Origin: Paraburkholderia sp. | GTDB lineage: Bacteria; Pseudomonadota; Gammaproteobacteria; Burkholderiales; Burkholderiaceae | Length of the DNA stretch: 64,000 bases | NCBI RefSeq assembly: GCF_049581445.1 | Contig: NZ_JBAURZ010000343.1 | Span: 39-64,038 of the forward strand | Direction: 5' to 3' | Shown: in pieces, positions 1 through 64,000 of the stretch | Numbering within the stretch: the stretch's first letter is position 1 | How the letters are laid out: every line of letters begins with the position of its first letter | Notes under the pieces: generated by a model | What the model saw: the letters and a program-made list of their open reading frames with translations, nothing else | What the model was told of the DNA's origin: nothing | Databases searched by the model: none | Translations under genes and position numbers: made by a program

Positions 1-277
1 CCGGGGGCGCTCGACCCGTCACAGTGTTTGAACGCCGAGCCTGATGTGCGGTAGCTCGTCCGTTACAAAGGGATCCCGGTGGCGGTGCCCGCCACGGAAA
101 TGGCACAGGAAGATGAGCGGCGTGCCCGCTTCTGCACCGGGGAGCCTTTACGCGTAACGAATTCCGCTGGGCTGGACGAAACGGGTAGAGCGGTGCTGGG
201 TAGAAGGGTGGACCGACCCCTGCGAACCCGCAGCACCGGTCCCCCTTGGTAAAGCGTCGTGAACTGACGCCACCTGT

Positions 278-383
278 CAGAGATTGATCCTTTTGCGCTC
301 ACCTTTGATCCATTCGGGACTGGGAGAACGTAACGCCTCAACTTAAAGTTGCGGCTCCTATCCACACATCGAAGGAACCCTTC
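278..383 (+). promoter_or_regulatory. Conserved ~106-nt upstream cassette, copy A (ends at the ohr copy 1 start codon)
   Basis: Aligns without gaps to 1994..2099 (about 80% identical by hand count) and to 4550..4655. It contains direct repeats TTGATCC at 284 and 305 (21 bp start-to-start), the AT-rich block ACTTAAAGTT at 341..350, and SD-like GAAGGA. Confidence 0.6.
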
Positions 384-830
384 ATGACGAAGATCGATCA
401 AGTCCTCCAGTCAGGCAACAGTCACGCCACGGTTAATCGTGACCCCAACGTCCCGCGCGGTGAGTACGGCGCCCTTGACCTCAAGCTGTCAGCGTCCAGC
501 AATGAAGATCGCGAGTTCATCGGCACCGGACTGCACCCGAGAGCCGAGCAACTGTTTTCGGGCGCGTGGTCGGCCTGTTACATCAGCGCGTTCGAGATTG
601 CAGCCTCAATGAAGAAGGTCACGCTGCCGTCCGACTACTCCTTGGACATCCAGGTGAGCATTGGGTCGGTTGGGGCAGGCCATTGCCTTGGTGCCCAGTT
701 CACCATCCGCGCGCCGGGTCTGGCCAAGGAAGTCGTCGAGTCACTCGCGCACCAGGCCCATCAACTCTGCCCGTACTCGAAGGCTGTGCGCGGCAACATC
801 GAGGTCGGCCTGAACGTTATTACGGTGTGA
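384..830 (+). CDS. ohr: Organic hydroperoxide resistance protein Ohr (OsmC/Ohr family), copy 1, sublineage I
   Basis: 148 aa. Ohr catalytic signature: Arg in 'TVNRDP', Glu plus peroxidatic Cys in 'AEQLFSGAWSACY', resolving Cys in 'LCPYSKA'. Sublineage marker 'SIGSVGAGHCLGA'. Confidence 0.9.
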   Translation: MTKIDQVLQSGNSHATVNRDPNVPRGEYGALDLKLSASSNEDREFIGTGLHPRAEQLFSGAWSACYISAFEIAASMKKVTLPSDYSLDIQVSIGSVGAGHCLGAQFTIRAPGLAKEVVESLAHQAHQLCPYSKAVRGNIEVGLNVITV

Positions 831-910
831 TCGGATAAGCCATGCGGATTTCGCCAAATAGCTTTTGGAGAATCTGGACACCGCAAGCCTGTTAGTCACG
901 CCCATTTAAT

Positions 911-922
911 ATCGCATGCGAT
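911..922. promoter_or_regulatory. Perfect 12-bp palindrome ATCGCATGCGAT, candidate OhrR operator upstream of ohr copy 2
   Basis: The identical 12-mer recurs at 55911..55922 (upstream of ohr copy 4) and 57683..57694 (upstream of ohrR copy 2). It directly abuts the -10-like hexamer TTTAAT (905..910). Confidence 0.45.
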
Positions 923-1034
923 GACATCGTATCCGATGTATAACCGGGGATATTTACCGCCCCATGCAACGCGTGCGAGCACATGGCATGCGCTTTAAAG
1001 ACGCTTAATACCCTTATTAACGAAGGAATTCATC

Positions 1035-1481
1035 GTGGAAAAGATCGAAAAAGTTCTCGCCTCAGGCAACACCCACTCTACGGTCAATCGCGACCCCAAG
1101 CTCCAGCGCGGCGAGTTTGGCGTCTTTGACCTCAAGCTGACAGCACCCGGCGTTGAAGACGTCGAGTTCATCGCCACCGAACCGCACCCGACAGCAGAGA
1201 AGTTGTTTGCTGGCGCCTGGTCGGCCTGTTACACCACCGTGTTTGGGATTGTGGCCTCGATGAAGAAGGTTACGCTACCGGTCGACTACTCCGTGGACAT
1301 CACGGTCAACATTGGGCAGACCGGTGCCGCGTGGTTCCTCGGCGCCGAGTTTACCGTTCGTGTGCCGGGTCTGGCTCAGGACGTCGTCGAGGAACTCGCG
1401 CACCTGACTCATCAGATCTGCCCGTACTCGAAGTCCGTGCGAGACAACATCGAGGTCAGCACGCGCATCGTCACGGTGTGA
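1035..1481 (+). CDS. ohr: Ohr, copy 2, sublineage II (GTG start)
   Basis: 148 aa. Motifs: 'TVNRDP', 'AEKLFAGAWSACY', 'ICPYSKS'. Sublineage marker 'NIGQTGAAWFLGA' is shared with copy 4. SD-like GAAGGA upstream. Confidence 0.9.
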   Translation: MEKIEKVLASGNTHSTVNRDPKLQRGEFGVFDLKLTAPGVEDVEFIATEPHPTAEKLFAGAWSACYTTVFGIVASMKKVTLPVDYSVDITVNIGQTGAAWFLGAEFTVRVPGLAQDVVEELAHLTHQICPYSKSVRDNIEVSTRIVTV

Positions 1482-1620
1482 TTCGATAAGGCGCGCGTGC
1501 CACCTACGTCTTTTAACGTCGGTGACTGTGCATCCCTCCGTCGCTGGGCTGTCGTGCATCGTCGCTCTTCATGCGCCGGCCACAGCGTCGGATGGGTCGT
1601 GGTTGAGTTACTAAAAGAGG

Positions 1621-1797
1621 ATGGAAGCAATGTTCAGTCATTTAGTGATCGGCACCAACGACCTGGAAAAAGCAAAACTTTTCTACGATGCGGTGCTGGG
1701 CGCGCGCAGCCATTGTGAAGGTCTCAGCGATAACAACGAAAAGCGGCGGCGCTATGTCTATATTACCGACACCGGGCTGTTTATCCTGAGTTACTGA
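1621..1797 (+). pseudogene. VOC/glyoxalase-family gene, N-terminal fragment only
   Basis: The 58-codon ORF 'MEAMFSHLVIGTNDLEKAKLFYDAVLGARSH..RRRYVYITDTGLFILSY*' matches the first beta-alpha-beta unit of ~125-aa VOC proteins. It stops where the DUF417-remnant sequence begins. It is shorter than the ORF-track cutoff. Confidence 0.5.
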
Positions 1798-1821
1798 CCG
1801 ACGTGGATTGGCTTCAGGCCC

Positions 1822-1930
1822 GGGGTGGCTGTGGCGCTACGTCCCGTTCCTGCTGATCGCCGCATCGGTTCATTTGCTGAAGCAGCGGGATCGCTTTAGT
1901 CCTCTTACGGCAAAACCGATACATCGGTAA
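1822..1930 (+). pseudogene. 3' remnant of a DUF417 (YkgB/RclC-like) gene
   Basis: The DNA is homologous to 4237..4330. It translates to '..VPFLLIAASVHLLKQRD..'. Compare the C-terminus of the intact DUF417 gene, 'FLLKDLVLLVVSVYLLKQDLARV' (12849..13382). There is a 1-nt deletion relative to the 4237 copy. Confidence 0.4.
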
Positions 1931-1993
1931 CCACACCGAGTACGCCGCGAACCGCCGAGCGCGGATCGTCGGGAAACGGATGTCGGCTACAGG

Positions 1994-2099
1994 CAGAGAT
2001 TGCTCCTTTTGAGCGCGCCTTTGATCCATTCACGACTCGTCGAGCGTAACGCCTCAATTTAAAGTTTGGGTTCCTATTCACCCATCGAAGGAATTCATC
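1994..2099 (+). promoter_or_regulatory. Conserved ~106-nt upstream cassette, copy B (ends at the ohr copy 3 start codon)
   Basis: Repeats TTGCTCC at 2000 and TTGATCC at 2021 (21 bp apart). AT block AATTTAAAGTT. The second repeat lies 79 nt from the ATG, as in copies A and C. Confidence 0.6.
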
Positions 2100-2537
2100 A
2101 TGGAAAAGATCGAAAAAGTTCTCGCCTCAGGCGACACCCACGCCACGGTCAATCGTGACCCCAATGTCAAGCCCGGCGCCCTCGACCTCAAGCTGTCGGG
2201 TCCGGGCGTTGAAAGCATGGAGTTCCTGGCCGCCGACCTGCACCCAAGAGCCGAGCAGCTGTTTTCGGGCGCGTGGGCGGGCTGTTACATCACAAATTTC
2301 GGCAGGGTGGCCGCGATGAAGAAGGTCACGCTACCGTCCGACTATTCCGTGGACATCGACGTAAGCATTGGGTCGGCCGGTGGCGGGTATTGCCTGGGAG
2401 CCGAGTTCACCGTCCGCGTGCCGGGTCTGGCAACGGAAGTCGTCGAGGAGCTCGCACAGCTGACCCACCAGAACTGCCCGTATTCGAAGGCTGTGCACGG
2501 CAACATCGAGATCAGCATGAATATCGTCACGGTGTGA
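2100..2537 (+). CDS. ohr: Ohr, copy 3, sublineage I
   Basis: 145 aa. Motifs: 'TVNRDP', 'AEQLFSGAWAGCY', 'NCPYSKA'. Sublineage marker 'SIGSAGGGYCLGA', as in copy 1. Confidence 0.9.
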   Translation: MEKIEKVLASGDTHATVNRDPNVKPGALDLKLSGPGVESMEFLAADLHPRAEQLFSGAWAGCYITNFGRVAAMKKVTLPSDYSVDIDVSIGSAGGGYCLGAEFTVRVPGLATEVVEELAQLTHQNCPYSKAVHGNIEISMNIVTV

Positions 2538-2681
2538 TCGGATAAGGCACGCGCGTCTCATCAGACATCGTTTCACATCGGTGATTGTGCATCGCTCCGT
2601 CGCCGGGCCGTCGCGCATCGTCGCTCTTCATGCACGTCGGGCACAGCATCGGATGCCAGGCACCGGCCAAAGAGGATACAG

Positions 2682-3203
2682 ATGAAATCCAAGGATCAAC
2701 CGGCACCCACAAATCCGACGCTCGCCGACTACCTGTGTTTTGCGGTTTACTCCGCGAACCTGGCGTTCGGCAAGGGATACAAGCCGATACTAGAAGTGCT
2801 TGGGCTCACTTACACGCAATACATCACGATTGTTGCGCTTTGGGAGGGAGGCAACCAGACCGTCGGCGGTCTGGGCGAGAAGCTTTTTCTCGAATCCAAC
2901 ACGCTTACGCCGATCCTGAAGAAGCTCGAGTTGATGGGTTATCTGGAAAGGCAGCGCGATCCCGCAGACGAGCGTCAAGTGCGGGTCAAGCTCACGAAAG
3001 ACGGTCGACGGCTGCGCGAAAAAGCCCTGACTATGGATCTCTCTGAGGCGACTGGCCTCGCGCCAGACAAATTCGCTATAGTGCAGAAGGCGATCGTGGC
3101 GCTGCGGGACAATCTTATTAACTCAGTCCAAAACGGCGAAAGAGCGCTTAACGCTCGTATTGCGGCTATGAATGGGGATGTCCGACATGGAATACCAGAC
3201 TGA
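2682..3203 (+). CDS. ohrR: MarR-family organic hydroperoxide sensor/repressor OhrR, copy 1 (1-Cys type)
   Basis: 173 aa. N-terminal sensing Cys in 'DYLCFAVYSANLAF' and winged-helix 'TYTQYITIVALWE..TVGGLGEKLFLESNTLTPILKKLE'. It has only one Cys in the whole protein. It carries a ~20-aa C-terminal extension compared with copy 2. Confidence 0.85.
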   Translation: MKSKDQPAPTNPTLADYLCFAVYSANLAFGKGYKPILEVLGLTYTQYITIVALWEGGNQTVGGLGEKLFLESNTLTPILKKLELMGYLERQRDPADERQVRVKLTKDGRRLREKALTMDLSEATGLAPDKFAIVQKAIVALRDNLINSVQNGERALNARIAAMNGDVRHGIPD

Positions 3204-4203
3204 CTGGCTCACCCGGTTCATGGAACTCGTGACCGTCACCGGGAAACTGCAAACTCGGTGTGCGTTGGGAGCACCGTGGGCAAAAAAATACACCCAGGCC
3301 GGAGCTCAGGAAATACCGTATCACATCATCTTGGCCGGCAAGGCCATACTCGAGAATTCGGATGATGGTGCAACCTATGAATTACGGGCGGGCGACATCG
3401 TGTTACTGCCGCACGGTTCGGCGCATGTGTTGCACGACGGTAGCGGCGTGGCACCGGTTCCGTCCAAGGAACGTGCTTCGGGCAGTTTCCTTGTTAGCGA
3501 AAATGGTGGCACTGGCGAGGCGCTGGACATGTTGTGCGGGCGATTTTTCGTCGCGCCGCCTCATGACCGGTTAATCCGCAGCTATCTTCCGTCGGAACTC
3601 GTGGTACGCACCGAAGACATCGGCACCGCTGCACAGAGCCTGCCACAGGCCGAACGTCTGAGTCGGCTCGTCGCGCTCATGCGCGCCGAGGCGATGGACA
3701 ACGCAGTGGGCGGCGGCGCGATCCTTAACGCGCTTTCGTCTGCGCTGTTTGCGTTGACGCTGCGGGCGGCCGGTGAGGCCGGTCAGGCACGTACCGGGAT
3801 GCTGGCGCTCGCCGCTCATCCAAGGCTCGCGCCTGCGGCCGCTGCAATGTTTAACGACCCAGCTCGAGCGTGGACGCTTCCCGAACTGGCCGAAATATGC
3901 TGCATGTCGCGCGCCACGCTCATGCGGCAGTTTCAGGCCAGTCTTGGCCACTCCGTGATGGATCTGCTGACCGATATCCGAATAAGCGCCGCTGCGAACG
4001 CCCTGCGAAAATCTACATCGTCCACCGAGGCAGTTGCTGATCTCGTCGGGTACCAGTCGGTGTCTGCGTTTCGGCGCGTGTTTACTGAGCGGATGGGGAT
4101 GACGCCGGGCGACTGGCGGCAGCACGCGCTTAAGGGTGGCGCACCGCATTTATCGGATGACGAGTCAGGCGGAGTTGGGGATCGCGATCGCGCGAGCGAG
4201 TGA
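3172..4203 (+). CDS. AraC-family regulator with N-terminal cupin-type domain, RclR-like
   Basis: 343 aa. C-terminal AraC HTH: 'WTLPELAEICCMSRATLMRQFQ..SVSAFRRVFTERMGMTPGDWR'. The N-terminus 'TRCALGAPW..IPYHIILAGKA' and 'LDMLCGRFF' resemble E. coli RclR around its two redox Cys (recalled from memory). The start is uncertain (ATG at 3172, 3178 or 3187). It overlaps the ohrR stop. Confidence 0.75.
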   Translation: MGMSDMEYQTDWLTRFMELVTVTGKLQTRCALGAPWAKKYTQAGAQEIPYHIILAGKAILENSDDGATYELRAGDIVLLPHGSAHVLHDGSGVAPVPSKERASGSFLVSENGGTGEALDMLCGRFFVAPPHDRLIRSYLPSELVVRTEDIGTAAQSLPQAERLSRLVALMRAEAMDNAVGGGAILNALSSALFALTLRAAGEAGQARTGMLALAAHPRLAPAAAAMFNDPARAWTLPELAEICCMSRATLMRQFQASLGHSVMDLLTDIRISAAANALRKSTSSTEAVADLVGYQSVSAFRRVFTERMGMTPGDWRQHALKGGAPHLSDDESGGVGDRDRASE

Positions 4204-4353
4204 ATGTGGGACCACCCGGCGAGCGTCCGGGTTCGGGGTGGCTGTGGGGGCAACGTCCCGTTCCTGATGAAGGACGTCGTGCTGGTCGCTGCATCAGTTT
4301 TTTTACTGAAGCAGGATCTCGAGCGGGGCCGTGTCTCTTCGAAGAGAGCCTAA
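4204..4353 (+). pseudogene. 3' remnant of a DUF417 (YkgB/RclC-like) gene (49-codon ORF)
   Basis: Translation: '..GGCGGNVPFLMKDVVLVAASVFLLKQDLERG..'. This matches only the last ~45 residues of the intact DUF417 protein. Its ATG directly follows the AraC stop (TGAATG). Confidence 0.5.
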
Positions 4354-4549
4354 GTCGAACGGACCTTATGTGCGCCCTCCGCCACGTATCGCCCTGGTCT
4401 TTCCACGCCTGGCGGCGATGCGCCATTTCGTCCCCTTGAACGTTGTCTTGCATTGAGTGTCTGCCCCAATGCCGCGCGCCGCTGGACGTCGAAGGGGGCG
4501 TGCGCCTTTGCGGCAGGCGAATTGTCGGGAGGTGGATGCTGGTTGCAGC

Positions 4550-4655
4550 CTGAGATTGATCCTTACGAGCACGCCTTTGATGCATTCACGACTCGGCGAA
4601 CGTAATGCCTTAATTTAAAGTTTCGACTCCTAACCACGCACGGAAGTAATCCAAA
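4550..4655 (+). promoter_or_regulatory. Conserved ~106-nt upstream cassette, copy C (ends at the AhpD-like start codon)
   Basis: Repeats TTGATCC at 4556 and TTGATGC at 4577 (21 bp apart). AT block AATTTAAAGTT. The second repeat lies 79 nt from the ATG. Confidence 0.6.
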
Positions 4656-5195
4656 ATGAGCCGTATCTCCGTACCCGACGTCGCATCCGCCACTGGTGCC
4701 GTTGCCGAAGCCCATGCCGTGACCAAAAAACTGACGGGTGGAGTTGTTCCGAATCTGTTTGCCGCGGTCGGGGCTCTGTCCCCCGATGTCCTCAAGGCCT
4801 ATATGAATGCTGAAATGGTTCTTGGTGCAGGCACGATTGGCGATAAGGATACCGAAACGATCAAGGTTATCGTCAGCGAACTGAACGGCTGCGACTATTG
4901 CGTTGGCGCGCACGTCATGCTGGGGAAAATGGTGGGCCTTTCGCCAGAATCGATCAAGCAAATCCGCGCATGCAATCCCACGGGGGACGCAAAGCGTGAT
5001 GCGCTAGTGCAGTTTGTGCGGCTCATTCAGCAGAGCAGCGGCACGATCACTGTTGAGCAGTTGGCGGCAGTCAGGGCGGCCGGTTACAGCCATGAGCAAC
5101 TGGTTGAAATTGCGCTCGCGATCGCACTGACGGTGTTTACCAATACCTTCAATCGTATCAACGACACGACGCTAGACGTGCCGTACGCGGATTGA
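4656..5195 (+). CDS. AhpD-like alkylhydroperoxidase / carboxymuconolactone decarboxylase family protein
   Basis: 179 aa with the AhpD-core CxxC..H motif 'NGCDYCVGAH'. Confidence 0.8.
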   Translation: MSRISVPDVASATGAVAEAHAVTKKLTGGVVPNLFAAVGALSPDVLKAYMNAEMVLGAGTIGDKDTETIKVIVSELNGCDYCVGAHVMLGKMVGLSPESIKQIRACNPTGDAKRDALVQFVRLIQQSSGTITVEQLAAVRAAGYSHEQLVEIALAIALTVFTNTFNRINDTTLDVPYAD

Positions 5196-5306
5196 TGTAG
5201 AGGGCGACGCAACGAAGCTGAGTGCGTTCGACGGTTCGACCGTCAGGTCGTCCGTCAGCAACGAAACCTGTAATCAAGTGCATCTGCACCCAATTGGACT
5301 GTCACT

Positions 5307-8300
5307 ATGTGGATCGTCAGGATCGCACTCAGAAGACCCTATACCTTTATCGTCCTCGCGCTGCTGCTCGGCATAATCGGGCCGCTCACCGTGCTCCGTA
5401 CGCCGACGGATATCTTTCCCAATATCAACATTCCGGTCGTCAGCGTCATCTGGAACTATAGCGGCCTGCCACCGAACGAGATGGGCAACCGAATCACCGG
5501 CAACTTCGAGCGGTTCACGCTCATCACGGTTAATAATATCGAGCATATCGAATCGCAGTCGCTCTCGGGTGTTGCGGTTATTAAGTACTTTTTTCGTCCC
5601 GGCACGAACATCGATCTGCCGGTGAGTCAGTTGACGGCGGGTGCACAAACGTGGCTCAAGCAGTTGCCGCCTGGCATCACGCCGCCGCTTATCGTCTCCT
5701 ATAACGCCTCCAGCGTCCCCATCATCCAGCTGGCGCTTTCCAGTAAGACGATTCCGGAGCAGGGTCTTTTCGACCTCGCCAACAATTTCGTCAGGACTCA
5801 GCTCGTTGGCGTTGCGGGCGCATCCATTCCGTATCCGTACGGGGGACGTACACGCCAGGTGCAGGTCGATCTCGACCAGCGGCTGCTGCAGGCGCGCGGC
5901 GTTTCGGCCGATGACGTCGTCAACGCGATCAACGCGCAGAACCTGATCATTCCGGCCGGCACCGAGAAGGTAGGCGAATTCGAGTACAACATCAAACTGA
6001 ACGGTAGCCCGGTTGCTGTTCGGGACCTCAACGACCTGCCGATCAAAACGGTCAACGGTACGCTCGTCTACGTCCACGACGTGGCGCATGTGCGCGACGG
6101 GGCGGCCCCGCAGACCAACATCGTCCGCGTCGACGGCCAGCACGCGTCGCTAATGACGATCCAGAAGACAGGCACCGCGTCGACCCTCGATATCATCGGC
6201 CAGATCAAGGCGTTGCTGCCATCCGTGCGAAACGCGTCACCGTCCGCGCTCGACATCCAGCCGATCGGCGATCAATCGGTATTCGTCAAGTCGGCCATCA
6301 GCGGCGTGGTCCGTGAAGGAGTGATAGCCGCGGCGTTGACCGCGCTCATGATCCTACTGTTCCTCGGAAGCTGGCGCTCGACGCTCATCATCACCATTTC
6401 GATCCCGCTGTCGGTGCTGTGCTCGCTGATCGGGCTGTCGCTTCTCGGCGAGACGATCAACATCATGACGCTGGGGGGGCTGGCGCTCGCCGTCGGGATT
6501 CTGGTCGACGATGCCACGGTCGCCATCGAAAGCATCAATGCCCATCTCGAGCGTGGCGCTGAAGTCGAGACTGCCATCCTGTCAGGCGCTCAGGAAATCG
6601 CCGTGCCGGCGTTGGTCGCTACACTGTGCATATGCATAGTTTTTGCCCCGATGTTCTTCCTGCCCGGCGTCGCGCGCTATCTCTTCGTGCCGCTGGCGGA
6701 GGCGATCGTCTTCGCCATGCTCGCGTCCTATGTGCTCTCCCGCACGCTGATCCCCACCCTCGCGAAGTACTGGCTGCGGATGCACGAGAGGCACGACGCG
6801 GAGCACGGCTCGCGCAATGCGTTCGTCAGACTGCAGGATGCCTTCCAGCGTGGCTTCGAGGCACTGCGGTTGCGCTACCACCAGCTCCTGGCGCGCATGA
6901 TTGCACGGCGCCGCGTCTTCATCCCAGTGTTTCTCGGCTGCATGCTGGCATCACTTGCGCTCGTTCCGTGGCTCGGCAACAACTTCTTTCCGTCGGTCGA
7001 CAGCGGTCAGATCAAGCTGCACCTGCGCGGCCATGCCGGCCTGCGGGTCGAGGAAACCGCGCGACTCACTGATGAGGTCGAGGCGACCGTTCGAAAAACC
7101 ATTCCGGGATCCGAAATATCTAGTGTCGTCGACAATATCGGCCTGCCGGTGAGCGCCCTCAACCTCTCCTACAGCAACTCCGCGCCGACTACCGCCGCCG
7201 ATGCCGACATTCTTATCACGCTGAAAGAGAAGCATCGTCCGACCGCGGACTATGTGCGTCAGTTGCGGGCATCGTTGCCGCAGGCGTATCCGGGCGTGAG
7301 CTTCGCTTTCCTGCCGGCCGACATCGTCAGCCAGATCCTGAACTTCGGTGCCCCGGCGCCTATCGATATCCAGGTCAGCGGATTCAACGTTGAGGCCAAC
7401 AACGCGTTCGCGCAGCAACTGCTGGCGCAGGTGCGGCACGTGTCGGGCATTGCCGATGTGCGCATCCAGCAGGACCTCGACTATCCGGAGTTCGACGTCA
7501 AGGTCGACCGCAGCCGCGCGCAGGATGTGGGCCTGTCCCAGCGCGAGGTGGCCAACGACCTGCTGTTCACGCTGACGGGCAGCTTCCAGACCAACCCGAC
7601 GTTCTGGCTCGATCCGAAAAACGGCGTCTCGTATCCGATCGTCACCCAGACGCCGCAGCCGCAGCTCGATTCCCTGGACACGCTTCGCAACGTGCCGCTC
7701 ACGGCCGCTGGCGGCCAGCCGAATATCCTGGGGGCAGTGAGCACGATCACGCGCAGCGTGGGACCGGCTGTGGTCTCGCACTACAACGTGAAGCCGACGA
7801 TCGACATCTACGCGGCCGTGCAGGACCGCGATCTCGGTGGTGTTGCAACCGACGTCAACAAGATCGTCGAAGCGGCGAAAACGAATCTGCCGCGCGGCTC
7901 GTCCATCGTGGTGCGCGGCCAGGTACAGACGATGAAGACGTCCTTCACGGGCCTCTACGGCGGTCTCGCTTTCGCGATCCTGCTCGTCTATCTGCTGATC
8001 GTCATCAATTTCCAGTCCTGGACCGACGCCTTCATCATCATCACGGCGCTGCCCGCCGCGCTGGCAGGCATCGTCTGGATGTTGTTCCTGACCCGCACGC
8101 CGCTCTCCGTGCCGGCGCTCACCGGCGCAATCATGAGCGTCGGCGTCGCGACCGCAAACAGCATCCTGGTGGTGAGCTTCGCCCGCGATCGTCTGCTTGA
8201 GGTGGGCGGCGACGCGTCGAGGGCAGCGACGGACGCCGGCTTCGCCCGCTTTCGCCCCGTGCTGATGACGGCACTCGCGATGGTCATCGGCATGGTGCCG

Positions 8301-8501
8301 ATGGCACTGGGCCTCGGCGACGGCGGCGAACAGAACGCGCCGCTTGGCCGCGCTGTCATCGGCGGCCTTGCTTTCGCCACCGTTGCCACGCTGTTTCTCG
8401 TGCCCGCTGTGTTCAGCCTGATCCACGGCGGTGAGAAGAAGGCGAGGGCACCTGGCTCCACGCAACAACGAGTATTGGATAGGGAGTTTGAACATGAGTG
8501 A
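5307..8501 (+). CDS. RND efflux transporter, inner-membrane permease subunit (AcrB-like), system 1
   Basis: 1064 aa. N-terminus 'IALRRPYTFIVLALLL'. TM4 proton-relay motif 'GGLALAVGILVDDATVAIE'. It has the two-large-loop, 12-TM layout. Confidence 0.9.
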   Translation: MWIVRIALRRPYTFIVLALLLGIIGPLTVLRTPTDIFPNINIPVVSVIWNYSGLPPNEMGNRITGNFERFTLITVNNIEHIESQSLSGVAVIKYFFRPGTNIDLPVSQLTAGAQTWLKQLPPGITPPLIVSYNASSVPIIQLALSSKTIPEQGLFDLANNFVRTQLVGVAGASIPYPYGGRTRQVQVDLDQRLLQARGVSADDVVNAINAQNLIIPAGTEKVGEFEYNIKLNGSPVAVRDLNDLPIKTVNGTLVYVHDVAHVRDGAAPQTNIVRVDGQHASLMTIQKTGTASTLDIIGQIKALLPSVRNASPSALDIQPIGDQSVFVKSAISGVVREGVIAAALTALMILLFLGSWRSTLIITISIPLSVLCSLIGLSLLGETINIMTLGGLALAVGILVDDATVAIESINAHLERGAEVETAILSGAQEIAVPALVATLCICIVFAPMFFLPGVARYLFVPLAEAIVFAMLASYVLSRTLIPTLAKYWLRMHERHDAEHGSRNAFVRLQDAFQRGFEALRLRYHQLLARMIARRRVFIPVFLGCMLASLALVPWLGNNFFPSVDSGQIKLHLRGHAGLRVEETARLTDEVEATVRKTIPGSEISSVVDNIGLPVSALNLSYSNSAPTTAADADILITLKEKHRPTADYVRQLRASLPQAYPGVSFAFLPADIVSQILNFGAPAPIDIQVSGFNVEANNAFAQQLLAQVRHVSGIADVRIQQDLDYPEFDVKVDRSRAQDVGLSQREVANDLLFTLTGSFQTNPTFWLDPKNGVSYPIVTQTPQPQLDSLDTLRNVPLTAAGGQPNILGAVSTITRSVGPAVVSHYNVKPTIDIYAAVQDRDLGGVATDVNKIVEAAKTNLPRGSSIVVRGQVQTMKTSFTGLYGGLAFAILLVYLLIVINFQSWTDAFIIITALPAALAGIVWMLFLTRTPLSVPALTGAIMSVGVATANSILVVSFARDRLLEVGGDASRAATDAGFARFRPVLMTALAMVIGMVPMALGLGDGGEQNAPLGRAVIGGLAFATVATLFLVPAVFSLIHGGEKKARAPGSTQQRVLDREFEHE

Positions 8502-9657
8502 AAATCAACTGCAGGGGCGCAAGCTGCTGCCGCTGTGCGGCGCGTTCCTCGTGATCGGCACGATCGCCTGGGGCATCTGGTCGCGTAACAGTGCCGAGGC
8601 GGCGCTCGTCAAGGTAACCGACGACGAGGCGCTGCCGACCGTCTCCGTGATCACGGCCGCCGCCGGCCCCGCCGACGAAGCGCTCGTGCTGCCCGGCACG
8701 GTGCAGGCCGAATCCGAGACGCCGATCTACGCGCGCACTAGCGGCTACCTGAAGCGCTGGTACACCGACATCGGTACGCGCGTGAAGGCCGGGACGCTCC
8801 TGGCCGAGATCGACTCGCCCGAAGTCGACCAGCAGCTCCGCCAGGCCAAGGCTGACCTGACAACAGCAAACGCGAACAACCTCATTGCGCAGCAAACGGC
8901 GAAACGCGTCCACGCGTTGCTGCCGACGCAATCGGTCTCAGCCGAGCAGGATGATCAGGCTACCAGCGATGCCACGGCCAAGGCCGCGCTCGTGGCCGCC
9001 GCTGAGGCGAACGTCGAGCGTCTGACTCAACTGGTCGGGTTCGAGCGGGTCGTGGCGCCCTATGACGGCGTCGTCACGGCGCGCGAAACCGACGTCGGCA
9101 ACCTCATCAATGCCGGCAGCGGCAGCGGGCCAGAGCTGTTCCGCGTTGCCGACACCAGCAAGCTCAGGGTCTATGTCCAGGTGCCGCAGAGTTACGCGGC
9201 GCTCGTGAAGCCCGGCGTCACGGCTACGCTGCAGTTCCCGGAATATCCGGGACGGACTTTCCCGGCGAACTTCACGCGCTCCGCCGACGCAATCAATCCG
9301 GGAGCGCGGACCCTGCTCGTCGAGCTCGAAGCCGACAACGCGGGCGGTGAGCTGTTTCCAGGCGGCTATACCGAGGTCCACTTCAAGGTGCCGGTCGCGC
9401 AGCGCGGCGTGAACATTCCGGCCAACGCGCTGCTGTTTCGCGCCGAAGGGGTGCGCGTGGCAAGCCTCGCAAGTAGCAGTGGCCTCGTCACGCTGCATAC
9501 GGTCACGCTAGGCCGCGATTTCGGTCCGACAGTCGAAGTCACGACCGGGGTGGCGCCAGGCGAGAAGATCATTCTCAACCCTCCTGCTTCACTCGCTGAC
9601 GGCGAGCGCGTGCGGGAGCAGATCGATCGCAATCCGGCGCCAGGAGGCCGTTCATGA
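8494..9657 (+). CDS. RND efflux periplasmic adaptor (MFP) subunit, system 1
   Basis: Start chosen at ATG 8494 (SD GGGAG; it overlaps the RND stop). N-terminal TM anchor. Lipoyl-like hairpin 'RTSGYLKRWYTDIGTRVKAGTLLAEIDSPEVDQQL'. Confidence 0.85.
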   Translation: MSENQLQGRKLLPLCGAFLVIGTIAWGIWSRNSAEAALVKVTDDEALPTVSVITAAAGPADEALVLPGTVQAESETPIYARTSGYLKRWYTDIGTRVKAGTLLAEIDSPEVDQQLRQAKADLTTANANNLIAQQTAKRVHALLPTQSVSAEQDDQATSDATAKAALVAAAEANVERLTQLVGFERVVAPYDGVVTARETDVGNLINAGSGSGPELFRVADTSKLRVYVQVPQSYAALVKPGVTATLQFPEYPGRTFPANFTRSADAINPGARTLLVELEADNAGGELFPGGYTEVHFKVPVAQRGVNIPANALLFRAEGVRVASLASSSGLVTLHTVTLGRDFGPTVEVTTGVAPGEKIILNPPASLADGERVREQIDRNPAPGGRS

Positions 9658-11087
9658 AGCGACTTCTGAAATTCAGCGTACCGCTCGTCGCGTGCCTGCT
9701 CTGCGCCTGTGATTTCGCGCCGACGTACGTGCCGCCACCCGTGGCGACGCCGATCGACTTCAAGGAGTCCGCGGGCTGGACGCTTGCGGCGCCAAAGGAT
9801 TCGGCGCCACGCGGTCAATGGTGGCGGATCTTTCAGGACCCGGCGCTCGACCGTCTGGAAGACCAGGTGAGCGCCGCGAACCAGAACCTGAAGGTTGCCG
9901 TCGCCCAGTACGACGAAGCACGCGCCGACGCAAGGACGGCGCGGGCCGACTATTACCCCACGCTCGACGCGAGCGGGTCCGCATCGCGCGAGGGCCTGTC
10001 GCGCGAGGTGGCGAATCCGTTGCCGAACCGATCCTTCAAGAACTACAGCCTCGGACTCGACTTCGATTACGAAATCGACGTCTGGGGCCGCGTGCGCAAC
10101 CAGGCCAAGGCCGGCGTGGACCGGGAACAGGCCAGCGCCGCCGATCTCGCAACGGTGGATCTGAGCCTCCATGCCGAGCTCGCCAGCGACTACTTGATCC
10201 TGCGCGGCGACGATGCCGAACAGGACGTGCTCGACCGGACGGTCGAAAACTATCGCAAAGCGCTGGAGCTTACGCAGGCAAGGTTCAACATCGGGTACGC
10301 GGCAAAGCCGGACGTCTCCGCTGCAGAGGCGCAATTCGAAAGCGCCACGACGCAGGCCACCGAAATCCGGCTGAAGCGCACGAACCTCGAACACGCCATC
10401 GCGATCCTCACGGGACAGCCGCCGGCGGGCTTCGCGTTGCCTGAAAACAAGCTCGATGCAACGCCGCCTGACATCGCGCCGGTACTGCCGGCCGCTCTGC
10501 TCGAGCGGCGTCCCGATGTCGCGGCGGCGGAACGCCGGGTCGCGGCCGCCAATGCGGACATCGGCGTCGCCAAGGCCGCCTATTACCCGGCCTTCAATCT
10601 GAACGCGCTTCTCGGTGTCGAGGCCGCCATGCCAAACCACCTCTTCACGGCGCCTGCAGAAGCGTGGTCACTGGGCCCTTCCGCCGTCGTGAACCTCCTC
10701 GACGGCGGCAAGCGTCGCGCGCTCAATGACCGCGCCCGTGCCTCCTATGAGGAGGAGGCGGCGCAATACCGCCAGACTGTGCTCGATGCGTACGGCGAGG
10801 TCGAGGATAGTCTCGCGTCGCTGCGCCTCCTCGCTCGCGAGGCCACCAGCCAGCAGGCCGCCGTGACCGCCGCCGCCGATTCGACAGCACAGGCGACGCA
10901 TCTCTATTCCGGAGGGCTGGCCAACTACTACAACGTCATCGAGGCGCAGAACATCGAACTTACCGCGCGGCTGACGCAGGTCGACATCACGACGCGCCGG
11001 ATGACCGCCGACGTCTCGCTTATCAAGGCGCTTGGCGGCGGCTGGCAGCGCAAGGACGCGCTGGCATCCGGCACCGCTACCGACTAG
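9654..11087 (+). CDS. RND efflux outer-membrane factor lipoprotein (NodT family), system 1
   Basis: 477 aa. Lipobox 'LLCAC'. Two-repeat OMF architecture. C-terminal 'LIKALGGGW'. ATGA overlap with the MFP stop. Confidence 0.9.
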   Translation: MKRLLKFSVPLVACLLCACDFAPTYVPPPVATPIDFKESAGWTLAAPKDSAPRGQWWRIFQDPALDRLEDQVSAANQNLKVAVAQYDEARADARTARADYYPTLDASGSASREGLSREVANPLPNRSFKNYSLGLDFDYEIDVWGRVRNQAKAGVDREQASAADLATVDLSLHAELASDYLILRGDDAEQDVLDRTVENYRKALELTQARFNIGYAAKPDVSAAEAQFESATTQATEIRLKRTNLEHAIAILTGQPPAGFALPENKLDATPPDIAPVLPAALLERRPDVAAAERRVAAANADIGVAKAAYYPAFNLNALLGVEAAMPNHLFTAPAEAWSLGPSAVVNLLDGGKRRALNDRARASYEEEAAQYRQTVLDAYGEVEDSLASLRLLAREATSQQAAVTAAADSTAQATHLYSGGLANYYNVIEAQNIELTARLTQVDITTRRMTADVSLIKALGGGWQRKDALASGTATD

Positions 11088-11138
11088 TTGCCTTGCTTCA
11101 TCGCCGAAACCATCCCTCTTTGCAGGCGGACGCCGAGT

Positions 11139-12194
11139 ATGGATACCATCAGAAACATGAAAGCCTTTGTCGCAGTGGCGGACACGGGCAGCTTTACGAA
11201 AGCGGCACATCAGCTGTCAGCGACGCTGCCTGTGATATCGCGCGTGGTGACCGAACTCGAAGGCCATCTGCGCACCCGGCTCCTGAACCGCACGACGCGT
11301 CGAGTCGCACTGACCGAAGCTGGCCAGCGGTACTTAGAGCGTTGCCGCGAGATTCTGGCATCCGTCGCTGCAGCCGAGGCGGAGGCTTCGGACGCCCACG
11401 CCATTCCGGCAGGGACACTCAGGATTCATGCGATGTCGAGTGTCGGCCAGAACTACGTCATACCTGCGATTGCCGCCTATCAAGCGCGCTATCCGGGAGT
11501 CACCGTTGACCTGACGCTGTCGCAGCACGTGCCGGACCTCCTGGAAGAAGGCTACGACGTGGCAATCCGGTTGTCGCCCGATGCGCTGCCGGATTCGAAC
11601 TTCGTGTCGCTTCATCTGGGGTCTATCCGCACGGTCCTGTGCGCCGCGCCGCGCTATCTGGAGGTCCATGGGATGCCTCGCACCGTGGAAGATCTTGCCA
11701 GCCACTCGTGTCTGCAACTGGCGCTGCCCGCGTTTGCGTCAAACCGATGGCTGCTCATGGGTCAGGACGGAGAGCGCGAATTCCAGCTCCCCGCCAGCCG
11801 GTTCAAGGTAAATATGTCCGACGCGATGGCGGTGGCATTGCACGAAGGCATGGGCATCGGAACTCTTCCAACGCTCGCCATCCATTCCGCTCTGCAAACG
11901 GGATCGCTGGTCAGGGTGTTGCCCGACTATCACCTGCAGGAGTTCAATGTCTACGCGGTCTACGCTTCCCGGCAATATCTCGATGCAAAGATCAGGACGT
12001 GGATCCAGTTCGCCCGAAAATGGATAACCGACGCGATACGCGCAGACGATATGGTCATTGCCGGTACGCCAGGGAAAGATGTTGAACCGAGATTGCCGCG
12101 AACAATGGCAAGCTTGCGCGATGGCAGCTCGGCGGACTTCGCGCGGCCCGTTTCCACCCCTTCAATGCCGAGTAGCGTGCTGAGAAGTATGTAG
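11139..12194 (+). CDS. LysR-family transcriptional regulator
   Basis: HTH: 'MDTIRNMKAFVAVADTGSFTKAAHQLSATLPVISRVVTELEGHLRTRLLNRTTR'. Start set at ATG 11139. It has an unusually long C-terminal tail (~50 aa). Confidence 0.85.
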   Translation: MDTIRNMKAFVAVADTGSFTKAAHQLSATLPVISRVVTELEGHLRTRLLNRTTRRVALTEAGQRYLERCREILASVAAAEAEASDAHAIPAGTLRIHAMSSVGQNYVIPAIAAYQARYPGVTVDLTLSQHVPDLLEEGYDVAIRLSPDALPDSNFVSLHLGSIRTVLCAAPRYLEVHGMPRTVEDLASHSCLQLALPAFASNRWLLMGQDGEREFQLPASRFKVNMSDAMAVALHEGMGIGTLPTLAIHSALQTGSLVRVLPDYHLQEFNVYAVYASRQYLDAKIRTWIQFARKWITDAIRADDMVIAGTPGKDVEPRLPRTMASLRDGSSADFARPVSTPSMPSSVLRSM

Positions 12195-12848
12195 AAAGTC
12201 CGGGGGGAGAGGACACCCCGCTGGGTACGGCAGCTAAGGCAGTTCAGGTTTTGTTTGCTCGTAGGCAGAGAGTATAGGCGGCTACCAGACCGCGTTCGCT
12301 CGAACCGGTCGATGCGCGACGAATGGCTCGAATATATTCAGAATTACTAAATTTATCATAAATATGATTGTTGTGAACCCGATATGTAAAAGCCAAGTTG
12401 AAAGTCAGCTGGTCCATTGAGGATACGTTTCCATCGCGGAGCCGATTCACAGAGGCTACGTGTCCATGTTCAGTGGGCAATGGACCCATTTCGTCGACCC
12501 CGCACAAAAGAGCGTCGCCGCGCTGGTATCAACTTGCCGTTGTTGCCGAAGCAGCAGACCCGGCGTTGCTGCTGCTCGCGGCCGGGCAGGTCCTATCTGC
12601 GATCCGGCTGGGCGGTTAAGGAGGCGGCTCAATCAATCGATTTGGTCGAGTATTGCACCTGTGGTTTGATACGTTTAAGCATGCCATTGAGCAAATTAAG
12701 CATCGCAAGTATCAATTCTGACACATACAATGAACTCACTAGCGAAAGGTAACTAATGAAAGGAGTGCAAAATGTTTCACATCGAAATCCCCGCACTTGA
12801 GGTCGTCACCGGCGCCGAAGTGCTCACAGCTCCGACATGGAGGAAATC

Positions 12849-13382
12849 ATGAATTACTTCGTCGATATACTGGGTCGTTCAGGTCTTCTGAAACGAGACT
12901 TCGACTACCATCTGCTCCGCGCCTCGATGGTGATTATCTTCGCCTGGTTCGGGTACGACAAATGGTTTCAGACCGAAATCATAGACCTGATTCCTTTAAT
13001 CAAGCACGGGCCGCTTATCTTTTGGGTGCTTCCGTTGTTAGGCATTAAAGGTACAAGCATTTTTTTAGGAGCGTCAGAATGGACTTATGGCTCGTTACTG
13101 CTCTTGGGATTCTGGAATAAGAGATTGGGAGCGCTGGGTGCTTTCGGTTCTACCTTGACGTTCCTGGCTACCTTCACGATCATGCCATTTGCTCCTGGCG
13201 CGTGGGATGCTGCCGCTGGAGGGTTTCCAGCGATGACAATAGTTTCGGGCTTCCTCTTGAAGGATCTCGTTTTGCTGGTGGTCTCTGTCTACCTGCTCAA
13301 GCAAGACCTTGCCCGAGTGGTCGAGGCCCGGTGCTATGCCAATCAACGAGACCCCGCTCGCTCTCGCAACCTGACGGCGTAA
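12849..13382 (+). CDS. DUF417 family membrane protein (YkgB/RclC-like), intact copy
   Basis: About 177 aa and four hydrophobic helices. C-terminus 'GFPAMTIVSGFLLKDLVLLVVSVYLLKQD' resembles E. coli YkgB/RclC (recalled). The start could instead be 12837. Confidence 0.75.
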   Translation: MNYFVDILGRSGLLKRDFDYHLLRASMVIIFAWFGYDKWFQTEIIDLIPLIKHGPLIFWVLPLLGIKGTSIFLGASEWTYGSLLLLGFWNKRLGALGAFGSTLTFLATFTIMPFAPGAWDAAAGGFPAMTIVSGFLLKDLVLLVVSVYLLKQDLARVVEARCYANQRDPARSRNLTA

Positions 13383-13589
13383 CGGCCTGAGGAACGCACT
13401 CCTGGCCTACGTCTGGTGGGTTCAGGGGCGCCGGGTGTGTTGCACGGTGCAAGACTTACTCGGTATCGGCAAAACGCGCTGGCCTAGGCATCGGCGGTCT
13501 TTTTCGATTGGCGTCGGCCGGCGTCGCCACAGCATCAACCCGCTCCACAGCGCCCGGCGCGGCGCATCTCAAATGCGTAGCACCTCGAG

Positions 13590-14168
13590 GGGCCTCGCGC
13601 GCTGCCGCCCCATAGTGTTGCGGATATTTGCCGGTCTGGACCCCGACATTGGAGACCTTTCGGTCGCCGGTGGGCCGCTCGCCTACAAGTGGGACGCGAT
13701 TCTCCTGTCGGCAACGACCTCTTCGACACGATCCTGACGCCCGCCGATACCCCTGACCCGGCCAAAGCCGCGCTGCGCCTGCTACAAACCCCGGCGAACG
13801 TGCCTGTTGGCACATCGATGTCCAAGTATGTCCGGCCGGGTGCGTGGACGGCATTCCTCGACATGATCACGAAATGCTTTGAAGCGATGATCGCCAGGCG
13901 CGATGACCCCAACAGCCAGTCGAAGGGCATACCGATCTTCGTGCACACCTACAACTGTCCGCAACCGCGTAACGCGTCCGCAGGCCCTGGTATCGGTCCG
14001 TGGCTGTGCCGCGCCTATACGACTTACCAGATACCGTCCAGCGACTGGCTGCCGCTGACCACCTACCTCATCAACCAGTGGCCGCAAGCATCGCGAATCC
14101 GAACATCCGCCCCGTGTACCTTATCGGGAGCCTCGATCCCGCGCCCCCGAACTCAACAAGAACATTGA
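13590..14168 (+). pseudogene. SGNH/GDSL-hydrolase-like gene, frameshifted
   Basis: Family-like segments lie in different frames: 'WDAILLS' then 'VGNDLFDTIL' (the GGND block is split near 13700), 'IPIFVHTYNCPQPRN..GPWL', then another frame after about 14070. No N-terminal GDS block was found. Confidence 0.3.
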
Positions 14169-14169
14169 G

Positions 14170-14808
14170 CTACCGTCGACGTGAGTGTCCCCGTGATTGA
14201 ATTTCGGGTTGCCTGTCCACGGCGGTAAGAAGATGCTGGCGGCCCTCATCAAGAATTTCATCGGCGAGCGCCGGGTCAACGTCTGCAACGGCACGCGAGA
14301 GCAGCAGCGTACCGATCATTTGACTGAACAGAGTGATCGCCTTCCTGCGACTACCTTCGCTGACCCCGTCCGTTTCTTCGATGACCTTGGCGAAATGTTC
14401 GAGGTTCGTCGCGAGACCATCCACGTAAGTGCCCCGCGCCACGTCGTCGAATCGGCGAGCGTCCCCCACAAAACCCGACAAGGGGCAACCCTCATTGATA
14501 TTCCCGCGATGCTCGGGGGACAGGTACCACTGAATGCGTTGTTTAACTGGGTCGGCATTAGCTGACCTGGCGCCTTCGACTATGGAGGCAAAAACGTTTC
14601 CACCGTCTTCCATCGCCTTTTCCAGCACTGCGGCGACGAGCGCGTCTTTTGATGCGAAGTGGTTGTAGAAACCGCCCTGCGTGAAACCCGCCGCCTTCAT
14701 CAACTCAGCCAGTCCGACCCCATCGACGCCGCGCTCGCGAAACAGCTTCTCGGCGGCTGCCACAATCGCGTTCCGGTTTTCTGCCGCCTGCTGCCTGGAA
14801 ACACCCAT
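14170..14808 (-). CDS. TetR/AcrR-family transcriptional regulator
   Basis: 212 aa. N-terminal HTH: 'IVAAAEKLFRERGVDGVGLAELMKAAGFTQGGFYNHFASKDAL'. Confidence 0.9.
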   Translation of the reverse strand: MGVSRQQAAENRNAIVAAAEKLFRERGVDGVGLAELMKAAGFTQGGFYNHFASKDALVAAVLEKAMEDGGNVFASIVEGARSANADPVKQRIQWYLSPEHRGNINEGCPLSGFVGDARRFDDVARGTYVDGLATNLEHFAKVIEETDGVSEGSRRKAITLFSQMIGTLLLSRAVADVDPALADEILDEGRQHLLTAVDRQPEIQSRGHSRRR

Positions 14809-14856
14809 TTCCCCTCTCTTCGGCCGACCGCGGCCTAATTAGTCCATCGAAAAATA

Positions 14857-14932
14857 CAATGTTGATCACCATTGACATTGCCGGGACGTGCGCCGACAAT
14901 CCGTTCCATCGACAATGTCATTCACCATTGTC
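14857..14932. promoter_or_regulatory. Two inverted repeats in the TetR/SnoaL divergent intergenic region (candidate TetR operators)
   Basis: First repeat: CAATGTtgatcaccattgACATTG (14857..14880). Second repeat: GACAATGtcattcacCATTGTC (14911..14932). Both are preceded by TCCATCGA. Confidence 0.45.
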
Positions 14933-15032
14933 TTGAGTATAGCCTGCTTTGCCTGAAGCTTCAGGCAGCAGGGACACAACAGCGATTTGACGCTCGATTG
15001 CGTCATCAATGGAATCTAAAGAGGGCCTCAAC

Positions 15033-15434
15033 ATGACGAAGACAACCCCTGAACAGAACAAGGCGCTCGTGCTGGAAGCCTTCGACACCCTGTTCAACAA
15101 GCGCGACTACGTTGCTGCTGCACGCTTCTGGTCGGACCGCTACATTCAACATAGCGCCCACATTGCGCCGGGACGCGACGGCCTGTTCGACCTGATCCGC
15201 ACGCTGCCTGACACGTTGCGCTATGAGAACCAGCTGATCCTGGCCGAGGGAGATCACGTCATCGCACATGGTCGATTCTCGGGACTCGGCAGGCCTGCAG
15301 CGTGGATTGCAGCCGACGTCGTCCGCTTTGAAGATGGCAAGCTCGCCGAGCACTGGGACGTCCTTCAGGACGAAGCCACCACGGCCGAGTCGGCGAGCGG
15401 CCTGCCGATGTTCGGCGACCGATTTCCTGCCTGA
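15033..15434 (+). CDS. SnoaL-like / NTF2-fold protein
   Basis: The sequence 'NKALVLEAFDTLFNKRDYVAAARFWSDRYIQHS..DGKLAEHWDVLQ' is typical of SnoaL-like polyketide-cyclase-fold proteins. Start set at ATG 15033. Confidence 0.7.
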   Translation: MTKTTPEQNKALVLEAFDTLFNKRDYVAAARFWSDRYIQHSAHIAPGRDGLFDLIRTLPDTLRYENQLILAEGDHVIAHGRFSGLGRPAAWIAADVVRFEDGKLAEHWDVLQDEATTAESASGLPMFGDRFPA

Positions 15435-15542
15435 CCATCTTTCTCCACCCTACACCAAGGAAAAGACCGAGGCGCTCAAGCAGTGGTTCGAATACTGATC
15501 GGATACCGGCGCTTCAACCTCTACAACATAGGATACCTTACG

Positions 15543-16277
15543 ATGAATGATCTTTTGAATCTGGCTATTGAGGCTCATGGAGGTCTTAAGAACTGGAACG
15601 CGTACAGAGCGCTCGAAGCCGAAATGTCGATTACGGGCGGTATATGGCATGTCAAGCAGAAGCCGGATATTTTCAGACACGTTGTCGTTGCAATGGATAC
15701 GCAAGCCCAACGTGTCGAAATGCGGCCGTTCACAGCGCCTGACCGACATTCTTCATTTACTCCAGGTCGCATGGCCATCGGATCGTCGGACGGAAGCGTG
15801 CTTGAGAGCCGTAACGACCCACGCTCCTCCTTCGCCGGACACAGTGTGCAGACACCTTGGGACGATCTTCATGCGGCGTACTTCTGCAGTTATGCGCTGT
15901 GGACGTATTTGAGCACGCCGTTTCTCTATACCTACCCGGGCGTCGTCACAGAGGAGTTGTCGCCGTGGCAAGAAGACGGTGAGCAGTGGCGCCGGTTGAA
16001 GGTGACGTTTCCAGAATCCATCGAGACGCATTCACGCGAGCAGGTTTCATACTTCGGCCCGGACGGCTTGTTGCGGCGCCATGATTACACCGTGGACATC
16101 ATGGGCGGCGCTACCGGCGCGAACTATGCGTCGAACTATCAGGACTTCGACGGCATCATGGTGCCGACGACTCGGCGCGTGTACGCTTATGATGCTGATG
16201 GCCATAAGATTGACGAACCGTTACTGGTTGCCATCGACATAGCCGCTGTTTCTTTTCACCAGGACCCGATGGTGTGA
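15543..16277 (+). CDS. Hypothetical protein (244 aa), probably co-transcribed with the SnoaL-like gene
   Basis: Long ORF with coding-like composition. No motif I recognise. Start set at 'MNDLLNLAIEAHGG'. Confidence 0.55.
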   Translation: MNDLLNLAIEAHGGLKNWNAYRALEAEMSITGGIWHVKQKPDIFRHVVVAMDTQAQRVEMRPFTAPDRHSSFTPGRMAIGSSDGSVLESRNDPRSSFAGHSVQTPWDDLHAAYFCSYALWTYLSTPFLYTYPGVVTEELSPWQEDGEQWRRLKVTFPESIETHSREQVSYFGPDGLLRRHDYTVDIMGGATGANYASNYQDFDGIMVPTTRRVYAYDADGHKIDEPLLVAIDIAAVSFHQDPMV

Positions 16278-16592
16278 GGGAGACGCCACGCAACCATTCC
16301 GACTTTGCTCCCGTTTCTGGTGCAGACGGCGAAGCATCAAGAAGCAACATCGGAACCAACTTTGGCCGTAAGCAGCGCTTTCATCCGCCCGATGCTGTTG
16401 GCACTCTTGGGTTGCGACAACAAGGACCGGGAAGCTGCATCTGACGAAGGAAATGGCGGGTCTTTCACACAGTGTCTATCTGAAAGACGTTCTGGTCGGC
16501 TGAACTGTTTGTCGACGGTGGACGCGCGCAGGTCTGACGCATCGGCACGCCGCTTCCATCCCCTCGCACAAAGACACAATCAGGAAAATACG

Positions 16593-16709
16593 ATGAACGA
16601 GCACGAAAATATTCGCCTCGCGCAGGAGTTCCTCGAAAAGACGGGATCCGGCGCGAGCGACGGCAACGTAGCCGGCTACATGATCATAATTTCGCTGATA
16701 GCGTCTTAA
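16593..16709 (+). pseudogene. N-terminal fragment of an NTF2/SnoaL-like gene
   Basis: 'MNEHENIRLAQEFLEKTGSGAS..' follows an SD-like AGGAA. It then runs into unrelated sequence and stops within 38 codons, at the 3' end of the convergent DUF2252 gene. Confidence 0.3.
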
Positions 16710-18070
16710 TAGAGGGGCGTTCCGGAGTTATAAGCGCCGACAAAGGACTGCCAGTCAAGATTGACCTGGGCCGCATAGTTGAAGGCGAACGTCGAGATTT
16801 CCGACTCTAGTCCGCTCGTGCTTGTGACAGCATTGCTTACCTGCTTGTCGATGCTATACGAGACGATTGCACTGTTGTAGTCCTGGTCGGAGATAGCGTG
16901 GGCCGATGCCAACGCTTGGCCAAGATAGGTGGCAGCCGTATTAAGCTTGCCTGCGCTGGTCAATTGCGTGTAGTCGAAATCTTCCTCATACGGCGACTTC
17001 TCATGGAAGTAGAAGGTCATGCCGTTGATCGTGGCGTAACCAGCCAGCACGTCGGCATTGAGCGTCTGAGCCTTGTTGGTCAGGGCTACGCGGGTGCCGT
17101 CGTCGCTGTTGTCCGCGGACGACAACGTCTGCCCATTGCTGCTCGCTTCGGCCACGGCGCTGGTGGTTTCCTGCTTGATCTCGAGAATCACGTCATCCGA
17201 AGTGGACGTGGACGGCCCTTCGATCAGGATGTAGTAGCGCAGCTTGCCCAGACTACCGACGCCGGAGCCTAGTTTCTGGTGGATATCCTTCACCTGGTAG
17301 TAACTGGCGGCGTACTGCTTGGATGAAGCGATGCTGCTGATGTAGCTGCTCATCGCTGCGGCAATGTTGTTGTACGTCGTGCTGTCTACCGGGATCAACG
17401 TGTTGGCAATGGTCTGGAAGCTGCGCACACCGCTCGTTACCTGTGTGTACTTGCTCAGCAGACTGGAACGACTATCGCCGCTGGAGTCGCTGATCGTCGT
17501 CTGCACAACACCGGACGTATTGCCATTCTTGAGCTGAAAACTGAGTTCGGCGTTGCTACCCATGAAAGTGTTCATCTCGCTGACATAGGCACCCACCATG
17601 GTCTTGATGGCGGTGGTGATGTCGCTATCGGCAATTCCGTTGGCGCGACCCGCGAGGACCATGCTGGTAGCCAGGCGGCGCAGATCCCAAACGTACTGGC
17701 CGAGATAGCCCTCATCGAAGTCATCGACGGAGAACACATTGTTGCCGCTGCTGTCCTGCCAGGCGCCGAAATTGCCGATGTGGGCGTCGCCGCCGATCCA
17801 GGTATAGCCAGTCTGCGTCGTGGTATAGCTCGATGCGGGCAACGTCAGCATGTCCAGGTAGAAAATATGGTCGGTGCCGCGATAGAAATCGAAAGCGTCA
17901 CCCGCCATGGTTGCCATCTTGGTGGCCAGGTCGGTGCTGTCGGTGGCCGCAAAGGGATGGTTGTAATCGTAGATTTGCGTCACTACCCAACTGGTACGCG
18001 AAGTCTGGGCGTGTGCGCCAGAAGCGCACAGCAGGACGGCAGCGGACAAAACGGCCAACGCATTCTTCAT
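16706..18070 (-). CDS. Secreted DUF2252-family protein
   Basis: 454 aa. Signal peptide 'MKNALAVLSAAVLLCASGAHAQ'. DUF2252-like core 'GGDAHIGNFGAW..FSVDDFDEGYLGQYVWDLRRLATS'. Ser/Thr-rich. Confidence 0.7.
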   Translation of the reverse strand: MKNALAVLSAAVLLCASGAHAQTSRTSWVVTQIYDYNHPFAATDSTDLATKMATMAGDAFDFYRGTDHIFYLDMLTLPASSYTTTQTGYTWIGGDAHIGNFGAWQDSSGNNVFSVDDFDEGYLGQYVWDLRRLATSMVLAGRANGIADSDITTAIKTMVGAYVSEMNTFMGSNAELSFQLKNGNTSGVVQTTISDSSGDSRSSLLSKYTQVTSGVRSFQTIANTLIPVDSTTYNNIAAAMSSYISSIASSKQYAASYYQVKDIHQKLGSGVGSLGKLRYYILIEGPSTSTSDDVILEIKQETTSAVAEASSNGQTLSSADNSDDGTRVALTNKAQTLNADVLAGYATINGMTFYFHEKSPYEEDFDYTQLTSAGKLNTAATYLGQALASAHAISDQDYNSAIVSYSIDKQVSNAVTSTSGLESEISTFAFNYAAQVNLDWQSFVGAYNSGTPLY

Positions 18071-18299
18071 TGCTTTTCCCCTGAATTAAATAAAAAATGG
18101 AGCGGCTTGGTCGCCCCTTATTGGTGTCAGGATTCAAACAACGTTGGATGACAACCACGTGACTGAGCCGCCATTCGAATTGCGCCGATCGGCGATTCCA
18201 GCCTGCATAGCCTCGACTGACAATTGCTTTAGTATTCTTGAGTATCGGCACGCACGAAAGCGCCGCTCATGTTCAAATGCAGCTTTCATGGAGGCACGC

Positions 18300-20204
18300 A
18301 TGGTCGCGAATCGTCAACAAACGGATAAGAGTAGCGGTGGTGTCGTCAAACAGTATGCAGTGCGAGACTTCTTCCGCAGGCCGGACAAGCATTCGTTCAC
18401 AATCGCTCCGGATGGTCGGCACCTTTCGTTTCTCGCGCGGCACTCTGGCCGCGAGAACGTTTTCGTGCAGGGGATCGACGCCGATGGCGCTCCCGTAGGC
18501 GAGCCGCGCCCCTTGACCAACGAGACAGAACGCGACGTGCCCGGCCACGCCTGGAAGGGCAACGATCAGATTCTGTTCGTCAAGGATTTTGGAGGCGATG
18601 AGAACTTCCACGTGCTTTCGGTTCCGATCGATGGTAGCGAGCCGCGCGATCTGACGCCGTACGACGGCGTCAAGGCCAGCATTGTCGACGACCTCAGGGA
18701 CGACGACCGCCACGTGTTGATCCAGATGAATCGTCGCGACCCGCAAGTCTTCGACGTGTTCCGCGTTGACGTCCTAACCGGCGAACTGGCGCCGATCGCC
18801 GAGAATCCAGGCAATGTCATGGAATGGATGACGGATCACGAAGGGCGGCTGCGTGTCGCGGTTGCGTCGGATGGCGTCAACCGCACGCTGCTCTACCGGG
18901 ACGCCGAGACCGACCCTTTCCGGGCGGTTCTGACAACGGACTTCCGTGAGACGGTCTCGCCGTTGTTCTTTACCTTCGATGACAAACGGCTGTACGTTTT
19001 GTCGAATCGAGGTCGAGACAAAACCGCAATCTTCGAATTCGATCCCGCGACGGGCGAGGAGGGCGCGTTACTGTTCGAGACCGCGCATGTCGACGTGAGC
19101 GGACTCGCGTATTCGAAACATCGACGTGTGCTGACGCTTGCGTCATACGTTGACGATCGGCTTCATCGCCATTACTTCGACAGTCGTGCTCAGGGCATCA
19201 GGGCCGATCTTGAGCGCCAGTTTGCGGATCAGGAGGTGACCCTTACGAGCTTTACACGCGATGAGTCGCGTGCGATCGTGCGTGCCGAGAGCGATCGGTC
19301 GGCCGGCTCGGTCTGGATTTACGACATCGAGCGCCGACAACTTGCGAGGCTCGCGGACATGATGCCCTGGCTCGATCCGGCTGATCTGGTGCCGATGTTG
19401 CCGGTTCGCTTCACGGCACGCGACGGTTTGCAAATCAACGGATATCTGACGTTGCCTGCGGGCTTCGATCTCAAGCAAAAATTCGCCGAACCGTTGCCGT
19501 TGATCGTCAATCCGCACGGTGGTCCTTGGGCGAGAGACATGTGGGGCTTCAATGCCGAAGCGCAACTGCTTGCAAACCGCGGGTATGCGGTACTGCAACT
19601 CAATTTCCGTGGCTCGACGGGATACGGAAGGGCTTTCTGGGAAGCCAGTTTCGGGCAATGGGGCCGCGCGATGCAGAATGATATCGACGACGGTATCGAC
19701 TGGCTCGTGTCGCAAGGGGTCGTCGACCCCGCGCGCGTCGGAATCTACGGGGCAAGTTATGGAGGCTACGCGACCCTGGCGGGCGTCGCATTCACGCCGG
19801 ACCGATATGCGGCTGCGGTTGACTATGTCGGCGTATCGAACCTCTTTACTTTGCTCGAATCCATGCCTCCGTACTGGAAGCCGTTGCTCGACATGATGTA
19901 CGAGATGATCGGCAATCCGCAGACCGAGGAAGGCAAGCAGACACTGCACGATGCGTCGCCGCTGTTCTTCGTGGACCGGATCGTGACACCGCTCTTCGTT
20001 GCGCAAGGCGCCAACGATCCGAGAGTCAAACAGGCCGAGAGCGATCAGATCGTCGACGCTTTGCGGGCGCGCGGTGTCGATGTCAAATACATGCTCAAGG
20101 AGAATGAAGGACACGGGTTTCAAAACGAAGAGAACCAGTTCGAGTTCTATGAAGCGATGGACGCGTTCCTTGCCGAGCATCTCGGCGGTGCTTTGCGGAA
20201 GTGA
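18300..20204 (+). CDS. S9-family serine peptidase (prolyl oligopeptidase / dipeptidyl aminopeptidase type)
   Basis: N-terminal beta-propeller region plus a C-terminal alpha/beta hydrolase. Nucleophile 'YGASYGGY', Asp 'GANDPRV', His 'EGHGF'. Start set at ATG 18300 (GGAGG 5 nt upstream). Confidence 0.85.
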
Positions 20205-20343
20205 CGGCATCGGCATGGGACTTCGCATCAGCCGCTCGATCGTGGAGTCGCATGGCGGGCGCTTGTGGGTCACCGATCTCCCCGCCGGGCAGGGCGGCGC
20301 AACGTTTCACTTCACGTTGCCCGCGACGGTTTCGGGTTGTTGA
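20203..20343 (+). pseudogene. C-terminal remnant of a sensor histidine kinase (HATPase_c G2 box to stop)
   Basis: Translation: '[40 protein letters not shown]'. Only about 46 codons remain. They are fused to the S9 peptidase stop codon and overlapped by the convergent OMF 3' end. Confidence 0.6.
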
Positions 20344-21767
20344 TAATCCGAAGCCAGGTCATCCTTGGTCCAGCCGCCGCCGAGCGCGCGGATGAGGTCT
20401 ACATTCGCGTCTAGCTGCTGAGTTCGAAGTTCGATCACGCTGCGTTCCGATTCAAGCGCGGCGGATTGTGATTCGACCACGTCCAGATAGCTGACTGCAC
20501 CGCGCCGATAGAGCGCGAGCGACAGGTTGACGGAGGTGTCAGCTGCGGTTGCGGCCGCTTGCTGCTGATCCGTTGCGGTGCCCAGATCGGTGAGCAACGA
20601 GAGGTCGTCTTCCACCTGCCTGAATGACGCCAACACCACGCTACGATAGTGGGCTCCCGCCTCGGACATTGCCGCCTTCGCGGACTCCACCTGTGCCGCC
20701 CGTCTACCGCCGTCAAAGAGGTACACCGCAAGCGTTGGCCCGAGCGTCCAGAAGGAACTCGGGGCGCTGAGCAGATCTCCCAACACCGAGCTTTGTACGC
20801 CACCCGCCGCACTCAGCGTCAGTGTCGGGAAGTATGCGGAACGTGCGACACCAATCCGTTTGTTCGCTTCGGCTACGCGCCGCTCGGCTGCGGCAACGTC
20901 CGGCCGTCTTTGCAGCAGCACCGATGGCACGCCAACCGGGATAGCGGGCAATGGGATGGGCTGGGTACTCGGCTCAATTTTGAAGTCCGACGGCGACGAT
21001 GCAACCAGCACAGCAATCGCGTGTTCCAGTACGGCCCGCCTGGCCTGAACCTGCGTAAGCTCGGATTCGGCCGCCGACAACTGGTTGGTTGCACGCGCCA
21101 CATCTAACCCTGACACAATTCCACCGCCATGCCGCCTGCGGGTCAGGTCGAGTGCCTTCTGATAGTCCTCGTCGGTACCCTCGATGAGCTTGATCTGCTG
21201 ATCAAGGCCGCGCAGATCGATGTAGCTTCGTGCCAGCTGGATTTCGAGGCTCAACTGCGTCGACGCCAAGTCCGCCTGTGAAGCCAGCCCCTCGTACTTG
21301 CTTGCAGCAACGGAATCGCGTACGCGTCCCCAGAGGTCGACTTCGTAGTCGACTTCGACGCCTAACGTGGCTGAGGTGTAGTCGCTTGGCGCACCGGCGG
21401 GGCGCAACGGCCGCGTGTCTGACTCACGGTCACGCTGGATATTGCCTGCCGCGGATACCTGCGGATACAGTTGCGAGCTGACCTGCTTGATATATGCCTC
21501 GGCTTGCACATAGTGGAAATACGCGGCGCTCAGGTCGGGGTTATTCGCTATCAGGCGTTGCTCGAGGTCATCGAGTCCGGGCTCCTGATAGAGTTTCCAC
21601 CATCCCGTGCGGTCAAGCTGATCAGCCGGGCTGGCCGTGATCCACGGTCCCTGAGACTGATACTGTGCCGCGACAGGTACGTCCGGAACCTCGTAGTGCG
21701 GCGCGAGTGAGCACCCGGTAAGCGCCATAACACTCACGAGTGAGGGCAATGTCCGATACTTAGCCAT
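20307..21767 (-). CDS. RND efflux outer-membrane factor lipoprotein (NodT family), system 2
   Basis: 486 aa. Lipobox 'LTGC'. C-terminal 'LIRALGGGW'. Confidence 0.9.
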
Positions 21768-22938
21768 GATGTGCGGCCTTGGCCCCCGGGCTGATCACTT
21801 CAACATGGTCACCTTCGACCAGTCCATCGGGCGGCGTGTCGATCACACGGTCACTGTCGGCTAGTCCCGAGCCGATATCTACCGCGCTGCCCAGGTCCTG
21901 CATGATCGCAACGGACTTGAAGTGGACCGCGCTGTTGCTATCGACGGTCGCAAGTCGTAGCCCCTTGTTGTCGAAGATCAGCGCGCTGGCCGGCACGCGC
22001 AATGCGCCGTCGCGTGCCGGCAGCGTGAAGTGGAGATTCACGAAGCCGCCGGGGAGCAGCAGGTGACCGGAGTTGTCGACCATCAACTGGACGAGCGTCG
22101 TTCCTGATGCTGCGTTCACGGAGTCAGCCAGACCAATAACCGTGGCCGTAAAGCTCTTGCCGGCATACTCCGGGACGGTGAAGGTGGCGGTCCCGCCAGG
22201 TTTGATAATCGGTGCGTCTTCCTGCGGCACATGCACGTACAGACGCAGCTTGTCCACGCTCGCTACCGAGAAGAGCTGCGGCCCGGTGCCGCCGCCGGCA
22301 TGGATCAATGCGCCGACGTCGGTGTCGCGTGCGGTGATCATGCCGTCGAACGGCGCGACGATCCTGGCGAATACCTTGGTCGCGACGAGCCTGTCGAGGT
22401 TCGCTTGGGCCGCCACCACGCGGGCCTGCTTCGCCACATAGTCCTGTGTACGGTCATCGACTTCCTGACGCGACACGGAATCGGAGTCCAGCAGTCCCTG
22501 CCAGCGATCCGCGGTCGTCTTGGCCAGAGAGGCATCGGCTTTCGCGCTTGCCAGGTCGGCCTTGGCCTGATTCAACTGCTGGTCGAGTTCTGGCGTATCG
22601 ATCACGGCCAATTCTTCGCCTGCCTTCACCTGACTGCCGATATCGACACGCCACGATTTCAGGTAGCCGTCGACCCGCGCATAGATCGGCGCGCTCTCGA
22701 AGGCCTCCAGCCGACCAGGCAGGTCCAGCGCACCGCCAGGTGCCTCTTTGGCTGGCACAACCACATTCACCGACGGTACGGCCTGCGTTTCAGTCCAGTC
22801 TTTGAGCTGATGCGCATCTTTGACGCGCAGTGTGATGCCGACCACAACAATGATGATGGCGAGCACACCACCGACAATTCCTGCAAACGAAAGCTGGCGT
22901 TGCGGCACCGCCTCACGTGGTGTGGGTTCAAACGACAT
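21760..22938 (-). CDS. RND efflux periplasmic adaptor (MFP) subunit, system 2
   Basis: 392 aa. TM anchor. 'RVDGYLKSWRVDIGSQVKAGEELAVIDTPELDQQL'. It overlaps both neighbouring genes. Confidence 0.9.
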   Translation of the reverse strand: MSFEPTPREAVPQRQLSFAGIVGGVLAIIIVVVGITLRVKDAHQLKDWTETQAVPSVNVVVPAKEAPGGALDLPGRLEAFESAPIYARVDGYLKSWRVDIGSQVKAGEELAVIDTPELDQQLNQAKADLASAKADASLAKTTADRWQGLLDSDSVSRQEVDDRTQDYVAKQARVVAAQANLDRLVATKVFARIVAPFDGMITARDTDVGALIHAGGGTGPQLFSVASVDKLRLYVHVPQEDAPIIKPGGTATFTVPEYAGKSFTATVIGLADSVNAASGTTLVQLMVDNSGHLLLPGGFVNLHFTLPARDGALRVPASALIFDNKGLRLATVDSNSAVHFKSVAIMQDLGSAVDIGSGLADSDRVIDTPPDGLVEGDHVEVISPGAKAAHHG

Positions 22939-25900
22939 GATTCGAATCTCCGGAAATCGCGGCGGTCGCAGGGGGACCCCGGTGCGAATGGAATATGCAA
23001 AAGACGGCCGGCACGAGGAACAGCGTGGCGGTCGTGGCGAACATCAGGCCGCCAATCACCGCACGGCCTAGTGGCGCGTTCTGTTCGCCGCCTTCGCCGA
23101 GTGCGAGTGCCATCGGCGACATGCCGATAATCATCGAGAGAGCCGTCATCAGAACGGGGCGGAAACGGCTCGAACCGGCTTCCAGTGCTGCCTTGAACGC
23201 GTCGCCGTGTTCGGCCAGACGTTCGCGGCAAAAGCTCACCACGAGAATGGAATTGGCTGTTGCAACGCCCATGCACATGATGGCGCCGGTCAACGCGGGA
23301 ACCGACAGCGTGGTGTGTGTCGCGAACAGCATCCACACGATGCCGGCCAGCGCGCCAGGCAAAGCAGAGACGATCACCAGCGGATCAGTCCACGACTGGA
23401 AGTTGATGACGATCAGCAGATAAATCAGCACCACTGCGCCGAGCAGGCCAAAGAGCAGACCGCTGAAGGCGTTGTTCATGGTCTGCACCTGGCCGCGCAG
23501 GACAACCCTCGCGCCCTTCGGCAAACTGTGGGCGTTCACGGCCACGATCTGACGGATGTCAGCGGAAACGCCACCCAGATCGCGCCCCTGGGTCGTGGCG
23601 AAGATCTCGACCATCGGTTGAACGTCGTAGTCGCTGACGACTTCGTTGCTGACGGTGCGATGGATACTGGCCACGCCCGAGAGGATCTGTCCGCTGTTTT
23701 CCGTGGTGCCCCCGCTCAGGGGCAGATTCTTCAGGGCCGGCAGCGTATCGAGACCGTATTGCGGCGTCTGCACCACAATTGGATATTCAACGCCATTGGC
23801 CGGATTGAGCCAGTAGGTCGGGGCGATCTGACCGGATCCCGCCAGGTGTACGACCAGGCTATTGGTGACATCGCGTTCGGTGATTCCCTGAAGCTCCGCA
23901 TGGATACGGTCGACGTCGACATTGAATTGCGGACTCTCTTGCGATTGCTCGATGCGGGCGTCGACCACGCCGGGAACATGCCGGATCTGACGCAACATCA
24001 GGTTGGCGTAGGCAAAGTCGGCCGGCAAACTCCTGCCACGAATCTGCAGGTCAATCGGTGCAGGCGAGCCGAAGTTCAGGATCTGTCCCACGATGTCCGC
24101 AGGCGGGAACGAGAACGTGACGCCGGGAAACTCGCGCGGCAACTGCTCGCGTAACTTGCGAACGTAATCCGCTGTGGGGTGATGGTTTTCGTTCAGCGAG
24201 ATCTGGATATCGCCGTCTTGCGGACCAATCGTTCCGGTGTTGTTGTAGGCGGTATTGATGGAGCTGGTCGAAAGTCCCATGTTGTCGACCACGGTCCCCA
24301 ACTCGGATCGCGGAATCGTCGCCCGCACGCCGCCTTCCACGTCCGCGAAGACTTCAGCCGTTCTCTCGATACGCGTACCGATCGGCGCACGGACGTGCAG
24401 CAGAATCTGGCCGGCGTCGACATCGGGGAAGAAGTTGCGCCCGAGAAACGGCACTAGTGCGAACGACAGGACGACGAATCCGAAGAACCCGATGACAAAA
24501 ACTCGCCGATGATTCAACAGTAGCTCGAGTATCCCGCTGTAGTTCGAGCGGATGCGCTCGAAACCGCGCTCGAAGCTGCGTTGAAACCGCACCAGTGGGT
24601 TCGTAGAAACGGGACGTGCGTGCTCGTGTTCCTGTCCCTGGTCCCCGTGCTGTTCCTGAGCGTGGGGCTTCAGCAGGTACTTGGCCATCGTGGGCACGAG
24701 GGTCCGTGACAGGATGAACGATGAGATCATCGCGAAGATCACCGCTTCGGCCATCGGCACGAACAGGAATCCCGCCACGCCGCCCAGGAAGAACATCGGC
24801 ACAAACACGATACAGATACAAAGCAGCGAGACAAATGCCGGTGTGACGATCTGTGCGGCACCGTCGAGAATGGCGGGTTCGACTTCCTTGCCTTGCTCCA
24901 GGTGCCAGTTGATGTTCTCTATGGTCACTGTCGCGTCGTCGACGAGAATCCCCACCGCCAGCGCGAGCCCCCCGAGGGTCATGATGTTCAGCGTCTCTCC
25001 CAGGGCAGAGAGGATTGAAATCGACCCCAGAATCGCGAGCGGAATGGACGTCGCGATGATGACGGTTGAGCGCCAACTGCCAAGAAACAGCAGGATCATC
25101 ACGCTCGTCAGCAGCGCGGCGATTACACCCTCACGGGCGACGCCTGAAATGGCTGAGCGAACGAACAAAGACTGGTCACCAATCGGATCGATCCGAAGGT
25201 TATCTGGCAGCGAGGCTTTGGCGTCGATCGCCTTCTGCCTGATCCCGGCGATGATGGACAGGGTCGATGCCGAACCATTCTTGAACACGGTGAGCAGCAC
25301 CGAACGCTTGCCCTCCACGTGAACAATGTTCGGTTGCGGCGGAGCACCGTCGATCACATCGGCGACATCGCGCAGATAGACGGTGGTGCCGTTGGCTGAT
25401 TTGACGGGCATATTGGCAATCGCGGCGATCGTCGACGGTGCGTCATTCAGTTGCACCGTGTACTCATAGTTGCCGATCTTTTCGGTACCAACAGGCGTGA
25501 TCAGATTCTGTGACGCTAACGCGTTCTCGACGTCCTCGGCAGACAGTCCGCGAGACTCGAGTGCAGACGGTTTAACGTTGAGCTGAACCTGGCGGGTTTT
25601 GCCACCGAATGGGAAAGGGATCGCGGCCCCGGCTACCGACGTCAACATTGGGCGTAGCAGATTCAGGCCCAGATCGGCCAGATTCTGCTCGGAGAGGCCC
25701 TTTCCAGAAAGCGCGAGCTGGATGACAGGCACCGTCGAGGCGTTGTAATTGAGAATAAATGGCGGCGTCTCGCCCGGTGGCAGCTGTTTCAGGATTTCCT
25801 GTGAAATCGCTGTGACCTGCGCATTCGCCGTGCCGATATTGGTGCCCGGCTGGAAGAAGATCTTGACGACGCCATAGCCGTTAAGCGAGGTGCCTTCGAT

Positions 25901-26143
25901 GTGTTCGACGCTGTTGACCGTGGTGGTCAACACGCGCTGGAACGGCGCCATGATGCGCCCTTCCATCTGGTCGGGTGAAAGACCCGTGTATTGCCACACC
26001 ACGCTAACAACGGGGATATCGATACTTGGAAAGATATCCGTAGGGGTACGAAGCGCGGACAGCGGTCCGACGATAAGAATAAAGATGGCCAGTACGACGA
26101 AGGTATAAGGACTCTTTAGCGCAATGCGCACGATCGCAATCAT
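22928..26143 (-). CDS. RND efflux transporter permease subunit, system 2 (paralog of 5307..8501)
   Basis: 1071 aa and colinear with system 1 (roughly 60% identical by eye). Motif 'GGLALAVGILVDDATVTIE'. Confidence 0.9.
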   Translation of the reverse strand: MIAIVRIALKSPYTFVVLAIFILIVGPLSALRTPTDIFPSIDIPVVSVVWQYTGLSPDQMEGRIMAPFQRVLTTTVNSVEHIEGTSLNGYGVVKIFFQPGTNIGTANAQVTAISQEILKQLPPGETPPFILNYNASTVPVIQLALSGKGLSEQNLADLGLNLLRPMLTSVAGAAIPFPFGGKTRQVQLNVKPSALESRGLSAEDVENALASQNLITPVGTEKIGNYEYTVQLNDAPSTIAAIANMPVKSANGTTVYLRDVADVIDGAPPQPNIVHVEGKRSVLLTVFKNGSASTLSIIAGIRQKAIDAKASLPDNLRIDPIGDQSLFVRSAISGVAREGVIAALLTSVMILLFLGSWRSTVIIATSIPLAILGSISILSALGETLNIMTLGGLALAVGILVDDATVTIENINWHLEQGKEVEPAILDGAAQIVTPAFVSLLCICIVFVPMFFLGGVAGFLFVPMAEAVIFAMISSFILSRTLVPTMAKYLLKPHAQEQHGDQGQEHEHARPVSTNPLVRFQRSFERGFERIRSNYSGILELLLNHRRVFVIGFFGFVVLSFALVPFLGRNFFPDVDAGQILLHVRAPIGTRIERTAEVFADVEGGVRATIPRSELGTVVDNMGLSTSSINTAYNNTGTIGPQDGDIQISLNENHHPTADYVRKLREQLPREFPGVTFSFPPADIVGQILNFGSPAPIDLQIRGRSLPADFAYANLMLRQIRHVPGVVDARIEQSQESPQFNVDVDRIHAELQGITERDVTNSLVVHLAGSGQIAPTYWLNPANGVEYPIVVQTPQYGLDTLPALKNLPLSGGTTENSGQILSGVASIHRTVSNEVVSDYDVQPMVEIFATTQGRDLGGVSADIRQIVAVNAHSLPKGARVVLRGQVQTMNNAFSGLLFGLLGAVVLIYLLIVINFQSWTDPLVIVSALPGALAGIVWMLFATHTTLSVPALTGAIMCMGVATANSILVVSFCRERLAEHGDAFKAALEAGSSRFRPVLMTALSMIIGMSPMALALGEGGEQNAPLGRAVIGGLMFATTATLFLVPAVFCIFHSHRGPPATAAISGDSNHVV

Positions 26144-26220
26144 AAAAACCCCATTGCTTCAAAGCCGGCGGAAACCCAACTCACAAGTCCCTACGGCTAC
26201 CAGATTCGCTATGGCTTACC

Positions 26221-27489
26221 TCAATCTGGGTCCGGTGAGATGACGCTCGCCTTGTGTGGCGCGTCGGGATGCGGAGTGTGCGCTGCTCTTGTACTGCCAG
26301 GAGCGCCGATCCAGTGGATGGCAGAAGCGACGAGCCCGAGCGTGATACCGAACGCGACGATGCCCGTCCAGCCGAAGCGCGACATCAGCCAGCCACTGAT
26401 GACGGTGCCGATGGCCCCGCCGAAGAAGGTGGCAGTCATATAGAGGCTGTTGATGCGGCCCTGCGCTTTATGATCGACCGCGAAGGCGCGCGTCTGGTTG
26501 GATACCAAGCCGGCCTGCACGCCGATATCCAGCACAATGACGCCGATCACGAGGAACGCGAGCGAAGAGTTCGCGCCGGCGAGAATCAGGTAGGCAAGCG
26601 TCACGATGCCGATACTGATTCCAATGACATGGCGGGTGCCGTGCCGGTCGGAGTAATGGCCTCCGAGTGATGCGGCAAACGCGCCAGCCGCACCGATGAT
26701 GCCGAAGCCGCCTGCCCATGCGCTGCCAAGGTGCCATGGTCCGGTCACAAGGAGCGCCGCCAGATTGACCCAGAAGGCGTTGAAACAGGCCCACAACAAC
26801 GCCTGGATCATCATGGATTCACGAATCGGGCGATGCTGCCGCGCCAGTGGCCAGAGCGAAGCGAGCAGGCGTCCGTAGGAGAGATCCGTGCTCGGCACAC
26901 CTTGCGGCAGGAGCGAAGCGGCGGCGATAAAGACCGGCACCATGAACACCGCTTCGAGCCCGTACACGGCGCGCCAGCCAAAAGTCGCGCCGACCACGCC
27001 CGCAATCGTGCGGCCGACCAGAATGCCGACCATAATGCCGCTGACGACTGTCCCGACATTACGCCCGCGCTGATGGGGGGGCGACATGACGGCCGCGAAG
27101 GGCACGAGTTGCTGTGGCACGCAACTGACGATGCCAAGACCAAAGGAGGCCGCGATCAGCGCCCAGATGCCGGGTGAGACCGCTGCCGCGATAGCGAACA
27201 CGAAGGCGAGTGCGATCTGCGCGAGCACGAGTTTGCGGCGGTCGAAGCGGTCGCCAAGCGGCAACAGCAACGCGAGCCCGGTCGAGAAGCCAAGCAGCGC
27301 CGCGGCGGCGACGAGATCGACCATCGCGAGGTCGACCCCCAAGCCCGCTTTGATCAGCGGCAGGATCGGCTGGGTGCAATAGATGTTGGTGATCACCGCG
27401 CCGGCGATGATTGCCATCATGACGATCTTGCCACGCGATGCTACCGCGTGCGTAGGTGGACTAACCGGTGCGCTGGGTCGGCCGTGCAT
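26221..27489 (-). CDS. MFS transporter
   Basis: 422 aa with 12 predicted hydrophobic helices. MFS loop motif 'LGDRFDRRK'. Confidence 0.8.
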   Translation of the reverse strand: MHGRPSAPVSPPTHAVASRGKIVMMAIIAGAVITNIYCTQPILPLIKAGLGVDLAMVDLVAAAALLGFSTGLALLLPLGDRFDRRKLVLAQIALAFVFAIAAAVSPGIWALIAASFGLGIVSCVPQQLVPFAAVMSPPHQRGRNVGTVVSGIMVGILVGRTIAGVVGATFGWRAVYGLEAVFMVPVFIAAASLLPQGVPSTDLSYGRLLASLWPLARQHRPIRESMMIQALLWACFNAFWVNLAALLVTGPWHLGSAWAGGFGIIGAAGAFAASLGGHYSDRHGTRHVIGISIGIVTLAYLILAGANSSLAFLVIGVIVLDIGVQAGLVSNQTRAFAVDHKAQGRINSLYMTATFFGGAIGTVISGWLMSRFGWTGIVAFGITLGLVASAIHWIGAPGSTRAAHTPHPDAPHKASVISPDPD

Positions 27490-27516
27490 GGCATTCTCCT
27501 TGTGTCGCCCGACCTG

Positions 27517-28026
27517 TCAGCTCGCTTCCGCCTTAACTTCTTTCAGTTCCCCGTTTGCGAGATTCAGAACAAAGCCGCGGATGACGATATCTGACGGCAC
27601 CCACGGATGAGAGCGAAGCTTCAACATCTGCTTTTTCGTGGCTTCATTGACGTCCGTATAGAAGTGGAACACTGCGGGCGTCACAGCCAGCGAGCCAGTG
27701 CGTTCGTGCAGATGCGTCTCAAACGTGCCGTCCGTAAACATCTCCATCCCACATCCCGTGTGCCCAACAATCATGATTTCCGTCACGCCCAGAACGTGAA
27801 TCGAAAACATGAGTGATCGCACAACATCTTCGGTAACGACTGTTCCAACATTCCGAATTACGTCCGCGTCGGCGGGTTTGATATCGAATCGTTCTAACAG
27901 CCCATTCATACGTGGGTCCATGCACGTGATGATCGCAACCTTTGGGGCCGGCTTTCCCGCCAGCGATGCATCATGATGCTTTGCACTTGCTTGACTTGAA
28001 GTGATTGCGTGTTCGATCAGACTCAT
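27517..28026 (-). CDS. Beta-class carbonic anhydrase-like protein
   Basis: 169 aa. Zinc ligand motifs CxDxR ('ITCMDPR') and HxxC ('GHTGCGM'). Confidence 0.75.
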   Translation of the reverse strand: MSLIEHAITSSQASAKHHDASLAGKPAPKVAIITCMDPRMNGLLERFDIKPADADVIRNVGTVVTEDVVRSLMFSIHVLGVTEIMIVGHTGCGMEMFTDGTFETHLHERTGSLAVTPAVFHFYTDVNEATKKQMLKLRSHPWVPSDIVIRGFVLNLANGELKEVKAEAS

Positions 28027-28087
28027 TTGGCTTCTCCGTTGATAACCGTGGTTCCTGCCCAGTTAAAACAGTCTTCGATTCTTTAAA

Positions 28088-28260
28088 TTAGTATTCCTTT
28101 ATAAATGCACCGCGCCGCTCCGATGCTTCGGCCGTTTCAAAATCACCCTCGGTCCAGACAGCGCGGAGCGTGCGAATGAGGTCTACATTCGCGTCCAGCA
28201 ATGTGTTCGAAGCTGCATTACTCTGCGTTCCGATAAACGCGCAGCGCATTACGATTTGAT
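28088..28260 (-). pseudogene. 3' remnant of a third OMF gene
   Basis: '..[22 protein letters not shown]' and its DNA (28150..28240) align to the 3' end of OMF system 2 (20350..20440, '[21 protein letters not shown]'). No upstream OMF sequence remains. Confidence 0.55.
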
Positions 28261-28643
28261 TACGTGCGCATAGGTGGCCGCACCGCGCCGACAAAATGCG
28301 CGAAAGCTTGACTGACGCGTCAGTTGAAAACGAGCACGCTACATCAAGGACAAAATCGATTCTGACCGGTTGTCTGGTTGCTTTACCGATGATGATGCCC
28401 TATCAACCAACTTGTCCTTGAGACGTCTCAGTCATGATTGACGATGGCTGGATTCTGGACGAGTTTCGACGCGAAAACATCCAGGGCGGTGGAAATTCAA
28501 TTGTTCCCTTCTGTCAACCACGCGTCGGGTCTCGCGGTAGACTAAGGCTTCGAGAGCGGTGCTCTGACTGACGCTGAAGGACTTAGGCCGCACGAACGCG
28601 GTGGTCCGGATGATCCTCTGACCATGAAAGGAAACGCGACCCT

Positions 28644-29129
28644 ATGCCAACCCTCGAGCGAGCGCAACCGACCAGGTTTATCGACTCTGTCTGGCGTTTG
28701 GTGCTTCGCCTCGGCTTCCGCCTCGCCCGCATCTGGTGGTCCCTTCGACGGCCACACCATGAGGGCGCGCTTGTAGCCATCTATGTCGGGCAGGGGCTTT
28801 TGCTGGTGAGGTCATCGTACCGGGCCGAGTGGAATTTCCCGGGCGGTAGTGTCCACCCCGGTGAGACGCCTGAGGAAGCCGCGCAACGCGAAATGGACGA
28901 GGAGATCGGTCTCTCGTCGCATCCGTTGGTTGCCGCTGGCAGCGCGAGCGGCATCTGGGACGGGCGAAGAGACCGGGTACATTTCTTTGAACTGCACCTC
29001 GATCAGCTACCCGATTTGCGGCTTGATAACCGTGAGATTATCGGTGCGCAGTTGGTGTCGCCGGAAGAGTTGGACGGCATGGCGGTGACAGAGGCGGTCG
29101 CTGCGTATCTCAGCAAAAATCACCGCTGA
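28644..29129 (+). CDS. NUDIX hydrolase
   Basis: 161 aa. NUDIX box 'GGSVHPGETPEEAAQREMDEEIGL'. Confidence 0.85.
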   Translation: MPTLERAQPTRFIDSVWRLVLRLGFRLARIWWSLRRPHHEGALVAIYVGQGLLLVRSSYRAEWNFPGGSVHPGETPEEAAQREMDEEIGLSSHPLVAAGSASGIWDGRRDRVHFFELHLDQLPDLRLDNREIIGAQLVSPEELDGMAVTEAVAAYLSKNHR

Positions 29130-29236
29130 TCAATTTCACGAGCTCGCAATATAAGCAGTACATTGCATATCGATCTAATGCTCGCCTTGATCACTACCGC
29201 GACAAAACCCGGCGGAATCGGGCATGGGGGAAGACC

Positions 29237-30034
29237 GTGACTTGCCGCAAGCTGACGTTTCACGCACTCGTATTCTGCTTCGCGGGCGCATTACTGGGCA
29301 GCGGCGCGGCATCAGCAGATGAAGTCAAGGTGATGATTTCGGGCGGATTTGCGTCAGCCTATCGCGAACTGGGCCCGCAATACGAGGAGTCGACCGGCGA
29401 TACGCTGGTTCCCGTCTGGGGGCCCGCTGCGGGCACCGCTGCGAATGCCATTCCTGTACGACTCGCACGCGGCGAATGGGCCGATGTGCTGATCGAGGTC
29501 GGCTATGCGCTCGACGATCAGATCAACGCTGGCAAGGTCGTACCTGACAGCAAGGTGGACTTCGCACGCTCGCCAATCGGCGTGGCGGTTCGCGAGGGAG
29601 CGCCGAAGCCGGACCTCAGCTCGGTCGACGCGTTGCGGCGCACGCTGCTCGCAGCGAAGTCGATCGTCTATCCGGACGACGCGATTGGGCTCTATATCCG
29701 CGGCGAACTGTTCCGGCGTCTCGGTATCGAGGGCCAGGTGGAGAGCAAGAGCCGCATGATCCCGGCCGAGCGGGTCGCCCGTGTTGTCGCGAACGGCGAA
29801 GCGGAGATCGGATTTCAGCAGATCGTCGAGCTGTTGCCGGTGGACGGGGTGACGGTGGCCGGCAGTTTGCCCGCGGAGGTACAAAGGTACACGGTGTTTT
29901 CCGGGGGTATCGTCACCAATGCGAAAAATCCGGCGGGCGCAGAGGCACTGATCCGTTTTCTGTCATCGCCGGACGCGGCCCCCTCGATTGAGGGGAGCGG
30001 GCTGGAACCGCTACCGGCGAAGGCTGCGAACTGA
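29237..30034 (+). CDS. Periplasmic substrate-binding protein (ModA-like type-2 PBP fold), orphan
   Basis: 265 aa. GTG start, signal peptide, 'VKVMISGGFASAY..AEIGFQQIVELL'. No permease or ATPase gene is nearby. Confidence 0.65.
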   Translation: MTCRKLTFHALVFCFAGALLGSGAASADEVKVMISGGFASAYRELGPQYEESTGDTLVPVWGPAAGTAANAIPVRLARGEWADVLIEVGYALDDQINAGKVVPDSKVDFARSPIGVAVREGAPKPDLSSVDALRRTLLAAKSIVYPDDAIGLYIRGELFRRLGIEGQVESKSRMIPAERVARVVANGEAEIGFQQIVELLPVDGVTVAGSLPAEVQRYTVFSGGIVTNAKNPAGAEALIRFLSSPDAAPSIEGSGLEPLPAKAAN

Positions 30035-30268
30035 GAGGCGAGCCGGCAGGTCTGGCTTGCGAAAGAGCGTTTGTGCGATTGCGCACAGTCGAAAAAATAC
30101 GTGAACAACTAGCCTAGGTGGTCGGAAATCGACACGGGGGTGCTTCATGGATTCCGCGATTCAGGTTCCGATCACTTGAAGGAATTTCAGGAAGTCCGTC
30201 AAAAAAGCAAAGACTCCGCCGCGCGATCGGACCTGATCGATACGCGCGCTCGCTATAGGGAGCTTTAG

Positions 30269-33200
30269 ATGGATGTCCTTCGCCTGCTCGACAGCGGGCG
30301 CCAGTCAGGTGAGACTGGCGCGCGATTACCAATTTATGACTGCGCGCCTGAGCGCATCGCCGCGTCGCAAATGACTGCGTTCACCGTGGCGCTCGAGGCG
30401 CATACGGGTCGCGTCTTTGCAGACTACGCGGCATTGCACGATTTCTCTGTGCGAGAGTACCGAACGTTCTGGCGATGCTTCGTGCAGTGGGCACGGGGGC
30501 TCGATTGGTCTGGGGATGCTGAGCCTGTCTGTGTCGGCGACGACTGCGAGCATGCGCGCTTCTTTCCGCATCTCGAACTGAACTATGCGAATGACGTGCT
30601 CAGTTTATCCGTGGCTGGGGCCGACGCACCAGCCGTGATCGGATGTTACGCTGACGGCCGACGCGCGCGCCTGACCCGTGGCGAACTGCGCGAGCGGGTG
30701 GCGCGTCTTGCGCATGCGCTGTCGGAGCTGGGACTTAATGAGGGCGATCGGGTCGTCGGCGTGATGCGCAACGACACGGACGCCATTGTGGCCGCGCTGG
30801 CTGTTGCCGCGATAGGCGCTACGCTGTCGACCGCAGCGCCCGAGATGGGCGTCGAGACAATCGTCGACCGCTTTGCGCCACTCGCACCGCGCCTGCTGTT
30901 TGCGCACGCGGCGACGCGGGCTTTCGATACAGGCGCTCCGTTAGCGGGCAACGTTGCCGCTCTGGCGGCGGCCTTACCCTCGGTGCAGGGCATCGTCTGT
31001 CTTGACGAAGGACACTTGCCGGACACCATCAAACAGCCGGTCTATTCCCTCGACGCGTTGATCGACGGCGGCGACGCCGGGCGCTTCGCATGGCGTCGTT
31101 TCCCATTCAGCCATCCGCTTTTCGTCATGTTCTCGTCGGGCACGACTGGCAAGCCGAAGTGCATCGTGCACGGCGCCGGCGGCACATTGATCGAGCACCT
31201 GAAGGAGCATCGCCTTCACTGCGACCTGCGGCCGGGCGATCGGATGTACTTTCACACCAGTTGCTCATGGATGATGTGGAACTGGCAACTGTCCGCGCTC
31301 GCGTCTGGCGTCGAGATTGTGACCTACGACGGTCCGATTTCCTCGGTCGACACGTTGTGGCGTTTAGTGGCGGACGAGCGCGTGACTGTATTCGGCACGA
31401 GCCCCGCTTATCTGAAGATGTGCGAAGAGACGGGTCTGATCCCCGGCAATCAATTTGATCTCAGCGCACTGCGCGCAATGTTTTCGACCGGCGCTGTGCT
31501 GTTCGACTCGCAGTTCGAGTGGGTGCGTGACCATGTCAAACCGCTACCGTTGCAGTCGATCTCCGGGGGCACTGACATACTTGGTTGCTTCGTGCTGGGG
31601 AATCCGAACTTGCCGGTCTACGCGGGCGAAGCGCAGTGCAGGAGCCTCGCGCTCGATGTTCAGTCATGGACGGGCGGGACTCGCGCGGACGGCATCGGTC
31701 AACTGGTCTGCGTCAATTCTTTTCCGTCCCGTCCGATCGGTTTTTTTGGTGATGCCGACGGCGCCGCGTTTCACGCCGCCTATTTCGCGGCCAACCCTGG
31801 TGCCTGGACCCATGGCGATCTCATCGAGTTTTCGGCACAAGGCTCTGCACGGCTGCATGGCCGGTCCGATGGCGTACTTAATGTGCGTGGTATCAACGTG
31901 GGACCGGGCGAGATCTACCGAGTCCTGAACGACATACCGGGTATCCGCGAAGCAATGGTGGTCGAACAGCGATCGCGCGAAACGCCGACCGAAAATCCAT
32001 CCACACATGGGGAGCGATTCGACACGCGCGTGGTATTGCTCGTGGTCTTGCAAGAGGGAGTTGCGTTGAGCAGCGCACTGGTTGCTCAAGTGCGCCGTGA
32101 CCTCGCGCGCCGTGCGTCGGCGGCGCATGTGCCGGACCGGATCATCGCAGTCGATGCGCTACCGGCGACGCACAACGGCAAACTGTCCGAAGCGGCAGCG
32201 CGCAACGCGGTCAACGGGCTACCTGTCTTCAATACGGCGGCGTTGCGTAACCCCGAGTGTCTCGACGCAATTCGCAACCACCCTGCGTTAAATTATGCGG
32301 CCCGTGAGTTGCCGCCAGCGGGCGGGTCGCGCCAACAACTCGAACAGCATTTGCAGGCGCAATGGGAGAATCTGCTAGGGTTCGGGCCGATATCCCGGGA
32401 CGACAATTTCTTCGAGTTGGGCGGACATTCACTGCTCGGAGTCCGGTTGCTGAGCGACCTCTCCGCTTTGACCAGACGGACGATTCCGCTTGCTACGCTG
32501 CTGACTGCGTCGACGATTGCACGCCTCGCTGAAGTGATCGACGGGAGCGCGCTGCCGGCATCCTCGCCGATCCTCGTGCCGGTACGCAGCGGTATCGGCA
32601 ACCCGCTATTTTTGATGCACAGCTTGAGCGGATCGGTGATGGAGTGCTGGGCGCTGGTTGCCGCGCTGCGTACTTCGCGCCCGGTGTATGGGCTGCAGGC
32701 ACTCGGCCTCGACGGTGATGAGCCGGTGCAGCAGCGCGTGGAGGACATGGCTCGTGGATATATCGAACAGATGCGCAGCGTCCAACCGAGCGGGCCGTAC
32801 GCGTTGGCTGGCTATTCGTTCGGTGGGCTGGTTGCGCTGGAGGTAGCGCAGCAGCTTTTAGTTGCCGGCGAGCAAGTGGAGGTTCTGTGTCTGCTTGACA
32901 CTTACGTCAATGAGCGCTGTTTGCCGTTGAGTGCGTGGATTCGCTATCAATGTCGCTACATGGCAGGACATGGGCGCGCGCTGCGCGAACTGCCCGCGTC
33001 ACAACGTCTGCGCTATTTGACGACGAAGTTCGTGGGCGCGGTCGATCGCGTGCGGATGCGTGCCGGGCGTCTTGCGCTGCGGCCGGATCCCAATACCGAG
33101 GGAATGCCGCCGACGTTGCGTCGCGTGCGCGCGGCACTGCGCGCAGCGATGACTGCCTATCGGCCACTGCCTTATCGCGCGGGGCCCATCGTTTATTTGC

Positions 33201-33370
33201 GAGCGGTCATCCCGGAGCGAGAACTTGGTGACCCGCTTCCACTATGGAAACGGGTGGCCCGCGCGGGGTTGATAGTCGTCCAGGTGCCTGGTGGCCATCC
33301 CGATATGATCACCGAACCGAACGTACTTACCGTTGCAGCCGCACTCGACCATGCGTTGGCGCAAGTCTGA
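30269..33370 (+). CDS. NRPS-like tridomain enzyme: acetoacetyl-CoA-synthetase-type adenylation domain + carrier (T) domain + type-I thioesterase
   Basis: 1033 aa. AacS-like N-terminus: 'ERIAASQMTAFTVALEAHTG..DYAALHDFSVREYRTFW'. Adenylation motifs: 'FSSGTTGKPKCIVH', 'SCSWMMWNW', 'SGGTDI', 'GRSDGVLNVRGINVGPGEIY', 'PATHNGKLSE'. Carrier domain: 'FFELGGHSLLGVRL'. TE domain: 'GYSFGG' ... 'GGHPDM'. Confidence 0.85.
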   Translation: MDVLRLLDSGRQSGETGARLPIYDCAPERIAASQMTAFTVALEAHTGRVFADYAALHDFSVREYRTFWRCFVQWARGLDWSGDAEPVCVGDDCEHARFFPHLELNYANDVLSLSVAGADAPAVIGCYADGRRARLTRGELRERVARLAHALSELGLNEGDRVVGVMRNDTDAIVAALAVAAIGATLSTAAPEMGVETIVDRFAPLAPRLLFAHAATRAFDTGAPLAGNVAALAAALPSVQGIVCLDEGHLPDTIKQPVYSLDALIDGGDAGRFAWRRFPFSHPLFVMFSSGTTGKPKCIVHGAGGTLIEHLKEHRLHCDLRPGDRMYFHTSCSWMMWNWQLSALASGVEIVTYDGPISSVDTLWRLVADERVTVFGTSPAYLKMCEETGLIPGNQFDLSALRAMFSTGAVLFDSQFEWVRDHVKPLPLQSISGGTDILGCFVLGNPNLPVYAGEAQCRSLALDVQSWTGGTRADGIGQLVCVNSFPSRPIGFFGDADGAAFHAAYFAANPGAWTHGDLIEFSAQGSARLHGRSDGVLNVRGINVGPGEIYRVLNDIPGIREAMVVEQRSRETPTENPSTHGERFDTRVVLLVVLQEGVALSSALVAQVRRDLARRASAAHVPDRIIAVDALPATHNGKLSEAAARNAVNGLPVFNTAALRNPECLDAIRNHPALNYAARELPPAGGSRQQLEQHLQAQWENLLGFGPISRDDNFFELGGHSLLGVRLLSDLSALTRRTIPLATLLTASTIARLAEVIDGSALPASSPILVPVRSGIGNPLFLMHSLSGSVMECWALVAALRTSRPVYGLQALGLDGDEPVQQRVEDMARGYIEQMRSVQPSGPYALAGYSFGGLVALEVAQQLLVAGEQVEVLCLLDTYVNERCLPLSAWIRYQCRYMAGHGRALRELPASQRLRYLTTKFVGAVDRVRMRAGRLALRPDPNTEGMPPTLRRVRAALRAAMTAYRPLPYRAGPIVYLRAVIPERELGDPLPLWKRVARAGLIVVQVPGGHPDMITEPNVLTVAAALDHALAQV

Positions 33371-33415
33371 CATCGATGGCAAGTATGCCTGAATATTTAT
33401 TGCGGACTAGATGGC

Positions 33416-34201
33416 ATGTGGCACGATCCCGTCACTATGGAAAACGCGCGACGTATCGAGTGTTGTTCGCTATCGAATGCGTGCGGCCTGTCATTGACCA
33501 AGGATACGGTCCACGTGTGGGTGCTCAACGATTCGGATGTCGGCCAGGCAAGCGCGACGTTCGTCCAGACACTTTCACCGGATGAACGAAAGCGGGCGCA
33601 CGCCTGCAAGCGGGCAAGAGATCGCGATCGAGTCATCGCCCGGCGAGGCATGCTCCGCACGTTGCTCGGATACTACCTCGACTGCCGGCCGGAATGCCTG
33701 AGCTTCGGCGTTGCCGATTTCGGCAAGCCGTTCTTGCAACGCGAGGGCGCTGCACAGCTTGCCTTCAACGTTTCCCAGAGTGACGGGATTGCGCTGCTCG
33801 CTTTTGCGTGGAATTGCCATATCGGCGTAGACGTCGAGCGGCCGGTCGGTGGCTTCGACGTCGCCGGCGTGGCCAGTCAGATTTTTTCTTCAACGGAACT
33901 GAAAACGCTCGAGGCCAACCGCTCCGTTTCGGTCGATACGTTCTTTTCGATCTGGGTCCGGAAGGAAGCGCTGTTAAAAGCGCTAGGCACCGGTCTATAC
34001 AGCGGTGATCTAACGGCCTACACCACGGAAGACGATTCGCGACTGGGCGGTGGCCACTGGCGCGCTTTATATAACCGCACAGTCGTAACGTCAGGATGGA
34101 CGTGCGTCGACTTTGACCTCCGTCCGCAGGCGCGAGGCGCGCTGGCCGTGTCGCTTGACGGTGTACAGGTCTCGCTCTACGTCTGCTCGTTTGCGCCTTA
34201 A
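33416..34201 (+). CDS. Sfp-type 4'-phosphopantetheinyl transferase
   Basis: 261 aa. Motifs: 'FGKPFL', 'FNVSQSDG', 'IGVDVE', 'FSIWVRKEALLKALGTG'. It lies 46 nt downstream of the A-T-TE gene. Confidence 0.85.
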   Translation: MWHDPVTMENARRIECCSLSNACGLSLTKDTVHVWVLNDSDVGQASATFVQTLSPDERKRAHACKRARDRDRVIARRGMLRTLLGYYLDCRPECLSFGVADFGKPFLQREGAAQLAFNVSQSDGIALLAFAWNCHIGVDVERPVGGFDVAGVASQIFSSTELKTLEANRSVSVDTFFSIWVRKEALLKALGTGLYSGDLTAYTTEDDSRLGGGHWRALYNRTVVTSGWTCVDFDLRPQARGALAVSLDGVQVSLYVCSFAP

Positions 34202-34263
34202 CAGGTTGCTGATATACGACCGCGCAGGAACGGCTTACCGCCATCCGCGCGACTGACGTCGCC

Positions 34264-34750
34264 TCAACATTCGGTACGCGCGAATGCCGAAACAAGATAT
34301 TCGATGAACACCTTCACTCGCTTCGGCACTCGACGGCCCGCCGGATAGACAAGATGAATGGGAACGCGCTCGGGTTGCAAATCGGGTAGTAGCACTTGGG
34401 CCTGGCCGGAATGGATCTCTTCCGCCATTAGCCAGTACGGCGCCTGAGCAATGCCAAGGCCGCAAAGCACAGCCGCGCGAATATGCTCTGCATCACCGGT
34501 CAACAGCGAGCCGTGCGGCACATAGGAGACTGCATCCTTCCCGACCCTGAGTGACCAGGGGTAGCGCTCTCGCCCTTTCGCGAAGACGATACAGGTGTGC
34601 TTGTCGAGGTCCGCAAGCCGGCCCGGTACACCCTTCGCTGCAACATAGCCGGGGCTCGCCACGAGCAAAAAATCTGTCTCAGAGAGCTTCCTTGCCGTCA
34701 GCGAGGAATCGATCAATCGCCCGTGGCGAACCGCCAGATCAAAGCATTCT
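34264..34750 (-). pseudogene. LysR-family regulator lacking its N-terminal HTH domain
   Basis: Only the effector-binding half remains: 'DLAVRHGRLIDSSLTARKL..PIHLVYPAGRRVPKRVKVFIEYL'. The upstream part is replaced by the 3' end of the cytochrome b561 gene. Confidence 0.6.
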
Positions 34751-35263
34751 TCGCAGCACGTTGTTACGGTTGATCAATTGATGTTTGACTACCGCGAGCA
34801 CGTGCAGCACAACCAGGCCTGCCAGCAGCGCGCAACTTGCGCGGTGTATCACGAAGAGTTCGTCGGTGAGCGCGCCTTTCACGAATGGTGTGTGAATCTC
34901 GACCAGACCAAAAAATGAATAGCCGTTCGGGACCATCAAGAATCCGCTGGCCAACACCGCAAAGACCGTAACGTAGATCAAAATGTGCACTCGGTGCGCC
35001 AGCGCGTTCTGCGCGTCGGATACGCCGGCAAGTGCGCGTGGCTCATTTCGCACGAACTTCCACCACACTCGTAGCGGGAAGAGCGCGATCAGCACCGTAG
35101 CGACTGACATATTTAGTCGCGAAAGGAAATCCCGTTCGGGTCCACCCGGAAGCTCGGCTAGCGCGTAGCCAGCAACACTGGCGTAAATAATTCCGGCGGC
35201 GAATACCCAATGGAAAAACCTCGCGACGCCATCGTAATGATCCAGATCGCGCCCGCGCTTCAT
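34739..35263 (-). CDS. Cytochrome b561 family protein (CybB-like)
   Basis: 'YDGVARFFHWVFAAGIIY..' with four TM helices and conserved His residues. Start set at 'MKRGRDLDHY'; the ORF extends to 35428. Confidence 0.7.
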   Translation of the reverse strand: MKRGRDLDHYDGVARFFHWVFAAGIIYASVAGYALAELPGGPERDFLSRLNMSVATVLIALFPLRVWWKFVRNEPRALAGVSDAQNALAHRVHILIYVTVFAVLASGFLMVPNGYSFFGLVEIHTPFVKGALTDELFVIHRASCALLAGLVVLHVLAVVKHQLINRNNVLRRML

Positions 35264-35673
35264 CAACTGACGTGCAATGCGCTCGTCAAGGCAATCGCTC
35301 TGAATGATAGCGGCTTGCGCCTCCCCAGTGCCGATTCGGCTATGTGATGCCGTTTGCGGCATCTGGTTCATATGCACGTTCACGTCCAAGCCTGTTAAGC
35401 GGATTCGATGCGCCGGTGTGCGCCACACATTGCTGGTTGTTCGGCGAGGCCGTTACGCGCTCAACGCGTGCCGCGCCAACGGTCCGACGAGTGTCAGATC
35501 GTATCCATGTGGCGTTCATTGGTCAATAGAAATGCAAATAACAATCATCCGCATTTACATTTGACTTGCACTCGCTTCAGGTGGACTGCCGCGATTCCTT
35601 GCCGGCTACCAAAAAAGGGGATTTGGGCCCGCGCTCGGGGCGTCTCCTACATGGGGCGCAGGCGATCACCTGC

Positions 35674-36123
35674 CTACAGCAGGGATTTGCCTTGGGCGAG
35701 AATCTTGTCGCAGACCTGCTTCGTGACCTGCTCCTTCAAACCGCCGCCGCTCAGGTCAACCTGCTTACCGTCACCGCTAGTCAGGATCCCCTTGGCACCA
35801 CTGGTGTACCCGCTGTCGCTCGACGAGGAACCGCCCGGTAGTTTGCTCATCAGGCCGTCCTTGACCGACGATGCATCGCCGCCGAGATAGTTGTTCTTGA
35901 TGCAGTATTGGAGTACGCCAGCAACGTTGCCGGTACTGCTGGAGGTTAGCGACTGCGCCGACAATCCGCTGCCTAAACCGCCGAGGCTGCTAAGTCCGCC
36001 AGCGGCACCGCTGTTTCCACTCTGATTGAGAAGGCTGCCGAGTTGGGCGTGGGCGGCGGGAACAGATAGCAGGGCAGCGATCAGGAACCCACTGGCCCAG
36101 GTGCGACGTTTGCATGCGGTCAT
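35674..36123 (-). CDS. Secreted DUF2501-like protein
   Basis: 149 aa. Signal peptide, Gly/Ser-rich linker, and 'GNVAGVLQYCIKNNYLGG..QVCDKIL'. Confidence 0.65.
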   Translation of the reverse strand: MTACKRRTWASGFLIAALLSVPAAHAQLGSLLNQSGNSGAAGGLSSLGGLGSGLSAQSLTSSSTGNVAGVLQYCIKNNYLGGDASSVKDGLMSKLPGGSSSSDSGYTSGAKGILTSGDGKQVDLSGGGLKEQVTKQVCDKILAQGKSLL

Positions 36124-36564
36124 GGAAGACTCCTTTCCTCGAAGTGGAGGCTGTCTTCACTATAGTGCCTTTCGGACTTGCCAAGGTCCTGATTCCAGGG
36201 TGGCCGCAGGCGCCGGAAAATTCCAGACTGGAACGATCGTTCCAGTCGCGTGGGATCCAGTTGATCCATATTGAGTCGACTATGAAAGTTTGTCGACGAA
36301 GGGCTGGAGTCCCGCCTAGACCAGAATGCGTCTTTACGACTAACATAGTCCGCGCTTGCCGGAGTTGGGTGAGAAGGGCGCCGCTTTCAGGCATGGTCGA
36401 AATGTGACACGTGGACGTAAAACCTGCGCCTGGGATGAACATGAATGAGCCAGCCAAATGAACACTAGCTCTCTGTTCGACAAACCACCACTCGATCCGC
36501 CCGATCCGCCCCACGGCAGGCCTCAAACTACGCTGGCTGATATCACCCTTCGGATGGTCCAGCC

Positions 36565-37473
36565 ATGGCCGTGTTGCGCACTGTACTCAAATACGCCAAC
36601 GGCGTGATTTTCGTCTCCTCAATGGTCGAGGCTCTGATACTTGCCGTAAGACGCAGCTCGCGCGGCTACGACTGGAAGGCAGCGGGTGTGTCGGTGACGG
36701 ACTTTCTCGTTCGTGAATATCCGTTGCGCTGGTTGCTGCCACTGGCCTTCTGGAGTGACGCAATGAACTGGTTCTGGCAGCACAGGCTCTGGACGTTGCC
36801 GATGAACCATTGGAGTGGTTGGCTGACGTGCTTCGTGGGCCAGTAATTCTGCTACTACTGGTATCACCGCGCGGCCCATCGGACACGTTGGTTCTGGTGC
36901 ACCCATGCTGTTCACCATTCACCTGATCAACTCAATCTTTGCGCCGCGTATCGGATTGGCTGGACTGACCGTCTTACTGGCTCGACGCTGTTTTTCGTAC
37001 TCGCGCCGCTATTCGGCATGCCACCCCAGATCGTGCTGATGCTACTTTCGCTGAACCTGCTCTATCAATTCTGGCTACACGTAACGTGGATTCCACGCCT
37101 CGGGCCGCTTGAATGGCTCTTCAACACGCCTTCCGCACACCGCGTGCATCATGCGTCCAACCTCGAGTACCTGGATGGAAACTATGGCGGTGTGCTGATC
37201 GTGTTTGATCGACTATTCAACACCTATATCGCGGAGCGGCGCGGTCTGCCATGCCGCTATGGTCTGGTGCGGCCGGTGACGACCTATAACCTGCTCAAGA
37301 TCGAGTTCGACCAATGGCGTGCGCTATGGCGCGATCTACTGTCCGCGCGTTCCATACGTGCGGTATTTAGCTACGTAGTCAAGCCGCCCGGCTGGCGGCC
37401 CGATAATCAAGGGGATACGACAGAAGATCTAAGACGTCGCGCAGATTCACGCTCCTTTGGCGCTGGACGGTAA
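36565..37473 (+). pseudogene. Sterol desaturase / fatty-acid hydroxylase family gene with one in-frame TAA
   Basis: ORFs 36565..36846 and 37018..37473 are in the same frame. The TAA at 36844..36846 interrupts '..CFVGQ*FCYYWYHRAAHR'. His boxes 'HRAAH', 'HAVHH' and 'HRVHH' are intact downstream. Confidence 0.7.
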
Positions 37474-37812
37474 CAGGTTCGCCCTGGGCGCAATGATCGG
37501 ATGTAACGATGATTGCAGGCCACGTTGCAGCGCAGCGAAAGTGCCAACATCGAAGCAGCGATCTTTGCGCGGCCGAGGCAATGGGAAAGCCCGCTATCTT
37601 CAGCTTGAAAGCGAATTTTTTCGCCACGGCGGATTGGTTCTGTTTGCATGATAGCCACGGTGAACGGTTCATTTTGTTCTACTCTATAAGCGCGACGCAC
37701 AGTGGTTCCCGGTGTTTGTCCAGCGTCGCGGCTATAGGGAAATGCTTGTGAATTCGCCGCGCCCGTAGATCGTTTTCCCGACCTTGGCGCGCTGACCTCA
37801 TGGAGGATGAAG

Positions 37813-38466
37813 ATGTCAATTCGATTAGGAGAAGAAGCACCGGATTTCACGGCTGAAACCACCGAAGGAACGATCCGATTTCACGAATGGATTGGCGACC
37901 ATTGGGCAATTCTGTTCTCGCATCCAAAGGACTTCACGCCGGTTTGCACGACTGAGCTCGGATACATGGCAGGGCTGAAGCCGGAATTCGATAAGCGCAA
38001 CACGAAGGTCATCGGGCTTAGCGTGGATCCTGTCAGCGACCACCAGAAGTGGCTGAAGGATATTGAAGAGACGCAGGGACACGCGGTCAACTACCCGCTG
38101 ATCGGCGACGCGGACCTGAGTGTCGCGAAGCTCTACGACATGATTCATCCGAACGCAAGCGGCGGCACGCGCACTGCGGTGGACAACGCGACGGTACGCT
38201 CCGTGTTTCTTATCGGACCGGACAAGAAGGTCAAAGCGATGCTCGTCTATCCGATGAGCGCAGGCCGCAATTTCGACGAAGTGATGCGTCTGCTAGATTC
38301 GCTGCAGCTGAACGCTAAACACACGGTGGCGACGCCTGTGAACTGGAAGCCAGGCGAAGACGTTATCATTCCGACGTCCGTTACCAATGACCAGGCGATG
38401 CAGAAGTATCCTCAGGGTTTCAAAACCTTGAAGCCCTACCTGCGGTACGTGGCGCAACCGAGATGA
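37813..38466 (+). CDS. 1-Cys peroxiredoxin (Prx6 type)
   Basis: 'MSIRLGEEAPDF..WAILFSHPKDFTPVCTTELG'. Start set at ATG 37813 (GGAGG 6 nt upstream). Confidence 0.9.
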   Translation: MSIRLGEEAPDFTAETTEGTIRFHEWIGDHWAILFSHPKDFTPVCTTELGYMAGLKPEFDKRNTKVIGLSVDPVSDHQKWLKDIEETQGHAVNYPLIGDADLSVAKLYDMIHPNASGGTRTAVDNATVRSVFLIGPDKKVKAMLVYPMSAGRNFDEVMRLLDSLQLNAKHTVATPVNWKPGEDVIIPTSVTNDQAMQKYPQGFKTLKPYLRYVAQPR

Positions 38467-38575
38467 GGTTCTAGTTGACGGAAAGCGCGCGCACCGGGAA
38501 TTTCGCAACTCGGTGCTCGCGGCGGGTCCGTCAGCATCATAAAAGGCTCGTAGATGCGGGCCATGGAGACAGACC

Positions 38576-39649
38576 GTGCTGATCTTCCGGCAACTATTCG
38601 ACCAGCAATCGTCCACGTACACGTATCTTCTTGCCGATGGGGCAACAGGAGAGGCAGTGCTGATCGATCCGGTTTTCGAGCAGGTGCGCCGGGACACCGC
38701 GTTGATCGAAGAGCTGCAATTGCGCCTGCTTTATACAATCGACACACATGTCCATGCCGATCACGTGACTGGCGCGTGGATGCACAAACAGCGCGCAGGC
38801 AGTCAGATTGCGATATCGGCCGCGAGCGGCGCCGAAGGCGCAGACCGCTATCTGACCCATGGCGACTTTTGTCCGTTCGGCGCGCGATATCTGTCCGTGC
38901 GCGCAACACCTGGTCATACAAGTGGATGCATTTGCCTGGTACTTGATGACGAGAGCATGGCGTTTACCGGCGATTGCCTGTTGATCAGAGGCACTGGCCG
39001 GACGGATTTCCAGCACGGTGACCCGCACGCAATGTTCCGGGCGATCCACCATCAGATTTTCACTTTGCCCGAAACATGCCTGCTTTATCCGGCGCACGAC
39101 TACCGCGGTTTGACTGTCACGAGTGTCGGCGAGGAGCGGCGCTTCAATCCGCGCCTCGGTGGTGAACTGTGCGAAGACGATTTCACCGGATACATGACGA
39201 ACCTGGGCCTGCCGCATCCGAAGCAGATCGACATCGCGGTACCGGCCAACCTCAAATGCGGCTTCGCCGCGTGTGACCCCTCGCGGATGGCTGAGCCGAG
39301 TTGGGCGCCACTGTCCTACACTTTTGCGGGCATCTGGGAAATCAATGCTCAATGGCTGGAAGAAAATCTGCGCGCTGTCCAGATTGTCGACGTTCGCGAG
39401 CCTGACGAGTTCAACGGGCCGCTGGGGCGGATTCCGGAGGCCAGACTCATTTCACTCGGCGAGTTGGCCCAGCGCGCCGGTGAACTCGGGCAAGATCGCC
39501 CGATCGTGACGGTCTGCCGTGCCGGCGGACGTTCAGCGCAAGCCACGGCCATACTGCGGCGGTCGGGATTCGAGGCGGTTGCTAATCTCGCCGGCGGTAT
39601 GCTCCGCTGGCGTGCAGAAGGACGCGTTGTCGAAAACGGGAGCGTTTAA
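38576..39649 (+). CDS. Persulfide dioxygenase (ETHE1-like MBL fold) fused to a rhodanese domain
   Basis: 357 aa, GTG start. Metal motif 'THVHADHVTG'. C-terminal rhodanese active site 'VCRAGGRS'. Confidence 0.85.
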   Translation: MLIFRQLFDQQSSTYTYLLADGATGEAVLIDPVFEQVRRDTALIEELQLRLLYTIDTHVHADHVTGAWMHKQRAGSQIAISAASGAEGADRYLTHGDFCPFGARYLSVRATPGHTSGCICLVLDDESMAFTGDCLLIRGTGRTDFQHGDPHAMFRAIHHQIFTLPETCLLYPAHDYRGLTVTSVGEERRFNPRLGGELCEDDFTGYMTNLGLPHPKQIDIAVPANLKCGFAACDPSRMAEPSWAPLSYTFAGIWEINAQWLEENLRAVQIVDVREPDEFNGPLGRIPEARLISLGELAQRAGELGQDRPIVTVCRAGGRSAQATAILRRSGFEAVANLAGGMLRWRAEGRVVENGSV

Positions 39650-39800
39650 GCCGCTCACCCGATTCGCAAAGATCCTCGACTTCGTCCAATCAGATCAGCT
39701 GCCGTCCGTAAAATTTGGGGCCGGCACGACGGAAAATTTTCCCGCACGGCGTGAGCATCAGCGCACTGAGCACAGTCATTAAATGCGACTCGTGTAAACT

Positions 39801-40460
39801 GTGCCGATGTCCTCACACATCGATTACCTCAACCCCGCTCTTCCTTCCGGTCTCCGGCGCGTGCCGATGCCCGTGGTCGACGCAACCCCAACTACGCTCG
39901 AAGGCTTTGGCCGGCTTGTAGCGGATCCGAGCGAGTGCCCGATTGAGATCGTGCGGTGGCCGGCGGTGGGATCAAGACCCATCGACCCTGACACCGGTGA
40001 TCAGGCAGGCACGACGGAAGGCATCTTCGTCAGCGAATGGCGCGGCGACATTCTCTATGGTCGAAACGAGGCCGTGGGCGGTCACTACGTCCTGGCGTAT
40101 GCAACGGAGCCTGACGCGGCCCGTGACGACAACGCCAATGCCCCAGAACGCATGTTGCTTTGGCATGCGAACTACCACCCCGACGGCGGACAACTGTTCT
40201 TCCCTCTCGACCATCGTCCCTTCTACATTCCGTTGGCGTTGCCGGGAGACGACATTACGCCAGAGAAGTTCGTGTGTTTTCGCTTCGATGGACGGCAGGG
40301 TCTCTACATCCATCCGAGCATCTGGCATGAAGGCGTGTTCACGCTTGAAGGAACACAGCGCTTCTTTGACAAGCAGGGCGCTGTCCACGCGCGCGTGTCC
40401 GTCGAGTTTGCGCGCGAGTTTGGTTGTCTGCTCGAGGCACCGATTCTCGGCGACGCTTGA
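39801..40460 (+). CDS. Ureidoglycolate lyase (AllA)-family-like protein
   Basis: 219 aa. 'ANYHPDGGQLFFPL..GLYIHPSIWHEGVF' resembles the AllA 'ERHPLGTQAFIP..NYHRNVWHHPLF' core (from memory). Confidence 0.5.
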   Translation: MPMSSHIDYLNPALPSGLRRVPMPVVDATPTTLEGFGRLVADPSECPIEIVRWPAVGSRPIDPDTGDQAGTTEGIFVSEWRGDILYGRNEAVGGHYVLAYATEPDAARDDNANAPERMLLWHANYHPDGGQLFFPLDHRPFYIPLALPGDDITPEKFVCFRFDGRQGLYIHPSIWHEGVFTLEGTQRFFDKQGAVHARVSVEFAREFGCLLEAPILGDA

Positions 40461-40659
40461 CCTGTTTTAGTGGCGCTCGACTCGCCGTTACTCGCGCTCG
40501 GTTTCGAGCGCCGCGTCGGCGCACGCCAGAAAACCTTTGATCAGGTGGCGCGTATGGCGAAACTGGTTTCAGCAAGGCGATGGTTCGGACCGCTATGTGC
40601 CGGGCGAGCCTTTCGAGAGCAACGACTACCGGCGACGACCATCACAATTCGAGTTTGAT

Positions 40660-41269
40660 ATGCAAAGCATGACAGCGACCCCGCAGGGTGAGTCTCGCAA
40701 TGGGCAGGCGGCGCCGGTCCGGTTCGGAATCGTGCTGCTTCCCAACTTCACCTTGACGGCCTTCTCCGGATTCGTCGACGTGCTGCGCCTCGCCAGTGAC
40801 GAAGGCGACCTTAGCCGGCCGGTTCGTTGCGCGTGGAGCATCATCGGCGAATTGCTTACGCCAGTCCGTGCAAGCTGCGGTATCCAGGTCACGCCGAAAC
40901 GCGCCTCAACCTCACCCACCTGGCCTTCGGCCCGCCACGCATCCAAAAGTAAAGCGAGCGATCTTGCTGATGGAGCAACACATCGGGCAGCCGTTAAGCT
41001 TGAGCGAGCTTGCACATCGCCTGGAAATGTCTGTTCGACAACTTGAACGCTTGTTCAGCAGCGAAATGGAGACTGCGCCGCTGACCTATGCCCGGCAGCT
41101 TCGTCTGCGTACCGCTGCCTGGTTGCTGACGAGTTCTGACCGCACCGTTACCGAAATCGCATCTTCATGTGGCTTCGCAGACGCATCGCATCTAGGTCGG
41201 GAATTCAAGAAGGAATACGGAGAAGCGCCAAACGCCTTTCGCATGCATGGTGCGCAGCTCGCGCAATAG
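40660..41269 (+). pseudogene. GlxA-type (DJ-1/PfpI + AraC HTH) regulator with internal deletion and frameshift
   Basis: The N-terminus 'VRFGIVLLPNFTLTAFSGFVDVLRLA' (frame of 40537) joins directly, in another frame, to the HTH half 'HPKVKRAILLMEQHIGQPLSLSELAHRL..SHLGREFKKEYGEAP'. About 130 aa of the DJ-1 domain are missing. Confidence 0.6.
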
Positions 41270-41456
41270 GTCACGGATACGTCGGTTACTACCTCGCAAT
41301 CGTTTGCCACCAGGCGGTTCACGGCGAAAGACCACGCACCATGCATGCATCGACGCGATGGCGACGAACGATCGTTAAAGCCCCCGTAAAATACGCCGAT
41401 AACCCGGTTAGCCGTTCGCTTACATAACCCACAATTCAGAATAAAAGGTAGCGCGC

Positions 41457-42458
41457 ATGAGCGGGTTCACTCCATTCGCTGATTCGGACATAAACGCAGG
41501 CCGTTCTCCCCGCGATGTACGGGTCCGCAAAGGGAAACAGACGACGACGATCAGTGTGCCCTGCAGTGTCGGCGGTTCAGTCTGCTTCATGCGCCCCGGC
41601 CCCGATGGTCAGGGTTCGCGTTTCGTCGCGGCGTTTCGACTCGTGCCACCTGAAAAAATTAGTGACGACGTTGTCGTGTTTGGGATCGACGGTTCGACAC
41701 TCAATGGGCTCAGGCGTGACGAGGAATTTATTGACGCTGTCCGCCCGTTGCTTAAGTCGGGATCGCGCGTCTCGCTGGGAAAGAATTGGCTTTCCATCAC
41801 TGTCGGCAATGCGAAAGCGCGTGATTCGAAAGATGAAATTTGCCGCTATTTGACGGTGGTGGCCACGCGACTCGAGTCCCTCATCGGTGCGAGCGCGAAC
41901 GAGTCGGCCAACATCGGTCAGCTGTCCTTACCCTACGTTGTGCTTTCGTACGCCTCAGGAATCGCTTTGGGCTTGGGGTTCGCATTTTCGAGGCAATCGC
42001 TGATGCCGTTGCGAATTGCCGAGTGCGCCTTGGCGCTGACTTTGGTGCTGGCGTGTTTGATGTTGCTGCTTGTCATTCCTATTCACCTGCGCAAGCAGGC
42101 GCTCGGTGGCCCGGTTGCATCAACCGTCGTCGGCGCGGCAGTGATGGGTTCGATTTGCCTCGGCTCCGCAAGCGCGCTTATTGCGAACACTTACGTTGGA
42201 GAACGGTTTTTGCAGCCGGAGGGGTTGACGGCGTCGGGCATCATTGTCATCACGCGCGGGAAACATACCAGTTGCACACTCGTTCTTGACGAACCATCGG
42301 CGCGGATTGTGGCTGGCACATACGTTGGGCGGCTGCCAATTGCGTGCAGCGATGTCCATTATCGCGAGAACCTGCATTCGCGCTCCTATTACATTGATAT
42401 CAATCCTGGCCTTTTCGGTGCACGTTTCGTGCAAGCGATCCGTACCACAGATAATTGA
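41457..42458 (+). CDS. Hypothetical membrane protein
   Basis: 333 aa. A soluble N-terminal ~165 aa, three or four hydrophobic helices, and a ~90-aa C-terminal domain. No recognisable motif. Confidence 0.55.
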   Translation: MSGFTPFADSDINAGRSPRDVRVRKGKQTTTISVPCSVGGSVCFMRPGPDGQGSRFVAAFRLVPPEKISDDVVVFGIDGSTLNGLRRDEEFIDAVRPLLKSGSRVSLGKNWLSITVGNAKARDSKDEICRYLTVVATRLESLIGASANESANIGQLSLPYVVLSYASGIALGLGFAFSRQSLMPLRIAECALALTLVLACLMLLLVIPIHLRKQALGGPVASTVVGAAVMGSICLGSASALIANTYVGERFLQPEGLTASGIIVITRGKHTSCTLVLDEPSARIVAGTYVGRLPIACSDVHYRENLHSRSYYIDINPGLFGARFVQAIRTTDN

Positions 42459-42577
42459 CGCGAATCAGGCGAGGCTCAATGAAAGGGCGGCGACCCAGGC
42501 CGAGCGCAGGGCTCGCTCGGTGCCGCCGCATGCAAAGCGCCATAGTGAAAAGCAGCATGAATCAAGGTGAGATTTGA

Positions 42578-43138
42578 CTAGCGGAAGCCGTACATCAGCA
42601 CCTTTTTCCCCTCAAAGCTTTCCTGCACACCTTGCTCGCAATACGGTGGGCACGTCGTGCCGTCGACGGTCGGCGCGGATGATGTAGTAATTGCCCTGGA
42701 GACAATGGATTCGATGAGCGTCCCGTCGTCAGCGACGACGATTTGCAAGTCAGTCTCGACGCCGGCCGGCACGGGGCCTGCGCTATAGACGATATTCATG
42801 GTGCCGGTGCAATCGGAGTTCACCGTGTAGGTGCCGCTCTGGTTCGGATTGAATGTCGTCTGCCCTCCCTTGGGCACCCCGTTGATAATCCCGAAGTCGG
42901 TGCGCGAAAAATGGCCTGCGCCATCGAACGCCACCAGGGCGACGTCATCAAGGATCGACGGGGCGGCGAACTTATGCAGCACATTACCTGGATCGAGCAA
43001 TCCAAGAATTTGTCCGTGACCGCTAAACCCATACGGTCCCTTTAGCGTGGCGTCCGAGCATAGGCCACCGGCCTGTGCCGAACTGCTGAGCGCTAGAAGC
43101 GCAACTGCCGTTGTCGACAAAACGCTCAAACTTTTCAT
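42578..43138 (-). CDS. Hypothetical secreted protein (beta-rich, lipocalin-like pattern)
   Basis: Start set at 'MKSLSVLSTTAVALLALSSSAQA' (AAGGAG 6 nt upstream). 'GTYTVNSDCTGT' type repeat pattern. Confidence 0.6.
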   Translation of the reverse strand: MKSLSVLSTTAVALLALSSSAQAGGLCSDATLKGPYGFSGHGQILGLLDPGNVLHKFAAPSILDDVALVAFDGAGHFSRTDFGIINGVPKGGQTTFNPNQSGTYTVNSDCTGTMNIVYSAGPVPAGVETDLQIVVADDGTLIESIVSRAITTSSAPTVDGTTCPPYCEQGVQESFEGKKVLMYGFR

Positions 43139-43569
43139 GATCATCTCCTTGTCAGCGAATGAGGCGATTAGCTGCCGAAGGCGCAAGGGTTCGCATTGCC
43201 TGGCTGAATTGGGCGCGCCACTCAGAGAAATGAAAGTAAAACAGCCGCAGTTATGCCCGGCGATCGCCGTTTGCGGAGCCACCGATAAGCGAACGAAGAA
43301 CCGCCGACGCGGCCGTCAGTTCGGAAACGCGAGGTGCGAAAGCCTCACTATGGGAAAACGTTATGGATAACGAAGGAATACGCCAAGCGCTTATTTTGCG
43401 CCTGGTATGGGCGGATACGTGCTGAAGGGTTGCACGAAAGTCCGCGCGTGGGTGACTTCGTGAGTCGGCTACGCATTAAGATTGCGTCGCGAAAACCAGT
43501 ATAGGTCAGGATATTTTCGAATGCGATGCATTCGACGATGCTATCGACTGCGAATTTTCGCACTTAACG

Positions 43570-44568
43570 CTAAGGGGCGCGCTTGATACCCAGCGGCGGC
43601 GTTACGCCGGTTCGTGAGTCGAGTTCCGATTGCCACCTTGCCTGCGTGAGCAATTGCTTTGCTTCAGGATTCGAGGGATCGATCACGAGGGCGTCGCCAG
43701 CGTTGCGCCACACGCAGGTCCACTGATCACGCACGGCGCAAGTCCGTGCGGCTAGCAGGATCGAATTTCGTCTGAATTCGCGGTCCTGAAGATCTGCATT
43801 CAGTTTGATGGCGCTGATGTTGTTGGGCTCTTCAATGAGGACTCTCGATAGAGCCGCTCGCGCGGTAGTCAGGTTGTTCTTGTCCATATTCACGCGAGCA
43901 ATCTGCAGATCGACTTCTGCACGTGGGTGTTGCATTGCGGCGGGAATTTCGGTCTTCGGCCGTGCCGCAACGCGCGCGATGGGGCGAGCTTGCCCGGTGG
44001 TTGATAACGGCTGTGAAGGCGATGGCGATGGCGAGGGTGAAAGCGAAGGCGAAGGCGAAGGCGAAGGCGCTGATGAAATGGACGACGGCGAAGGTGACGT
44101 TGGCGGCATCGGTGTCGATGGTATCGCCGCAGGCGAAGGGAACGTTGGTTGTAGCGATGAAACCGGTTCAGCGCTCGTAATGGTTCCTTCCGCGCTTTGC
44201 AAGGCAAGCGCGACCCTGTCGTCGCGTTTGCTGAAGAGGCCAGAACTCAGCGTTACACATATCAGCGCCAATAACGCGAGCAGGATCGAGACGCCATACA
44301 TCCAACCGGCAGGCGCGGTATTTCGCTCGTATTCGTACCGCGGTGGCGATCCATAAGCGCCGTCAGCTTCGTTGCCGGACTGCGTGAAGAGCGCGCGGAA
44401 TTTTCGCCACGCTATGTGTGGCGGCTTCTGCCAACTACGCTGTTCAGCCATTGGGTCGCGACGTTCCGCGCGCTCGTGCTCTTGCTGCGGCGCGTACGGT
44501 GAACGACTGGTCGGACCGACGCCTTGCCGGATGCCACTGCCGTCGGTCAAATGGGGTTCATCGAGCAT
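43570..44568 (-). CDS. Hypothetical single-pass membrane protein with a (Ser-Pro)n linker and a TPR-like C-terminal domain
   Basis: TM helix 'WMYGVSILLALLALICVTL'. Linker 'SPSPSSISSAPSPSPSPSLSPSPSPSPS'. The start is uncertain (44568 or 44451; the ORF is open to 44793). Confidence 0.5.
   Translation of the reverse strand: MLDEPHLTDGSGIRQGVGPTSRSPYAPQQEHERAERRDPMAEQRSWQKPPHIAWRKFRALFTQSGNEADGAYGSPPRYEYERNTAPAGWMYGVSILLALLALICVTLSSGLFSKRDDRVALALQSAEGTITSAEPVSSLQPTFPSPAAIPSTPMPPTSPSPSSISSAPSPSPSPSLSPSPSPSPSQPLSTTGQARPIARVAARPKTEIPAAMQHPRAEVDLQIARVNMDKNNLTTARAALSRVLIEEPNNISAIKLNADLQDREFRRNSILLAARTCAVRDQWTCVWRNAGDALVIDPSNPEAKQLLTQARWQSELDSRTGVTPPLGIKRAP
44019..44069. repeat. Hexanucleotide microsatellite, GGCGAN periodicity with perfect (GCGAAG)4 at 44043..44066
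   Basis: Read directly from the sequence. It encodes the (Ser-Pro)n tract of the minus-strand CDS. Confidence 0.85.
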
Positions 44569-44888
44569 ATCCCGGAGTGTGCAGACAATTGGATGGGATT
44601 GGGGTCGGGTTCGACATGCTTGGTTGCGGTGAACGACTAGCAACCATTGATGCATGACGACGTTCAGTGTGCTGAGGCGAAACTGAAAAATAGAGTACCA
44701 CAGACACACGTTAGAACGTTCGCGTAAAAAATCATGGCGTGACCGCGCGTTGCAACCGCATACGGAAGACGCAATCCGTGTGCCTGCTCTCACGGTTTAT
44801 CAGAACATTGAGGTCTCATCGCATTCGAAAACAGACGTGCAGAACGGAAAGAGGCCAGCCGGGTGCTCCATTGCCTGATCTCCGTATG

Positions 44889-45827
44889 TCAAACGTGAGG
44901 ACTCCCATGGAGTTTTTCGCCATCGCGATCCCAAGGCGGCACCCCACCCATTGCATCGACGAGGAAATCCACCATCACTCGCACCTTTGCACTGAGGTGA
45001 CGGCGACTGGGGTAAATCGCCAGAACCTCGATGTCGGGTAAGCGATAACCGGGTAGTAATGGCACGAGATTGCCGGCACGCAGATCGTCGCCAATCAGAA
45101 AGGTGGGCTGCCAGATCACGCCTTGGCCAGCGAGCGCGGCGGCCCGCGCCGTGTCGCCGTTGTTGGTGTGCATCTGACACTGGACCTTTACCGGGTGAAC
45201 CTTGCCGTCCTGGTCGATGAACTGCCATTCATCACCCGTGGCCGCATAGGTGTAGCCAACGCAGAGATGGTCGGCGAGTTCCGCTGGCGTTCGCGGCTGC
45301 CCACGGCGCGCCACGTAGTCGGGCGACGCACACAGGATGTTGCGCGACTTCGCCAGTTTGCGGGCCGCGTGGCTGGTCGAACCGGCGCGCGAGATCCGGA
45401 TCGCGAGATCGAAGCCTTCATCGACGATATCGACGACCCGATCGATCAGTGCGACTTCAAGTTCTACCCGTGGAAATTTGCGCATGAACTCGGGCCATAG
45501 CGGCGCAAGATGTCGAATCCCGAAGCTCACCGGCGCGTTGATGCGCAACCGTCCGCGTGGCTCGACCGACGTGGACGACACGAGCCCTTCAGTTTCCGCG
45601 ATGTCGTCGAGGATGGATTTGCTCCGCTCGAATAGGGTTTCGCCGCTGGCGGTAAGCGACAGCTTGCGGGAAGTGCGATTGAGCAGGCGCGTCCCGAGAT
45701 GCGCTTCGAGTTCATTGACGTAACGCGTCACGTTGGCGGGCGAGGTATCCAGTGCATCCGCTGCACGCGTAAAGCTGCCGCGGCTCACCACAGTCACAAA
45801 GACTTCAAACGCTCGCAGCCTGTCCAT
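44889..45827 (-). CDS. LysR-family transcriptional regulator
   Basis: HTH: 'MDRLRAFEVFVTVVSRGSFTRAADALDTSPANVTRYVNELEAHLGTRLLNRTSR'. It is divergent from the SDR gene. Confidence 0.9.
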   Translation of the reverse strand: MDRLRAFEVFVTVVSRGSFTRAADALDTSPANVTRYVNELEAHLGTRLLNRTSRKLSLTASGETLFERSKSILDDIAETEGLVSSTSVEPRGRLRINAPVSFGIRHLAPLWPEFMRKFPRVELEVALIDRVVDIVDEGFDLAIRISRAGSTSHAARKLAKSRNILCASPDYVARRGQPRTPAELADHLCVGYTYAATGDEWQFIDQDGKVHPVKVQCQMHTNNGDTARAAALAGQGVIWQPTFLIGDDLRAGNLVPLLPGYRLPDIEVLAIYPSRRHLSAKVRVMVDFLVDAMGGVPPWDRDGEKLHGSPHV

Positions 45828-45965
45828 GCGCGTCCCCAACGTTCATAAAAGCTGAATGATAGGTCAATCCTTTTGATGTTTCATTAACTGAAGGTGATGG
45901 CTATATTGCTCCTCAAGGACCCGGGCATCGTGCACCGGTCCACCACTGTAGTCAGGAGATTGACC

Positions 45966-46730
45966 ATGCAGCGCTTAACAGGAAAAGTCGCGATCGTAAC
46001 CGGCGCCAGTGCGGGAATTGGCCGCGCCACCGCCAAACTGTTCGCCAAGGAAGGAGCAAAAGTAGTGGTCGCGGCACGCCGCGAAGCCGAACTTCAGACC
46101 CTTGTCTCCGAGATCACGCGCGACGGCGGGGAAGTTGTGTCGCTGGCGGGTGACGTGCAATCAGAGGACTTCGCGAAAGCGCTGGTGGCACTCGCCGTCA
46201 GCCGCTTTGGCTGCCTCGACATTGCCTATAACAATGCCGGTACGTTGGGCGAAATGGGGCCGACAACGGGCGTATCCGAACAAGGTTGGTCGTCGACCCT
46301 GGCGACCAATCTGACCAGCGCCTTCCTCGGGGCGAAGCATCAGATTCCCGAGATGGTGAAGCACGGCGCAGGATCGATCATTTTTACATCGACCTTCGTT
46401 GGTTACTCGTTTGCCTTCCCCGGCACCGCAGCGTATGCAGCGAGCAAAGCGGGGCTGATTGGGCTGACTCAGGCGCTCGCGGCCGAGTACGGAGCGCAAG
46501 GTGTGCGTGTCAATGCGATCTTGCCGGGTGCCGTGGACACGGAGATGTATCGCGGCATGAATGACACGGCCGAATCGCAAGCGTTCGTCACCAATCTGCA
46601 TGCGCTCAAGCGCGTTGCACAACCGGAAGAACTCGCGCGCTCGGTCCTGTATCTTGCATCCGATGATTCCTCGTTCGTGACCGGCACCGCATCGCTGGTT
46701 GACGGTGGCGCGTCGATTACGCGTACCTGA
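45966..46730 (+). CDS. Short-chain dehydrogenase/reductase (classical SDR)
   Basis: Motifs 'TGASAGIGRA' and 'YAASKAG'. Start set at ATG 45966 (AGGAGA upstream). Confidence 0.9.
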   Translation: MQRLTGKVAIVTGASAGIGRATAKLFAKEGAKVVVAARREAELQTLVSEITRDGGEVVSLAGDVQSEDFAKALVALAVSRFGCLDIAYNNAGTLGEMGPTTGVSEQGWSSTLATNLTSAFLGAKHQIPEMVKHGAGSIIFTSTFVGYSFAFPGTAAYAASKAGLIGLTQALAAEYGAQGVRVNAILPGAVDTEMYRGMNDTAESQAFVTNLHALKRVAQPEELARSVLYLASDDSSFVTGTASLVDGGASITRT

Positions 46731-46847
46731 CAGGAGCCGTGTAGCGTGCGATAAGGCGCGACGTAAAAGAAGACGACCTGGCCAGGTCAGGTCGCCAAAC
46801 CCGAGGGGTCGGCGTGCCGTGATTACGGACGACGACCCTCAATGCGC

Positions 46848-47636
46848 TTACTTAGCCGCGCGCGCTGCTTCCTCGATCGCCGCTGCAACTTCCGTCGGCT
46901 TCGACAACATGGCCACATGGCTCGCGTCAACCTTGATTTCCGTCGCGCCAATCTGATGCGCCATCGCGTCCTGCAACGCTGGCGGAATCATGCGATCCTT
47001 CTCGGTCACGACGAACCATGACGGCTTGCTTTGCCATGCGGGCTGCGTCACCTTGTCGTCGGTACAACCGGCAAACCACGGGCCTTGGGTCGCAGCGACG
47101 AGGCGCGCCTGGGCGACCGGCAGATCCTGCGCAAAGTCGTTGATAATTGCGTCGGTGGACAGCGTCAGATAGCCCGCCGAGTCCTTCTGCAAGGCGGACG
47201 CCCACGACGGCGCCGGCTTGCCCTTCAGGATATCGTTGATCGACTGGTCTTTCTGCGGCGCGAATGCGGCCACGTAGACGAGCGCCTTGACCTTGTCGTC
47301 GTTGCCGGCCTGGGTGATCACGGCGCCTGCCCACGAATGGCCAACCAGGATGACAGGGCCGTTCTGCTGCTCGATTACGCGGTGCGTGGCGGCCACGTCG
47401 CCATCAAGAGAGCTGAGCGGATTCTGTACCGCAACGACGTGCAGCCCTTTTGCCTCCAGGAGCGGGATAACCTTGTCCCAGCTCGATCCATCGGCGAACG
47501 CGCCGTGCACGAGCACAACGTTCTTGCCTTTCAGGTCGTCGTTGGCGGCGGCGCTTGCCGGCGTCATCGCGCTGATTGACAGGAGGCTGCCGAACATGAC
47601 GGTAGCGGCCAGGCACTTTTTGAGCAGGGTGTTCAT
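46848..47636 (-). CDS. Secreted alpha/beta-fold hydrolase
   Basis: 262 aa. Signal peptide. 'VVLVHGAFADGSSW'. Nucleophile elbow 'GHSWAG'. Confidence 0.8.
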   Translation of the reverse strand: MNTLLKKCLAATVMFGSLLSISAMTPASAAANDDLKGKNVVLVHGAFADGSSWDKVIPLLEAKGLHVVAVQNPLSSLDGDVAATHRVIEQQNGPVILVGHSWAGAVITQAGNDDKVKALVYVAAFAPQKDQSINDILKGKPAPSWASALQKDSAGYLTLSTDAIINDFAQDLPVAQARLVAATQGPWFAGCTDDKVTQPAWQSKPSWFVVTEKDRMIPPALQDAMAHQIGATEIKVDASHVAMLSKPTEVAAAIEEAARAAK

Positions 47637-47800
47637 ACTATGGGTCCTCGTGGATAAGTGGGTCAGATTGCGGATTGAAGGATGCCTTGATGCGGCGGCT
47701 TGCTGTATCGGTCAAATGACCGAGGCGCCGGCAACGCTTTTGGGATGCCCATCCGATTCCCGAGGAATGGCGGACAGGACTAAAACAGGTCGACACCTAC

Positions 47801-49276
47801 ATGGCAGATGTTTCAACAATCCGGGCGCTCAACGCCGTGAAGGCGCTGGCGTTCATCGGCGACCTCAGCATGGGGCAGCCGACGGATCATTCGCTGCGCA
47901 CCAGCTGGCTTGCCGGGCGGCTTGCGGCCGAAGCGGGCCACGACGATGCGCAATGCGGCGTCGTCAAAGAAGTCTCACTGCTGCGCTGGTCAGGCTGCAC
48001 GGCGAACGCGGCCGGCTTTTCGGAAATGCTGGGCGACGATATCGGCGGACGCGAAGCGATGCTTGCCATGCGGCCGGGCTGGGGCGGCGCGGCGGAAGCG
48101 CAGGGACGTCTTGACGCTACGATTACGCTGCTGGCGGAGATCCACTGCGAAGTGTCGGGGGAGATTGCGCGCATGCTTGGTCTCGAGGGTGCTACCCAAA
48201 GCGCCTTGCGGAACATCTTCGAGAAGTGGGATGGCGGTGGGCAGCCGCTGCGGGTTGAAGGCGCACGAGTGCCTGAGGCGGTTTTTATGGTTGCGCTTGC
48301 AGGCGACCTGGAAATCTTGAGTCGTGTGTATGGGCTGGAATCGGCGCAAAAACTGATCGCGCAGAAAGCGGGCCGCTACTATCCCGACTTGCTTGCGCGT
48401 ATCGCCTGCGCGCAAGCGGGAGAATGGCTCACCGAACTCGATCAGCAAAGCGCGGCAGGGCGGGACGAACCGCTGGACGCGCTACCCATGCAACAGGTCA
48501 CCGCGCCCGAAATCATCGCCGACGTCATCGACCTGAAACTGCCGTGGATGGCCGGTTACTCGCGGCGCGTGGCCGAGGCGGCGGCGCGATGTTGCGCGCG
48601 CCTAGGATTCGACGACGAGGTTCGTCGCACCACGTATCTTGCCGGCTTGATTCACGGCATGGGGCGCATGGCGGTGTCGAATGCGATCTGGAATACGCCG
48701 GGGCGGCTGTCTCCCGCGGCATGGGAAAAGGTGCGCCTCGTGCCTTACTGGACCGCACGCGCTGGCAAGCAGATTGGCGCGCTCGCTCGCGAATCCGAAA
48801 TTGCGTCGCAGGCGTATGAGCGGCTTGACGGAGCGGGCTATTTTCGCGGCGCCACGGGCAACATGCTCGGCCGCGAGGCTCGCGTGCTGGCTGCGGCTGC
48901 TAGCTGGGTGGCGTTGCTGTCACCGCGTCCGTGGCGCGCGGCTTTCCCCCCGGACGAGGCTGCGGCCTTGCTGAATGAACAGGCGGCGGCGGGCTTATTC
49001 GACGCCGACTCGGTCCATGCCCTGTTGTCCTGCGAGAAGGACGGTTATGAAGTGGGCGCTGAGCGCATCAAGCCGGGGCGAGGTGCGCTCCTGTCGCCGC
49101 GTGAGGCCGAGGTCTTGTGGCACATCAGCCAGGGCGCCAGTAACAAGGAAGTCGCCAAAACGCTCAGTATGAGTCCGAGCACGGTTCGCACGCATGTGGA
49201 AAGCGTGTTCCGCAAACTCGAATGTTCGACGCGGGCGGCCGCTACGTTGAAAGCGTCAACGCTGGGTCTGATTTAA
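47801..49276 (+). CDS. LuxR-family regulator with two HD/HD-GYP-like N-terminal domains
   Basis: 491 aa. C-terminal HTH: 'LSPREAEVLWHISQGASNKEVAKTLSMSPSTVRTHVESVFRKL'. The positions expected for the HD dyad read 'LLRWSGC' and 'LIHGMGR'. Confidence 0.7.
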   Translation: MADVSTIRALNAVKALAFIGDLSMGQPTDHSLRTSWLAGRLAAEAGHDDAQCGVVKEVSLLRWSGCTANAAGFSEMLGDDIGGREAMLAMRPGWGGAAEAQGRLDATITLLAEIHCEVSGEIARMLGLEGATQSALRNIFEKWDGGGQPLRVEGARVPEAVFMVALAGDLEILSRVYGLESAQKLIAQKAGRYYPDLLARIACAQAGEWLTELDQQSAAGRDEPLDALPMQQVTAPEIIADVIDLKLPWMAGYSRRVAEAAARCCARLGFDDEVRRTTYLAGLIHGMGRMAVSNAIWNTPGRLSPAAWEKVRLVPYWTARAGKQIGALARESEIASQAYERLDGAGYFRGATGNMLGREARVLAAAASWVALLSPRPWRAAFPPDEAAALLNEQAAAGLFDADSVHALLSCEKDGYEVGAERIKPGRGALLSPREAEVLWHISQGASNKEVAKTLSMSPSTVRTHVESVFRKLECSTRAAATLKASTLGLI

Positions 49277-49330
49277 GTCGCATGACGGCGCGGCGCTAGA
49301 TGCAACAGCACTCTCTGCGCATAAAAAAAC

Positions 49331-49811
49331 GATTTTCACCCGGATGCACGCGAAACCTTCCAGGCGTTCAGAACGCCCGGGCTAGGTGAAGAGATGATTC
49401 TGCAGGGCAATGCATTCGTTGAGCAGGTTCTACCCGGCGCAACGATACGAAAGCTCTCAGATGAGGAAATGTCGGTTTATCGAGCGCCGCTTCCTACTCC
49501 CGAGTCGCGGCGACCCACCTGGCGTTTCCCGAACGAACTACCGATCGCGGGAGAACCCGCTGATGTGTATTCCCTGCTTGGAGCAGGCACATATTGCGCT
49601 AGCGCAGTCCTCTTACCCGAAGCTGCTTTTCACAGCGAATCCAGGCGCCTTGGCATCACCCGCTGTCGCCAGACGCGTTGTGAAAAATATTCAGGAATGC
49701 AAAGTGGTGGAGCTTGGCCACGGCATTCACTACTTGCAGGGAGATCATCCAGATGTCATTGGTTCCACTGTGCGTGAGTGGCTGCTCGTTCATACACTCG
49801 AGGCCCGATAG
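49331..49811 (+). pseudogene. Haloalkane dehalogenase, 5'-truncated and frameshifted
   Basis: 'PDARETFQAFRTPGLGEEMILQGNAFVEQVLPG..RPTWRFPNELPIAGEPADV' then, after a frame change near 49575, 'AQSSYPKLLFTANPGALASP..GHGIHYLQGDHPDVIG'. Compare DhaA 'FARETFQAFRT..LWRFPNELPIAGEPA..GLHYLQEDNPDLIG' (recalled). The nucleophile-containing N-terminal half is absent. Confidence 0.75.
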
Positions 49812-49979
49812 CCTTCATTGAGCATCCAGTGACTGAACTGCGCATACTCACGTGCATATTCGCGGGCGTCGCGCGCCAGTTCAACGGTATGAGCCAATTG
49901 TCCACCGCGGCAGTGAGGGCACGAACATAACCTGGTTGTGCAAGATCTGCCGCCGCCGGCGCACCCGAGTTCAGCATAC

Positions 49980-51239
49980 TCAGTTGTCCCCCGATACAAC
50001 CGAACGCTGTACAGCCAGCAGATTCGCGGTGTTCTGTGCGATCCGGTCGTTGCTGATCATTAGCGGTGCGGAATACAGATCACGAAGATGGCGCCCGACA
50101 CTGTATTCGGTGCCGTTCTTGTAGCCCGCCATGCCGCAGATCATCAGCACTTCCTGCACCACTTGCAGCGCGGTGTTGGAGAGGCTGGTTTTCAATGTAT
50201 TCATGTCGGTGGCGAAGCCCAAGATGGCAGAGAGCGGCGTGTCGGCCCGGCATGCGTCGTCTACAGTCTCATGTACGCGCTGCGCTGCCTCTAGACCGGC
50301 GGCAAGGCGTGCCTGCATCATACGCAGCAGCCCCACTGCCTCTGCGAGCCGTGGCCCGGCCGGTGGGGCGGAGCCGGGCTTCGAGCGCGCCTGGGCGCGA
50401 AAGAATGCACTCGCCCGATTCACCGCGTCGCTGGCGACACCGGTCCACACGGATGCCCACAGCGTGTGCGAGAGAGGCAGCATGGTCTGGTCGGCGATCT
50501 CGGCAAAGGGTGTGGGTAGTATCTGTTGCTCCACGCCCGTGGCGACGAGGCGAAATCCTTCGCTGCAGGTGCCGCGCATTCCCATCGAATCCCATTCGCC
50601 GCGCTTTTCGAGTTGCGTTTCCGCCTTGAGCACGACAATCAGCACCTGGTCGCCGGCAGGGGACTCCGGCGTGCGCCGGGCGGTGACCAGAATACCGTCG
50701 GCGTTTGCGCCGTAGGAGATCGTCGGCGCCAGCTTTTCGATTCGAAAACGCGCGCCGTCGATCTGGATCGCGCAGGAACTGGTGCGTAAATTGCCGCCAA
50801 TGTTTTCTTCGGAAGTCGCTGACGCCAGCAGCAACTGATGCTCGACAACCTTAGCGAGCAACGCCCGTTGCCAAGGCAAACTGCTGCCGTATTTGTCGAT
50901 GCATGCAATCTCGATCTGGTGCATCGCATAGATCATGGCGGTCGATGCACAAGCTTGCGCCAGCGTTTCGCAGATCGCCCCGATTTCCACGACGCCTAGT
51001 CCGGGACCGCCAAACGCCTTGGGCACCATCGCCGAGAGCAACCGTTCGCGGCGCAGTGCATCGACTGCTTCAGCAGGGAAGCGCGCGTCCCTGTCGACAT
51101 CATTCGCGAATTGCGCGGCGACGGCTGCGGCGCGTTGAGCGGCTGCACGCCAGCCGGGCTGGGATCTGGACGCGGTGGGAGCGGTCGACGCGGGTGTGCC
51201 GCTGCGGGCGATGGCGTCATGCTCGAGTGGGTTGTTCAT
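49980..51239 (-). CDS. Acyl-CoA dehydrogenase-fold flavoprotein (probably acts on an acyl/aminoacyl carrier protein)
   Basis: 419 aa with an ACAD three-domain pattern ('GMRGT', 'CGMAGY..HLRDL'). Its start overlaps the ACP stop (4-nt overlap). Confidence 0.75.
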   Translation of the reverse strand: MNNPLEHDAIARSGTPASTAPTASRSQPGWRAAAQRAAAVAAQFANDVDRDARFPAEAVDALRRERLLSAMVPKAFGGPGLGVVEIGAICETLAQACASTAMIYAMHQIEIACIDKYGSSLPWQRALLAKVVEHQLLLASATSEENIGGNLRTSSCAIQIDGARFRIEKLAPTISYGANADGILVTARRTPESPAGDQVLIVVLKAETQLEKRGEWDSMGMRGTCSEGFRLVATGVEQQILPTPFAEIADQTMLPLSHTLWASVWTGVASDAVNRASAFFRAQARSKPGSAPPAGPRLAEAVGLLRMMQARLAAGLEAAQRVHETVDDACRADTPLSAILGFATDMNTLKTSLSNTALQVVQEVLMICGMAGYKNGTEYSVGRHLRDLYSAPLMISNDRIAQNTANLLAVQRSVVSGDN

Positions 51240-51487
51240 GCTGACGCCTTTACCGGTAGCAGTTCGTTGACTGCTGCGGCGATCGAATCGACACTCGAAA
51301 AGAGGCGGCGAGTGAGCATGCGGTCGGGGATCTCAAAGCCAAATTCGCCTTCGATCGCCAGTATCACCTGCACGGTTGCAAGCGATGTCAGGCCGGCTGC
51401 ATAGAGATCTGCGTCGTCTGCGACGGTGTCCATCGGCACGTCGAGACAAGCCGATTCGGAAAGGATGCGCCTCAGTACTGTTTTCAT
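51236..51487 (-). CDS. Stand-alone acyl/peptidyl carrier protein
   Basis: 83 aa. Phosphopantetheine attachment context 'DADLYAAGLTSLATVQVILAIE'. Confidence 0.8.
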   Translation of the reverse strand: MKTVLRRILSESACLDVPMDTVADDADLYAAGLTSLATVQVILAIEGEFGFEIPDRMLTRRLFSSVDSIAAAVNELLPVKASA

Positions 51488-52070
51488 GGAGAAGTGTCCC
51501 TCAGGTTTTTCTCGTTAGCCCGCTGTTGCATCACTCTCATTGCGAACGCGCAGGCGGGGCGGCCGGTCCGCTCGCATGCGCTGACACATCCGGAGCGTCC
51601 CCCCCTTTTGACCCGGTAGCGGACGGCCCCACTCCAGGATTGTTTGTATTGAACGGATCGCTAAGTACTACCGTCGGTGCGATGTCGCACGGAAGAGCGT
51701 CCGGTCTTAAGGGTCGACCGCGCGCAAAAAGAAGCCGGCGAAAGCAGGCTGAAAGGTTCTAGCTATTTCCGAGGGCGTGCTAGAACCTGAGAGAGGGAGC
51801 AGCATGCGGGCGTCAGAGCCGCGCAGTCTCTCAGGTACCCGCCGAAATCGTCGGGAAAATCGCGCTCTGCGATTACTTTCGGGGGTGTTACACGCTGAGC
51901 GCTTTCGCGCTTTCCTCGTTTACGTCCTTTCGTTTATTACGGATGCAGAAGACGCGAAAAAAATCGTTAGGCCCGTTAATCAATGTACCCAAGGTGGGCC
52001 AGGCGAGATCATCGACGGCATGATTGGGATCGTGGATAACCCTAGGGCTGATGCGGCGGCGCGGGTCGCC

Positions 52071-53333
52071 TTATGTGGGCTGCGGCGGCGTTTGCGGCTG
52101 ATGTCCCGGTAGTGGCGGAAAGGCGAATGCGATTGCCATGGCGCCAAGCCCTACGACCGATGAACTGAGATACAGCCACGTGTACTGGCCCGACATGTCG
52201 TAGATCCAGCCACCGGTCACCGGTCCCAGCGCCATGCCGAGGCTCGACAGCATGGTCGCCGCGCCGAGCACCGCGCCGAGGATGCGCGTGCCGAAGTACT
52301 CGCGTGCGAGTACCGCATAGAGCGGCATCACGCCGCCGTAGGCCGCTCCAAACACGAGCGCGAGCATGTAGAAAGTCTCCAGACGGCGGGCAAACAGATA
52401 GAGGCTGATCACGAGCGCCTGCACCATGAGTCCTGTGACGAGAACAGGCTTGACGCCGACTCGGTCTGCGAGCACGCCGAGCAACACCCGACCGCCGAGA
52501 CCGGACAGCCCTTCGACGCTATAGATGCTGACCGCCGCCATTGGCGGAACGCCACACAGGATTGCGTAGCTCACCATATGAAAGATCGGCCCCGAGTGGG
52601 CGGCGCAGCATGCGAAGAAGGTCAGACCAAGCACGAGAAACTGGCGCGTTCGCAGTGCTTGCGCGACGCGCATGGGGGGCGCTGCCGCACTGTCGGCTGC
52701 ATTGCCGTTAGCGGTCGCCGTCTGCACGGGAGGCCGACGCACGAGCAGCGACGTCGGCAGCAGCACGAGCCAGACCATGACACCGATGACCAGCATTGCG
52801 GTGCGCCAGTCGTACGCTGAGATCAGCCAGCGGGCGAACGGCGAGATGGTCATCGGCGCGACGCCCATACCTGCTGAAACGAGCGACACGGCAAGGCTGC
52901 GCTGCCGCTCGAACCACACGGTGGTCGCTGCGATCATCGGCGCGAAGAACGCGCTGGCGGCGAGTCCCACGAGGATGCCGTAAGTCAGTTGAAACTGAAG
53001 CAGCGAGGTGGCGCGACTCGCGAGTACCAACGCGAGCCCAAGCAACACTGCACCAACTGTTACGACGGGCCGTGCACCAATCCGGTCGCTCAACGCCCCC
53101 CACCCGAAGCCGCTCACGCCCATCACAAGGAAATTGAGCGTCATGCCGCTGGAGATGCCCGCGCGAGACCAGTCCGTCGCACTGGAGATCGGCTGCAGAA
53201 AGATTGCTAGCGAGAACATCGCGCCGATTGCGACGCAGGTCATGATGGCACCCGCAATCACGATCACCCACCGATAGTTGCCGGTCGTTTCGTCTGCGTT
53301 TCGAGAGGTCGTTTCGCTCTGACTGCGCTGCAT
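52071..53333 (-). CDS. MFS transporter (oxalate/formate antiporter-like subfamily)
   Basis: 12 hydrophobic helices. 'GWGALSDRIGARP'. Start set at ATG 53333 (GGAGG upstream); the ORF is open to 53402. Confidence 0.8.
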   Translation of the reverse strand: MQRSQSETTSRNADETTGNYRWVIVIAGAIMTCVAIGAMFSLAIFLQPISSATDWSRAGISSGMTLNFLVMGVSGFGWGALSDRIGARPVVTVGAVLLGLALVLASRATSLLQFQLTYGILVGLAASAFFAPMIAATTVWFERQRSLAVSLVSAGMGVAPMTISPFARWLISAYDWRTAMLVIGVMVWLVLLPTSLLVRRPPVQTATANGNAADSAAAPPMRVAQALRTRQFLVLGLTFFACCAAHSGPIFHMVSYAILCGVPPMAAVSIYSVEGLSGLGGRVLLGVLADRVGVKPVLVTGLMVQALVISLYLFARRLETFYMLALVFGAAYGGVMPLYAVLAREYFGTRILGAVLGAATMLSSLGMALGPVTGGWIYDMSGQYTWLYLSSSVVGLGAMAIAFAFPPLPGHQPQTPPQPT

Positions 53334-53501
53334 GGTGCCTCCACGCGTTCGGTAGATATCATCACGACGAACGGGCATGTTCAAAATCGACAGTGTGAAC
53401 AAAAAGCAGCCAACAGGGGCCAGGTGACGGAAGAGTTTCGCAAGGTATTCGGAGGATATCCGTTCCAGGCTCGTGTTAGATTTTCAATCATCTGATGCTA
53501 A

Positions 53502-53813
53502 CTCTGTTACCTATGGAATATCCCTGCGGGCTGCGTGACACGACAGGCACCCGCGAGACCACACAGCTATGCCACGGATCGTTTATGTGTCGTCGTGTCA
53601 GGCACCTGGTGGATCAACAGCGGTGCGGACTTCGATCCCGCACACACGGTCCCGGTACGGGCCGGCACCTTCGTGCGGCGCATTGCACGAACCTGGCATT
53701 ACGACGGCGTCCCGCGTGGTGAAGCGGAGCCAGTAGTGATCGCCATTTGTGGAATCGGTCCGGTGGATATCCGGCTAGCGGAGCCTGATAAATCCCTGGT
53801 TCGGGCCGTATAG
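53502..53813 (+). pseudogene. Cupin-domain gene, apparently 5'-truncated
   Basis: The cupin core 'IPAGCV..PHSYATDRLCVVVSGTWWINSGADFDP..VRAGTFVRRIARTWHY' begins right after an in-frame TAA at 53499. The only in-frame start is GTG 53535, inside the fold. Confidence 0.4.
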
Positions 53814-53842
53814 ACCGGCGATTTAATCGGAGGGCAAACTCG

Positions 53843-54304
53843 ATGAATCTCCCTACTGTCGCGCAACATCAGCCGAACTGCACCGGCCCGCAACTCGGCA
53901 CCTGGAAGCTACAGTCCTTCACGGACGAAGACCTGGCGACCGGCGAGAAGACCGATTTGTTCGGCGCGCACCCCAGCGGCTATCTCTCCTATGGGCCTGA
54001 CTGCCGGATGTCCGCCATCTTGCTCAAGGAGGGGCGAAGGACGCCCGAGACGCTCGTTCCAACCGATGCGGAACGCGTCGATCTCTACAACGGGCTGATC
54101 GCATACGCAGGGACCTACAGTATTGAGGGCGACAAAGTAAGCCACCATATTGAGGCCTCGTGGAACCAGTCGTGGACAGGGACGACTCAAGTGCGTCAGT
54201 TCAGAATCGACGGCAACTGCTTGTACATAAGAACGCTGCCCGCGAAGAACCCAATGACCGGCAAGCAAAGCTCGGCCGTATTGGTTTGGGTCAAGGTCGA
54301 GTAG
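53843..54304 (+). CDS. Lipocalin-like domain protein
   Basis: 153 aa. 'GTWKLQSFTDEDLATGEK..GYLSYGPDCRMSAIL..LIAYAGTYSIEGDKVSHHIEASWNQSW'. Confidence 0.7.
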   Translation: MNLPTVAQHQPNCTGPQLGTWKLQSFTDEDLATGEKTDLFGAHPSGYLSYGPDCRMSAILLKEGRRTPETLVPTDAERVDLYNGLIAYAGTYSIEGDKVSHHIEASWNQSWTGTTQVRQFRIDGNCLYIRTLPAKNPMTGKQSSAVLVWVKVE

Positions 54305-54397
54305 GCGAATATCCTCGGGTGTGGGGATCTGCCGTCCTCGACAGCCCGCAATCTGCGCAACTGATACAGTTCTTCCTGTTTCGAATGGGAGGGCCTG

Positions 54398-55012
54398 ATG
54401 TTCAAATCTGTAAGACTTGTGGTTGCCGCGGTGGCAGTTGTGTCGTCTGGTTTTGCACTGGCGGCGAAGCAGCCGGCGCCCAATTACCTGCCCGCGTCAG
54501 ATGCCGCGACGTTTGAGAACGCGCCGGCGATCGTCGAGGGAGCGTCGGGCAAGAACGTCAAATCGACGATCTACGTCTTTATGGACCCGAACTGCATCTT
54601 CTGTCACTACGCGTGGAAAGCGCTCCAACCCTACGAGGCTGCCGGGTTGCAGGTGCATTGGATTCCGATGGGCTTCCTGAAACCGGATTCCCCGGGAAAG
54701 GCCGCCGCATTGCTACAGGCGCAGAACGGGCCGGCATTGATGCACGAACTCGAGACGAAATTCTCTGAGAAAGACGAGTCTGGCGGGATCAAGCCGCTGG
54801 CAAATGTACCGTCCGCGACGCAAACCAAGCTGGATGGCAATGCCAGGATGTTTAAGGACTTCGGCTTCGATGGCACGCCGACGATCATCTACCAGGCAAG
54901 TGGCGGCCGGTGGGCAGATGTCAGTGGCTTGCCGCCTTTGAGCTCATTGCCGGGCATGTTGAATCTGCCGGAACAACCGATTACCGATCCGTCTTTGCAG
55001 CGGTTCCGCTAA
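54398..55012 (+). CDS. DsbG/DsbC-family periplasmic thiol:disulfide interchange protein
   Basis: Signal peptide. Thioredoxin fold with CxxC in 'FMDPNCIFCHYAW'. 'GFDGTPTIIY' (cis-Pro loop). Confidence 0.75.
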   Translation: MFKSVRLVVAAVAVVSSGFALAAKQPAPNYLPASDAATFENAPAIVEGASGKNVKSTIYVFMDPNCIFCHYAWKALQPYEAAGLQVHWIPMGFLKPDSPGKAAALLQAQNGPALMHELETKFSEKDESGGIKPLANVPSATQTKLDGNARMFKDFGFDGTPTIIYQASGGRWADVSGLPPLSSLPGMLNLPEQPITDPSLQRFR

Positions 55013-55171
55013 AGACACCGCAGCGGCGGATTCACTGGCGCGTTGGTTGACGTTAACGCTTACGGCAGTTTTACAAGAACTGCGTTTGGGGTTTGGCACC
55101 CTGAAGACGCGTGGCCGCTATCCCCATCGTCCCCGCGTGACTGAGGCGTTGGATGGAAATTGCACCGCTTG

Positions 55172-55570
55172 TTAGAACAATTTCCGCCACTGCTCCTGCA
55201 TGTCCGCGCGTGTGTTGACCTCGATCAGCACGCCGCCCGGCGCACGGCAAAAGAACCGCGATCCACGTGTGTTGTTGAAGACCTCCGACTCCATCCGAAC
55301 GCCGCCCTCCAGGAATTCCCGATAGAGAGTGTGGACGTCATCGAGACTGTCGACTTCAAGGCCGAAATGGAAGTTTTTCGGCCAGACCGGCACTTCTTCC
55401 GTAACGTGCTCCAGAACAATGTCGAAGCCGTTGCGCTTAAGCAGGCGATGCTCGCCGGCGGCGACGATTTCGCAGCCGAGGTATTTCTCAAAGAATGCAG
55501 CCGTCTCGGCTACGTTGGTGGTGGGGAAGCTCAAGTGGTTCAGCTTCGCTTCTTTGTGAAGATTCATCAT
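55172..55570 (-). CDS. VOC / glyoxalase-family protein
   Basis: 'LNHLSFPTTNVAETAAFFEKYLG..HFGLEVDSLDDV..GGVLIEVN'. The start is uncertain (55570 or 55567; the ORF is open to 55633). Confidence 0.7.
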   Translation of the reverse strand: MMNLHKEAKLNHLSFPTTNVAETAAFFEKYLGCEIVAAGEHRLLKRNGFDIVLEHVTEEVPVWPKNFHFGLEVDSLDDVHTLYREFLEGGVRMESEVFNNTRGSRFFCRAPGGVLIEVNTRADMQEQWRKLF

Positions 55571-55910
55571 CGATCTCGCAGAAAGGTTGAACGGTGGCGT
55601 GGAGAGCGTGGCGTCCGACCGGCCCCTATGCACTGATGCCGGTCGGATGGCTTTCCACAGGGCTAATTTTGCGAGTAATTGCTCGATTGGAAAACTCGCG
55701 TCGAGGCGGTGTCTCGTGTTAGCGCGCGGCTCAGCATTGGCGGGGGTTTGACGCTTCTGGCGCGGCGATGAGAAGAAACATTGCTCGCGTTTTCGGAGCC
55801 GCCTGTCCGCCCGCGCATGATCTTTTGGGCTGCCGCCGATCTGCGATCCTTAGATGCCAAAAAAATCGGTACGGATCAGGCCGCTTTTCGATTGTCGGCT
55901 TCCATAGAAA

Positions 55911-55922
55911 ATCGCATGCGAT
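55911..55922. promoter_or_regulatory. ATCGCATGCGAT palindrome, candidate OhrR operator upstream of ohr copy 4
   Basis: Identical to 911..922 and 57683..57694. It abuts the -10-like hexamer TAGAAA (55905..55910) and lies 56 nt before the ATG. Confidence 0.45.
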
Positions 55923-55977
55923 TCAAACGCATGAGAGTAAAGAAGATTAACACCTCATATCCATCAAGGAATTCATC

Positions 55978-56424
55978 ATGACCAAGATCGACAAAGTTCT
56001 CTTCTCCGGCACGACCCACACCACCATCAACCGCGACCCCCGCCTGCAGCGCGGCGACCACGGCGTCCTCGACATCAAGCTGTCAGCGCCCGGCGGTGAC
56101 GACCTTGAGTTGATCGCGGCTCTGCCACACCCGACCGCCGAGCAGTTGTTCGCGGGCGCCTGGTCGGCCTGTTACATCACTGCCTTCGGAATTGCCGCAT
56201 CGCTGAAGAAGGTCACGCTGCCGGCCGACTATTCCGTGGATATCCAGGTCGACGTGGGCCAAACCGGCGCCGCCTGGTTCCTCGGCGCCCAGTTCACCAT
56301 CCGCGTGCCGGGCGTTGAAAAGGCCGTCGTCGAGGCAATCGCACACGCGGCCCATCAAATCTGCCCGTACTCGAAGGCTGTACACGGCAACATCGAGGTT
56401 GCGCTGAACGTCGTCACGGCGTAA
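55978..56424 (+). CDS. ohr: Ohr, copy 4, sublineage II
   Basis: 148 aa. Motifs: 'TINRDP', 'AEQLFAGAWSACY', 'ICPYSKA'. Sublineage marker 'DVGQTGAAWFLGA'. Confidence 0.9.
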   Translation: MTKIDKVLFSGTTHTTINRDPRLQRGDHGVLDIKLSAPGGDDLELIAALPHPTAEQLFAGAWSACYITAFGIAASLKKVTLPADYSVDIQVDVGQTGAAWFLGAQFTIRVPGVEKAVVEAIAHAAHQICPYSKAVHGNIEVALNVVTA

Positions 56425-56483
56425 TCCCGCACGGCAAGCATCGCTCACCGCGTCGCAAGGCTGACGCGCGTCATCGCTCACGA

Positions 56484-56807
56484 TGCGCGATCGGTCACGG
56501 GGAAGGTGTTAACGGCGATTACGGTCCGTGCCGGCGGTATCTCTATCACGGCGATCATGGTCTTTTCATCATTACCCAACCGCTCGACCAGCAGCCGGCT
56601 ACCCACGCCAATGGTGGCACAATCGGTTTTGTCTGCCAGTCTGCTGACCAGGTCGATCTCTGGCATGCTGCCGGGGTCGCCCAGGGTGGCGCATCGGTCG
56701 AAGACCCACCCGGCGTGCGCGGCGCGCAGGCGGGCGGCCTGTATCTCGCCTATCTGCGCGACCCGGACGGCAACAAGCTCTGCGCTTTGTATCGCATGCC
56801 GGACTGA
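56484..56807 (+). pseudogene. VOC/glyoxalase-family gene lacking about 25 N-terminal codons
   Basis: '..HGEGVNGDYGPCRRYLYHGDHGLFIITQPLD..GGTIGFVCQSADQVDLWHAAG..GLYLAYLRDPDGNKLCALYRMPD*'. There is no in-frame start codon between the ohr stop and the homologous region. Confidence 0.55.
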
Positions 56808-56990
56808 GGCAAAGACAGCGCTGGACCGCTCTCGGCCTGCCATGCATATTGTGGTAAACAGCGCTGCCCCCATATGCAACCAAGGTGGGCGAAGCCATTC
56901 CGGCCGGCGCATCAGCTGAGAGCCGGCGAGCTAACGCATTGAAGATTGATGTACTTGGTGGCATATCGCCACTCACGGAGAGAAACGAAT

Positions 56991-57512
56991 ATGACGACGC
57001 AAACTGAAACCGCCGTTCTGGCTGGCGGGTGTTTCTGGGGCATGCAGGACCTGCTGCGGCGCTACCCCGGCGTGCTGTCGACGCGAGTCGGCTACACCGG
57101 TGGTGACGTGCCCAATGCCACTTATCGTAATCATGGCACGCACGCCGAGGGCATCGAGATCGTGTTCGACCCGAGCCAGATCAGCTATCGCCAGATTCTC
57201 GAATTTTTCTTCCAGATCCACGATCCGACAACCGTCAACCGCCAGGGCAACGACATCGGGACGAGCTATCGCTCGGCGATCTTCTATCTCAACGACGAGC
57301 AGAAGCAGGTGGCCGTGAACACCGTGGCGGACGCCGACGCATCCGGCCTTTGGCCCGGCAAGGTCGTCACTGAAATCGTTGCCGCGGGCCCCTTCTGGGA
57401 AGCTGAGCCGGAACATCAGGACTATCTGGAGCGGCTTCCCAACGGATACACCTGTCACTTCATCCGGCCAGGCTGGAAATTGCCGGTACGTGAAGCCAAG
57501 GCAGCGGGTTGA
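56991..57512 (+). CDS. msrA: Peptide methionine-S-sulfoxide reductase MsrA
   Basis: 173 aa. Active site 'GGCFWGMQD', plus 'GYTGG', '[11 protein letters not shown]' and '[13 protein letters not shown]'. Confidence 0.9.
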
Positions 57513-57549
57513 GTCGCAGATCCGGTAAGGCGAACTCATGATCGCGAGC

Positions 57550-57580
57550 GGCCTTGAACCATGTTCCACGGTTCAAGGCC
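57550..57580 (+). terminator. Strong hairpin after msrA (11-bp perfect stem, 9-nt loop)
   Basis: GGCCTTGAACC-atgttccac-GGTTCAAGGCC. Only a weak T-tract follows (gccaggTTTg), so it may be a terminator or an RNA-stability element. Confidence 0.4.
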
Positions 57581-57672
57581 GCCAGGTTTGCGGCGGCATC
57601 CTTGGAAAGCGCCGAATCTCCATGAGGCATCATGGGTTACGTTGACGCGGCGGCAGGCTCATGTTTAATCTA

Positions 57673-57701
57673 TTGCGATCCAATCGCATGCGATATAGAA
57701 T
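57673..57701 (+). promoter_or_regulatory. Candidate sigma70 promoter of ohrR copy 2, with the ATCGCATGCGAT palindrome in its spacer
   Basis: -35 TTGCGA (57673..57678), a 17-nt spacer containing the palindrome (57683..57694), and -10 TAGAAT (57696..57701). Confidence 0.45.
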
Positions 57702-57737
57702 GCTGTCATCTCAGACATCAGCCTTTAGCCAACGAGG

Positions 57738-58205
57738 ATGCCAATGAAATCCACGGACCAATCGTCCACCGCGACGCCGCCGCTTTCCGACTTCCTGTGC
57801 TTCGCGGTTTACTCTGCGAATCTTGCGTTCGGCAAGGCGTACAAATCTATCCTCGATCAGCTTGGGCTGACCTATCCGCAATACATTACGATCATTGCGC
57901 TATGGGAGGAAGAAGACCAGACAGTCAGCGGTCTGGGTGAGAAGCTGTTTCTGGCATCCAACACGCTCACGCCGATTTTGAAGAAGCTCGAAGCGATGGG
58001 TTATGTGGACCGGCAGCGGGATGCCGAAGACGAACGCCAGGTGCGGGTCAGCCTCACGAAAAGCGGCCGGCGGCTGCGCGAAAAAGGCATGACTATGAAC
58101 CTCGTCGAAGCGACGGGTCTGTCGCCGGACGAGTTCGCGAAGGTGCAGAGGGCGATCGTGATGCTGCGTAACAATCTCATCGAGTCAGTTCAATCCGAGG
58201 AGTGA
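57738..58205 (+). CDS. ohrR: OhrR (MarR family), copy 2 (1-Cys type)
   Basis: 155 aa. 'DFLCFAVYSANLAF' holds the only Cys. It is highly similar to copy 1 throughout. Confidence 0.9.
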   Translation: MPMKSTDQSSTATPPLSDFLCFAVYSANLAFGKAYKSILDQLGLTYPQYITIIALWEEEDQTVSGLGEKLFLASNTLTPILKKLEAMGYVDRQRDAEDERQVRVSLTKSGRRLREKGMTMNLVEATGLSPDEFAKVQRAIVMLRNNLIESVQSEE

Positions 58206-58322
58206 GCGGTGATTGGCTGGATTATTCGTTACGCGGTTTTCGGCCCCGCATAGCCATTCGACACAGGTTCCCGGTTCGCCGACAATCGACGCATCCAGAA
58301 TAACCTCGACGGAAGACGCGCG

Positions 58323-58856
58323 ATGTCGCCACTGCCGACAGAAATTCAGATTGAATCGTCCAGACTCTCGATCAAACCGTTTACGCCTAACGATGCGCAT
58401 GAGGCGTTCTCCTGCATTACGCCTTCACTGACACGTTATATGGCGTGGGAGCCGCCGGCGTCGCGGGACAAATTCGATGTTGTTTGGCAGTCCTGGCTAC
58501 CGTCCATAGACGATGGATCGGACTATGTGTTCGTGATACGTCGACGCGTTGACCGAAGCTTCCTTGGCTTGACCGGCCTTCACCGCGCAACGACCGAGAC
58601 TCCGGAACTCGGTATCTGGATTCGCGAGGATCATCATCGGCACGGTTTTGGCCGGGAAGCCGTGATGCTGGTTGCGGATTGGGCAACGCGAACCATTGGT
58701 TTTGAAAGCTTTGTTTATCCGGTTGCGGAAGAAAACCATCCCAGCCGACGCATCGCCGAATCGTTAGGCGGTGTCATCATAGGAAGCCGCGTGACGCCGA
58801 AGTACAGGTCTGTCATCTACCGGATTCCCGCCCAGCGATCGACCGGGGATGCATGA
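58323..58856 (+). CDS. GNAT-family N-acetyltransferase (RimJ/RimL-like)
   Basis: 177 aa. 'LGIWIREDHHRHGFGREAVMLVADWA..VAEENHPSRRIAESLGG'. Confidence 0.8.
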   Translation: MSPLPTEIQIESSRLSIKPFTPNDAHEAFSCITPSLTRYMAWEPPASRDKFDVVWQSWLPSIDDGSDYVFVIRRRVDRSFLGLTGLHRATTETPELGIWIREDHHRHGFGREAVMLVADWATRTIGFESFVYPVAEENHPSRRIAESLGGVIIGSRVTPKYRSVIYRIPAQRSTGDA

Positions 58857-59024
58857 ATGAGCGGGCGCAGAGTCGCCGCCCGCAACCGATGAGCGACGCA
58901 CCTTGTTCCACGACAACGCTGAGAGTGAGTACCGGCTCTGAGATCACGCGCACGTGAACGAATCAATGTTGCCGCGCGACGAGCTTATGTGTAGTGTTAT
59001 TAAGCTCGGACCCGGAGTTTCAAA

Positions 59025-59411
59025 ATGGCACATATCATCCACGATGTTGGTGTCGCCAGTCAGATTGGCGCATATAGCGATTCGATCGAAACACGTCCAG
59101 GTCAGAGGTGGTTATTCACATCCGGCAATCCTGGACTTTCACCCTCCGGCGAGCTTCCAACGGGCATCAACGCTCAGAGCGAACTCGCCTGGGAGAATTG
59201 TCTGCGCGAACTGGAGGCGGCGGGTATGACCGTGACCGACATCGTGAAGGTCACGCAGTACCTCACGCGCGCGGACGACATTCCCAGCTACGCACAGGTG
59301 CGAAACCGCTTCCTGAACGGGGCTCGGCCCGCTTCGATGCTCTTGATCATTCCACAGCTCGTCTGGCCTGAGATGCTGGTCGAAGTCGAAATCATCGCGG
59401 CAAAAGAATAG
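59025..59411 (+). CDS. RidA/YjgF/UK114-family protein
   Basis: 128 aa. 'LFTSGNPGL..DIVKVTQYLT..MLVEVEIIA'. Confidence 0.8.
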   Translation: MAHIIHDVGVASQIGAYSDSIETRPGQRWLFTSGNPGLSPSGELPTGINAQSELAWENCLRELEAAGMTVTDIVKVTQYLTRADDIPSYAQVRNRFLNGARPASMLLIIPQLVWPEMLVEVEIIAAKE

Positions 59412-59572
59412 TCGCTCAGTACTTCACGCGCGATCTCGCCGACCCGGATTTTCGGCGCGTTACCATCGAGGTAATCGAGGCCCGGGCAGTTCACCGGCGT
59501 GCCAGCGCGAGCGGAGCAGCGGTCCGATGAGGCGGAAACAATGGGCTGTGTTTGCGAGGAGGGTCGGCGAAC

Positions 59573-61789
59573 ATGAAATCAGCTCGGCTCCGAGCGGTCG
59601 CCCAGGACGCCGCAGGCGGTCTCGCGGGTGCTTTGACCGTCGTCCCTATCATCCTCAGTTGTGGCGCCGTGCTGTACGAAAGCATGGGTTCAGCGTGGGT
59701 GACGGCCGGTATATCGGCGGCCTTTGTCGCGGCGGTGGTGGCGGCGATTGTGTCGGCGCTGTCAGGCGGAACGCCATTGCACATGAATTCGCCGAAAACA
59801 ACGCATGCGGCTATTTTGTCCGGATTGATCGCGAGCGTAGCCACGGATCCCTTGTTTGCAGCAGGAAGTGGTGGTGGCGCTGCGCTCGTAATTGTCGCGT
59901 GCGCCGCCTTACTCGTGTCTGGCATCGTGCAGTCAATTCTGGGTGTGTCGCGCCTGGGTATGCTTGTGAAGTTTGTTCCGTATCCCGTCCTCGCGGGCTT
60001 CATTAACGGATTTGCGATCCAGATTATCCTCAATCAGCTTCCCCGCGCTCTCGCGATCGAGGGGCCGGAGGAACTGCTGAGGGCGATGAGCGGTACTGTG
60101 CCGGTCAACTGGTGGGCATTGGGATTCGCCATCGTATCCGGCGCATTCGTCATACTTGCGAAGAAAAGAAGTGGGCCAATTCCAGCAGCATTGATTGGTC
60201 TGTTTGGCGGTACGGCACTTCATATGCTGTGCTTGCGGTTTATTCCCCACGAGGACCTGGGTGCGGTTATCGGAGCGCTCCCGCCTGGCATACCGCTGAT
60301 CCTGCGTACCACTGACATCCTGAACTTCGTCACCTCCGCGGGTTTTCACAATCACGCCGCTGTGATACTGGCGACCGGCATCACGCTTGCGCTCGTATCG
60401 TCAATACAGTCCTTGCTGAGCATTTCGAGCACTGAGCAGCTCTTCGGGGCGCGCCACAGCAGTAATCGTGAACTGATCGTGCAAGGCGCCTCCAACATCG
60501 TCTCTGCACTGTTTGGCGGCGGCCCCAGCGGAGGATCGCCAAACATTACCCGAATCGTCCACGCAAGCGGCGGACGTACACAGTTCGCGAACCTTGCGTA
60601 CGCATGCGTGCTTCTGGCGCTGTCCTATGGATTGAACCGGATTGTCGGCCTGATCCCACTGTCGGTCATGGCCGGTGTGGTGATCGTGACCAGCGCGGAG
60701 GCGATGGACAAGTGGACGCATCAACTGCTGCTCGGAGTGGGTTATGGCGGCCATTCTTCGACCCGATGGGAGATTTTGCTCAACCTGGCGCTGGTGTTTG
60801 TCGTGACCGCGCTGGTCGTCTTCACCAACGTACTGGTTGCGCTGGGTGCGGGTTTCGCCGCTGCGTTGATCGCATTCATCTATCGCTCGAATGCCCAGAT
60901 GATCCGCCGCGTACAACACGCAACGCAGCTTCGCTCCAGAACGGGAAGATCGCGTGCATCGCTTGAAGCACTTGGCCAGCACGGTCACCGGATCGCTATC
61001 GTCGAACTTGATGGCCCGCTCTTCTTCGGCTCGGCGGAGCGGGTGGAGCGAGTCGTGGGAGACGAATTATCCGGCAGCGACTGGGTGTTGCTCGACCTGA
61101 AACGCATCAGCCATTTCGACAGCAGCGGCGTATTGATGTTAAAGCGCCTCGATGAATTGCTGGTTAGGTCCGGCAGGCGTCTGTTTCTTGCGCCGCTTTT
61201 TGCCGAGGGACGTCGCCGGAAGTTTCTGGTGGAGTGGGGACTGACGAAACCGGAGGCTGAGGGGCGCGTATTTGAAAGCACGGACGCCGCGCTATCCCGG
61301 GCGGAAGACGAACTGCTCGACAAGCTGGTCACGCCGGATATCGATGAGGAAATCGGGCTGGCCGCGTTTCCGTTGACTCAGAACATGGACGATGACGAGC
61401 GCGCGGTGGTTGCGCGGTTGGCGATGCGCAAATCCTTTGCCGCCGGTGATGTCGTGACCCAAGGCGATGGTGCGGGTGATGGCTTGATCCTGGTGGCGCG
61501 AGGGCGGCTCAGTGTCCTGTGGGAGAAGGACGGCAAGACGGTGCGCGCGGCCAGTTATCAGGCCGGCACGGCGCTCGGCGAAATACCGTTGATGCTGGAG
61601 CGACGACGCGTGGTAAAGCTCATGGCCGATACGCCCACGGTTTTGCTGGAGATATCGCCGGATGCGCTCGATCATCTGCGCACGACGATGCCAACCCTCG
61701 ACGCGAAACTGATGCGGAATCTGAATGCTGAGATGGGCCGCCGCCTCTGTGATCTGCTTGAAACTCTACGAGACGTCGATGCTGATTGA
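59573..61789 (+). CDS. SulP-family anion transporter with C-terminal STAS and cyclic-nucleotide-binding domains
   Basis: The transmembrane SulP core is about 480 aa. STAS: 'IAIVELDGPLFFGSAERV..LDLKRISHFDSSGVLML'. cNMP-like: 'FAAGDVVTQGDGAGDGLILVARGRLSV..GTALGEIPLM'. Start set at ATG 59573. Confidence 0.8.
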   Translation: MKSARLRAVAQDAAGGLAGALTVVPIILSCGAVLYESMGSAWVTAGISAAFVAAVVAAIVSALSGGTPLHMNSPKTTHAAILSGLIASVATDPLFAAGSGGGAALVIVACAALLVSGIVQSILGVSRLGMLVKFVPYPVLAGFINGFAIQIILNQLPRALAIEGPEELLRAMSGTVPVNWWALGFAIVSGAFVILAKKRSGPIPAALIGLFGGTALHMLCLRFIPHEDLGAVIGALPPGIPLILRTTDILNFVTSAGFHNHAAVILATGITLALVSSIQSLLSISSTEQLFGARHSSNRELIVQGASNIVSALFGGGPSGGSPNITRIVHASGGRTQFANLAYACVLLALSYGLNRIVGLIPLSVMAGVVIVTSAEAMDKWTHQLLLGVGYGGHSSTRWEILLNLALVFVVTALVVFTNVLVALGAGFAAALIAFIYRSNAQMIRRVQHATQLRSRTGRSRASLEALGQHGHRIAIVELDGPLFFGSAERVERVVGDELSGSDWVLLDLKRISHFDSSGVLMLKRLDELLVRSGRRLFLAPLFAEGRRRKFLVEWGLTKPEAEGRVFESTDAALSRAEDELLDKLVTPDIDEEIGLAAFPLTQNMDDDERAVVARLAMRKSFAAGDVVTQGDGAGDGLILVARGRLSVLWEKDGKTVRAASYQAGTALGEIPLMLERRRVVKLMADTPTVLLEISPDALDHLRTTMPTLDAKLMRNLNAEMGRRLCDLLETLRDVDAD

Positions 61790-62048
61790 GCGGCGAGCGT
61801 CACTATGATGCGAATCGCCAGCGAGTGTCTCCGGCCGACCGGGAATGTCTCATGATTTGAGCGATGCGGTCCGATCATTTCAGTTCTTCACTGGGTCGTA
61901 CTTGACCTCGGCAGGTCAGCTGGCGACTTCAGACCGAAGCTGCGCTTGCTGTGATCGGAGGCTGCGAAAAATGCGGGGATCCAGCATGCAGAATATAAAA
62001 AGTCAGACTACGCTTTAACCACATCAACCCCGCTACCCGAGGTCCGCC

Positions 62049-63185
62049 ATGTCCACAGGTACTGTGTCAACGTCCGGCGCGGCGAAACCGGCAATAGCGC
62101 TTGCCTTGCAAGGCGGCGGCGGCCTGGGCGCTTATCACATTGGCGCCTATGAAGCGCTTGCGGAAGAGGGTTGGCTACCTGACTGGGTGTGCGGTACTTC
62201 GATCGGTGCCTTCAATGCAGCGGTAATCGCTGGCAATGCGCCGGAGCACCGTGTCGCCAAGCTGGAGGGACTTTGGAACGACATTTCATGGCCGGACGTT
62301 TGTCTACCCGCCCATGCTCTTCAATTGCGCTTTTTGCATAATGCGGCGAGTTATGCAAATGCCCTTTTGTTCGGGCAACCTAACTTCTTCATGCCCCGTA
62401 ACCCTGTTTCTACACTCGCTCCTGACATGCCACCGCAAGAGGTGAGCTTTTACGACACGACGCCGTTAATGTCCACGCTGCGGCGTTTCGCGGAGTTCCC
62501 CATAGACCGAAAAACGGCTGTGCGACTGAGTCTCGGTGCGACCGAAATCGAAACGGGCAACATTCATTATTTCGACAGCACGCATGACGTTATCGGACCC
62601 GCGCACGTGTTGGCCAGTGGGTCCCTGCCGCCCGGTTTCCCCGCGACACTTGTGGATGGCAAGTTGTATTGGGACGGCGCTTGCGTATCGAATACGCCCT
62701 TGGACGAAATCATCAAGGAGTCCAATCATGCTCACCTCGTCGTGTTCATGATCGATCTATGGAACGCCGCCGGCAAGGCACCCAGAAACATGAACGCGGT
62801 CTTTTGGCGGATGAAGCAAATCGAGTATGCCAGCCGAGCCGATTACCACCTCAAGTCCGTTGCGAACAAGGTCAGATTAGATCAGGCGGCGCAACTGCTG
62901 AATGCGCGCAATGCTGCGGAATCCGTCGCCGTGCCGGATGATCCGATACTGCGCACCCAGCGACTAGACATCGTGCATGTCATCTATCATCCAGGTCCCG
63001 ATCAAATCCCCGAGAGCGACGCAGAATTCTCACGCGAATCAATCGCTGAGCGCCGACACGCAGGCTACGCCGATCTAAAGGGGGCGATTGCAAAGGCGCC
63101 TTGGTTGACCGAGGCGTTGCCTGCTCATCTCGGCGTGCTCGTCCATCACGTCGAAAATGGCCAGGTGACGACAGAGCCTGTGTGA
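62049..63185 (+). CDS. Patatin-like phospholipase
   Basis: Oxyanion motif 'LQGGGGLGAYHIG', nucleophile 'GTSIG', catalytic Asp in 'YWDGACVSNTP'. Confidence 0.85.
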   Translation: MSTGTVSTSGAAKPAIALALQGGGGLGAYHIGAYEALAEEGWLPDWVCGTSIGAFNAAVIAGNAPEHRVAKLEGLWNDISWPDVCLPAHALQLRFLHNAASYANALLFGQPNFFMPRNPVSTLAPDMPPQEVSFYDTTPLMSTLRRFAEFPIDRKTAVRLSLGATEIETGNIHYFDSTHDVIGPAHVLASGSLPPGFPATLVDGKLYWDGACVSNTPLDEIIKESNHAHLVVFMIDLWNAAGKAPRNMNAVFWRMKQIEYASRADYHLKSVANKVRLDQAAQLLNARNAAESVAVPDDPILRTQRLDIVHVIYHPGPDQIPESDAEFSRESIAERRHAGYADLKGAIAKAPWLTEALPAHLGVLVHHVENGQVTTEPV

Positions 63186-63301
63186 GACCGGCTTGGAATC
63201 CGCAAATCAAAACCGCCAGATAGGATCCTCGTTTCAATCTCGCTGTTCTGCTTCACCGCACGTCCCTAAAGCTTTCCAGTTGCGCGGTCGATAACAGCTT
63301 C

Positions 63302-63637
63302 ATGGGCAAAGCCAAGCTCGCTCCAGCCTCGAATCGGCTTGCGACGCTGCTTTATCGAATTGTTAAGTTGATCGAAAGCGATAGCATGAAATACTTTTTC
63401 GACAAAGCGCTCGCCGAGCGATATGGATACGGCCTGGCCGTGTTCATCGCTGCCGAGACTTCCGACCTTCAACGTGCGATCGATCGCACGAACGCTCGAC
63501 GCGAGCGCGACGGCCGCAGTCTGCTCGCAGCCGTGCTGGTGGAGGACGTTATCTCCGTCATGCGAAAAAGGGGCATGCTCCCGGTGCAACCGAGTGAAGA
63601 CGACTCCAACGTGACAGACGCAGGCGCGGCGGGTTGA
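63302..63637 (+). CDS. Hypothetical protein (weak call; may start at ATG 63386)
   Basis: ORF only. The plus frame has higher third-position GC than the overlapping minus ORF 63266..63589. No motif recognised. Confidence 0.3.
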   Translation: MGKAKLAPASNRLATLLYRIVKLIESDSMKYFFDKALAERYGYGLAVFIAAETSDLQRAIDRTNARRERDGRSLLAAVLVEDVISVMRKRGMLPVQPSEDDSNVTDAGAAG

Positions 63638-63719
63638 TTACGATGCGATCCGCCCGGCCGGAGTGATCCGAAAGGGAGTGTGTGGCGCGTCAGAATCAGA
63701 CCGGAGCGATCCAGGACAA

Positions 63720-64000
63720 TCAGTAAGACCAGTAGCCGAAGCGTTGCGGGTAGCCATAAACCACGGGGGCCGGTGCGTACGCAACAGGGGGCGGAGCGTA
63801 AGCCGGGACCGTGCTATAGACGGCCGGCTGGGAAATGGTGTTGCCCTTCGAGGCCATACATTGCGAGTAGGCGGCGTCGTAGCGTGCCTGCAGACTGCCC
63901 GATGTAGCTTGCGCATTGTTCGCGCCAACCGCACTACCAAACAACAGGCCCGCGCCCGCGCCGATTGCTGCGCCGACGCCAGCATTGCCTGCCGCTGCGC
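63720..64000 (-). CDS. Glycine-zipper family small membrane/lipoprotein, 5' end outside the window
   Basis: The reading frame is open to the window edge: 'AAAGNAGVGAAIGAGAGLLFGSAVGANN..LQARYDAAYSQCMASKGN', followed by a Pro/Tyr-rich tail. Confidence 0.65.
   Translation of the reverse strand, partial: AAAGNAGVGAAIGAGAGLLFGSAVGANNAQATSGSLQARYDAAYSQCMASKGNTISQPAVYSTVPAYAPPPVAYAPAPVVYGYPQRFGYWSY

Follow-up and report, generated by a model that had tools for sequence, protein, structure and literature searches.

A triplicated promoter module in Paraburkholderia with an AraC-type operator layout and probable control by an RclR-like regulator

Introduction

AraC at araBAD, acting through araI1 and araI2, and XylS at Pm represent the class II AraC-family promoters, in which 17-bp half-sites follow a 21-bp periodicity. 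Closer to the locus considered here are the RclR regulators. In Pseudomonas aeruginosa, RclR activates the adjacent AhpD-like gene rclX and is reported not to autoregulate (PMC7950407), and in Escherichia coli RclR activates rclC, a DUF417 gene (PMC7464077). We found no published RclR operator for comparison.

The window analysed here, a stretch of 64,000 nucleotides from a Paraburkholderia genome, carries three copies of a cassette in front of two ohr paralogs and an AhpD-like gene. A first-pass annotation of this DNA had proposed a second, AraC-type circuit, and comparative sequence evidence supports that interpretation overall. We consider it likely that the cassette is a complete sigma-70 promoter activated by an RclR-like Cupin_6/AraC protein, together with a short 5' UTR. 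It would be a control region of ordinary kind, but with a binding-site layout that is clear and conserved in distant bacteria.

Results

The proposed activator is encoded on the forward strand at 3187-4203 (Pfam Cupin_6 and HTH_18); the longest open reading frame runs from 3172, and the 338 aa of the public annotation correspond to a start at 3187. The protein is 100% identical to P0121 and shares 27-37% identity with the known RclR proteins, 27% with that of E. coli and 36.6%, over its full length, with that of P. aeruginosa. Its NCBIfam RclR score of 123.7 bits lies below the equivalog cut-off of 400. In an alignment of eight sequences, the E. coli and P. aeruginosa proteins among them, neither redox cysteine varies. 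These cysteines and the linkage described below support the earlier suggestion that the regulator beside copy C is the activator. The first-pass annotation had put no name to the input; by analogy, what the RclR-like protein senses is very probably reactive chlorine or an oxidant that reacts with thiols.

The locus resembles that of P. aeruginosa in several respects. A Cupin_6/AraC regulator with the motif GEALDMLCG and both cysteines adjoins the gene for an AhpD/CMD-family CxxC protein, which is switched on there and is a predicted target here, and the apparent role is oxidant defence. In contrast, rclR and rclX are divergent across a 117-bp gap, whereas here, as in Trinickia and Achromobacter, they stand in tandem, and RclX is a 112-aa CMD protein with ~32% identity over 72 residues to the 179-aa protein of the window. 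The rclX promoter, whose RclR dependence is experimental, shows weak resemblance to the cassette (ATGAGCCGATC against TTGAGCCGATC, a partial distal box), with no TAnnnT/TAAAGT at the matching distance. For P. aeruginosa RclR, PMC7950407 describes neither a promoter in several copies nor any target of the Ohr, RND pump or DUF4148 kind.

The three cassette copies, each of ~106 nt and on the forward strand, align without gaps and end at start codons, as the first-pass annotation had described: copy A (278-383) at the ohr1 ATG at 384, copy B (1994-2099) at the ohr3 ATG at 2100 and copy C (4550-4655) at the CMD/AhpD-like ATG at 4656. Its hand count of about 80% identity between A and B compares with 81-83% computed; A and C are 76-78% identical, and B and C 79-80%. 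A repeat search stretched the homology to 245-386, 1961-2102 and 4517-4658 (70-77% identity), and an nhmmer profile run across the window recovered the three copies at E ~1e-34 each and no other. The heptamers are likewise where they had been placed (TTGATCC at 284, 305, 2021 and 4556, TTGCTCC at 2000, TTGATGC at 4577), 21 bp apart in every copy and with 79 nt from the start of the proximal heptamer to the ATG. A single repeat of a heptamer within 106 nt is unremarkable by itself; the composite TTGA-N17-TTGA-N35-TAMART has three matches in the window versus 0.00 expected (100 shuffles). The copies also share an AT-rich block, TTAAAGTT, which contains the predicted -10 hexamer TAAAGT. The block had been noticed before, but the pattern given for it, (A/C)(A/T)TTTAAAGTT, does not match copy A, which reads AACTTAAAGTT.

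The heptamer is no more than the first box of a predicted 17-bp half-site, which refines the earlier reading. In copy A the distal half-site TTGATCCTTTTGCGCTC (284-300; PWM 22.4) would span about -72 to -56, and a weaker proximal one, TTGATCCATTCGGGACT (305-321; PWM 8.5), begins 21 bp after it and would span about -51 to -35. The predicted -10 hexamer TAAAGT (344-349) places the transcription start near 356, leaving a putative 5' UTR of ~28 nt with the Shine-Dalgarno sequence GAAGGA before the ohr1 ATG at 384. Copy B has TTGCTCCTTTTGAGCGC at 2000-2016 (PWM 22.7), TTGATCCATTCACGACT at 2021-2037 and TAAAGT at 2060-2065, with a start predicted near 2072; copy C has TTGATCCTTACGAGCAC at 4556-4572 (PWM 26.1), TTGATGCATTCACGACT at 4577-4593 and TAAAGT at 4616-4621, with a start predicted near 4628. 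Under the distal model the proximal half-sites reach poor scores, 3.6-9.0 compared with 22-26, which weighs against the proposed layout. The cassette has no recognisable -35 hexamer, and standard sigma-70 promoter prediction over 1-5400 returned nothing, as expected if the promoter is activator-dependent. The predicted elements are arranged like araI1/araI2 in AraC-family promoters that depend on an activator: a pair of direct 17-bp half-sites with a 21-bp period, the distal stronger than the proximal, spanning ~-72 to -35 from the predicted start, with no usable -35. The half-site sequences differ from those of araBAD and Pm, the sensor is a Cupin_6 redox domain rather than a sugar or benzoate binder, and the cassette positions relative to the start are predicted ones.

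Homologous promoters were compared from Paraburkholderia, Caballeronia, Trinickia, Burkholderia, Achromobacter and Bradyrhizobium. Ten further cassette places in related Paraburkholderia and Caballeronia loci lie at a constant distance from the start codon; a search before relatives' ohr and ahpD genes had been suggested earlier, and the cassette was found before ohr and CMD genes and also before DUF4148 genes. Within Paraburkholderia all 100 nt are conserved, spacer included. Deep conservation covers only part of the cassette: the distal 17-bp half-site TTGATCCnnTnGAGCAn, the TTGA of a weaker proximal half-site exactly 21 bp downstream of the distal start, and a -10-like hexamer (TAAAGT, TACAAT or TAAGTT) 32 nt past the proximal heptamer (31 in Bradyrhizobium), whose T, A and last T do not vary in 7/7 lineages. 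Across the seven lineages the footprint keeps TTGATCC, gAGCA, TTGA 21 bp on, G.CT and TAAAGT, while the intervening bases drift. The sites read TTGATCC-N14-TTGATAT-N32-TAAAGT in Achromobacter, ATGATCCTTTTGAGCAC-N4-TTGATCA...-N31-TAAGTT in Bradyrhizobium and TTGAGCC-N14-TTGAGCG-N32-TAAAGT in T. violacea, where the regulator's stop codon falls within the distal heptamer; the proximal half-site of B. cepacia starts ATGG, not TTGA. The interpretation of the 21-bp direct repeats as AraC geometry is supported by this register: Trinickia, Burkholderia, Achromobacter and even Bradyrhizobium, an alphaproteobacterium, keep it, although they differ at most other positions of the cassette. Half-sites and -10 explain the Paraburkholderia-wide conservation of 100 nt incompletely; the rest could reflect recent copying or gene conversion, or else a further factor.

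The same comparison bears on whether the proximal TGATCC and a CGTAA further on are the -35 and -10 of an ECF sigma promoter of the RpoE/ChrR (ECF11) type, serving a singlet oxygen or peroxide response. The published consensus, TGATCC-N16-CGTA, and the presence of oxidative-stress genes in its regulons (PMC5507510, PMC4336711) speak for this. Copies A and B contain TGATCC-N17-CGTA, a pattern with three matches in the window versus 0.42 expected, but the spacer is 17 rather than 16 and copy C reads TGATGC. Elsewhere the proximal heptamer becomes TTGAGCC, TTGACCC or TTGATAC, and CGTAAC becomes CGCAAC, CGTCAC, TGTAAC or CGCGAC; T. violacea, B. cepacia, Achromobacter and Bradyrhizobium lack CGTA there, though they keep the repeats and TAAAGT. 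Among the 20 ORFs of the partly annotated window that were scanned with Pfam, none is a sigma or anti-sigma factor. With the wrong spacer, and with CGTA absent in distant lineages, we rejected this explanation as highly improbable.

We also regard as very unlikely, and rejected, a role mainly as RNA, either as a transcribed 5' leader that controls translation through pairing of CCTTT tracts in the two repeats with the GAAGGA ribosome-binding site, or as an unknown riboswitch-like element. The distal-repeat TCCTTTCGA and TCGAAGGA at the ribosome-binding site are complementary, an extra A in L001 makes the match perfect, the altered ribosome-binding region of L003 matches the second repeat, and the fold of copy A is better than that of shuffled sequences (z = -2.7). 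Yet Rfam gave no match, the consensus fold is weak (-7.6 kcal/mol) with essentially no compensatory changes, and the CCTTT tracts are gone in Trinickia and Achromobacter, where repeat spacing and TAAAGT remain. Moreover, with the conserved -10 hexamer inside the element, the repeats would normally stay outside the transcript.

The genes around the cassettes are on the forward strand. Copies A and B are the predicted drivers of the Ohr/OsmC-family peroxiredoxin genes ohr1 (384-830) and ohr3 (2100-2537). An OhrR-like MarR regulator gene (2682-3203) follows ohr3 and runs into the beginning of the AraC gene, and no terminator-like site was found between them; this arrangement makes co-transcription of the OhrR-like gene from copy B probable. 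Copy C precedes the AhpD-like CMD-family gene (4656-5195; CxxC motif CDYC), which is followed by RND efflux genes (5307-11087; Pfam) whose order relatives keep: permease (5307-8501), membrane-fusion protein (~8431-9657) and outer-membrane factor (9654-11087).

Directly 5' of copy C, tblastn with the window's DUF417 protein found the 3'-end remnant of a DUF417 (RclC-like) gene (4204-4353, forward strand; E = 8.8e-6), and a weaker homologous remnant lies before copy B (~1799-1930). Such debris would suit a functionless cassette, a decayed piece of coding gene or a small mobile repeat left by recent duplications, as would the extra 35-45 nt of upstream homology shared by subsets of copies and a paralog cassette identity (76-83%) slightly above that of ohr third codon positions (70-77%). 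In T. violacea, Achromobacter and Bradyrhizobium, however, the element is the entire intergenic region between intact genes; the half-site is near-identical in alpha- and betaproteobacteria; all copies face a start codon at constant distance, lacking terminal inverted repeats or target duplications; and copies before unrelated genes in different genomes reach 95% identity. Of all the explanations, we give absence of function the least credence.

Linkage points to the regulator. The element lies within a few kb of a Cupin_6/AraC gene in 12 of 13 sampled loci (the window, L001, L003, L006, L007, L009, L012, L015, L016, L027, L028 and L029), and in T. violacea, Achromobacter and Bradyrhizobium it takes up the whole of a 96-111-bp gap directly 3' of the regulator gene, before the target. 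Two observations count against this link. A Pseudomonas locus, L017, with a 60%-identical homologue has no recognisable site nearby, and in L010/L011 the neighbour of the site is a divergent LysR gene, whereas no Cupin_6 gene comes within 6 kb. A LysR gene also follows the RND operon in the window (11088-12194) and in L012, and OmpR/PhoB-type regulators use direct repeats too. The AraC gene might then be a bystander, with the LysR protein, a response regulator or OhrR binding the repeats. We think this unlikely: in the three genera with the compact arrangement neither a LysR nor a response-regulator gene recurs consistently, the site shows none of the dyad symmetry of LysR or MarR sites, the palindrome for OhrR differs in sequence and is located elsewhere, and 17-bp half-sites at 21 bp reaching the -35 position are an AraC-family signature.

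Like the OhrR-Ohr circuit, the locus involves controlled Ohr peroxiredoxin genes with an OhrR gene in the same cluster, and the OhrR palindrome TCGCATGCGA has exact matches at 912 (before ohr2), 55912 (before ohr4) and 57684 (before a second ohrR). It is absent from the cassettes, which agrees with the earlier claim of a circuit distinct from OhrR and implies AraC-type activation rather than MarR-type derepression. The genes ohr1 and ohr3 appear to have moved to the second, AraC-type circuit.

Discussion

The analysis shows the sequences, their conservation, the fixed spacing and the nearness to the regulator gene; where transcription starts, that the RclR-like protein binds, which signal induces it and that it feeds back on itself are inferences. 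The protein encoded at 3187-4203 most likely switches on the copied module. By analogy with RclR, reactive chlorine or another thiol-reactive oxidant would oxidise its two conserved cysteines, and the oxidised dimer would occupy both half-sites, the strong distal TTGATCCnnTnGAGCAn and the weaker proximal one, whose TTGA abuts the expected -35 place, and so recruit RNA polymerase to the TAAAGT 32 nt past the proximal heptamer; the predicted 28-nt leader with its GAAGGA ribosome-binding site would then lead to the ATG. Transcription from copy B probably extends to ohrR and the regulator gene, which would create positive feedback.

The oldest order, retained in T. violacea and Achromobacter, may have been regulator gene, operator, CMD gene. 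In this Paraburkholderia lineage the module would then have been copied before two ohr paralogs, and in relatives before DUF4148 genes, with the CMD gene of the window now first in an RND pump operon. The proposal of spread by segmental duplication holds in part, for gene plus promoter; elsewhere the promoter alone seems to have moved, before unrelated CMD and DUF4148 genes.

E. coli rclABC offers a second comparison. Its regulator belongs to the same family, Cys21 and Cys89 align, rclR reportedly controls its own expression, which is also our proposal for the regulator gene behind copy B, and the rclA-rclR gap holds the direct repeat TGATATTTT twice, 20 bp apart and starting (T/C)TGAT. The differences are a regulator at 27% identity and 123.7 bits against the 400-bit cut-off, no RclA or RclB homologue beside the window sites, and Ohr, CMD protein and RND pump as window targets. 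Taken together, an AhpD-like and a DUF417 gene among the predicted targets fit known RclR regulons.

The DUF417 gene (forward strand, 12849-13382; Pfam E = 5e-21), whose product is 25% identical to E. coli RclC (E = 5e-10), is the predicted target of a fourth forward-strand site at 12666-12731, of the same layout in unrelated sequence. Its half-sites TTGATACGTTTAAGCAT (12666-12682) and TTGAGCAAATTAAGCAT (12687-12703), separated by 4 nt, match at 12/17 positions and score PWM 22.7 and 19.5, and a -10 hexamer, TACAAT, is predicted at 12726-12731. Between this site and the DUF417 gene lies a 26-codon ORF (12772-12852, same strand) whose stop overlaps the gene's ATG. The first-pass annotation had missed this site.

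Three copies of one predicted promoter cassette

Three segments of the window, copies A (278-383), B (1994-2099) and C (4550-4655), align with one another without gaps. In a repeat search they form a single family whose homology stretches to 142 nt at 70-77% identity, and a nhmmer profile recovers every copy in the window with E ~1e-34 and no further full copy within it. Each segment ends at a start codon: copy A at ATG 384 of an Ohr/OsmC peroxiredoxin gene (ohr1), copy B at ATG 2100 of a second Ohr gene (ohr3), and copy C at ATG 4656 of a CMD/AhpD-like gene with a CxxC motif, which is followed 3' by genes for an RND permease, a membrane-fusion protein and an outer-membrane factor. The first-pass annotation had described three gap-free cassettes of this kind, each ending at a start codon, and the alignment, repeat search and profile all agree with it. 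Its heptamer positions are likewise correct. In all three copies the paired heptamers keep a 21-bp spacing, with the start of the proximal one 79 nt 5' of the ATG. It had also described a shared AT-rich block; a common block does exist, TTAAAGTT, but the pattern given was slightly off, copy A reading AACTTAAAGTT.

The palindrome TCGCATGCGA has exact matches at 912 (before ohr2), 55912 (before ohr4) and 57684 (before the second ohrR) and is not found in the cassettes, bearing out the claim that these lack the palindrome of the other ohr copies. The genes behind the last two OhrR palindromes, the fourth ohr (ohr4, 55978-56424) and the second ohrR (57738-58205), lie in the same window as other oxidant-defence genes, for a 1-Cys peroxiredoxin (37807-38466), a thioredoxin-like protein (54398-55012) and MsrA (56946-57512). 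The ohr paralogs appear to be divided between OhrR repression and predicted AraC-type activation, and such a split over two circuits would explain why the genome has four ohr copies.

Two cassette subtypes can be recognized 5' of the distal repeat (241-283; 1961-1999 and 4517-4555), each sharing an extra 35-45 nt. Type I, GGTAAAGCGTCGnGAACTGACGCCACCTGTCA, occurs in copy A and in L004, L005 and L007b (handles of this form denote related loci from other genomes or metagenome contigs); type II, GTCGGGAnnnGGATGnnGGnTnCAG, occurs in copies B and C and in L007c. A GGnnAAnCGTCG box is present in both, and the subtypes are not conserved in other genera. In some copies the -10 region is also the centre of an inverted repeat: in copy A the repeat spans 335-355 (GCCTCAACTT/AAGTTGCGGC, 9/10 complementary), and a minus-strand cassette at the end of contig L012 (~20-41) has perfect 7-bp arms, GCCTCAA-TTTAAAG-TTGAGGC. 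This repeat, which is not conserved across genera, could be the operator of a second, repressing factor.

A footprint across genera

The stronger argument for cassette function is its footprint across genera, not the identity between cassette copies. Searching the gene context of CMD-protein homologues and of regulator homologues gave more divergent promoters; the regulator is an RclR-like Cupin_6/AraC protein encoded at 3187-4203 in the window. In Trinickia mobilis (L009) a cassette-like element with the proximal heptamer TTGACAC precedes a CMD gene and follows the regulator gene at a distance of about 0.6 kb, with a GCV_H gene between the two. In T. violacea (L015), TTGAGCC-N14-TTGAGCG-N32-TAAAGT occupies the 97-bp gap between the regulator and CMD genes, the TGA stop of the regulator gene falling within the distal heptamer; in Achromobacter spanius (L027), TTGATCC-N14-TTGATAT-N32-TAAAGT makes up the corresponding 96-bp gap. 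The Burkholderia cepacia complex (L016) has TTGATCCTTTTGAGCAT-N4-ATGGCGA...-N32-TAAAGT before the CMD gene, adjoining the regulator gene, and Bradyrhizobium (L028) has ATGATCCTTTTGAGCAC-N4-TTGATCA...-N31-TAAGTT between the regulator gene and a nitroreductase-CMD pair. The idea that the cassette is a decayed gene or a mobile repeat does not fit these arrangements: in T. violacea, Achromobacter and Bradyrhizobium nothing but the element separates two intact genes, and it points in every case to a start codon a fixed distance away.

Placed in register, seven lineages read TTGATCC..t.gAGCA.....TTGA....tt...G.CTcg, followed by a variable stretch and TAAAgT. Three features are kept across them: the distal half-site of 17 bp; the proximal half-site, weaker and with its TTGA in the 21-bp register; and, at fixed distance, a hexamer whose T, A and last T match the critical bases of a -10 element. 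The 21-bp half-site spacing is preserved in every copy and in all seven lineages. The pattern TTGA-N17-TTGA-N35-TAMART has 3 matches in the window, compared with 0.00 expected from shuffles; copy B escapes this strict pattern because its distal box is TTGC.

Nothing resembling TTGACA lies 17 bp 5' of the -10-like hexamer, and a consensus scan of 1-5400 found no standard sigma-70 promoter. The distance to the conserved TAAAGT sets the proximal half-site at about -51 to -35 relative to a deduced transcription start. Were transcription to start some 7 nt past this hexamer, both half-sites would fall at about -72 to -56 and -51 to -35. Half-sites at such positions are the classic araI1/araI2 geometry. 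Judged from its sequence, the cassette would work like a class II AraC-family promoter.

Other promoter types were weighed. The idea that the proximal TTGAnn serves as the -35 element of a sigma-70 promoter was dropped in favour of TAAAGT; the hexamer 17-18 nt 3' of TTGAnn is inconstant (CGTAAC, TATCAA, GCTCAG, GATCGC and others) and never combines A at position 2 with T at position 6. The proximal TGATCC, with CGTAA 17 nt further on, had initially suggested an ECF11 (RpoE/ChrR) promoter. The consensus that we used as reference, described for RpoE/ChrR-type ECF sigma factors, is TGATCC-N16-CGTA (PMC5507510, PMC4336711); in the cassettes the spacer is 17 and not 16. Both elements vary within Paraburkholderia. 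Among copies, the proximal heptamer also appears as TTGAGCC, TTGACCC, TTGATGC and TTGATAC, and CGTAAC is replaced by CGCAAC, CGTCAC, TGTAAC or CGCGAC; T. violacea, Burkholderia, Achromobacter and Bradyrhizobium have lost CGTA entirely. Because neither TGATCC nor CGTA is conserved in this wider set, we reject the ECF11 promoter.

An RNA leader or riboswitch found no support in Rfam (no match for the cassette at E up to 1), in single-sequence folding or in alignment folding, where the RNAalifold consensus is weak, at -7.6 kcal/mol with a double change in one of 15 pairs. Arguing further against a leader, Trinickia and Achromobacter no longer show the complementarity of the CCTTT tracts to the ribosome-binding site.

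Two lone matches to the distal half-site model occur at 5530-5546 (TTAATAATATCGAGCAT, within the RND permease gene) and 60416-60432 (CTGAGCATTTCGAGCAC). Both are probably due to chance, since they have neither a partner site nor a -10 element at the expected distances.

A regulator of the RclR family

The regulator has an N-terminal Cupin_6 sensor domain (Pfam PF12852, E = 8.3e-32, residues 11-199) and a C-terminal AraC-type double helix-turn-helix (Pfam HTH_18, E = 1.9e-18; HTH_AraC, E = 2.1e-13). Its best NCBIfam model is RclR (NF040475), at 123.7 bits against an equivalog cut-off of 400 bits; the protein is an RclR relative, not an RclR equivalog. Identity to E. coli RclR is 27%, and to P. 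aeruginosa RclR, over the full length, 36.6%. Two of its cysteines, Cys25 and Cys117 when counted from the start at 3187, align by BLASTP with Cys21 and Cys89 of E. coli RclR and are invariant in an eight-sequence alignment that includes both of these RclR proteins. In E. coli RclR, these two cysteines form the activating disulfide (PMC7464077). Domain structure, conserved cysteines and target types place the regulator in the RclR family.

In 12 of the 13 sampled loci the site has a gene of this regulator type nearby. The exception, L010/L011, has a LysR gene as neighbour, and a position-weight matrix (PWM) scan finds the full site layout there; the same kind of scan found no recognisable site near one Pseudomonas homologue of the regulator. 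The CMD gene lies directly 3' of the regulator gene in T. violacea (L015) and A. spanius (L027), and 3' of it in the window with a DUF417 remnant and cassette C between. Target types typical of RclR are also linked to the sites, with DUF417 genes or remnants at 12849, at 4204 and in L015; neither RclA nor RclB is encoded beside the sites of the window. A different regulator might bind the cassette repeats, but the linkage to the Cupin_6/AraC gene and the site geometry argue against this. The earlier proposal of a direct-repeat circuit under an AraC-type regulator, apart from OhrR, is supported, as a prediction, by geometry, linkage and footprint.

A fourth site upstream of a DUF417 gene

The composite pattern also matches 12666-12731. 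The half-sites here, TTGATACGTTTAAGCAT and TTGAGCAAATTAAGCAT, have the 21-bp spacing and are identical at 12 of 17 positions, and exactly 32 nt lie between the proximal heptamer and TACAAT; the remainder of the region is unrelated to cassette sequence. Apart from the cassettes and this site, a position-weight scan of the window gave only unpaired matches. The site is followed by a 26-codon ORF that has a ribosome-binding site of its own (12772-12852, MFHIEIPALEVVTGAEVLTAPTWRKS) and by a DUF417 gene (12849-13382, Pfam E = 5e-21) whose product is 25% identical to E. coli RclC. The small ORF ends in ATGA, its stop overlapping the DUF417 start, which suggests translational coupling; it may encode a small partner protein or a leader peptide. 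Elsewhere in the window, the 3' end of a DUF417 gene survives as a remnant after the regulator gene (4204-4353, tblastn E = 8.8e-6), and a weaker homologous remnant is found upstream of copy B.

Spread of the module and local history

A protein with 100% identity to the regulator is encoded in a Paraburkholderia sp. metagenome-assembled genome. Scanning reference genomes for the pattern, together with blastn, a profile search and inspection of gene context, located ten additional cassette places in relatives, counting the near-identical metagenome contigs L012-L014 as one. The sources are Paraburkholderia sp. PGU19, P. ginsengiterrae (four copies on one contig), P. phenazinium, P. azotifigens, Paraburkholderia and Caballeronia metagenome-assembled genomes, and metagenome contigs; blastn of the 142-nt cassette against the plasmids of PLSDB yielded only one relative. 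A search had been proposed to see whether the cassette precedes orthologous ohr and ahpD genes in Burkholderiaceae. It does precede ohr and CMD genes, and in other cases a gene for a small secreted DUF4148 protein, at a near-constant distance from the start codon. This indicates that the module was placed before unrelated genes, beyond duplication together with ohr.

Cassettes of paralogs are 76-83% identical, only slightly more than the 70-77% for the third codon positions of the ohr paralogs, and cassettes before unrelated genes in different genomes reach 92-95%. These values suggest selection towards a single consensus, or gene conversion.

The order in T. violacea, regulator, operator, CMD and DUF417, probably comes near to the ancestral unit. 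In the window the regulator gene begins within ohrR (2682-3203), and no terminator-like site was found between ohr3, ohrR and the regulator gene. Given this overlap and the position of both genes after ohr3, copy B may drive ohr3-ohrR-regulator. Such transcription would create a positive feedback loop.

As part of the duplicated unit, a 69-nt segment (repeat family D7, 87% identical) follows the stops of both ohr2 (1506-1574) and ohr3 (2565-2633). Also after ohr2, at 1630-1797, a truncated 55-aa ORF of VOC/glyoxalase-like type matches Ble-like_N weakly; at this position relatives carry a full-length gene of the VOC family.

Comparison with described RclR systems

The targets predicted in the window match known RclR targets: P. 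aeruginosa RclR activates the neighbouring AhpD-like gene rclX (PMC7950407), and E. coli RclR activates rclABC, of which RclC is a DUF417 protein (PMC7464077). Autoregulation of E. coli rclR has been reported, and the feedback proposed for copy B is alike. Unlike described RclR systems, the order here is tandem, regulator-operator-target; the CMD protein belongs to a 179-aa subfamily; Ohr paralogs appear to have been recruited, as do DUF4148 proteins in relatives; an RND pump stands behind the CMD gene; and the promoter module is present in several copies.

The literature that we searched contained no published RclR operator or binding motif. In the rclA-rclR gap of E. coli K-12 (L008, 6083-6111), TGATATTTT occurs twice, 20 bp apart; a 9-mer repeated at 18-23 bp arose in 48 of 5000 shuffles. 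The repeat, which starts with a TGAT box as the sites of the window do, is a possible RclR operator. The P. aeruginosa rclR-rclX locus was taken from metagenome contigs by means of a primer sequence in the supplement of PMC7950407. Its rclX promoter starts with ATGAGCCGATC, which resembles the distal box of T. violacea, a weak similarity that we regard as a lead and not as proof. The 117-bp rclR-rclX gap (L018-L022, L026) also has a tandem 10-bp repeat, CCAGACTGGT/CGAGACTGGT, just 5' of rclX, which does not occur in the cassette.

Implications for oxidant defence

The model would supply an operator and promoter for a widespread, unstudied branch of RclR-like oxidant sensors. The predicted regulon comprises two Ohr paralogs, the AhpD-like protein with its RND pump and the DUF417 protein in the window, and DUF4148 proteins in relatives. 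It offers a clean example of regulon growth through whole-promoter copying and not point mutation, and the motif can be used for regulon annotation in Burkholderiaceae, Alcaligenaceae and rhizobia.

We also considered a more far-reaching proposal, speculative and in our estimate rather improbable as a whole. It would make TTGATCCnnTnGAGCAn-N4-TTGAn13-N15-TAAAGT the operator of a large uncharacterised RclR-like subfamily of beta- and alphaproteobacteria that senses an oxidant or electrophile other than that of RclR. In Paraburkholderia, whole-promoter copying would have brought Ohr, DUF4148 envelope proteins and the RND pump with its CMD gene under its control, and the full-length conservation would reflect a second layer of control, for example a repressor operator over the -10 element or an anti-Shine-Dalgarno leader in read-through transcripts.

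Elsewhere in the window, 20046-20517 and 28143-29850, about 7.8-9.8 kb apart, are linked by the short direct-repeat families D6, D8 and D10 at 72-84% identity. The probable source of these repeats is a set of paralogous genes in a second RND system.

Follow-up and report, generated by a model that had tools for sequence, protein, structure and literature searches.

An acetoacetyl-CoA-synthetase-type adenylation domain fused to a carrier and a thioesterase, in a conserved cassette with an Sfp-type phosphopantetheinyl transferase: a possible system for acyl activation and transfer

What could be made by an enzyme in which an acetoacetyl-CoA synthetase (AacS) continues into a thiolation (T) domain and a thioesterase (TE), and which is encoded beside a phosphopantetheinyl transferase (PPTase)? 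This question is raised by a locus in a 64-kb window, by which we mean the whole stretch of 64,000 nucleotides that was analysed. The motif strings quoted in the original prediction were all found in the translation of the open reading frame concerned. The genes and their limits are the following.

30269..33370, + strand: AacS-T-TE gene, 1033 aa, the longest open reading frame at this position
30257..30262, + strand: ribosome-binding site AGGGAG, 5′ of the AacS-T-TE gene
33416..34201, + strand: Sfp-type 4′-phosphopantetheinyl transferase, 261 aa (Pfam ACPS and AASDHPPT_N)
30055..34258, + strand: conserved two-gene cassette, coextensive with the DNA homology to the relative L081

The AacS-T-TE and PPTase genes are a real two-gene cassette. 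By blastn, the 89%-identical relative L081 gave one match to the window, 4204 bp long with 86.9% identity, which starts 214 bp before the start codon and ends 57 bp past the PPTase stop, and outside of which the flanks are unrelated. The PPTase gene is adjacent at 20 homologous loci across four phyla, lies directly downstream at 10 homologous loci, and is the sole widely conserved neighbour of the fusion gene; in the variant P0137 the two genes overlap. The encoded PPTase is HetI-like according to NCBIfam and has Sfp (1QR0, 5e-9) as its best structural relative, with the catalytic motifs aligned and both IGVDVE and WxxKEAxxK present. A dedicated Sfp-type PPTase thus adjoins the fusion gene as had been proposed, the intervening gap being 45 nt (33371..33415) and not 46. 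The neighbouring NUDIX and binding-protein genes, which had been left as possible members of the unit, are outside it, as judged from the survey of conserved neighbours and the limits of the L081 homology block.

The surroundings contain truncated genes (LysR, carbonic anhydrase, FA_hydroxylase and ureidoglycolate-lyase fragments), and a copy on a C. necator plasmid has transposases on both sides and no intact PPTase gene, which would be compatible with a decaying, non-functional remnant in a degraded accessory region. The chance of this seems to us close to nil: both reading frames are intact with all catalytic residues present, an identical protein occurs in an independent assembly in unchanged context, and the dN/dS values, calculated against a single 89%-identical homolog, are 0.19 for the A domain, 0.16 for T, 0.11 for TE and 0.28 for the PPTase. 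Such ratios indicate purifying selection on all four, with the TE as the most strongly constrained domain.

Within the fusion protein, the Pfam check that had been recommended, together with NCBIfam, confirmed the AacS-type A, PP-binding and Thioesterase domains, as it did the PPTase domains of the neighbour.

30338..32287, + strand: AacS-type adenylation domain, residues 24-673 (NF002937, TIGR01217, 4WD1)
32351..32539, + strand: carrier (thiolation) domain, residues 695-757 (Pfam PP-binding, 2.2e-9)
32429..32431, + strand: codon of Ser721 in GGHSLL, the phosphopantetheine site, invariant in homologs
32603..33322, + strand: type-I thioesterase, residues 779-1018 (Pfam Thioesterase, 2.1e-23)
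32816..32818, 32897..32899 and 33296..33298, + strand: codons of the invariant TE triad Ser850 (GYSFGG), Asp877 and His1010

The adenylation domain matched the acetoacetate--CoA ligase model NF002937 with 651.5 bits (cutoff 639; residues 24-673 on profile positions 9-653 of 657) and TIGR01217 with 591.8 bits (cutoff 520.9), and its best match among solved structures was the S. lividans AacS 4WD1 (E = 4e-123, residues 21-657). Since these models are passed and the NRPS amino-acid adenylation model TIGR01733 stays far under its cutoff (92.7 versus 317.4 bits), the domain is of AacS and not of NRPS type, and an ordinary NRPS A domain was ruled out; the claim that the homology to AacS is full-length, from the N-terminal domain through to the C-terminal tail, is borne out. 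Ser721, Ser850, Asp877 and His1010 are invariant in the alignments (19 and 32 homologs), and Pfam detected no C, KS, AT or reductase domain in the 1033-aa protein, both in line with the original prediction. The lid of the TE is a long three-helix element (AlphaFold model, pLDDT 91.8), and in Foldseek the TE model matches NRPS and PKS thioesterases, including AB3403 and Pks13-TE; it is a type-I and not a type-II editing TE.

The fusion is no isolated case. Clustering at 90% identity leaves over 120 clusters with the AacS-T-TE architecture, and at 50% about 35; they are spread over Burkholderiaceae, Alphaproteobacteria, Myxococcota and Actinobacteria, and all the named members are annotated as "acetoacetate--CoA ligase". 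It is a widespread, not a rare, family, uncharacterised and systematically carrying this annotation; as the original prediction supposed, no characterised AacS-T-TE member was found in the literature searched.

The systematic annotation raises the possibility that the protein is essentially an acetoacetyl-CoA synthetase whose T-TE tail is regulatory or hydrolyses mis-acylated species. Besides matching both AacS models above their curated cutoffs, the protein retains most catalytic motifs, the A10 lysine (Lys638) and the acyl pocket (W334, M335, M336, T407, G408, S432 and G433): the equivalents of Acs W309, V310, T311, V386, G387, W413 and W414 are the same in fused and canonical AacS, both having Gly in place of the Acs Trp wall. 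The position equivalent to Acs R584, the CoA 3′-phosphate-binding Arg, behaves differently, being R or K in 60/67 canonical AacS and R in only 6/47 fused proteins, with Ala613 in the window protein. By these comparisons the fused A domains have kept the AacS acyl pocket and lost the Arg contact to the 3′-phosphate of CoA. In the window clade, Asn543 replaces the otherwise invariant A8 Arg (Acs R526 equivalent), a change of unknown effect that has to be set against the reading given below.

In a neighbour-joining tree, all 47 carrier-fused A domains fell apart from canonical AacS, 4WD1 included, in 40/40 bootstraps. The fused clade also takes in ten stand-alone AacS-like proteins, so that membership in it is alone no proof of carrier loading; they could also be cited in favour of a mere CoA ligase, and no discrete carrier was found near those of the stand-alone genes whose surrounding DNA was examined. 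Nevertheless, we regard a mere CoA ligase as highly improbable, given the loss of the Arg, the invariance of the carrier Ser and the TE triad under purifying selection, the co-occurrence of a dedicated PPTase in four phyla, and the existence of relatives with alternative C-terminal acyltransferase domains, which would be senseless in a CoA ligase. The idea that the phosphopantetheine arm replaces CoA receives indirect support from the separate clade, the Arg loss and the conserved PPTase neighbour.

These relatives are sister architectures of four kinds, namely AacS-T-Hexapep (P0137, P0150), Hexapep-T-AacS (P0160, P0167), AacS-T-GNAT (P0141, P0155, L061) and AacS-T-C-A-T-TE (L067), and to judge from their domain composition they put an acyl-transferring domain at the position of the TE. 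We read the locus, with middling confidence, as a self-contained cassette for acyl activation and acyl transfer. The Sfp-type PPTase would convert Ser721 to the holo form, an inferred step. The AacS-derived domain would then adenylate acetoacetate, or perhaps 3-hydroxybutyrate, which is nearly isosteric with it, both being plentiful in these PHB-cycling bacteria; here the homology is shown and the substrate is inferred. The acyl group would be thioesterified onto the enzyme's own phosphopantetheine arm rather than onto CoA, and would presumably pass to Ser850 of the TE and be released by transfer to another molecule at a hydroxyl or amino group, with the TE acting, by inference, as an acyltransferase. 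Substrate, loading, and transfer as opposed to hydrolysis are all inferences for which there are no biochemical data. The domain functions and self-loading are the parts that we hold with high confidence; that the substrate is a C4 acid with a beta-oxo or beta-hydroxy group is somewhat favoured; release by transfer to an acceptor remains tentative, falling just short of an even chance.

In L067 a C-A-T-TE NRPS is preceded by the same A-T unit, acting as its loading module, and AT3 or AT3-SGNH acyltransferase genes adjoin the fusion gene in L015, L017 and L020. Together with the precedent of DltA/DltC/DltB, this allows for a starter-unit supplier, in which A-T would give acetoacetyl-S-carrier to a KS, a C domain or an AT3/MBOAT membrane acyltransferase acting in trans, the TE being purely an editing or unloading hydrolase. 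This appears improbable to us, as a fused type-I TE with an invariant triad and a dN/dS of 0.11 would not be expected for mere editing, and no conserved trans partner was found in the window clade.

With a different role for the TE, the protein would be a synthetase of small molecules that operates in the manner of the A-T-TE synthetases of furanones and quinones, whose domain order it shares. With acetoacetate, an acetoacetyl group bound to Ser850 and another bound to the carrier thiol would undergo Claisen-type condensation and lactonisation by the TE, giving a pyrone of dehydroacetic-acid or triacetic-lactone type; with 3-hydroxybutyrate, the TE would join the units by ester bonds to oligomers, linear or cyclic, like the TEs of EntF and Vlm2. 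The TE does also resemble the oligomerising and cyclising NRPS TEs 7CRN, EntF and Vlm2, and beta-keto thioester chemistry can be inferred to be facile. No partner genes are needed in the window or the closest relatives, and a one-enzyme product from a primary metabolite would therefore fit. The L081 neighbours (methyltransferases, BBE oxidase, esterase) look like a secondary-metabolite cluster, but the shared homology block does not extend to them, and the window lacks them. Within the clade, Hexapep, GNAT or C domains take the place of the TE, all of which transfer to a second substrate and do not dimerise, and no such product from these genera was found in the literature searched. A synthetase is in our opinion unlikely, without being dismissed; the dimerisation chemistry on which the original prediction had speculated has less support, as sister architectures and genomic contexts favour transfer to an acceptor.

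As for these contexts, P0160 is located inside a Wza/Wzc/Wzx/Wzy/GT2 cluster, and L082, L084 and L017 stand amid Wzc, flippases, glycosyltransferases, UDP-sugar dehydrogenase, a deacetylase and AT3/AT3-SGNH acyltransferases; some loci also have a Polysacc_deac_1 gene or genes for AT3 acyltransferases. At least one polysaccharide hallmark gene was present within 10 kb at 26/63 full-length loci (41%) and at least two at 14/63, versus none of the 11 stand-alone AacS-like loci (Fisher p = 0.006), a statistic that rests on a small control set and on many loci from related species with common synteny. Among the neighbours at 14 non-Burkholderiaceae loci, Wzz, GT1 and AAA_31 were the top families by Pfam. 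This recurrent embedding in Wzx/Wzy-type clusters is hard to square with a diffusible pyrone. For acyl transfer by the cassette, the acceptor across the family would most often be a cell-surface polysaccharide or its precursor, and the family, if this is true, would provide a route to decoration with C4 groups, acetoacetyl or 3-hydroxybutanoyl, that depends on a carrier protein. We know of no acetoacetylated glycan, and a reductase that would make the 3-hydroxybutanoyl group is neither fused nor conserved at the loci. The 64-kb window contains no polysaccharide genes, and in its subclade (8 loci) the neighbours besides the PPTase are generic (MFS, LysR, ABC transporters), only the L005/L019/L084 context being polysaccharide-embedded. 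The cassette is on its own here, within a decayed accessory region, so that the acceptor of the window copy cannot be identified; that it should be a glycan is doubtful.

Upstream of the gene, a candidate regulatory element was observed.

30072..30087, no strand assigned: palindrome TGTGCGATTGCGCACA (TGTG-N8-CACA), candidate operator of the CRP/FNR family, a unique site in the window
30110..30115, + strand: -10-like hexamer TAGCCT, 22 nt past the palindrome, inferred and without a demonstrated promoter

The palindrome motif recurs in 15/87 homologous loci, 150-200 nt before the gene (expected, 0.008 per 400 nt), and its spacing to the -10 element is conserved with gTAATCT in other motif-bearing loci. 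A generic sigma-70 scan found no consensus promoter. The spacing would fit a class II activator-dependent promoter, and expression is probably controlled by a CRP/FNR-family regulator bound to the palindrome.

Compared with known systems, the protein resembles AacS (EC 6.2.1.16; SlAacS 4WD1) in its full-length homology, N-terminal domain and C-terminal extension included, in the acyl-pocket positions, in Gly for the Acs tryptophan wall, in the A10 Lys and in the A8 Arg532. It differs in being fused to carrier and thioesterase, in its own clade, in its linked PPTase gene and in having, besides Ala613, Pro546 for Thr, Val410 for Pro and Asn543 for Arg; unlike for AacS, CoA is probably not the acceptor. 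The NRPS-like A-T-TE tridomain enzymes, among them the ralfuranone synthetase RalA, the terrequinone and atromentin synthetases TdiA and AtrA, and EchA, share the A-T-TE order without C, the dependence on an Sfp-type PPTase and a type-I TE with Ser-Asp-His. The window A domain, however, is not of the amino-acid or aryl-acid NRPS type, it is predicted to take, in place of an aryl pyruvate, a beta-keto or beta-hydroxy acid with a C4 chain, evidence of dimerisation is lacking, and the family context is one of polysaccharide clusters instead of pigment or antibiotic clusters.

Carrier-dependent acylation of glycans is known from D-alanylation by DltA/DltC/DltB/DltD, N-acylation of Nod factors by NodB/NodF/NodA and the tetronate side chain of V. 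cholerae O1 (rfbK-O), and LpxA and LpxD are hexapeptide acyltransferases using acyl-ACP. In these systems too an adenylating enzyme loads a carrier and a transferase moves the acyl group to a sugar hydroxyl or amine; the sister proteins have a hexapeptide or GNAT transferase fused, and deacetylase or AT3 genes occur at some loci. The difference is that the window enzyme would combine the steps in one cytoplasmic polypeptide, with a TE for the transferase and a C4 acyl group. A type-I TE that moves an acyl chain to the sugar trehalose and not to water is Pks13-TE of M. tuberculosis, which was among the best TE matches (Foldseek E about 1e-17 to 1e-16, TM 0.60-0.67), and NCBIfam gave a partial Pks13 match in the window protein. 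Sequence identity is only 20-23%, lid and substrate are different, and the similarity is no greater than to the cyclising NRPS TEs 7CRN, AB3403 and NocB. Finally, in lyngbyapeptin B biosynthesis LynB1-KS/LynB2-ACP condenses acetyl and malonyl units, with decarboxylation, to acetoacetyl-ACP (PMC10127204). There, as proposed here, an acetoacetyl thioester on a carrier domain is the acyl donor or starter, whereas the window enzyme would load free acetoacetate directly and in an ATP-dependent manner.

The 1033-aa AacS-T-TE protein had originally been predicted to join an adenylation (A) domain of the acetoacetyl-CoA synthetase (AacS) type to a carrier domain and a type-I thioesterase (TE), without C, KS, AT or reductase domains, and its gene to be followed by a dedicated PPTase gene; this observation is correct in all its testable details. 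The cassette consists of two genes:

30269..33370, + strand: AacS-T-TE gene, an ORF of 1033 aa
33416..34201, + strand: Sfp-type PPTase gene of 261 aa with ACPS and AASDHPPT_N domains, 45 nt downstream of the AacS-T-TE gene

Residues 24-673 matched the NCBIfam acetoacetate--CoA ligase model NF002937 over profile positions 9-653 of 657 (651.5 bits, cutoff 639), the protein scored 591.8 bits with TIGR01217 (cutoff 520.9), and the closest solved structure to the A domain was the S. lividans AacS, 4WD1 (E = 4e-123). The NRPS adenylation model TIGR01733 gave just 92.7 of the 317.4 bits needed, AacS and Acs being the best matches. Besides AMP-binding, Pfam located PP-binding at residues 695-757 and Thioesterase at 779-1018, and found none of the C, KS, AT and reductase domains in the protein. 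The carrier Ser721 (GGHSLL) and the TE triad Ser850 (GYSFGG), Asp877 and His1010 (GGHPDM) showed no variation across two alignments, of 19 and 32 homologs. The dN/dS values calculated against an 89%-identical homolog were 0.19 for the A domain, 0.16 for the carrier, 0.11 for the TE and 0.28 for the PPTase; therefore, all parts of the cassette are maintained by selection.

The PPTase meets all the criteria for group II enzymes, namely two lobes, a length of about 230-260 aa and the motifs (I/V)G(I/V)D..E and WxxKE(A/S)xxK, and its IGVDVE and WVRKEALLK segments align to the catalytic motifs of Sfp (1QR0). The PPTase is also the sole neighbour of the fusion gene that is conserved family-wide: its gene lies directly downstream in the subclade of the window, upstream of the fusion gene in Geodermatophilus, Acidisphaera, an alphaproteobacterial MAG and Glaciimonas, and overlaps the fusion gene of the sister protein P0137, a variant with a hexapeptide-repeat (Hexapep) domain. 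On a Cupriavidus necator plasmid (locus L085, CP017759 141177..164266) an 88-aa ORF stands alone at the expected PPTase position, evidence that the PPTase gene can be lost.

The borders of the unit were defined by comparison with L081, the closest relative with flanking DNA. The two loci are similar at the DNA level (87% nt identity) between 30055 and 34258 and not beyond, which delimits the unit to the two genes, 214 bp before them and 57 bp after them. The NUDIX and binding-protein genes, which the original prediction had left as possible members, fall outside this block, and neither these nor the carbonic anhydrase fragment, cytochrome b561 and MFS genes were found beside any of 80 homologous loci; all were rejected as parts of the unit. 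SBP_bac_11 proteins encoded near two relatives are not homologous to the copy in the window. In L081 the cassette is followed, at 4326..11366, by genes for a FemAB-like Acetyltransf_6 protein, two methyltransferases, a PHB-depolymerase-type esterase and a BBE-type FAD oxidase, all of them outside the homology block common to L081 and the window. The surroundings of the cassette include the following features:

20307..26143, - strand: complete RND efflux operon (outer-membrane factor, HlyD-type adaptor, AcrB-type pump), upstream of the cassette
26221..27489: MFS transporter gene, beside the RND operon
27517..28026, - strand: beta-carbonic anhydrase ORF, matching profile positions 2-68 of 156 only
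34264..34716, - strand: LysR-family gene of 150 aa, substrate-binding domain only (profile 67-208 of 209), without HTH
37018..37473: C-terminal fragment of a fatty-acid hydroxylase gene, downstream of the cassette
39801..40460: partial match to ureidoglycolate lyase

The RND operon and the MFS gene are unrelated to the cassette by conservation, and the carbonic anhydrase ORF is probably a truncated gene, judging from its partial profile match. Region 35400..45000 contains gene fragments together with ORFs without Pfam match, for example those of 333, 234 and 407 aa; as a whole, the surroundings look like a decayed accessory region. The truncated LysR gene, directly after the PPTase gene, has the same truncated form on an independent assembly (L088) and may mark an old rearrangement beside the cassette. 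A second public assembly, independent of this one, encodes an identical AacS-T-TE protein with the same downstream genes. In a check for mobile-element signatures, neither direct nor inverted repeats stood out in the flanks of the cassette. In the plasmid database the gene has only partial matches of 72-77% identity, without annotated function, in Cupriavidus, Paraburkholderia and Caballeronia replicons, which assign the window to Burkholderiaceae. The neighbours in the eight loci of the window's own subclade are generic apart from the PPTase, and the C. necator copy is surrounded by transposases (ISL3, Tn3) and an integrase of the phage type; the cassette is thus mobile and often solitary, as in the window.

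We then considered whether the A domain is a CoA ligase or a carrier loader. A neighbour-joining tree was built from 131 A domains. It placed the 47 carrier-fused domains together on one side of a split, without any canonical, stand-alone AacS (4WD1 included), in every one of 40 bootstraps, and it grouped ten stand-alone AacS-like proteins with the fused A domains. S. enterica Acs residues were mapped onto the family through PDB alignments and each position was tabulated across fused and canonical AacS. The equivalents of Acs W309, V310, T311, V386, G387, W413 and W414 are identical in the two groups, and the pocket of AacS-T-TE (W334, M335, M336, W337, N338, T407, G408, S432 and G433, with the WMMWN motif) is that of canonical AacS. 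Both groups carry a Gly at the position of the Acs tryptophan wall, which excludes larger acids (PMC11584562). This shared pocket points to acetoacetate, or a C4 acid nearly isosteric with it, as the substrate, an inference from conserved residues.

The two groups differ at the side of the CoA nucleotide. The equivalent of Acs R584, which contacts the CoA 3'-phosphate, is R or K in 60/67 canonical AacS and R in only 6/47 fused domains, with Ala613 in the window protein. Further clade-specific changes are Pro546 (Thr in canonical AacS) and Val or Ile at 410 (canonical Pro). Residue 543 (nt 31895..31897), the A8 Arg equivalent to Acs R526, is Arg in 67/67 canonical and R or K in 41/47 fused domains, and Asn in the Burkholderiaceae subclade of the window (RGINVGP). 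The original prediction had proposed that the phosphopantetheine arm takes the place of CoA; the loss of a CoA-nucleotide contact, the invariant carrier serine and the linked PPTase are what this model predicts and would fit it, as indirect evidence only, with loading itself inferred. No discrete carrier or TE genes were detected with family-specific HMMs beside the stand-alone AacS-like relatives (L069-L080).

The best available clue to how the acyl group may be released came from sister proteins of the same A-domain clade. The TE slot is occupied by a Hexapep acyltransferase domain in P0137 and P0150, by a GNAT domain in P0141, P0155 and three Methylobacterium loci (L061, L062, L068), and by a complete C-A-T-TE module in L067; P0160 and P0167 have the order Hexapep-T-AacS. 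As Hexapep, GNAT and C-A-T-TE all transfer acyl groups from thioesters to the nucleophile of a second substrate, the TE of the window type may, by analogy, also release by transfer. L067 (127..6393, Polyangiales MAG JBBQXV010000302) is a single ORF with the order AacS-T-C-A-T-TE, whose AacS-type domain reads as a putative loading module for an NRPS that adds one amino acid; its product is predicted to be an N-acetoacetyl amino acid, with possible cyclisation to a 3-acetyl-tetramic acid.

AlphaFold modelled residues 765-1033 with confidence (pLDDT 91.8) as a type-I TE whose helical lid is long. Foldseek ranked the cyclising NRPS TE 7CRN first, then AB3403, Pks13-TE, NocB and Vlm2 (TM 0.6-0.7); this fold search cannot separate hydrolase, cyclase and transferase. 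For the transfer of an acyl chain to a sugar by a TE, Pks13-TE offers a precedent.

The genomic contexts bear on the acceptor. Caballeronia glathei L082 encodes Wzc, a UDP-sugar dehydrogenase, an epimerase, a MurJ-type flippase, five GT4 and a polysaccharide deacetylase; Paraburkholderia L084, a PPTase-bearing locus of the window's subclade, PGM/PMM, Wzx, GT2, GT4, an epimerase, GT1 and AT3; and P. humisilvae L017 AT3, AT3-SGNH, two GT2 and Wzx, while the Hexapep-T-AacS protein P0160 lies within a Wza/Wzc/Wzx/Wzy/GT2 cluster. A tblastn search with hallmark genes as queries placed one or more polysaccharide genes within 10 kb of 26 of the 63 full-length loci, and two or more at 14 of them, compared to 0/11 stand-alone AacS-like loci with any (Fisher p = 0.006). 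This count is limited by the synteny that many loci share and by the small control set. An unbiased Pfam census (131 neighbours, 14 non-Burkholderiaceae loci) returned Wzz, glycosyltransferase group 1 and AAA_31 as the most frequent families. The 64-kb window itself contains no polysaccharide genes. Formyl_trans_N, found near two Caballeronia paralogs, was considered as a partner acyltransferase and rejected because it is not conserved; the copy at L083, among glycine-betaine catabolism genes, is probably PurU.

From the cluster placement and the sugar-type acyltransferase fusions, carrier-dependent C4 acyl decoration of surface glycans (exopolysaccharide or O-antigen) emerges as a testable hypothesis. 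In the mechanism we propose, the PPTase would prime Ser721; the AacS-type domain would adenylate acetoacetate, or possibly 3-hydroxybutyrate, and load its own arm; and the acyl group would move on to Ser850 and be released by transfer to an acceptor. The data establish the identity of the domains, their conservation, the structure of the clade, the sister architectures and the genomic contexts. Substrate, loading and transfer are inferred, as is the acceptor, which family-wide would most often be a surface glycan or its precursor and for the window copy is unidentified. The main rival is that the TE catalyses self-condensation or oligomerisation to a small molecule, which the autonomy of the cassette would fit; we disfavour it, since both the sister architectures and the polysaccharide contexts count against it.

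Upstream of the AacS-T-TE gene a putative promoter element was found:

30072..30087: palindrome TGTGCGATTGCGCACA, the sole TGTG-N7-GCACA site in the window

In 15/87 loci, of three context types, a motif TGTG-N8-CACA, mostly TGTGG-N5-TCGCACA, precedes the start codon by 150-200 nt, with a background expectation of 0.008 per 400 nt. A -10-like hexamer follows the motif after 21-22 nt, and its distance from the centre of the site, about 29-30 nt, suggests the geometry of a class II CRP/FNR-type promoter. At L017 a Crp-family regulator gene lies directly upstream of the fusion gene. A generic scan for promoters and terminators found no sigma-70 consensus promoter and only three terminator-like sites versus 6.8 expected, all within coding sequence or irrelevant. 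A literature search for the DNA box bound by Bcam1349, a CRP-family regulator of Burkholderia, yielded nothing usable.

The best 120 clusters at 90% identity are 61-99% identical to the query, all 990-1080 aa long with AMP-binding, PP-binding and Thioesterase, and those that bear a name are labelled acetoacetate--CoA ligase or acetoacetyl-CoA synthetase. When the 50%-identity representatives were searched exhaustively, roughly 35 full-length clusters emerged; species-representative genomes of Paraburkholderia, Caballeronia, Cupriavidus, Glaciimonas, Ramlibacter, Acidisphaera, Roseomonas, Geodermatophilus and Pseudonocardia carry the gene, and Myxococcales MAGs too. Several genomes have two or three paralogs, which lie in differing contexts in P. 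panacisoli (L001, L003), P. piptadeniae (L008, L010, L043) and C. glathei (L014, L048). By simple pattern search, L008 has no recognisable GxSxGG TE motif and L042 no carrier motif; these may be degenerate copies. No characterised member was found in the searchable literature, and a search for 3-hydroxybutanoyl biosynthesis through carriers gave nothing usable; the route documented for acetoacetyl-carrier thioesters runs through ketosynthases (PMC10127204).

The fusions databased as "acetoacetate--CoA ligase" almost certainly do not make acetoacetyl-CoA, an activity judgement inferred from indirect evidence. They would thus form a large mis-annotated family of hundreds of genes in at least four phyla, and relabelling them matters for the metabolic reconstruction of ketone-body and PHB turnover in Burkholderiaceae. 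It is possible, and we raise it only tentatively since it may well prove wrong, that AacS-T-TE and its Hexapep and GNAT sisters represent an unrecognised, widespread pathway in which free acetoacetate or 3-hydroxybutyrate, supplied by the PHB cycle, is activated with ATP on the enzyme's integral carrier arm and passed straight to the surface glycans of bacteria, with a type-I TE as glycan acyltransferase and a shared CRP-family regulator. If true, such a pathway would account genetically for 3-hydroxybutanoyl-type decorations and tie storage-polymer metabolism to cell-surface chemistry. Being small (4.2 kb, two genes) and self-priming, the cassette should be easy to express and assay.

All the parts are of known kinds; new is their combination, namely the AacS-type loading domain, which would be the first AacS-type adenylation domain recruited for carrier-protein loading, the self-priming cassette and the link to glycan clusters. 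With NRPS-like A-T-TE synthetases AacS-T-TE has in common the domain order without a C domain, the carrier serine and the Ser-Asp-His triad of the TE, whereas their A domain is of the NRPS type and that of AacS-T-TE is not (TIGR01733, 92.7 versus 317.4 bits). With canonical AacS it shares the acyl pocket, but neither the Arg equivalent to Acs R584 nor the grouping in the tree.
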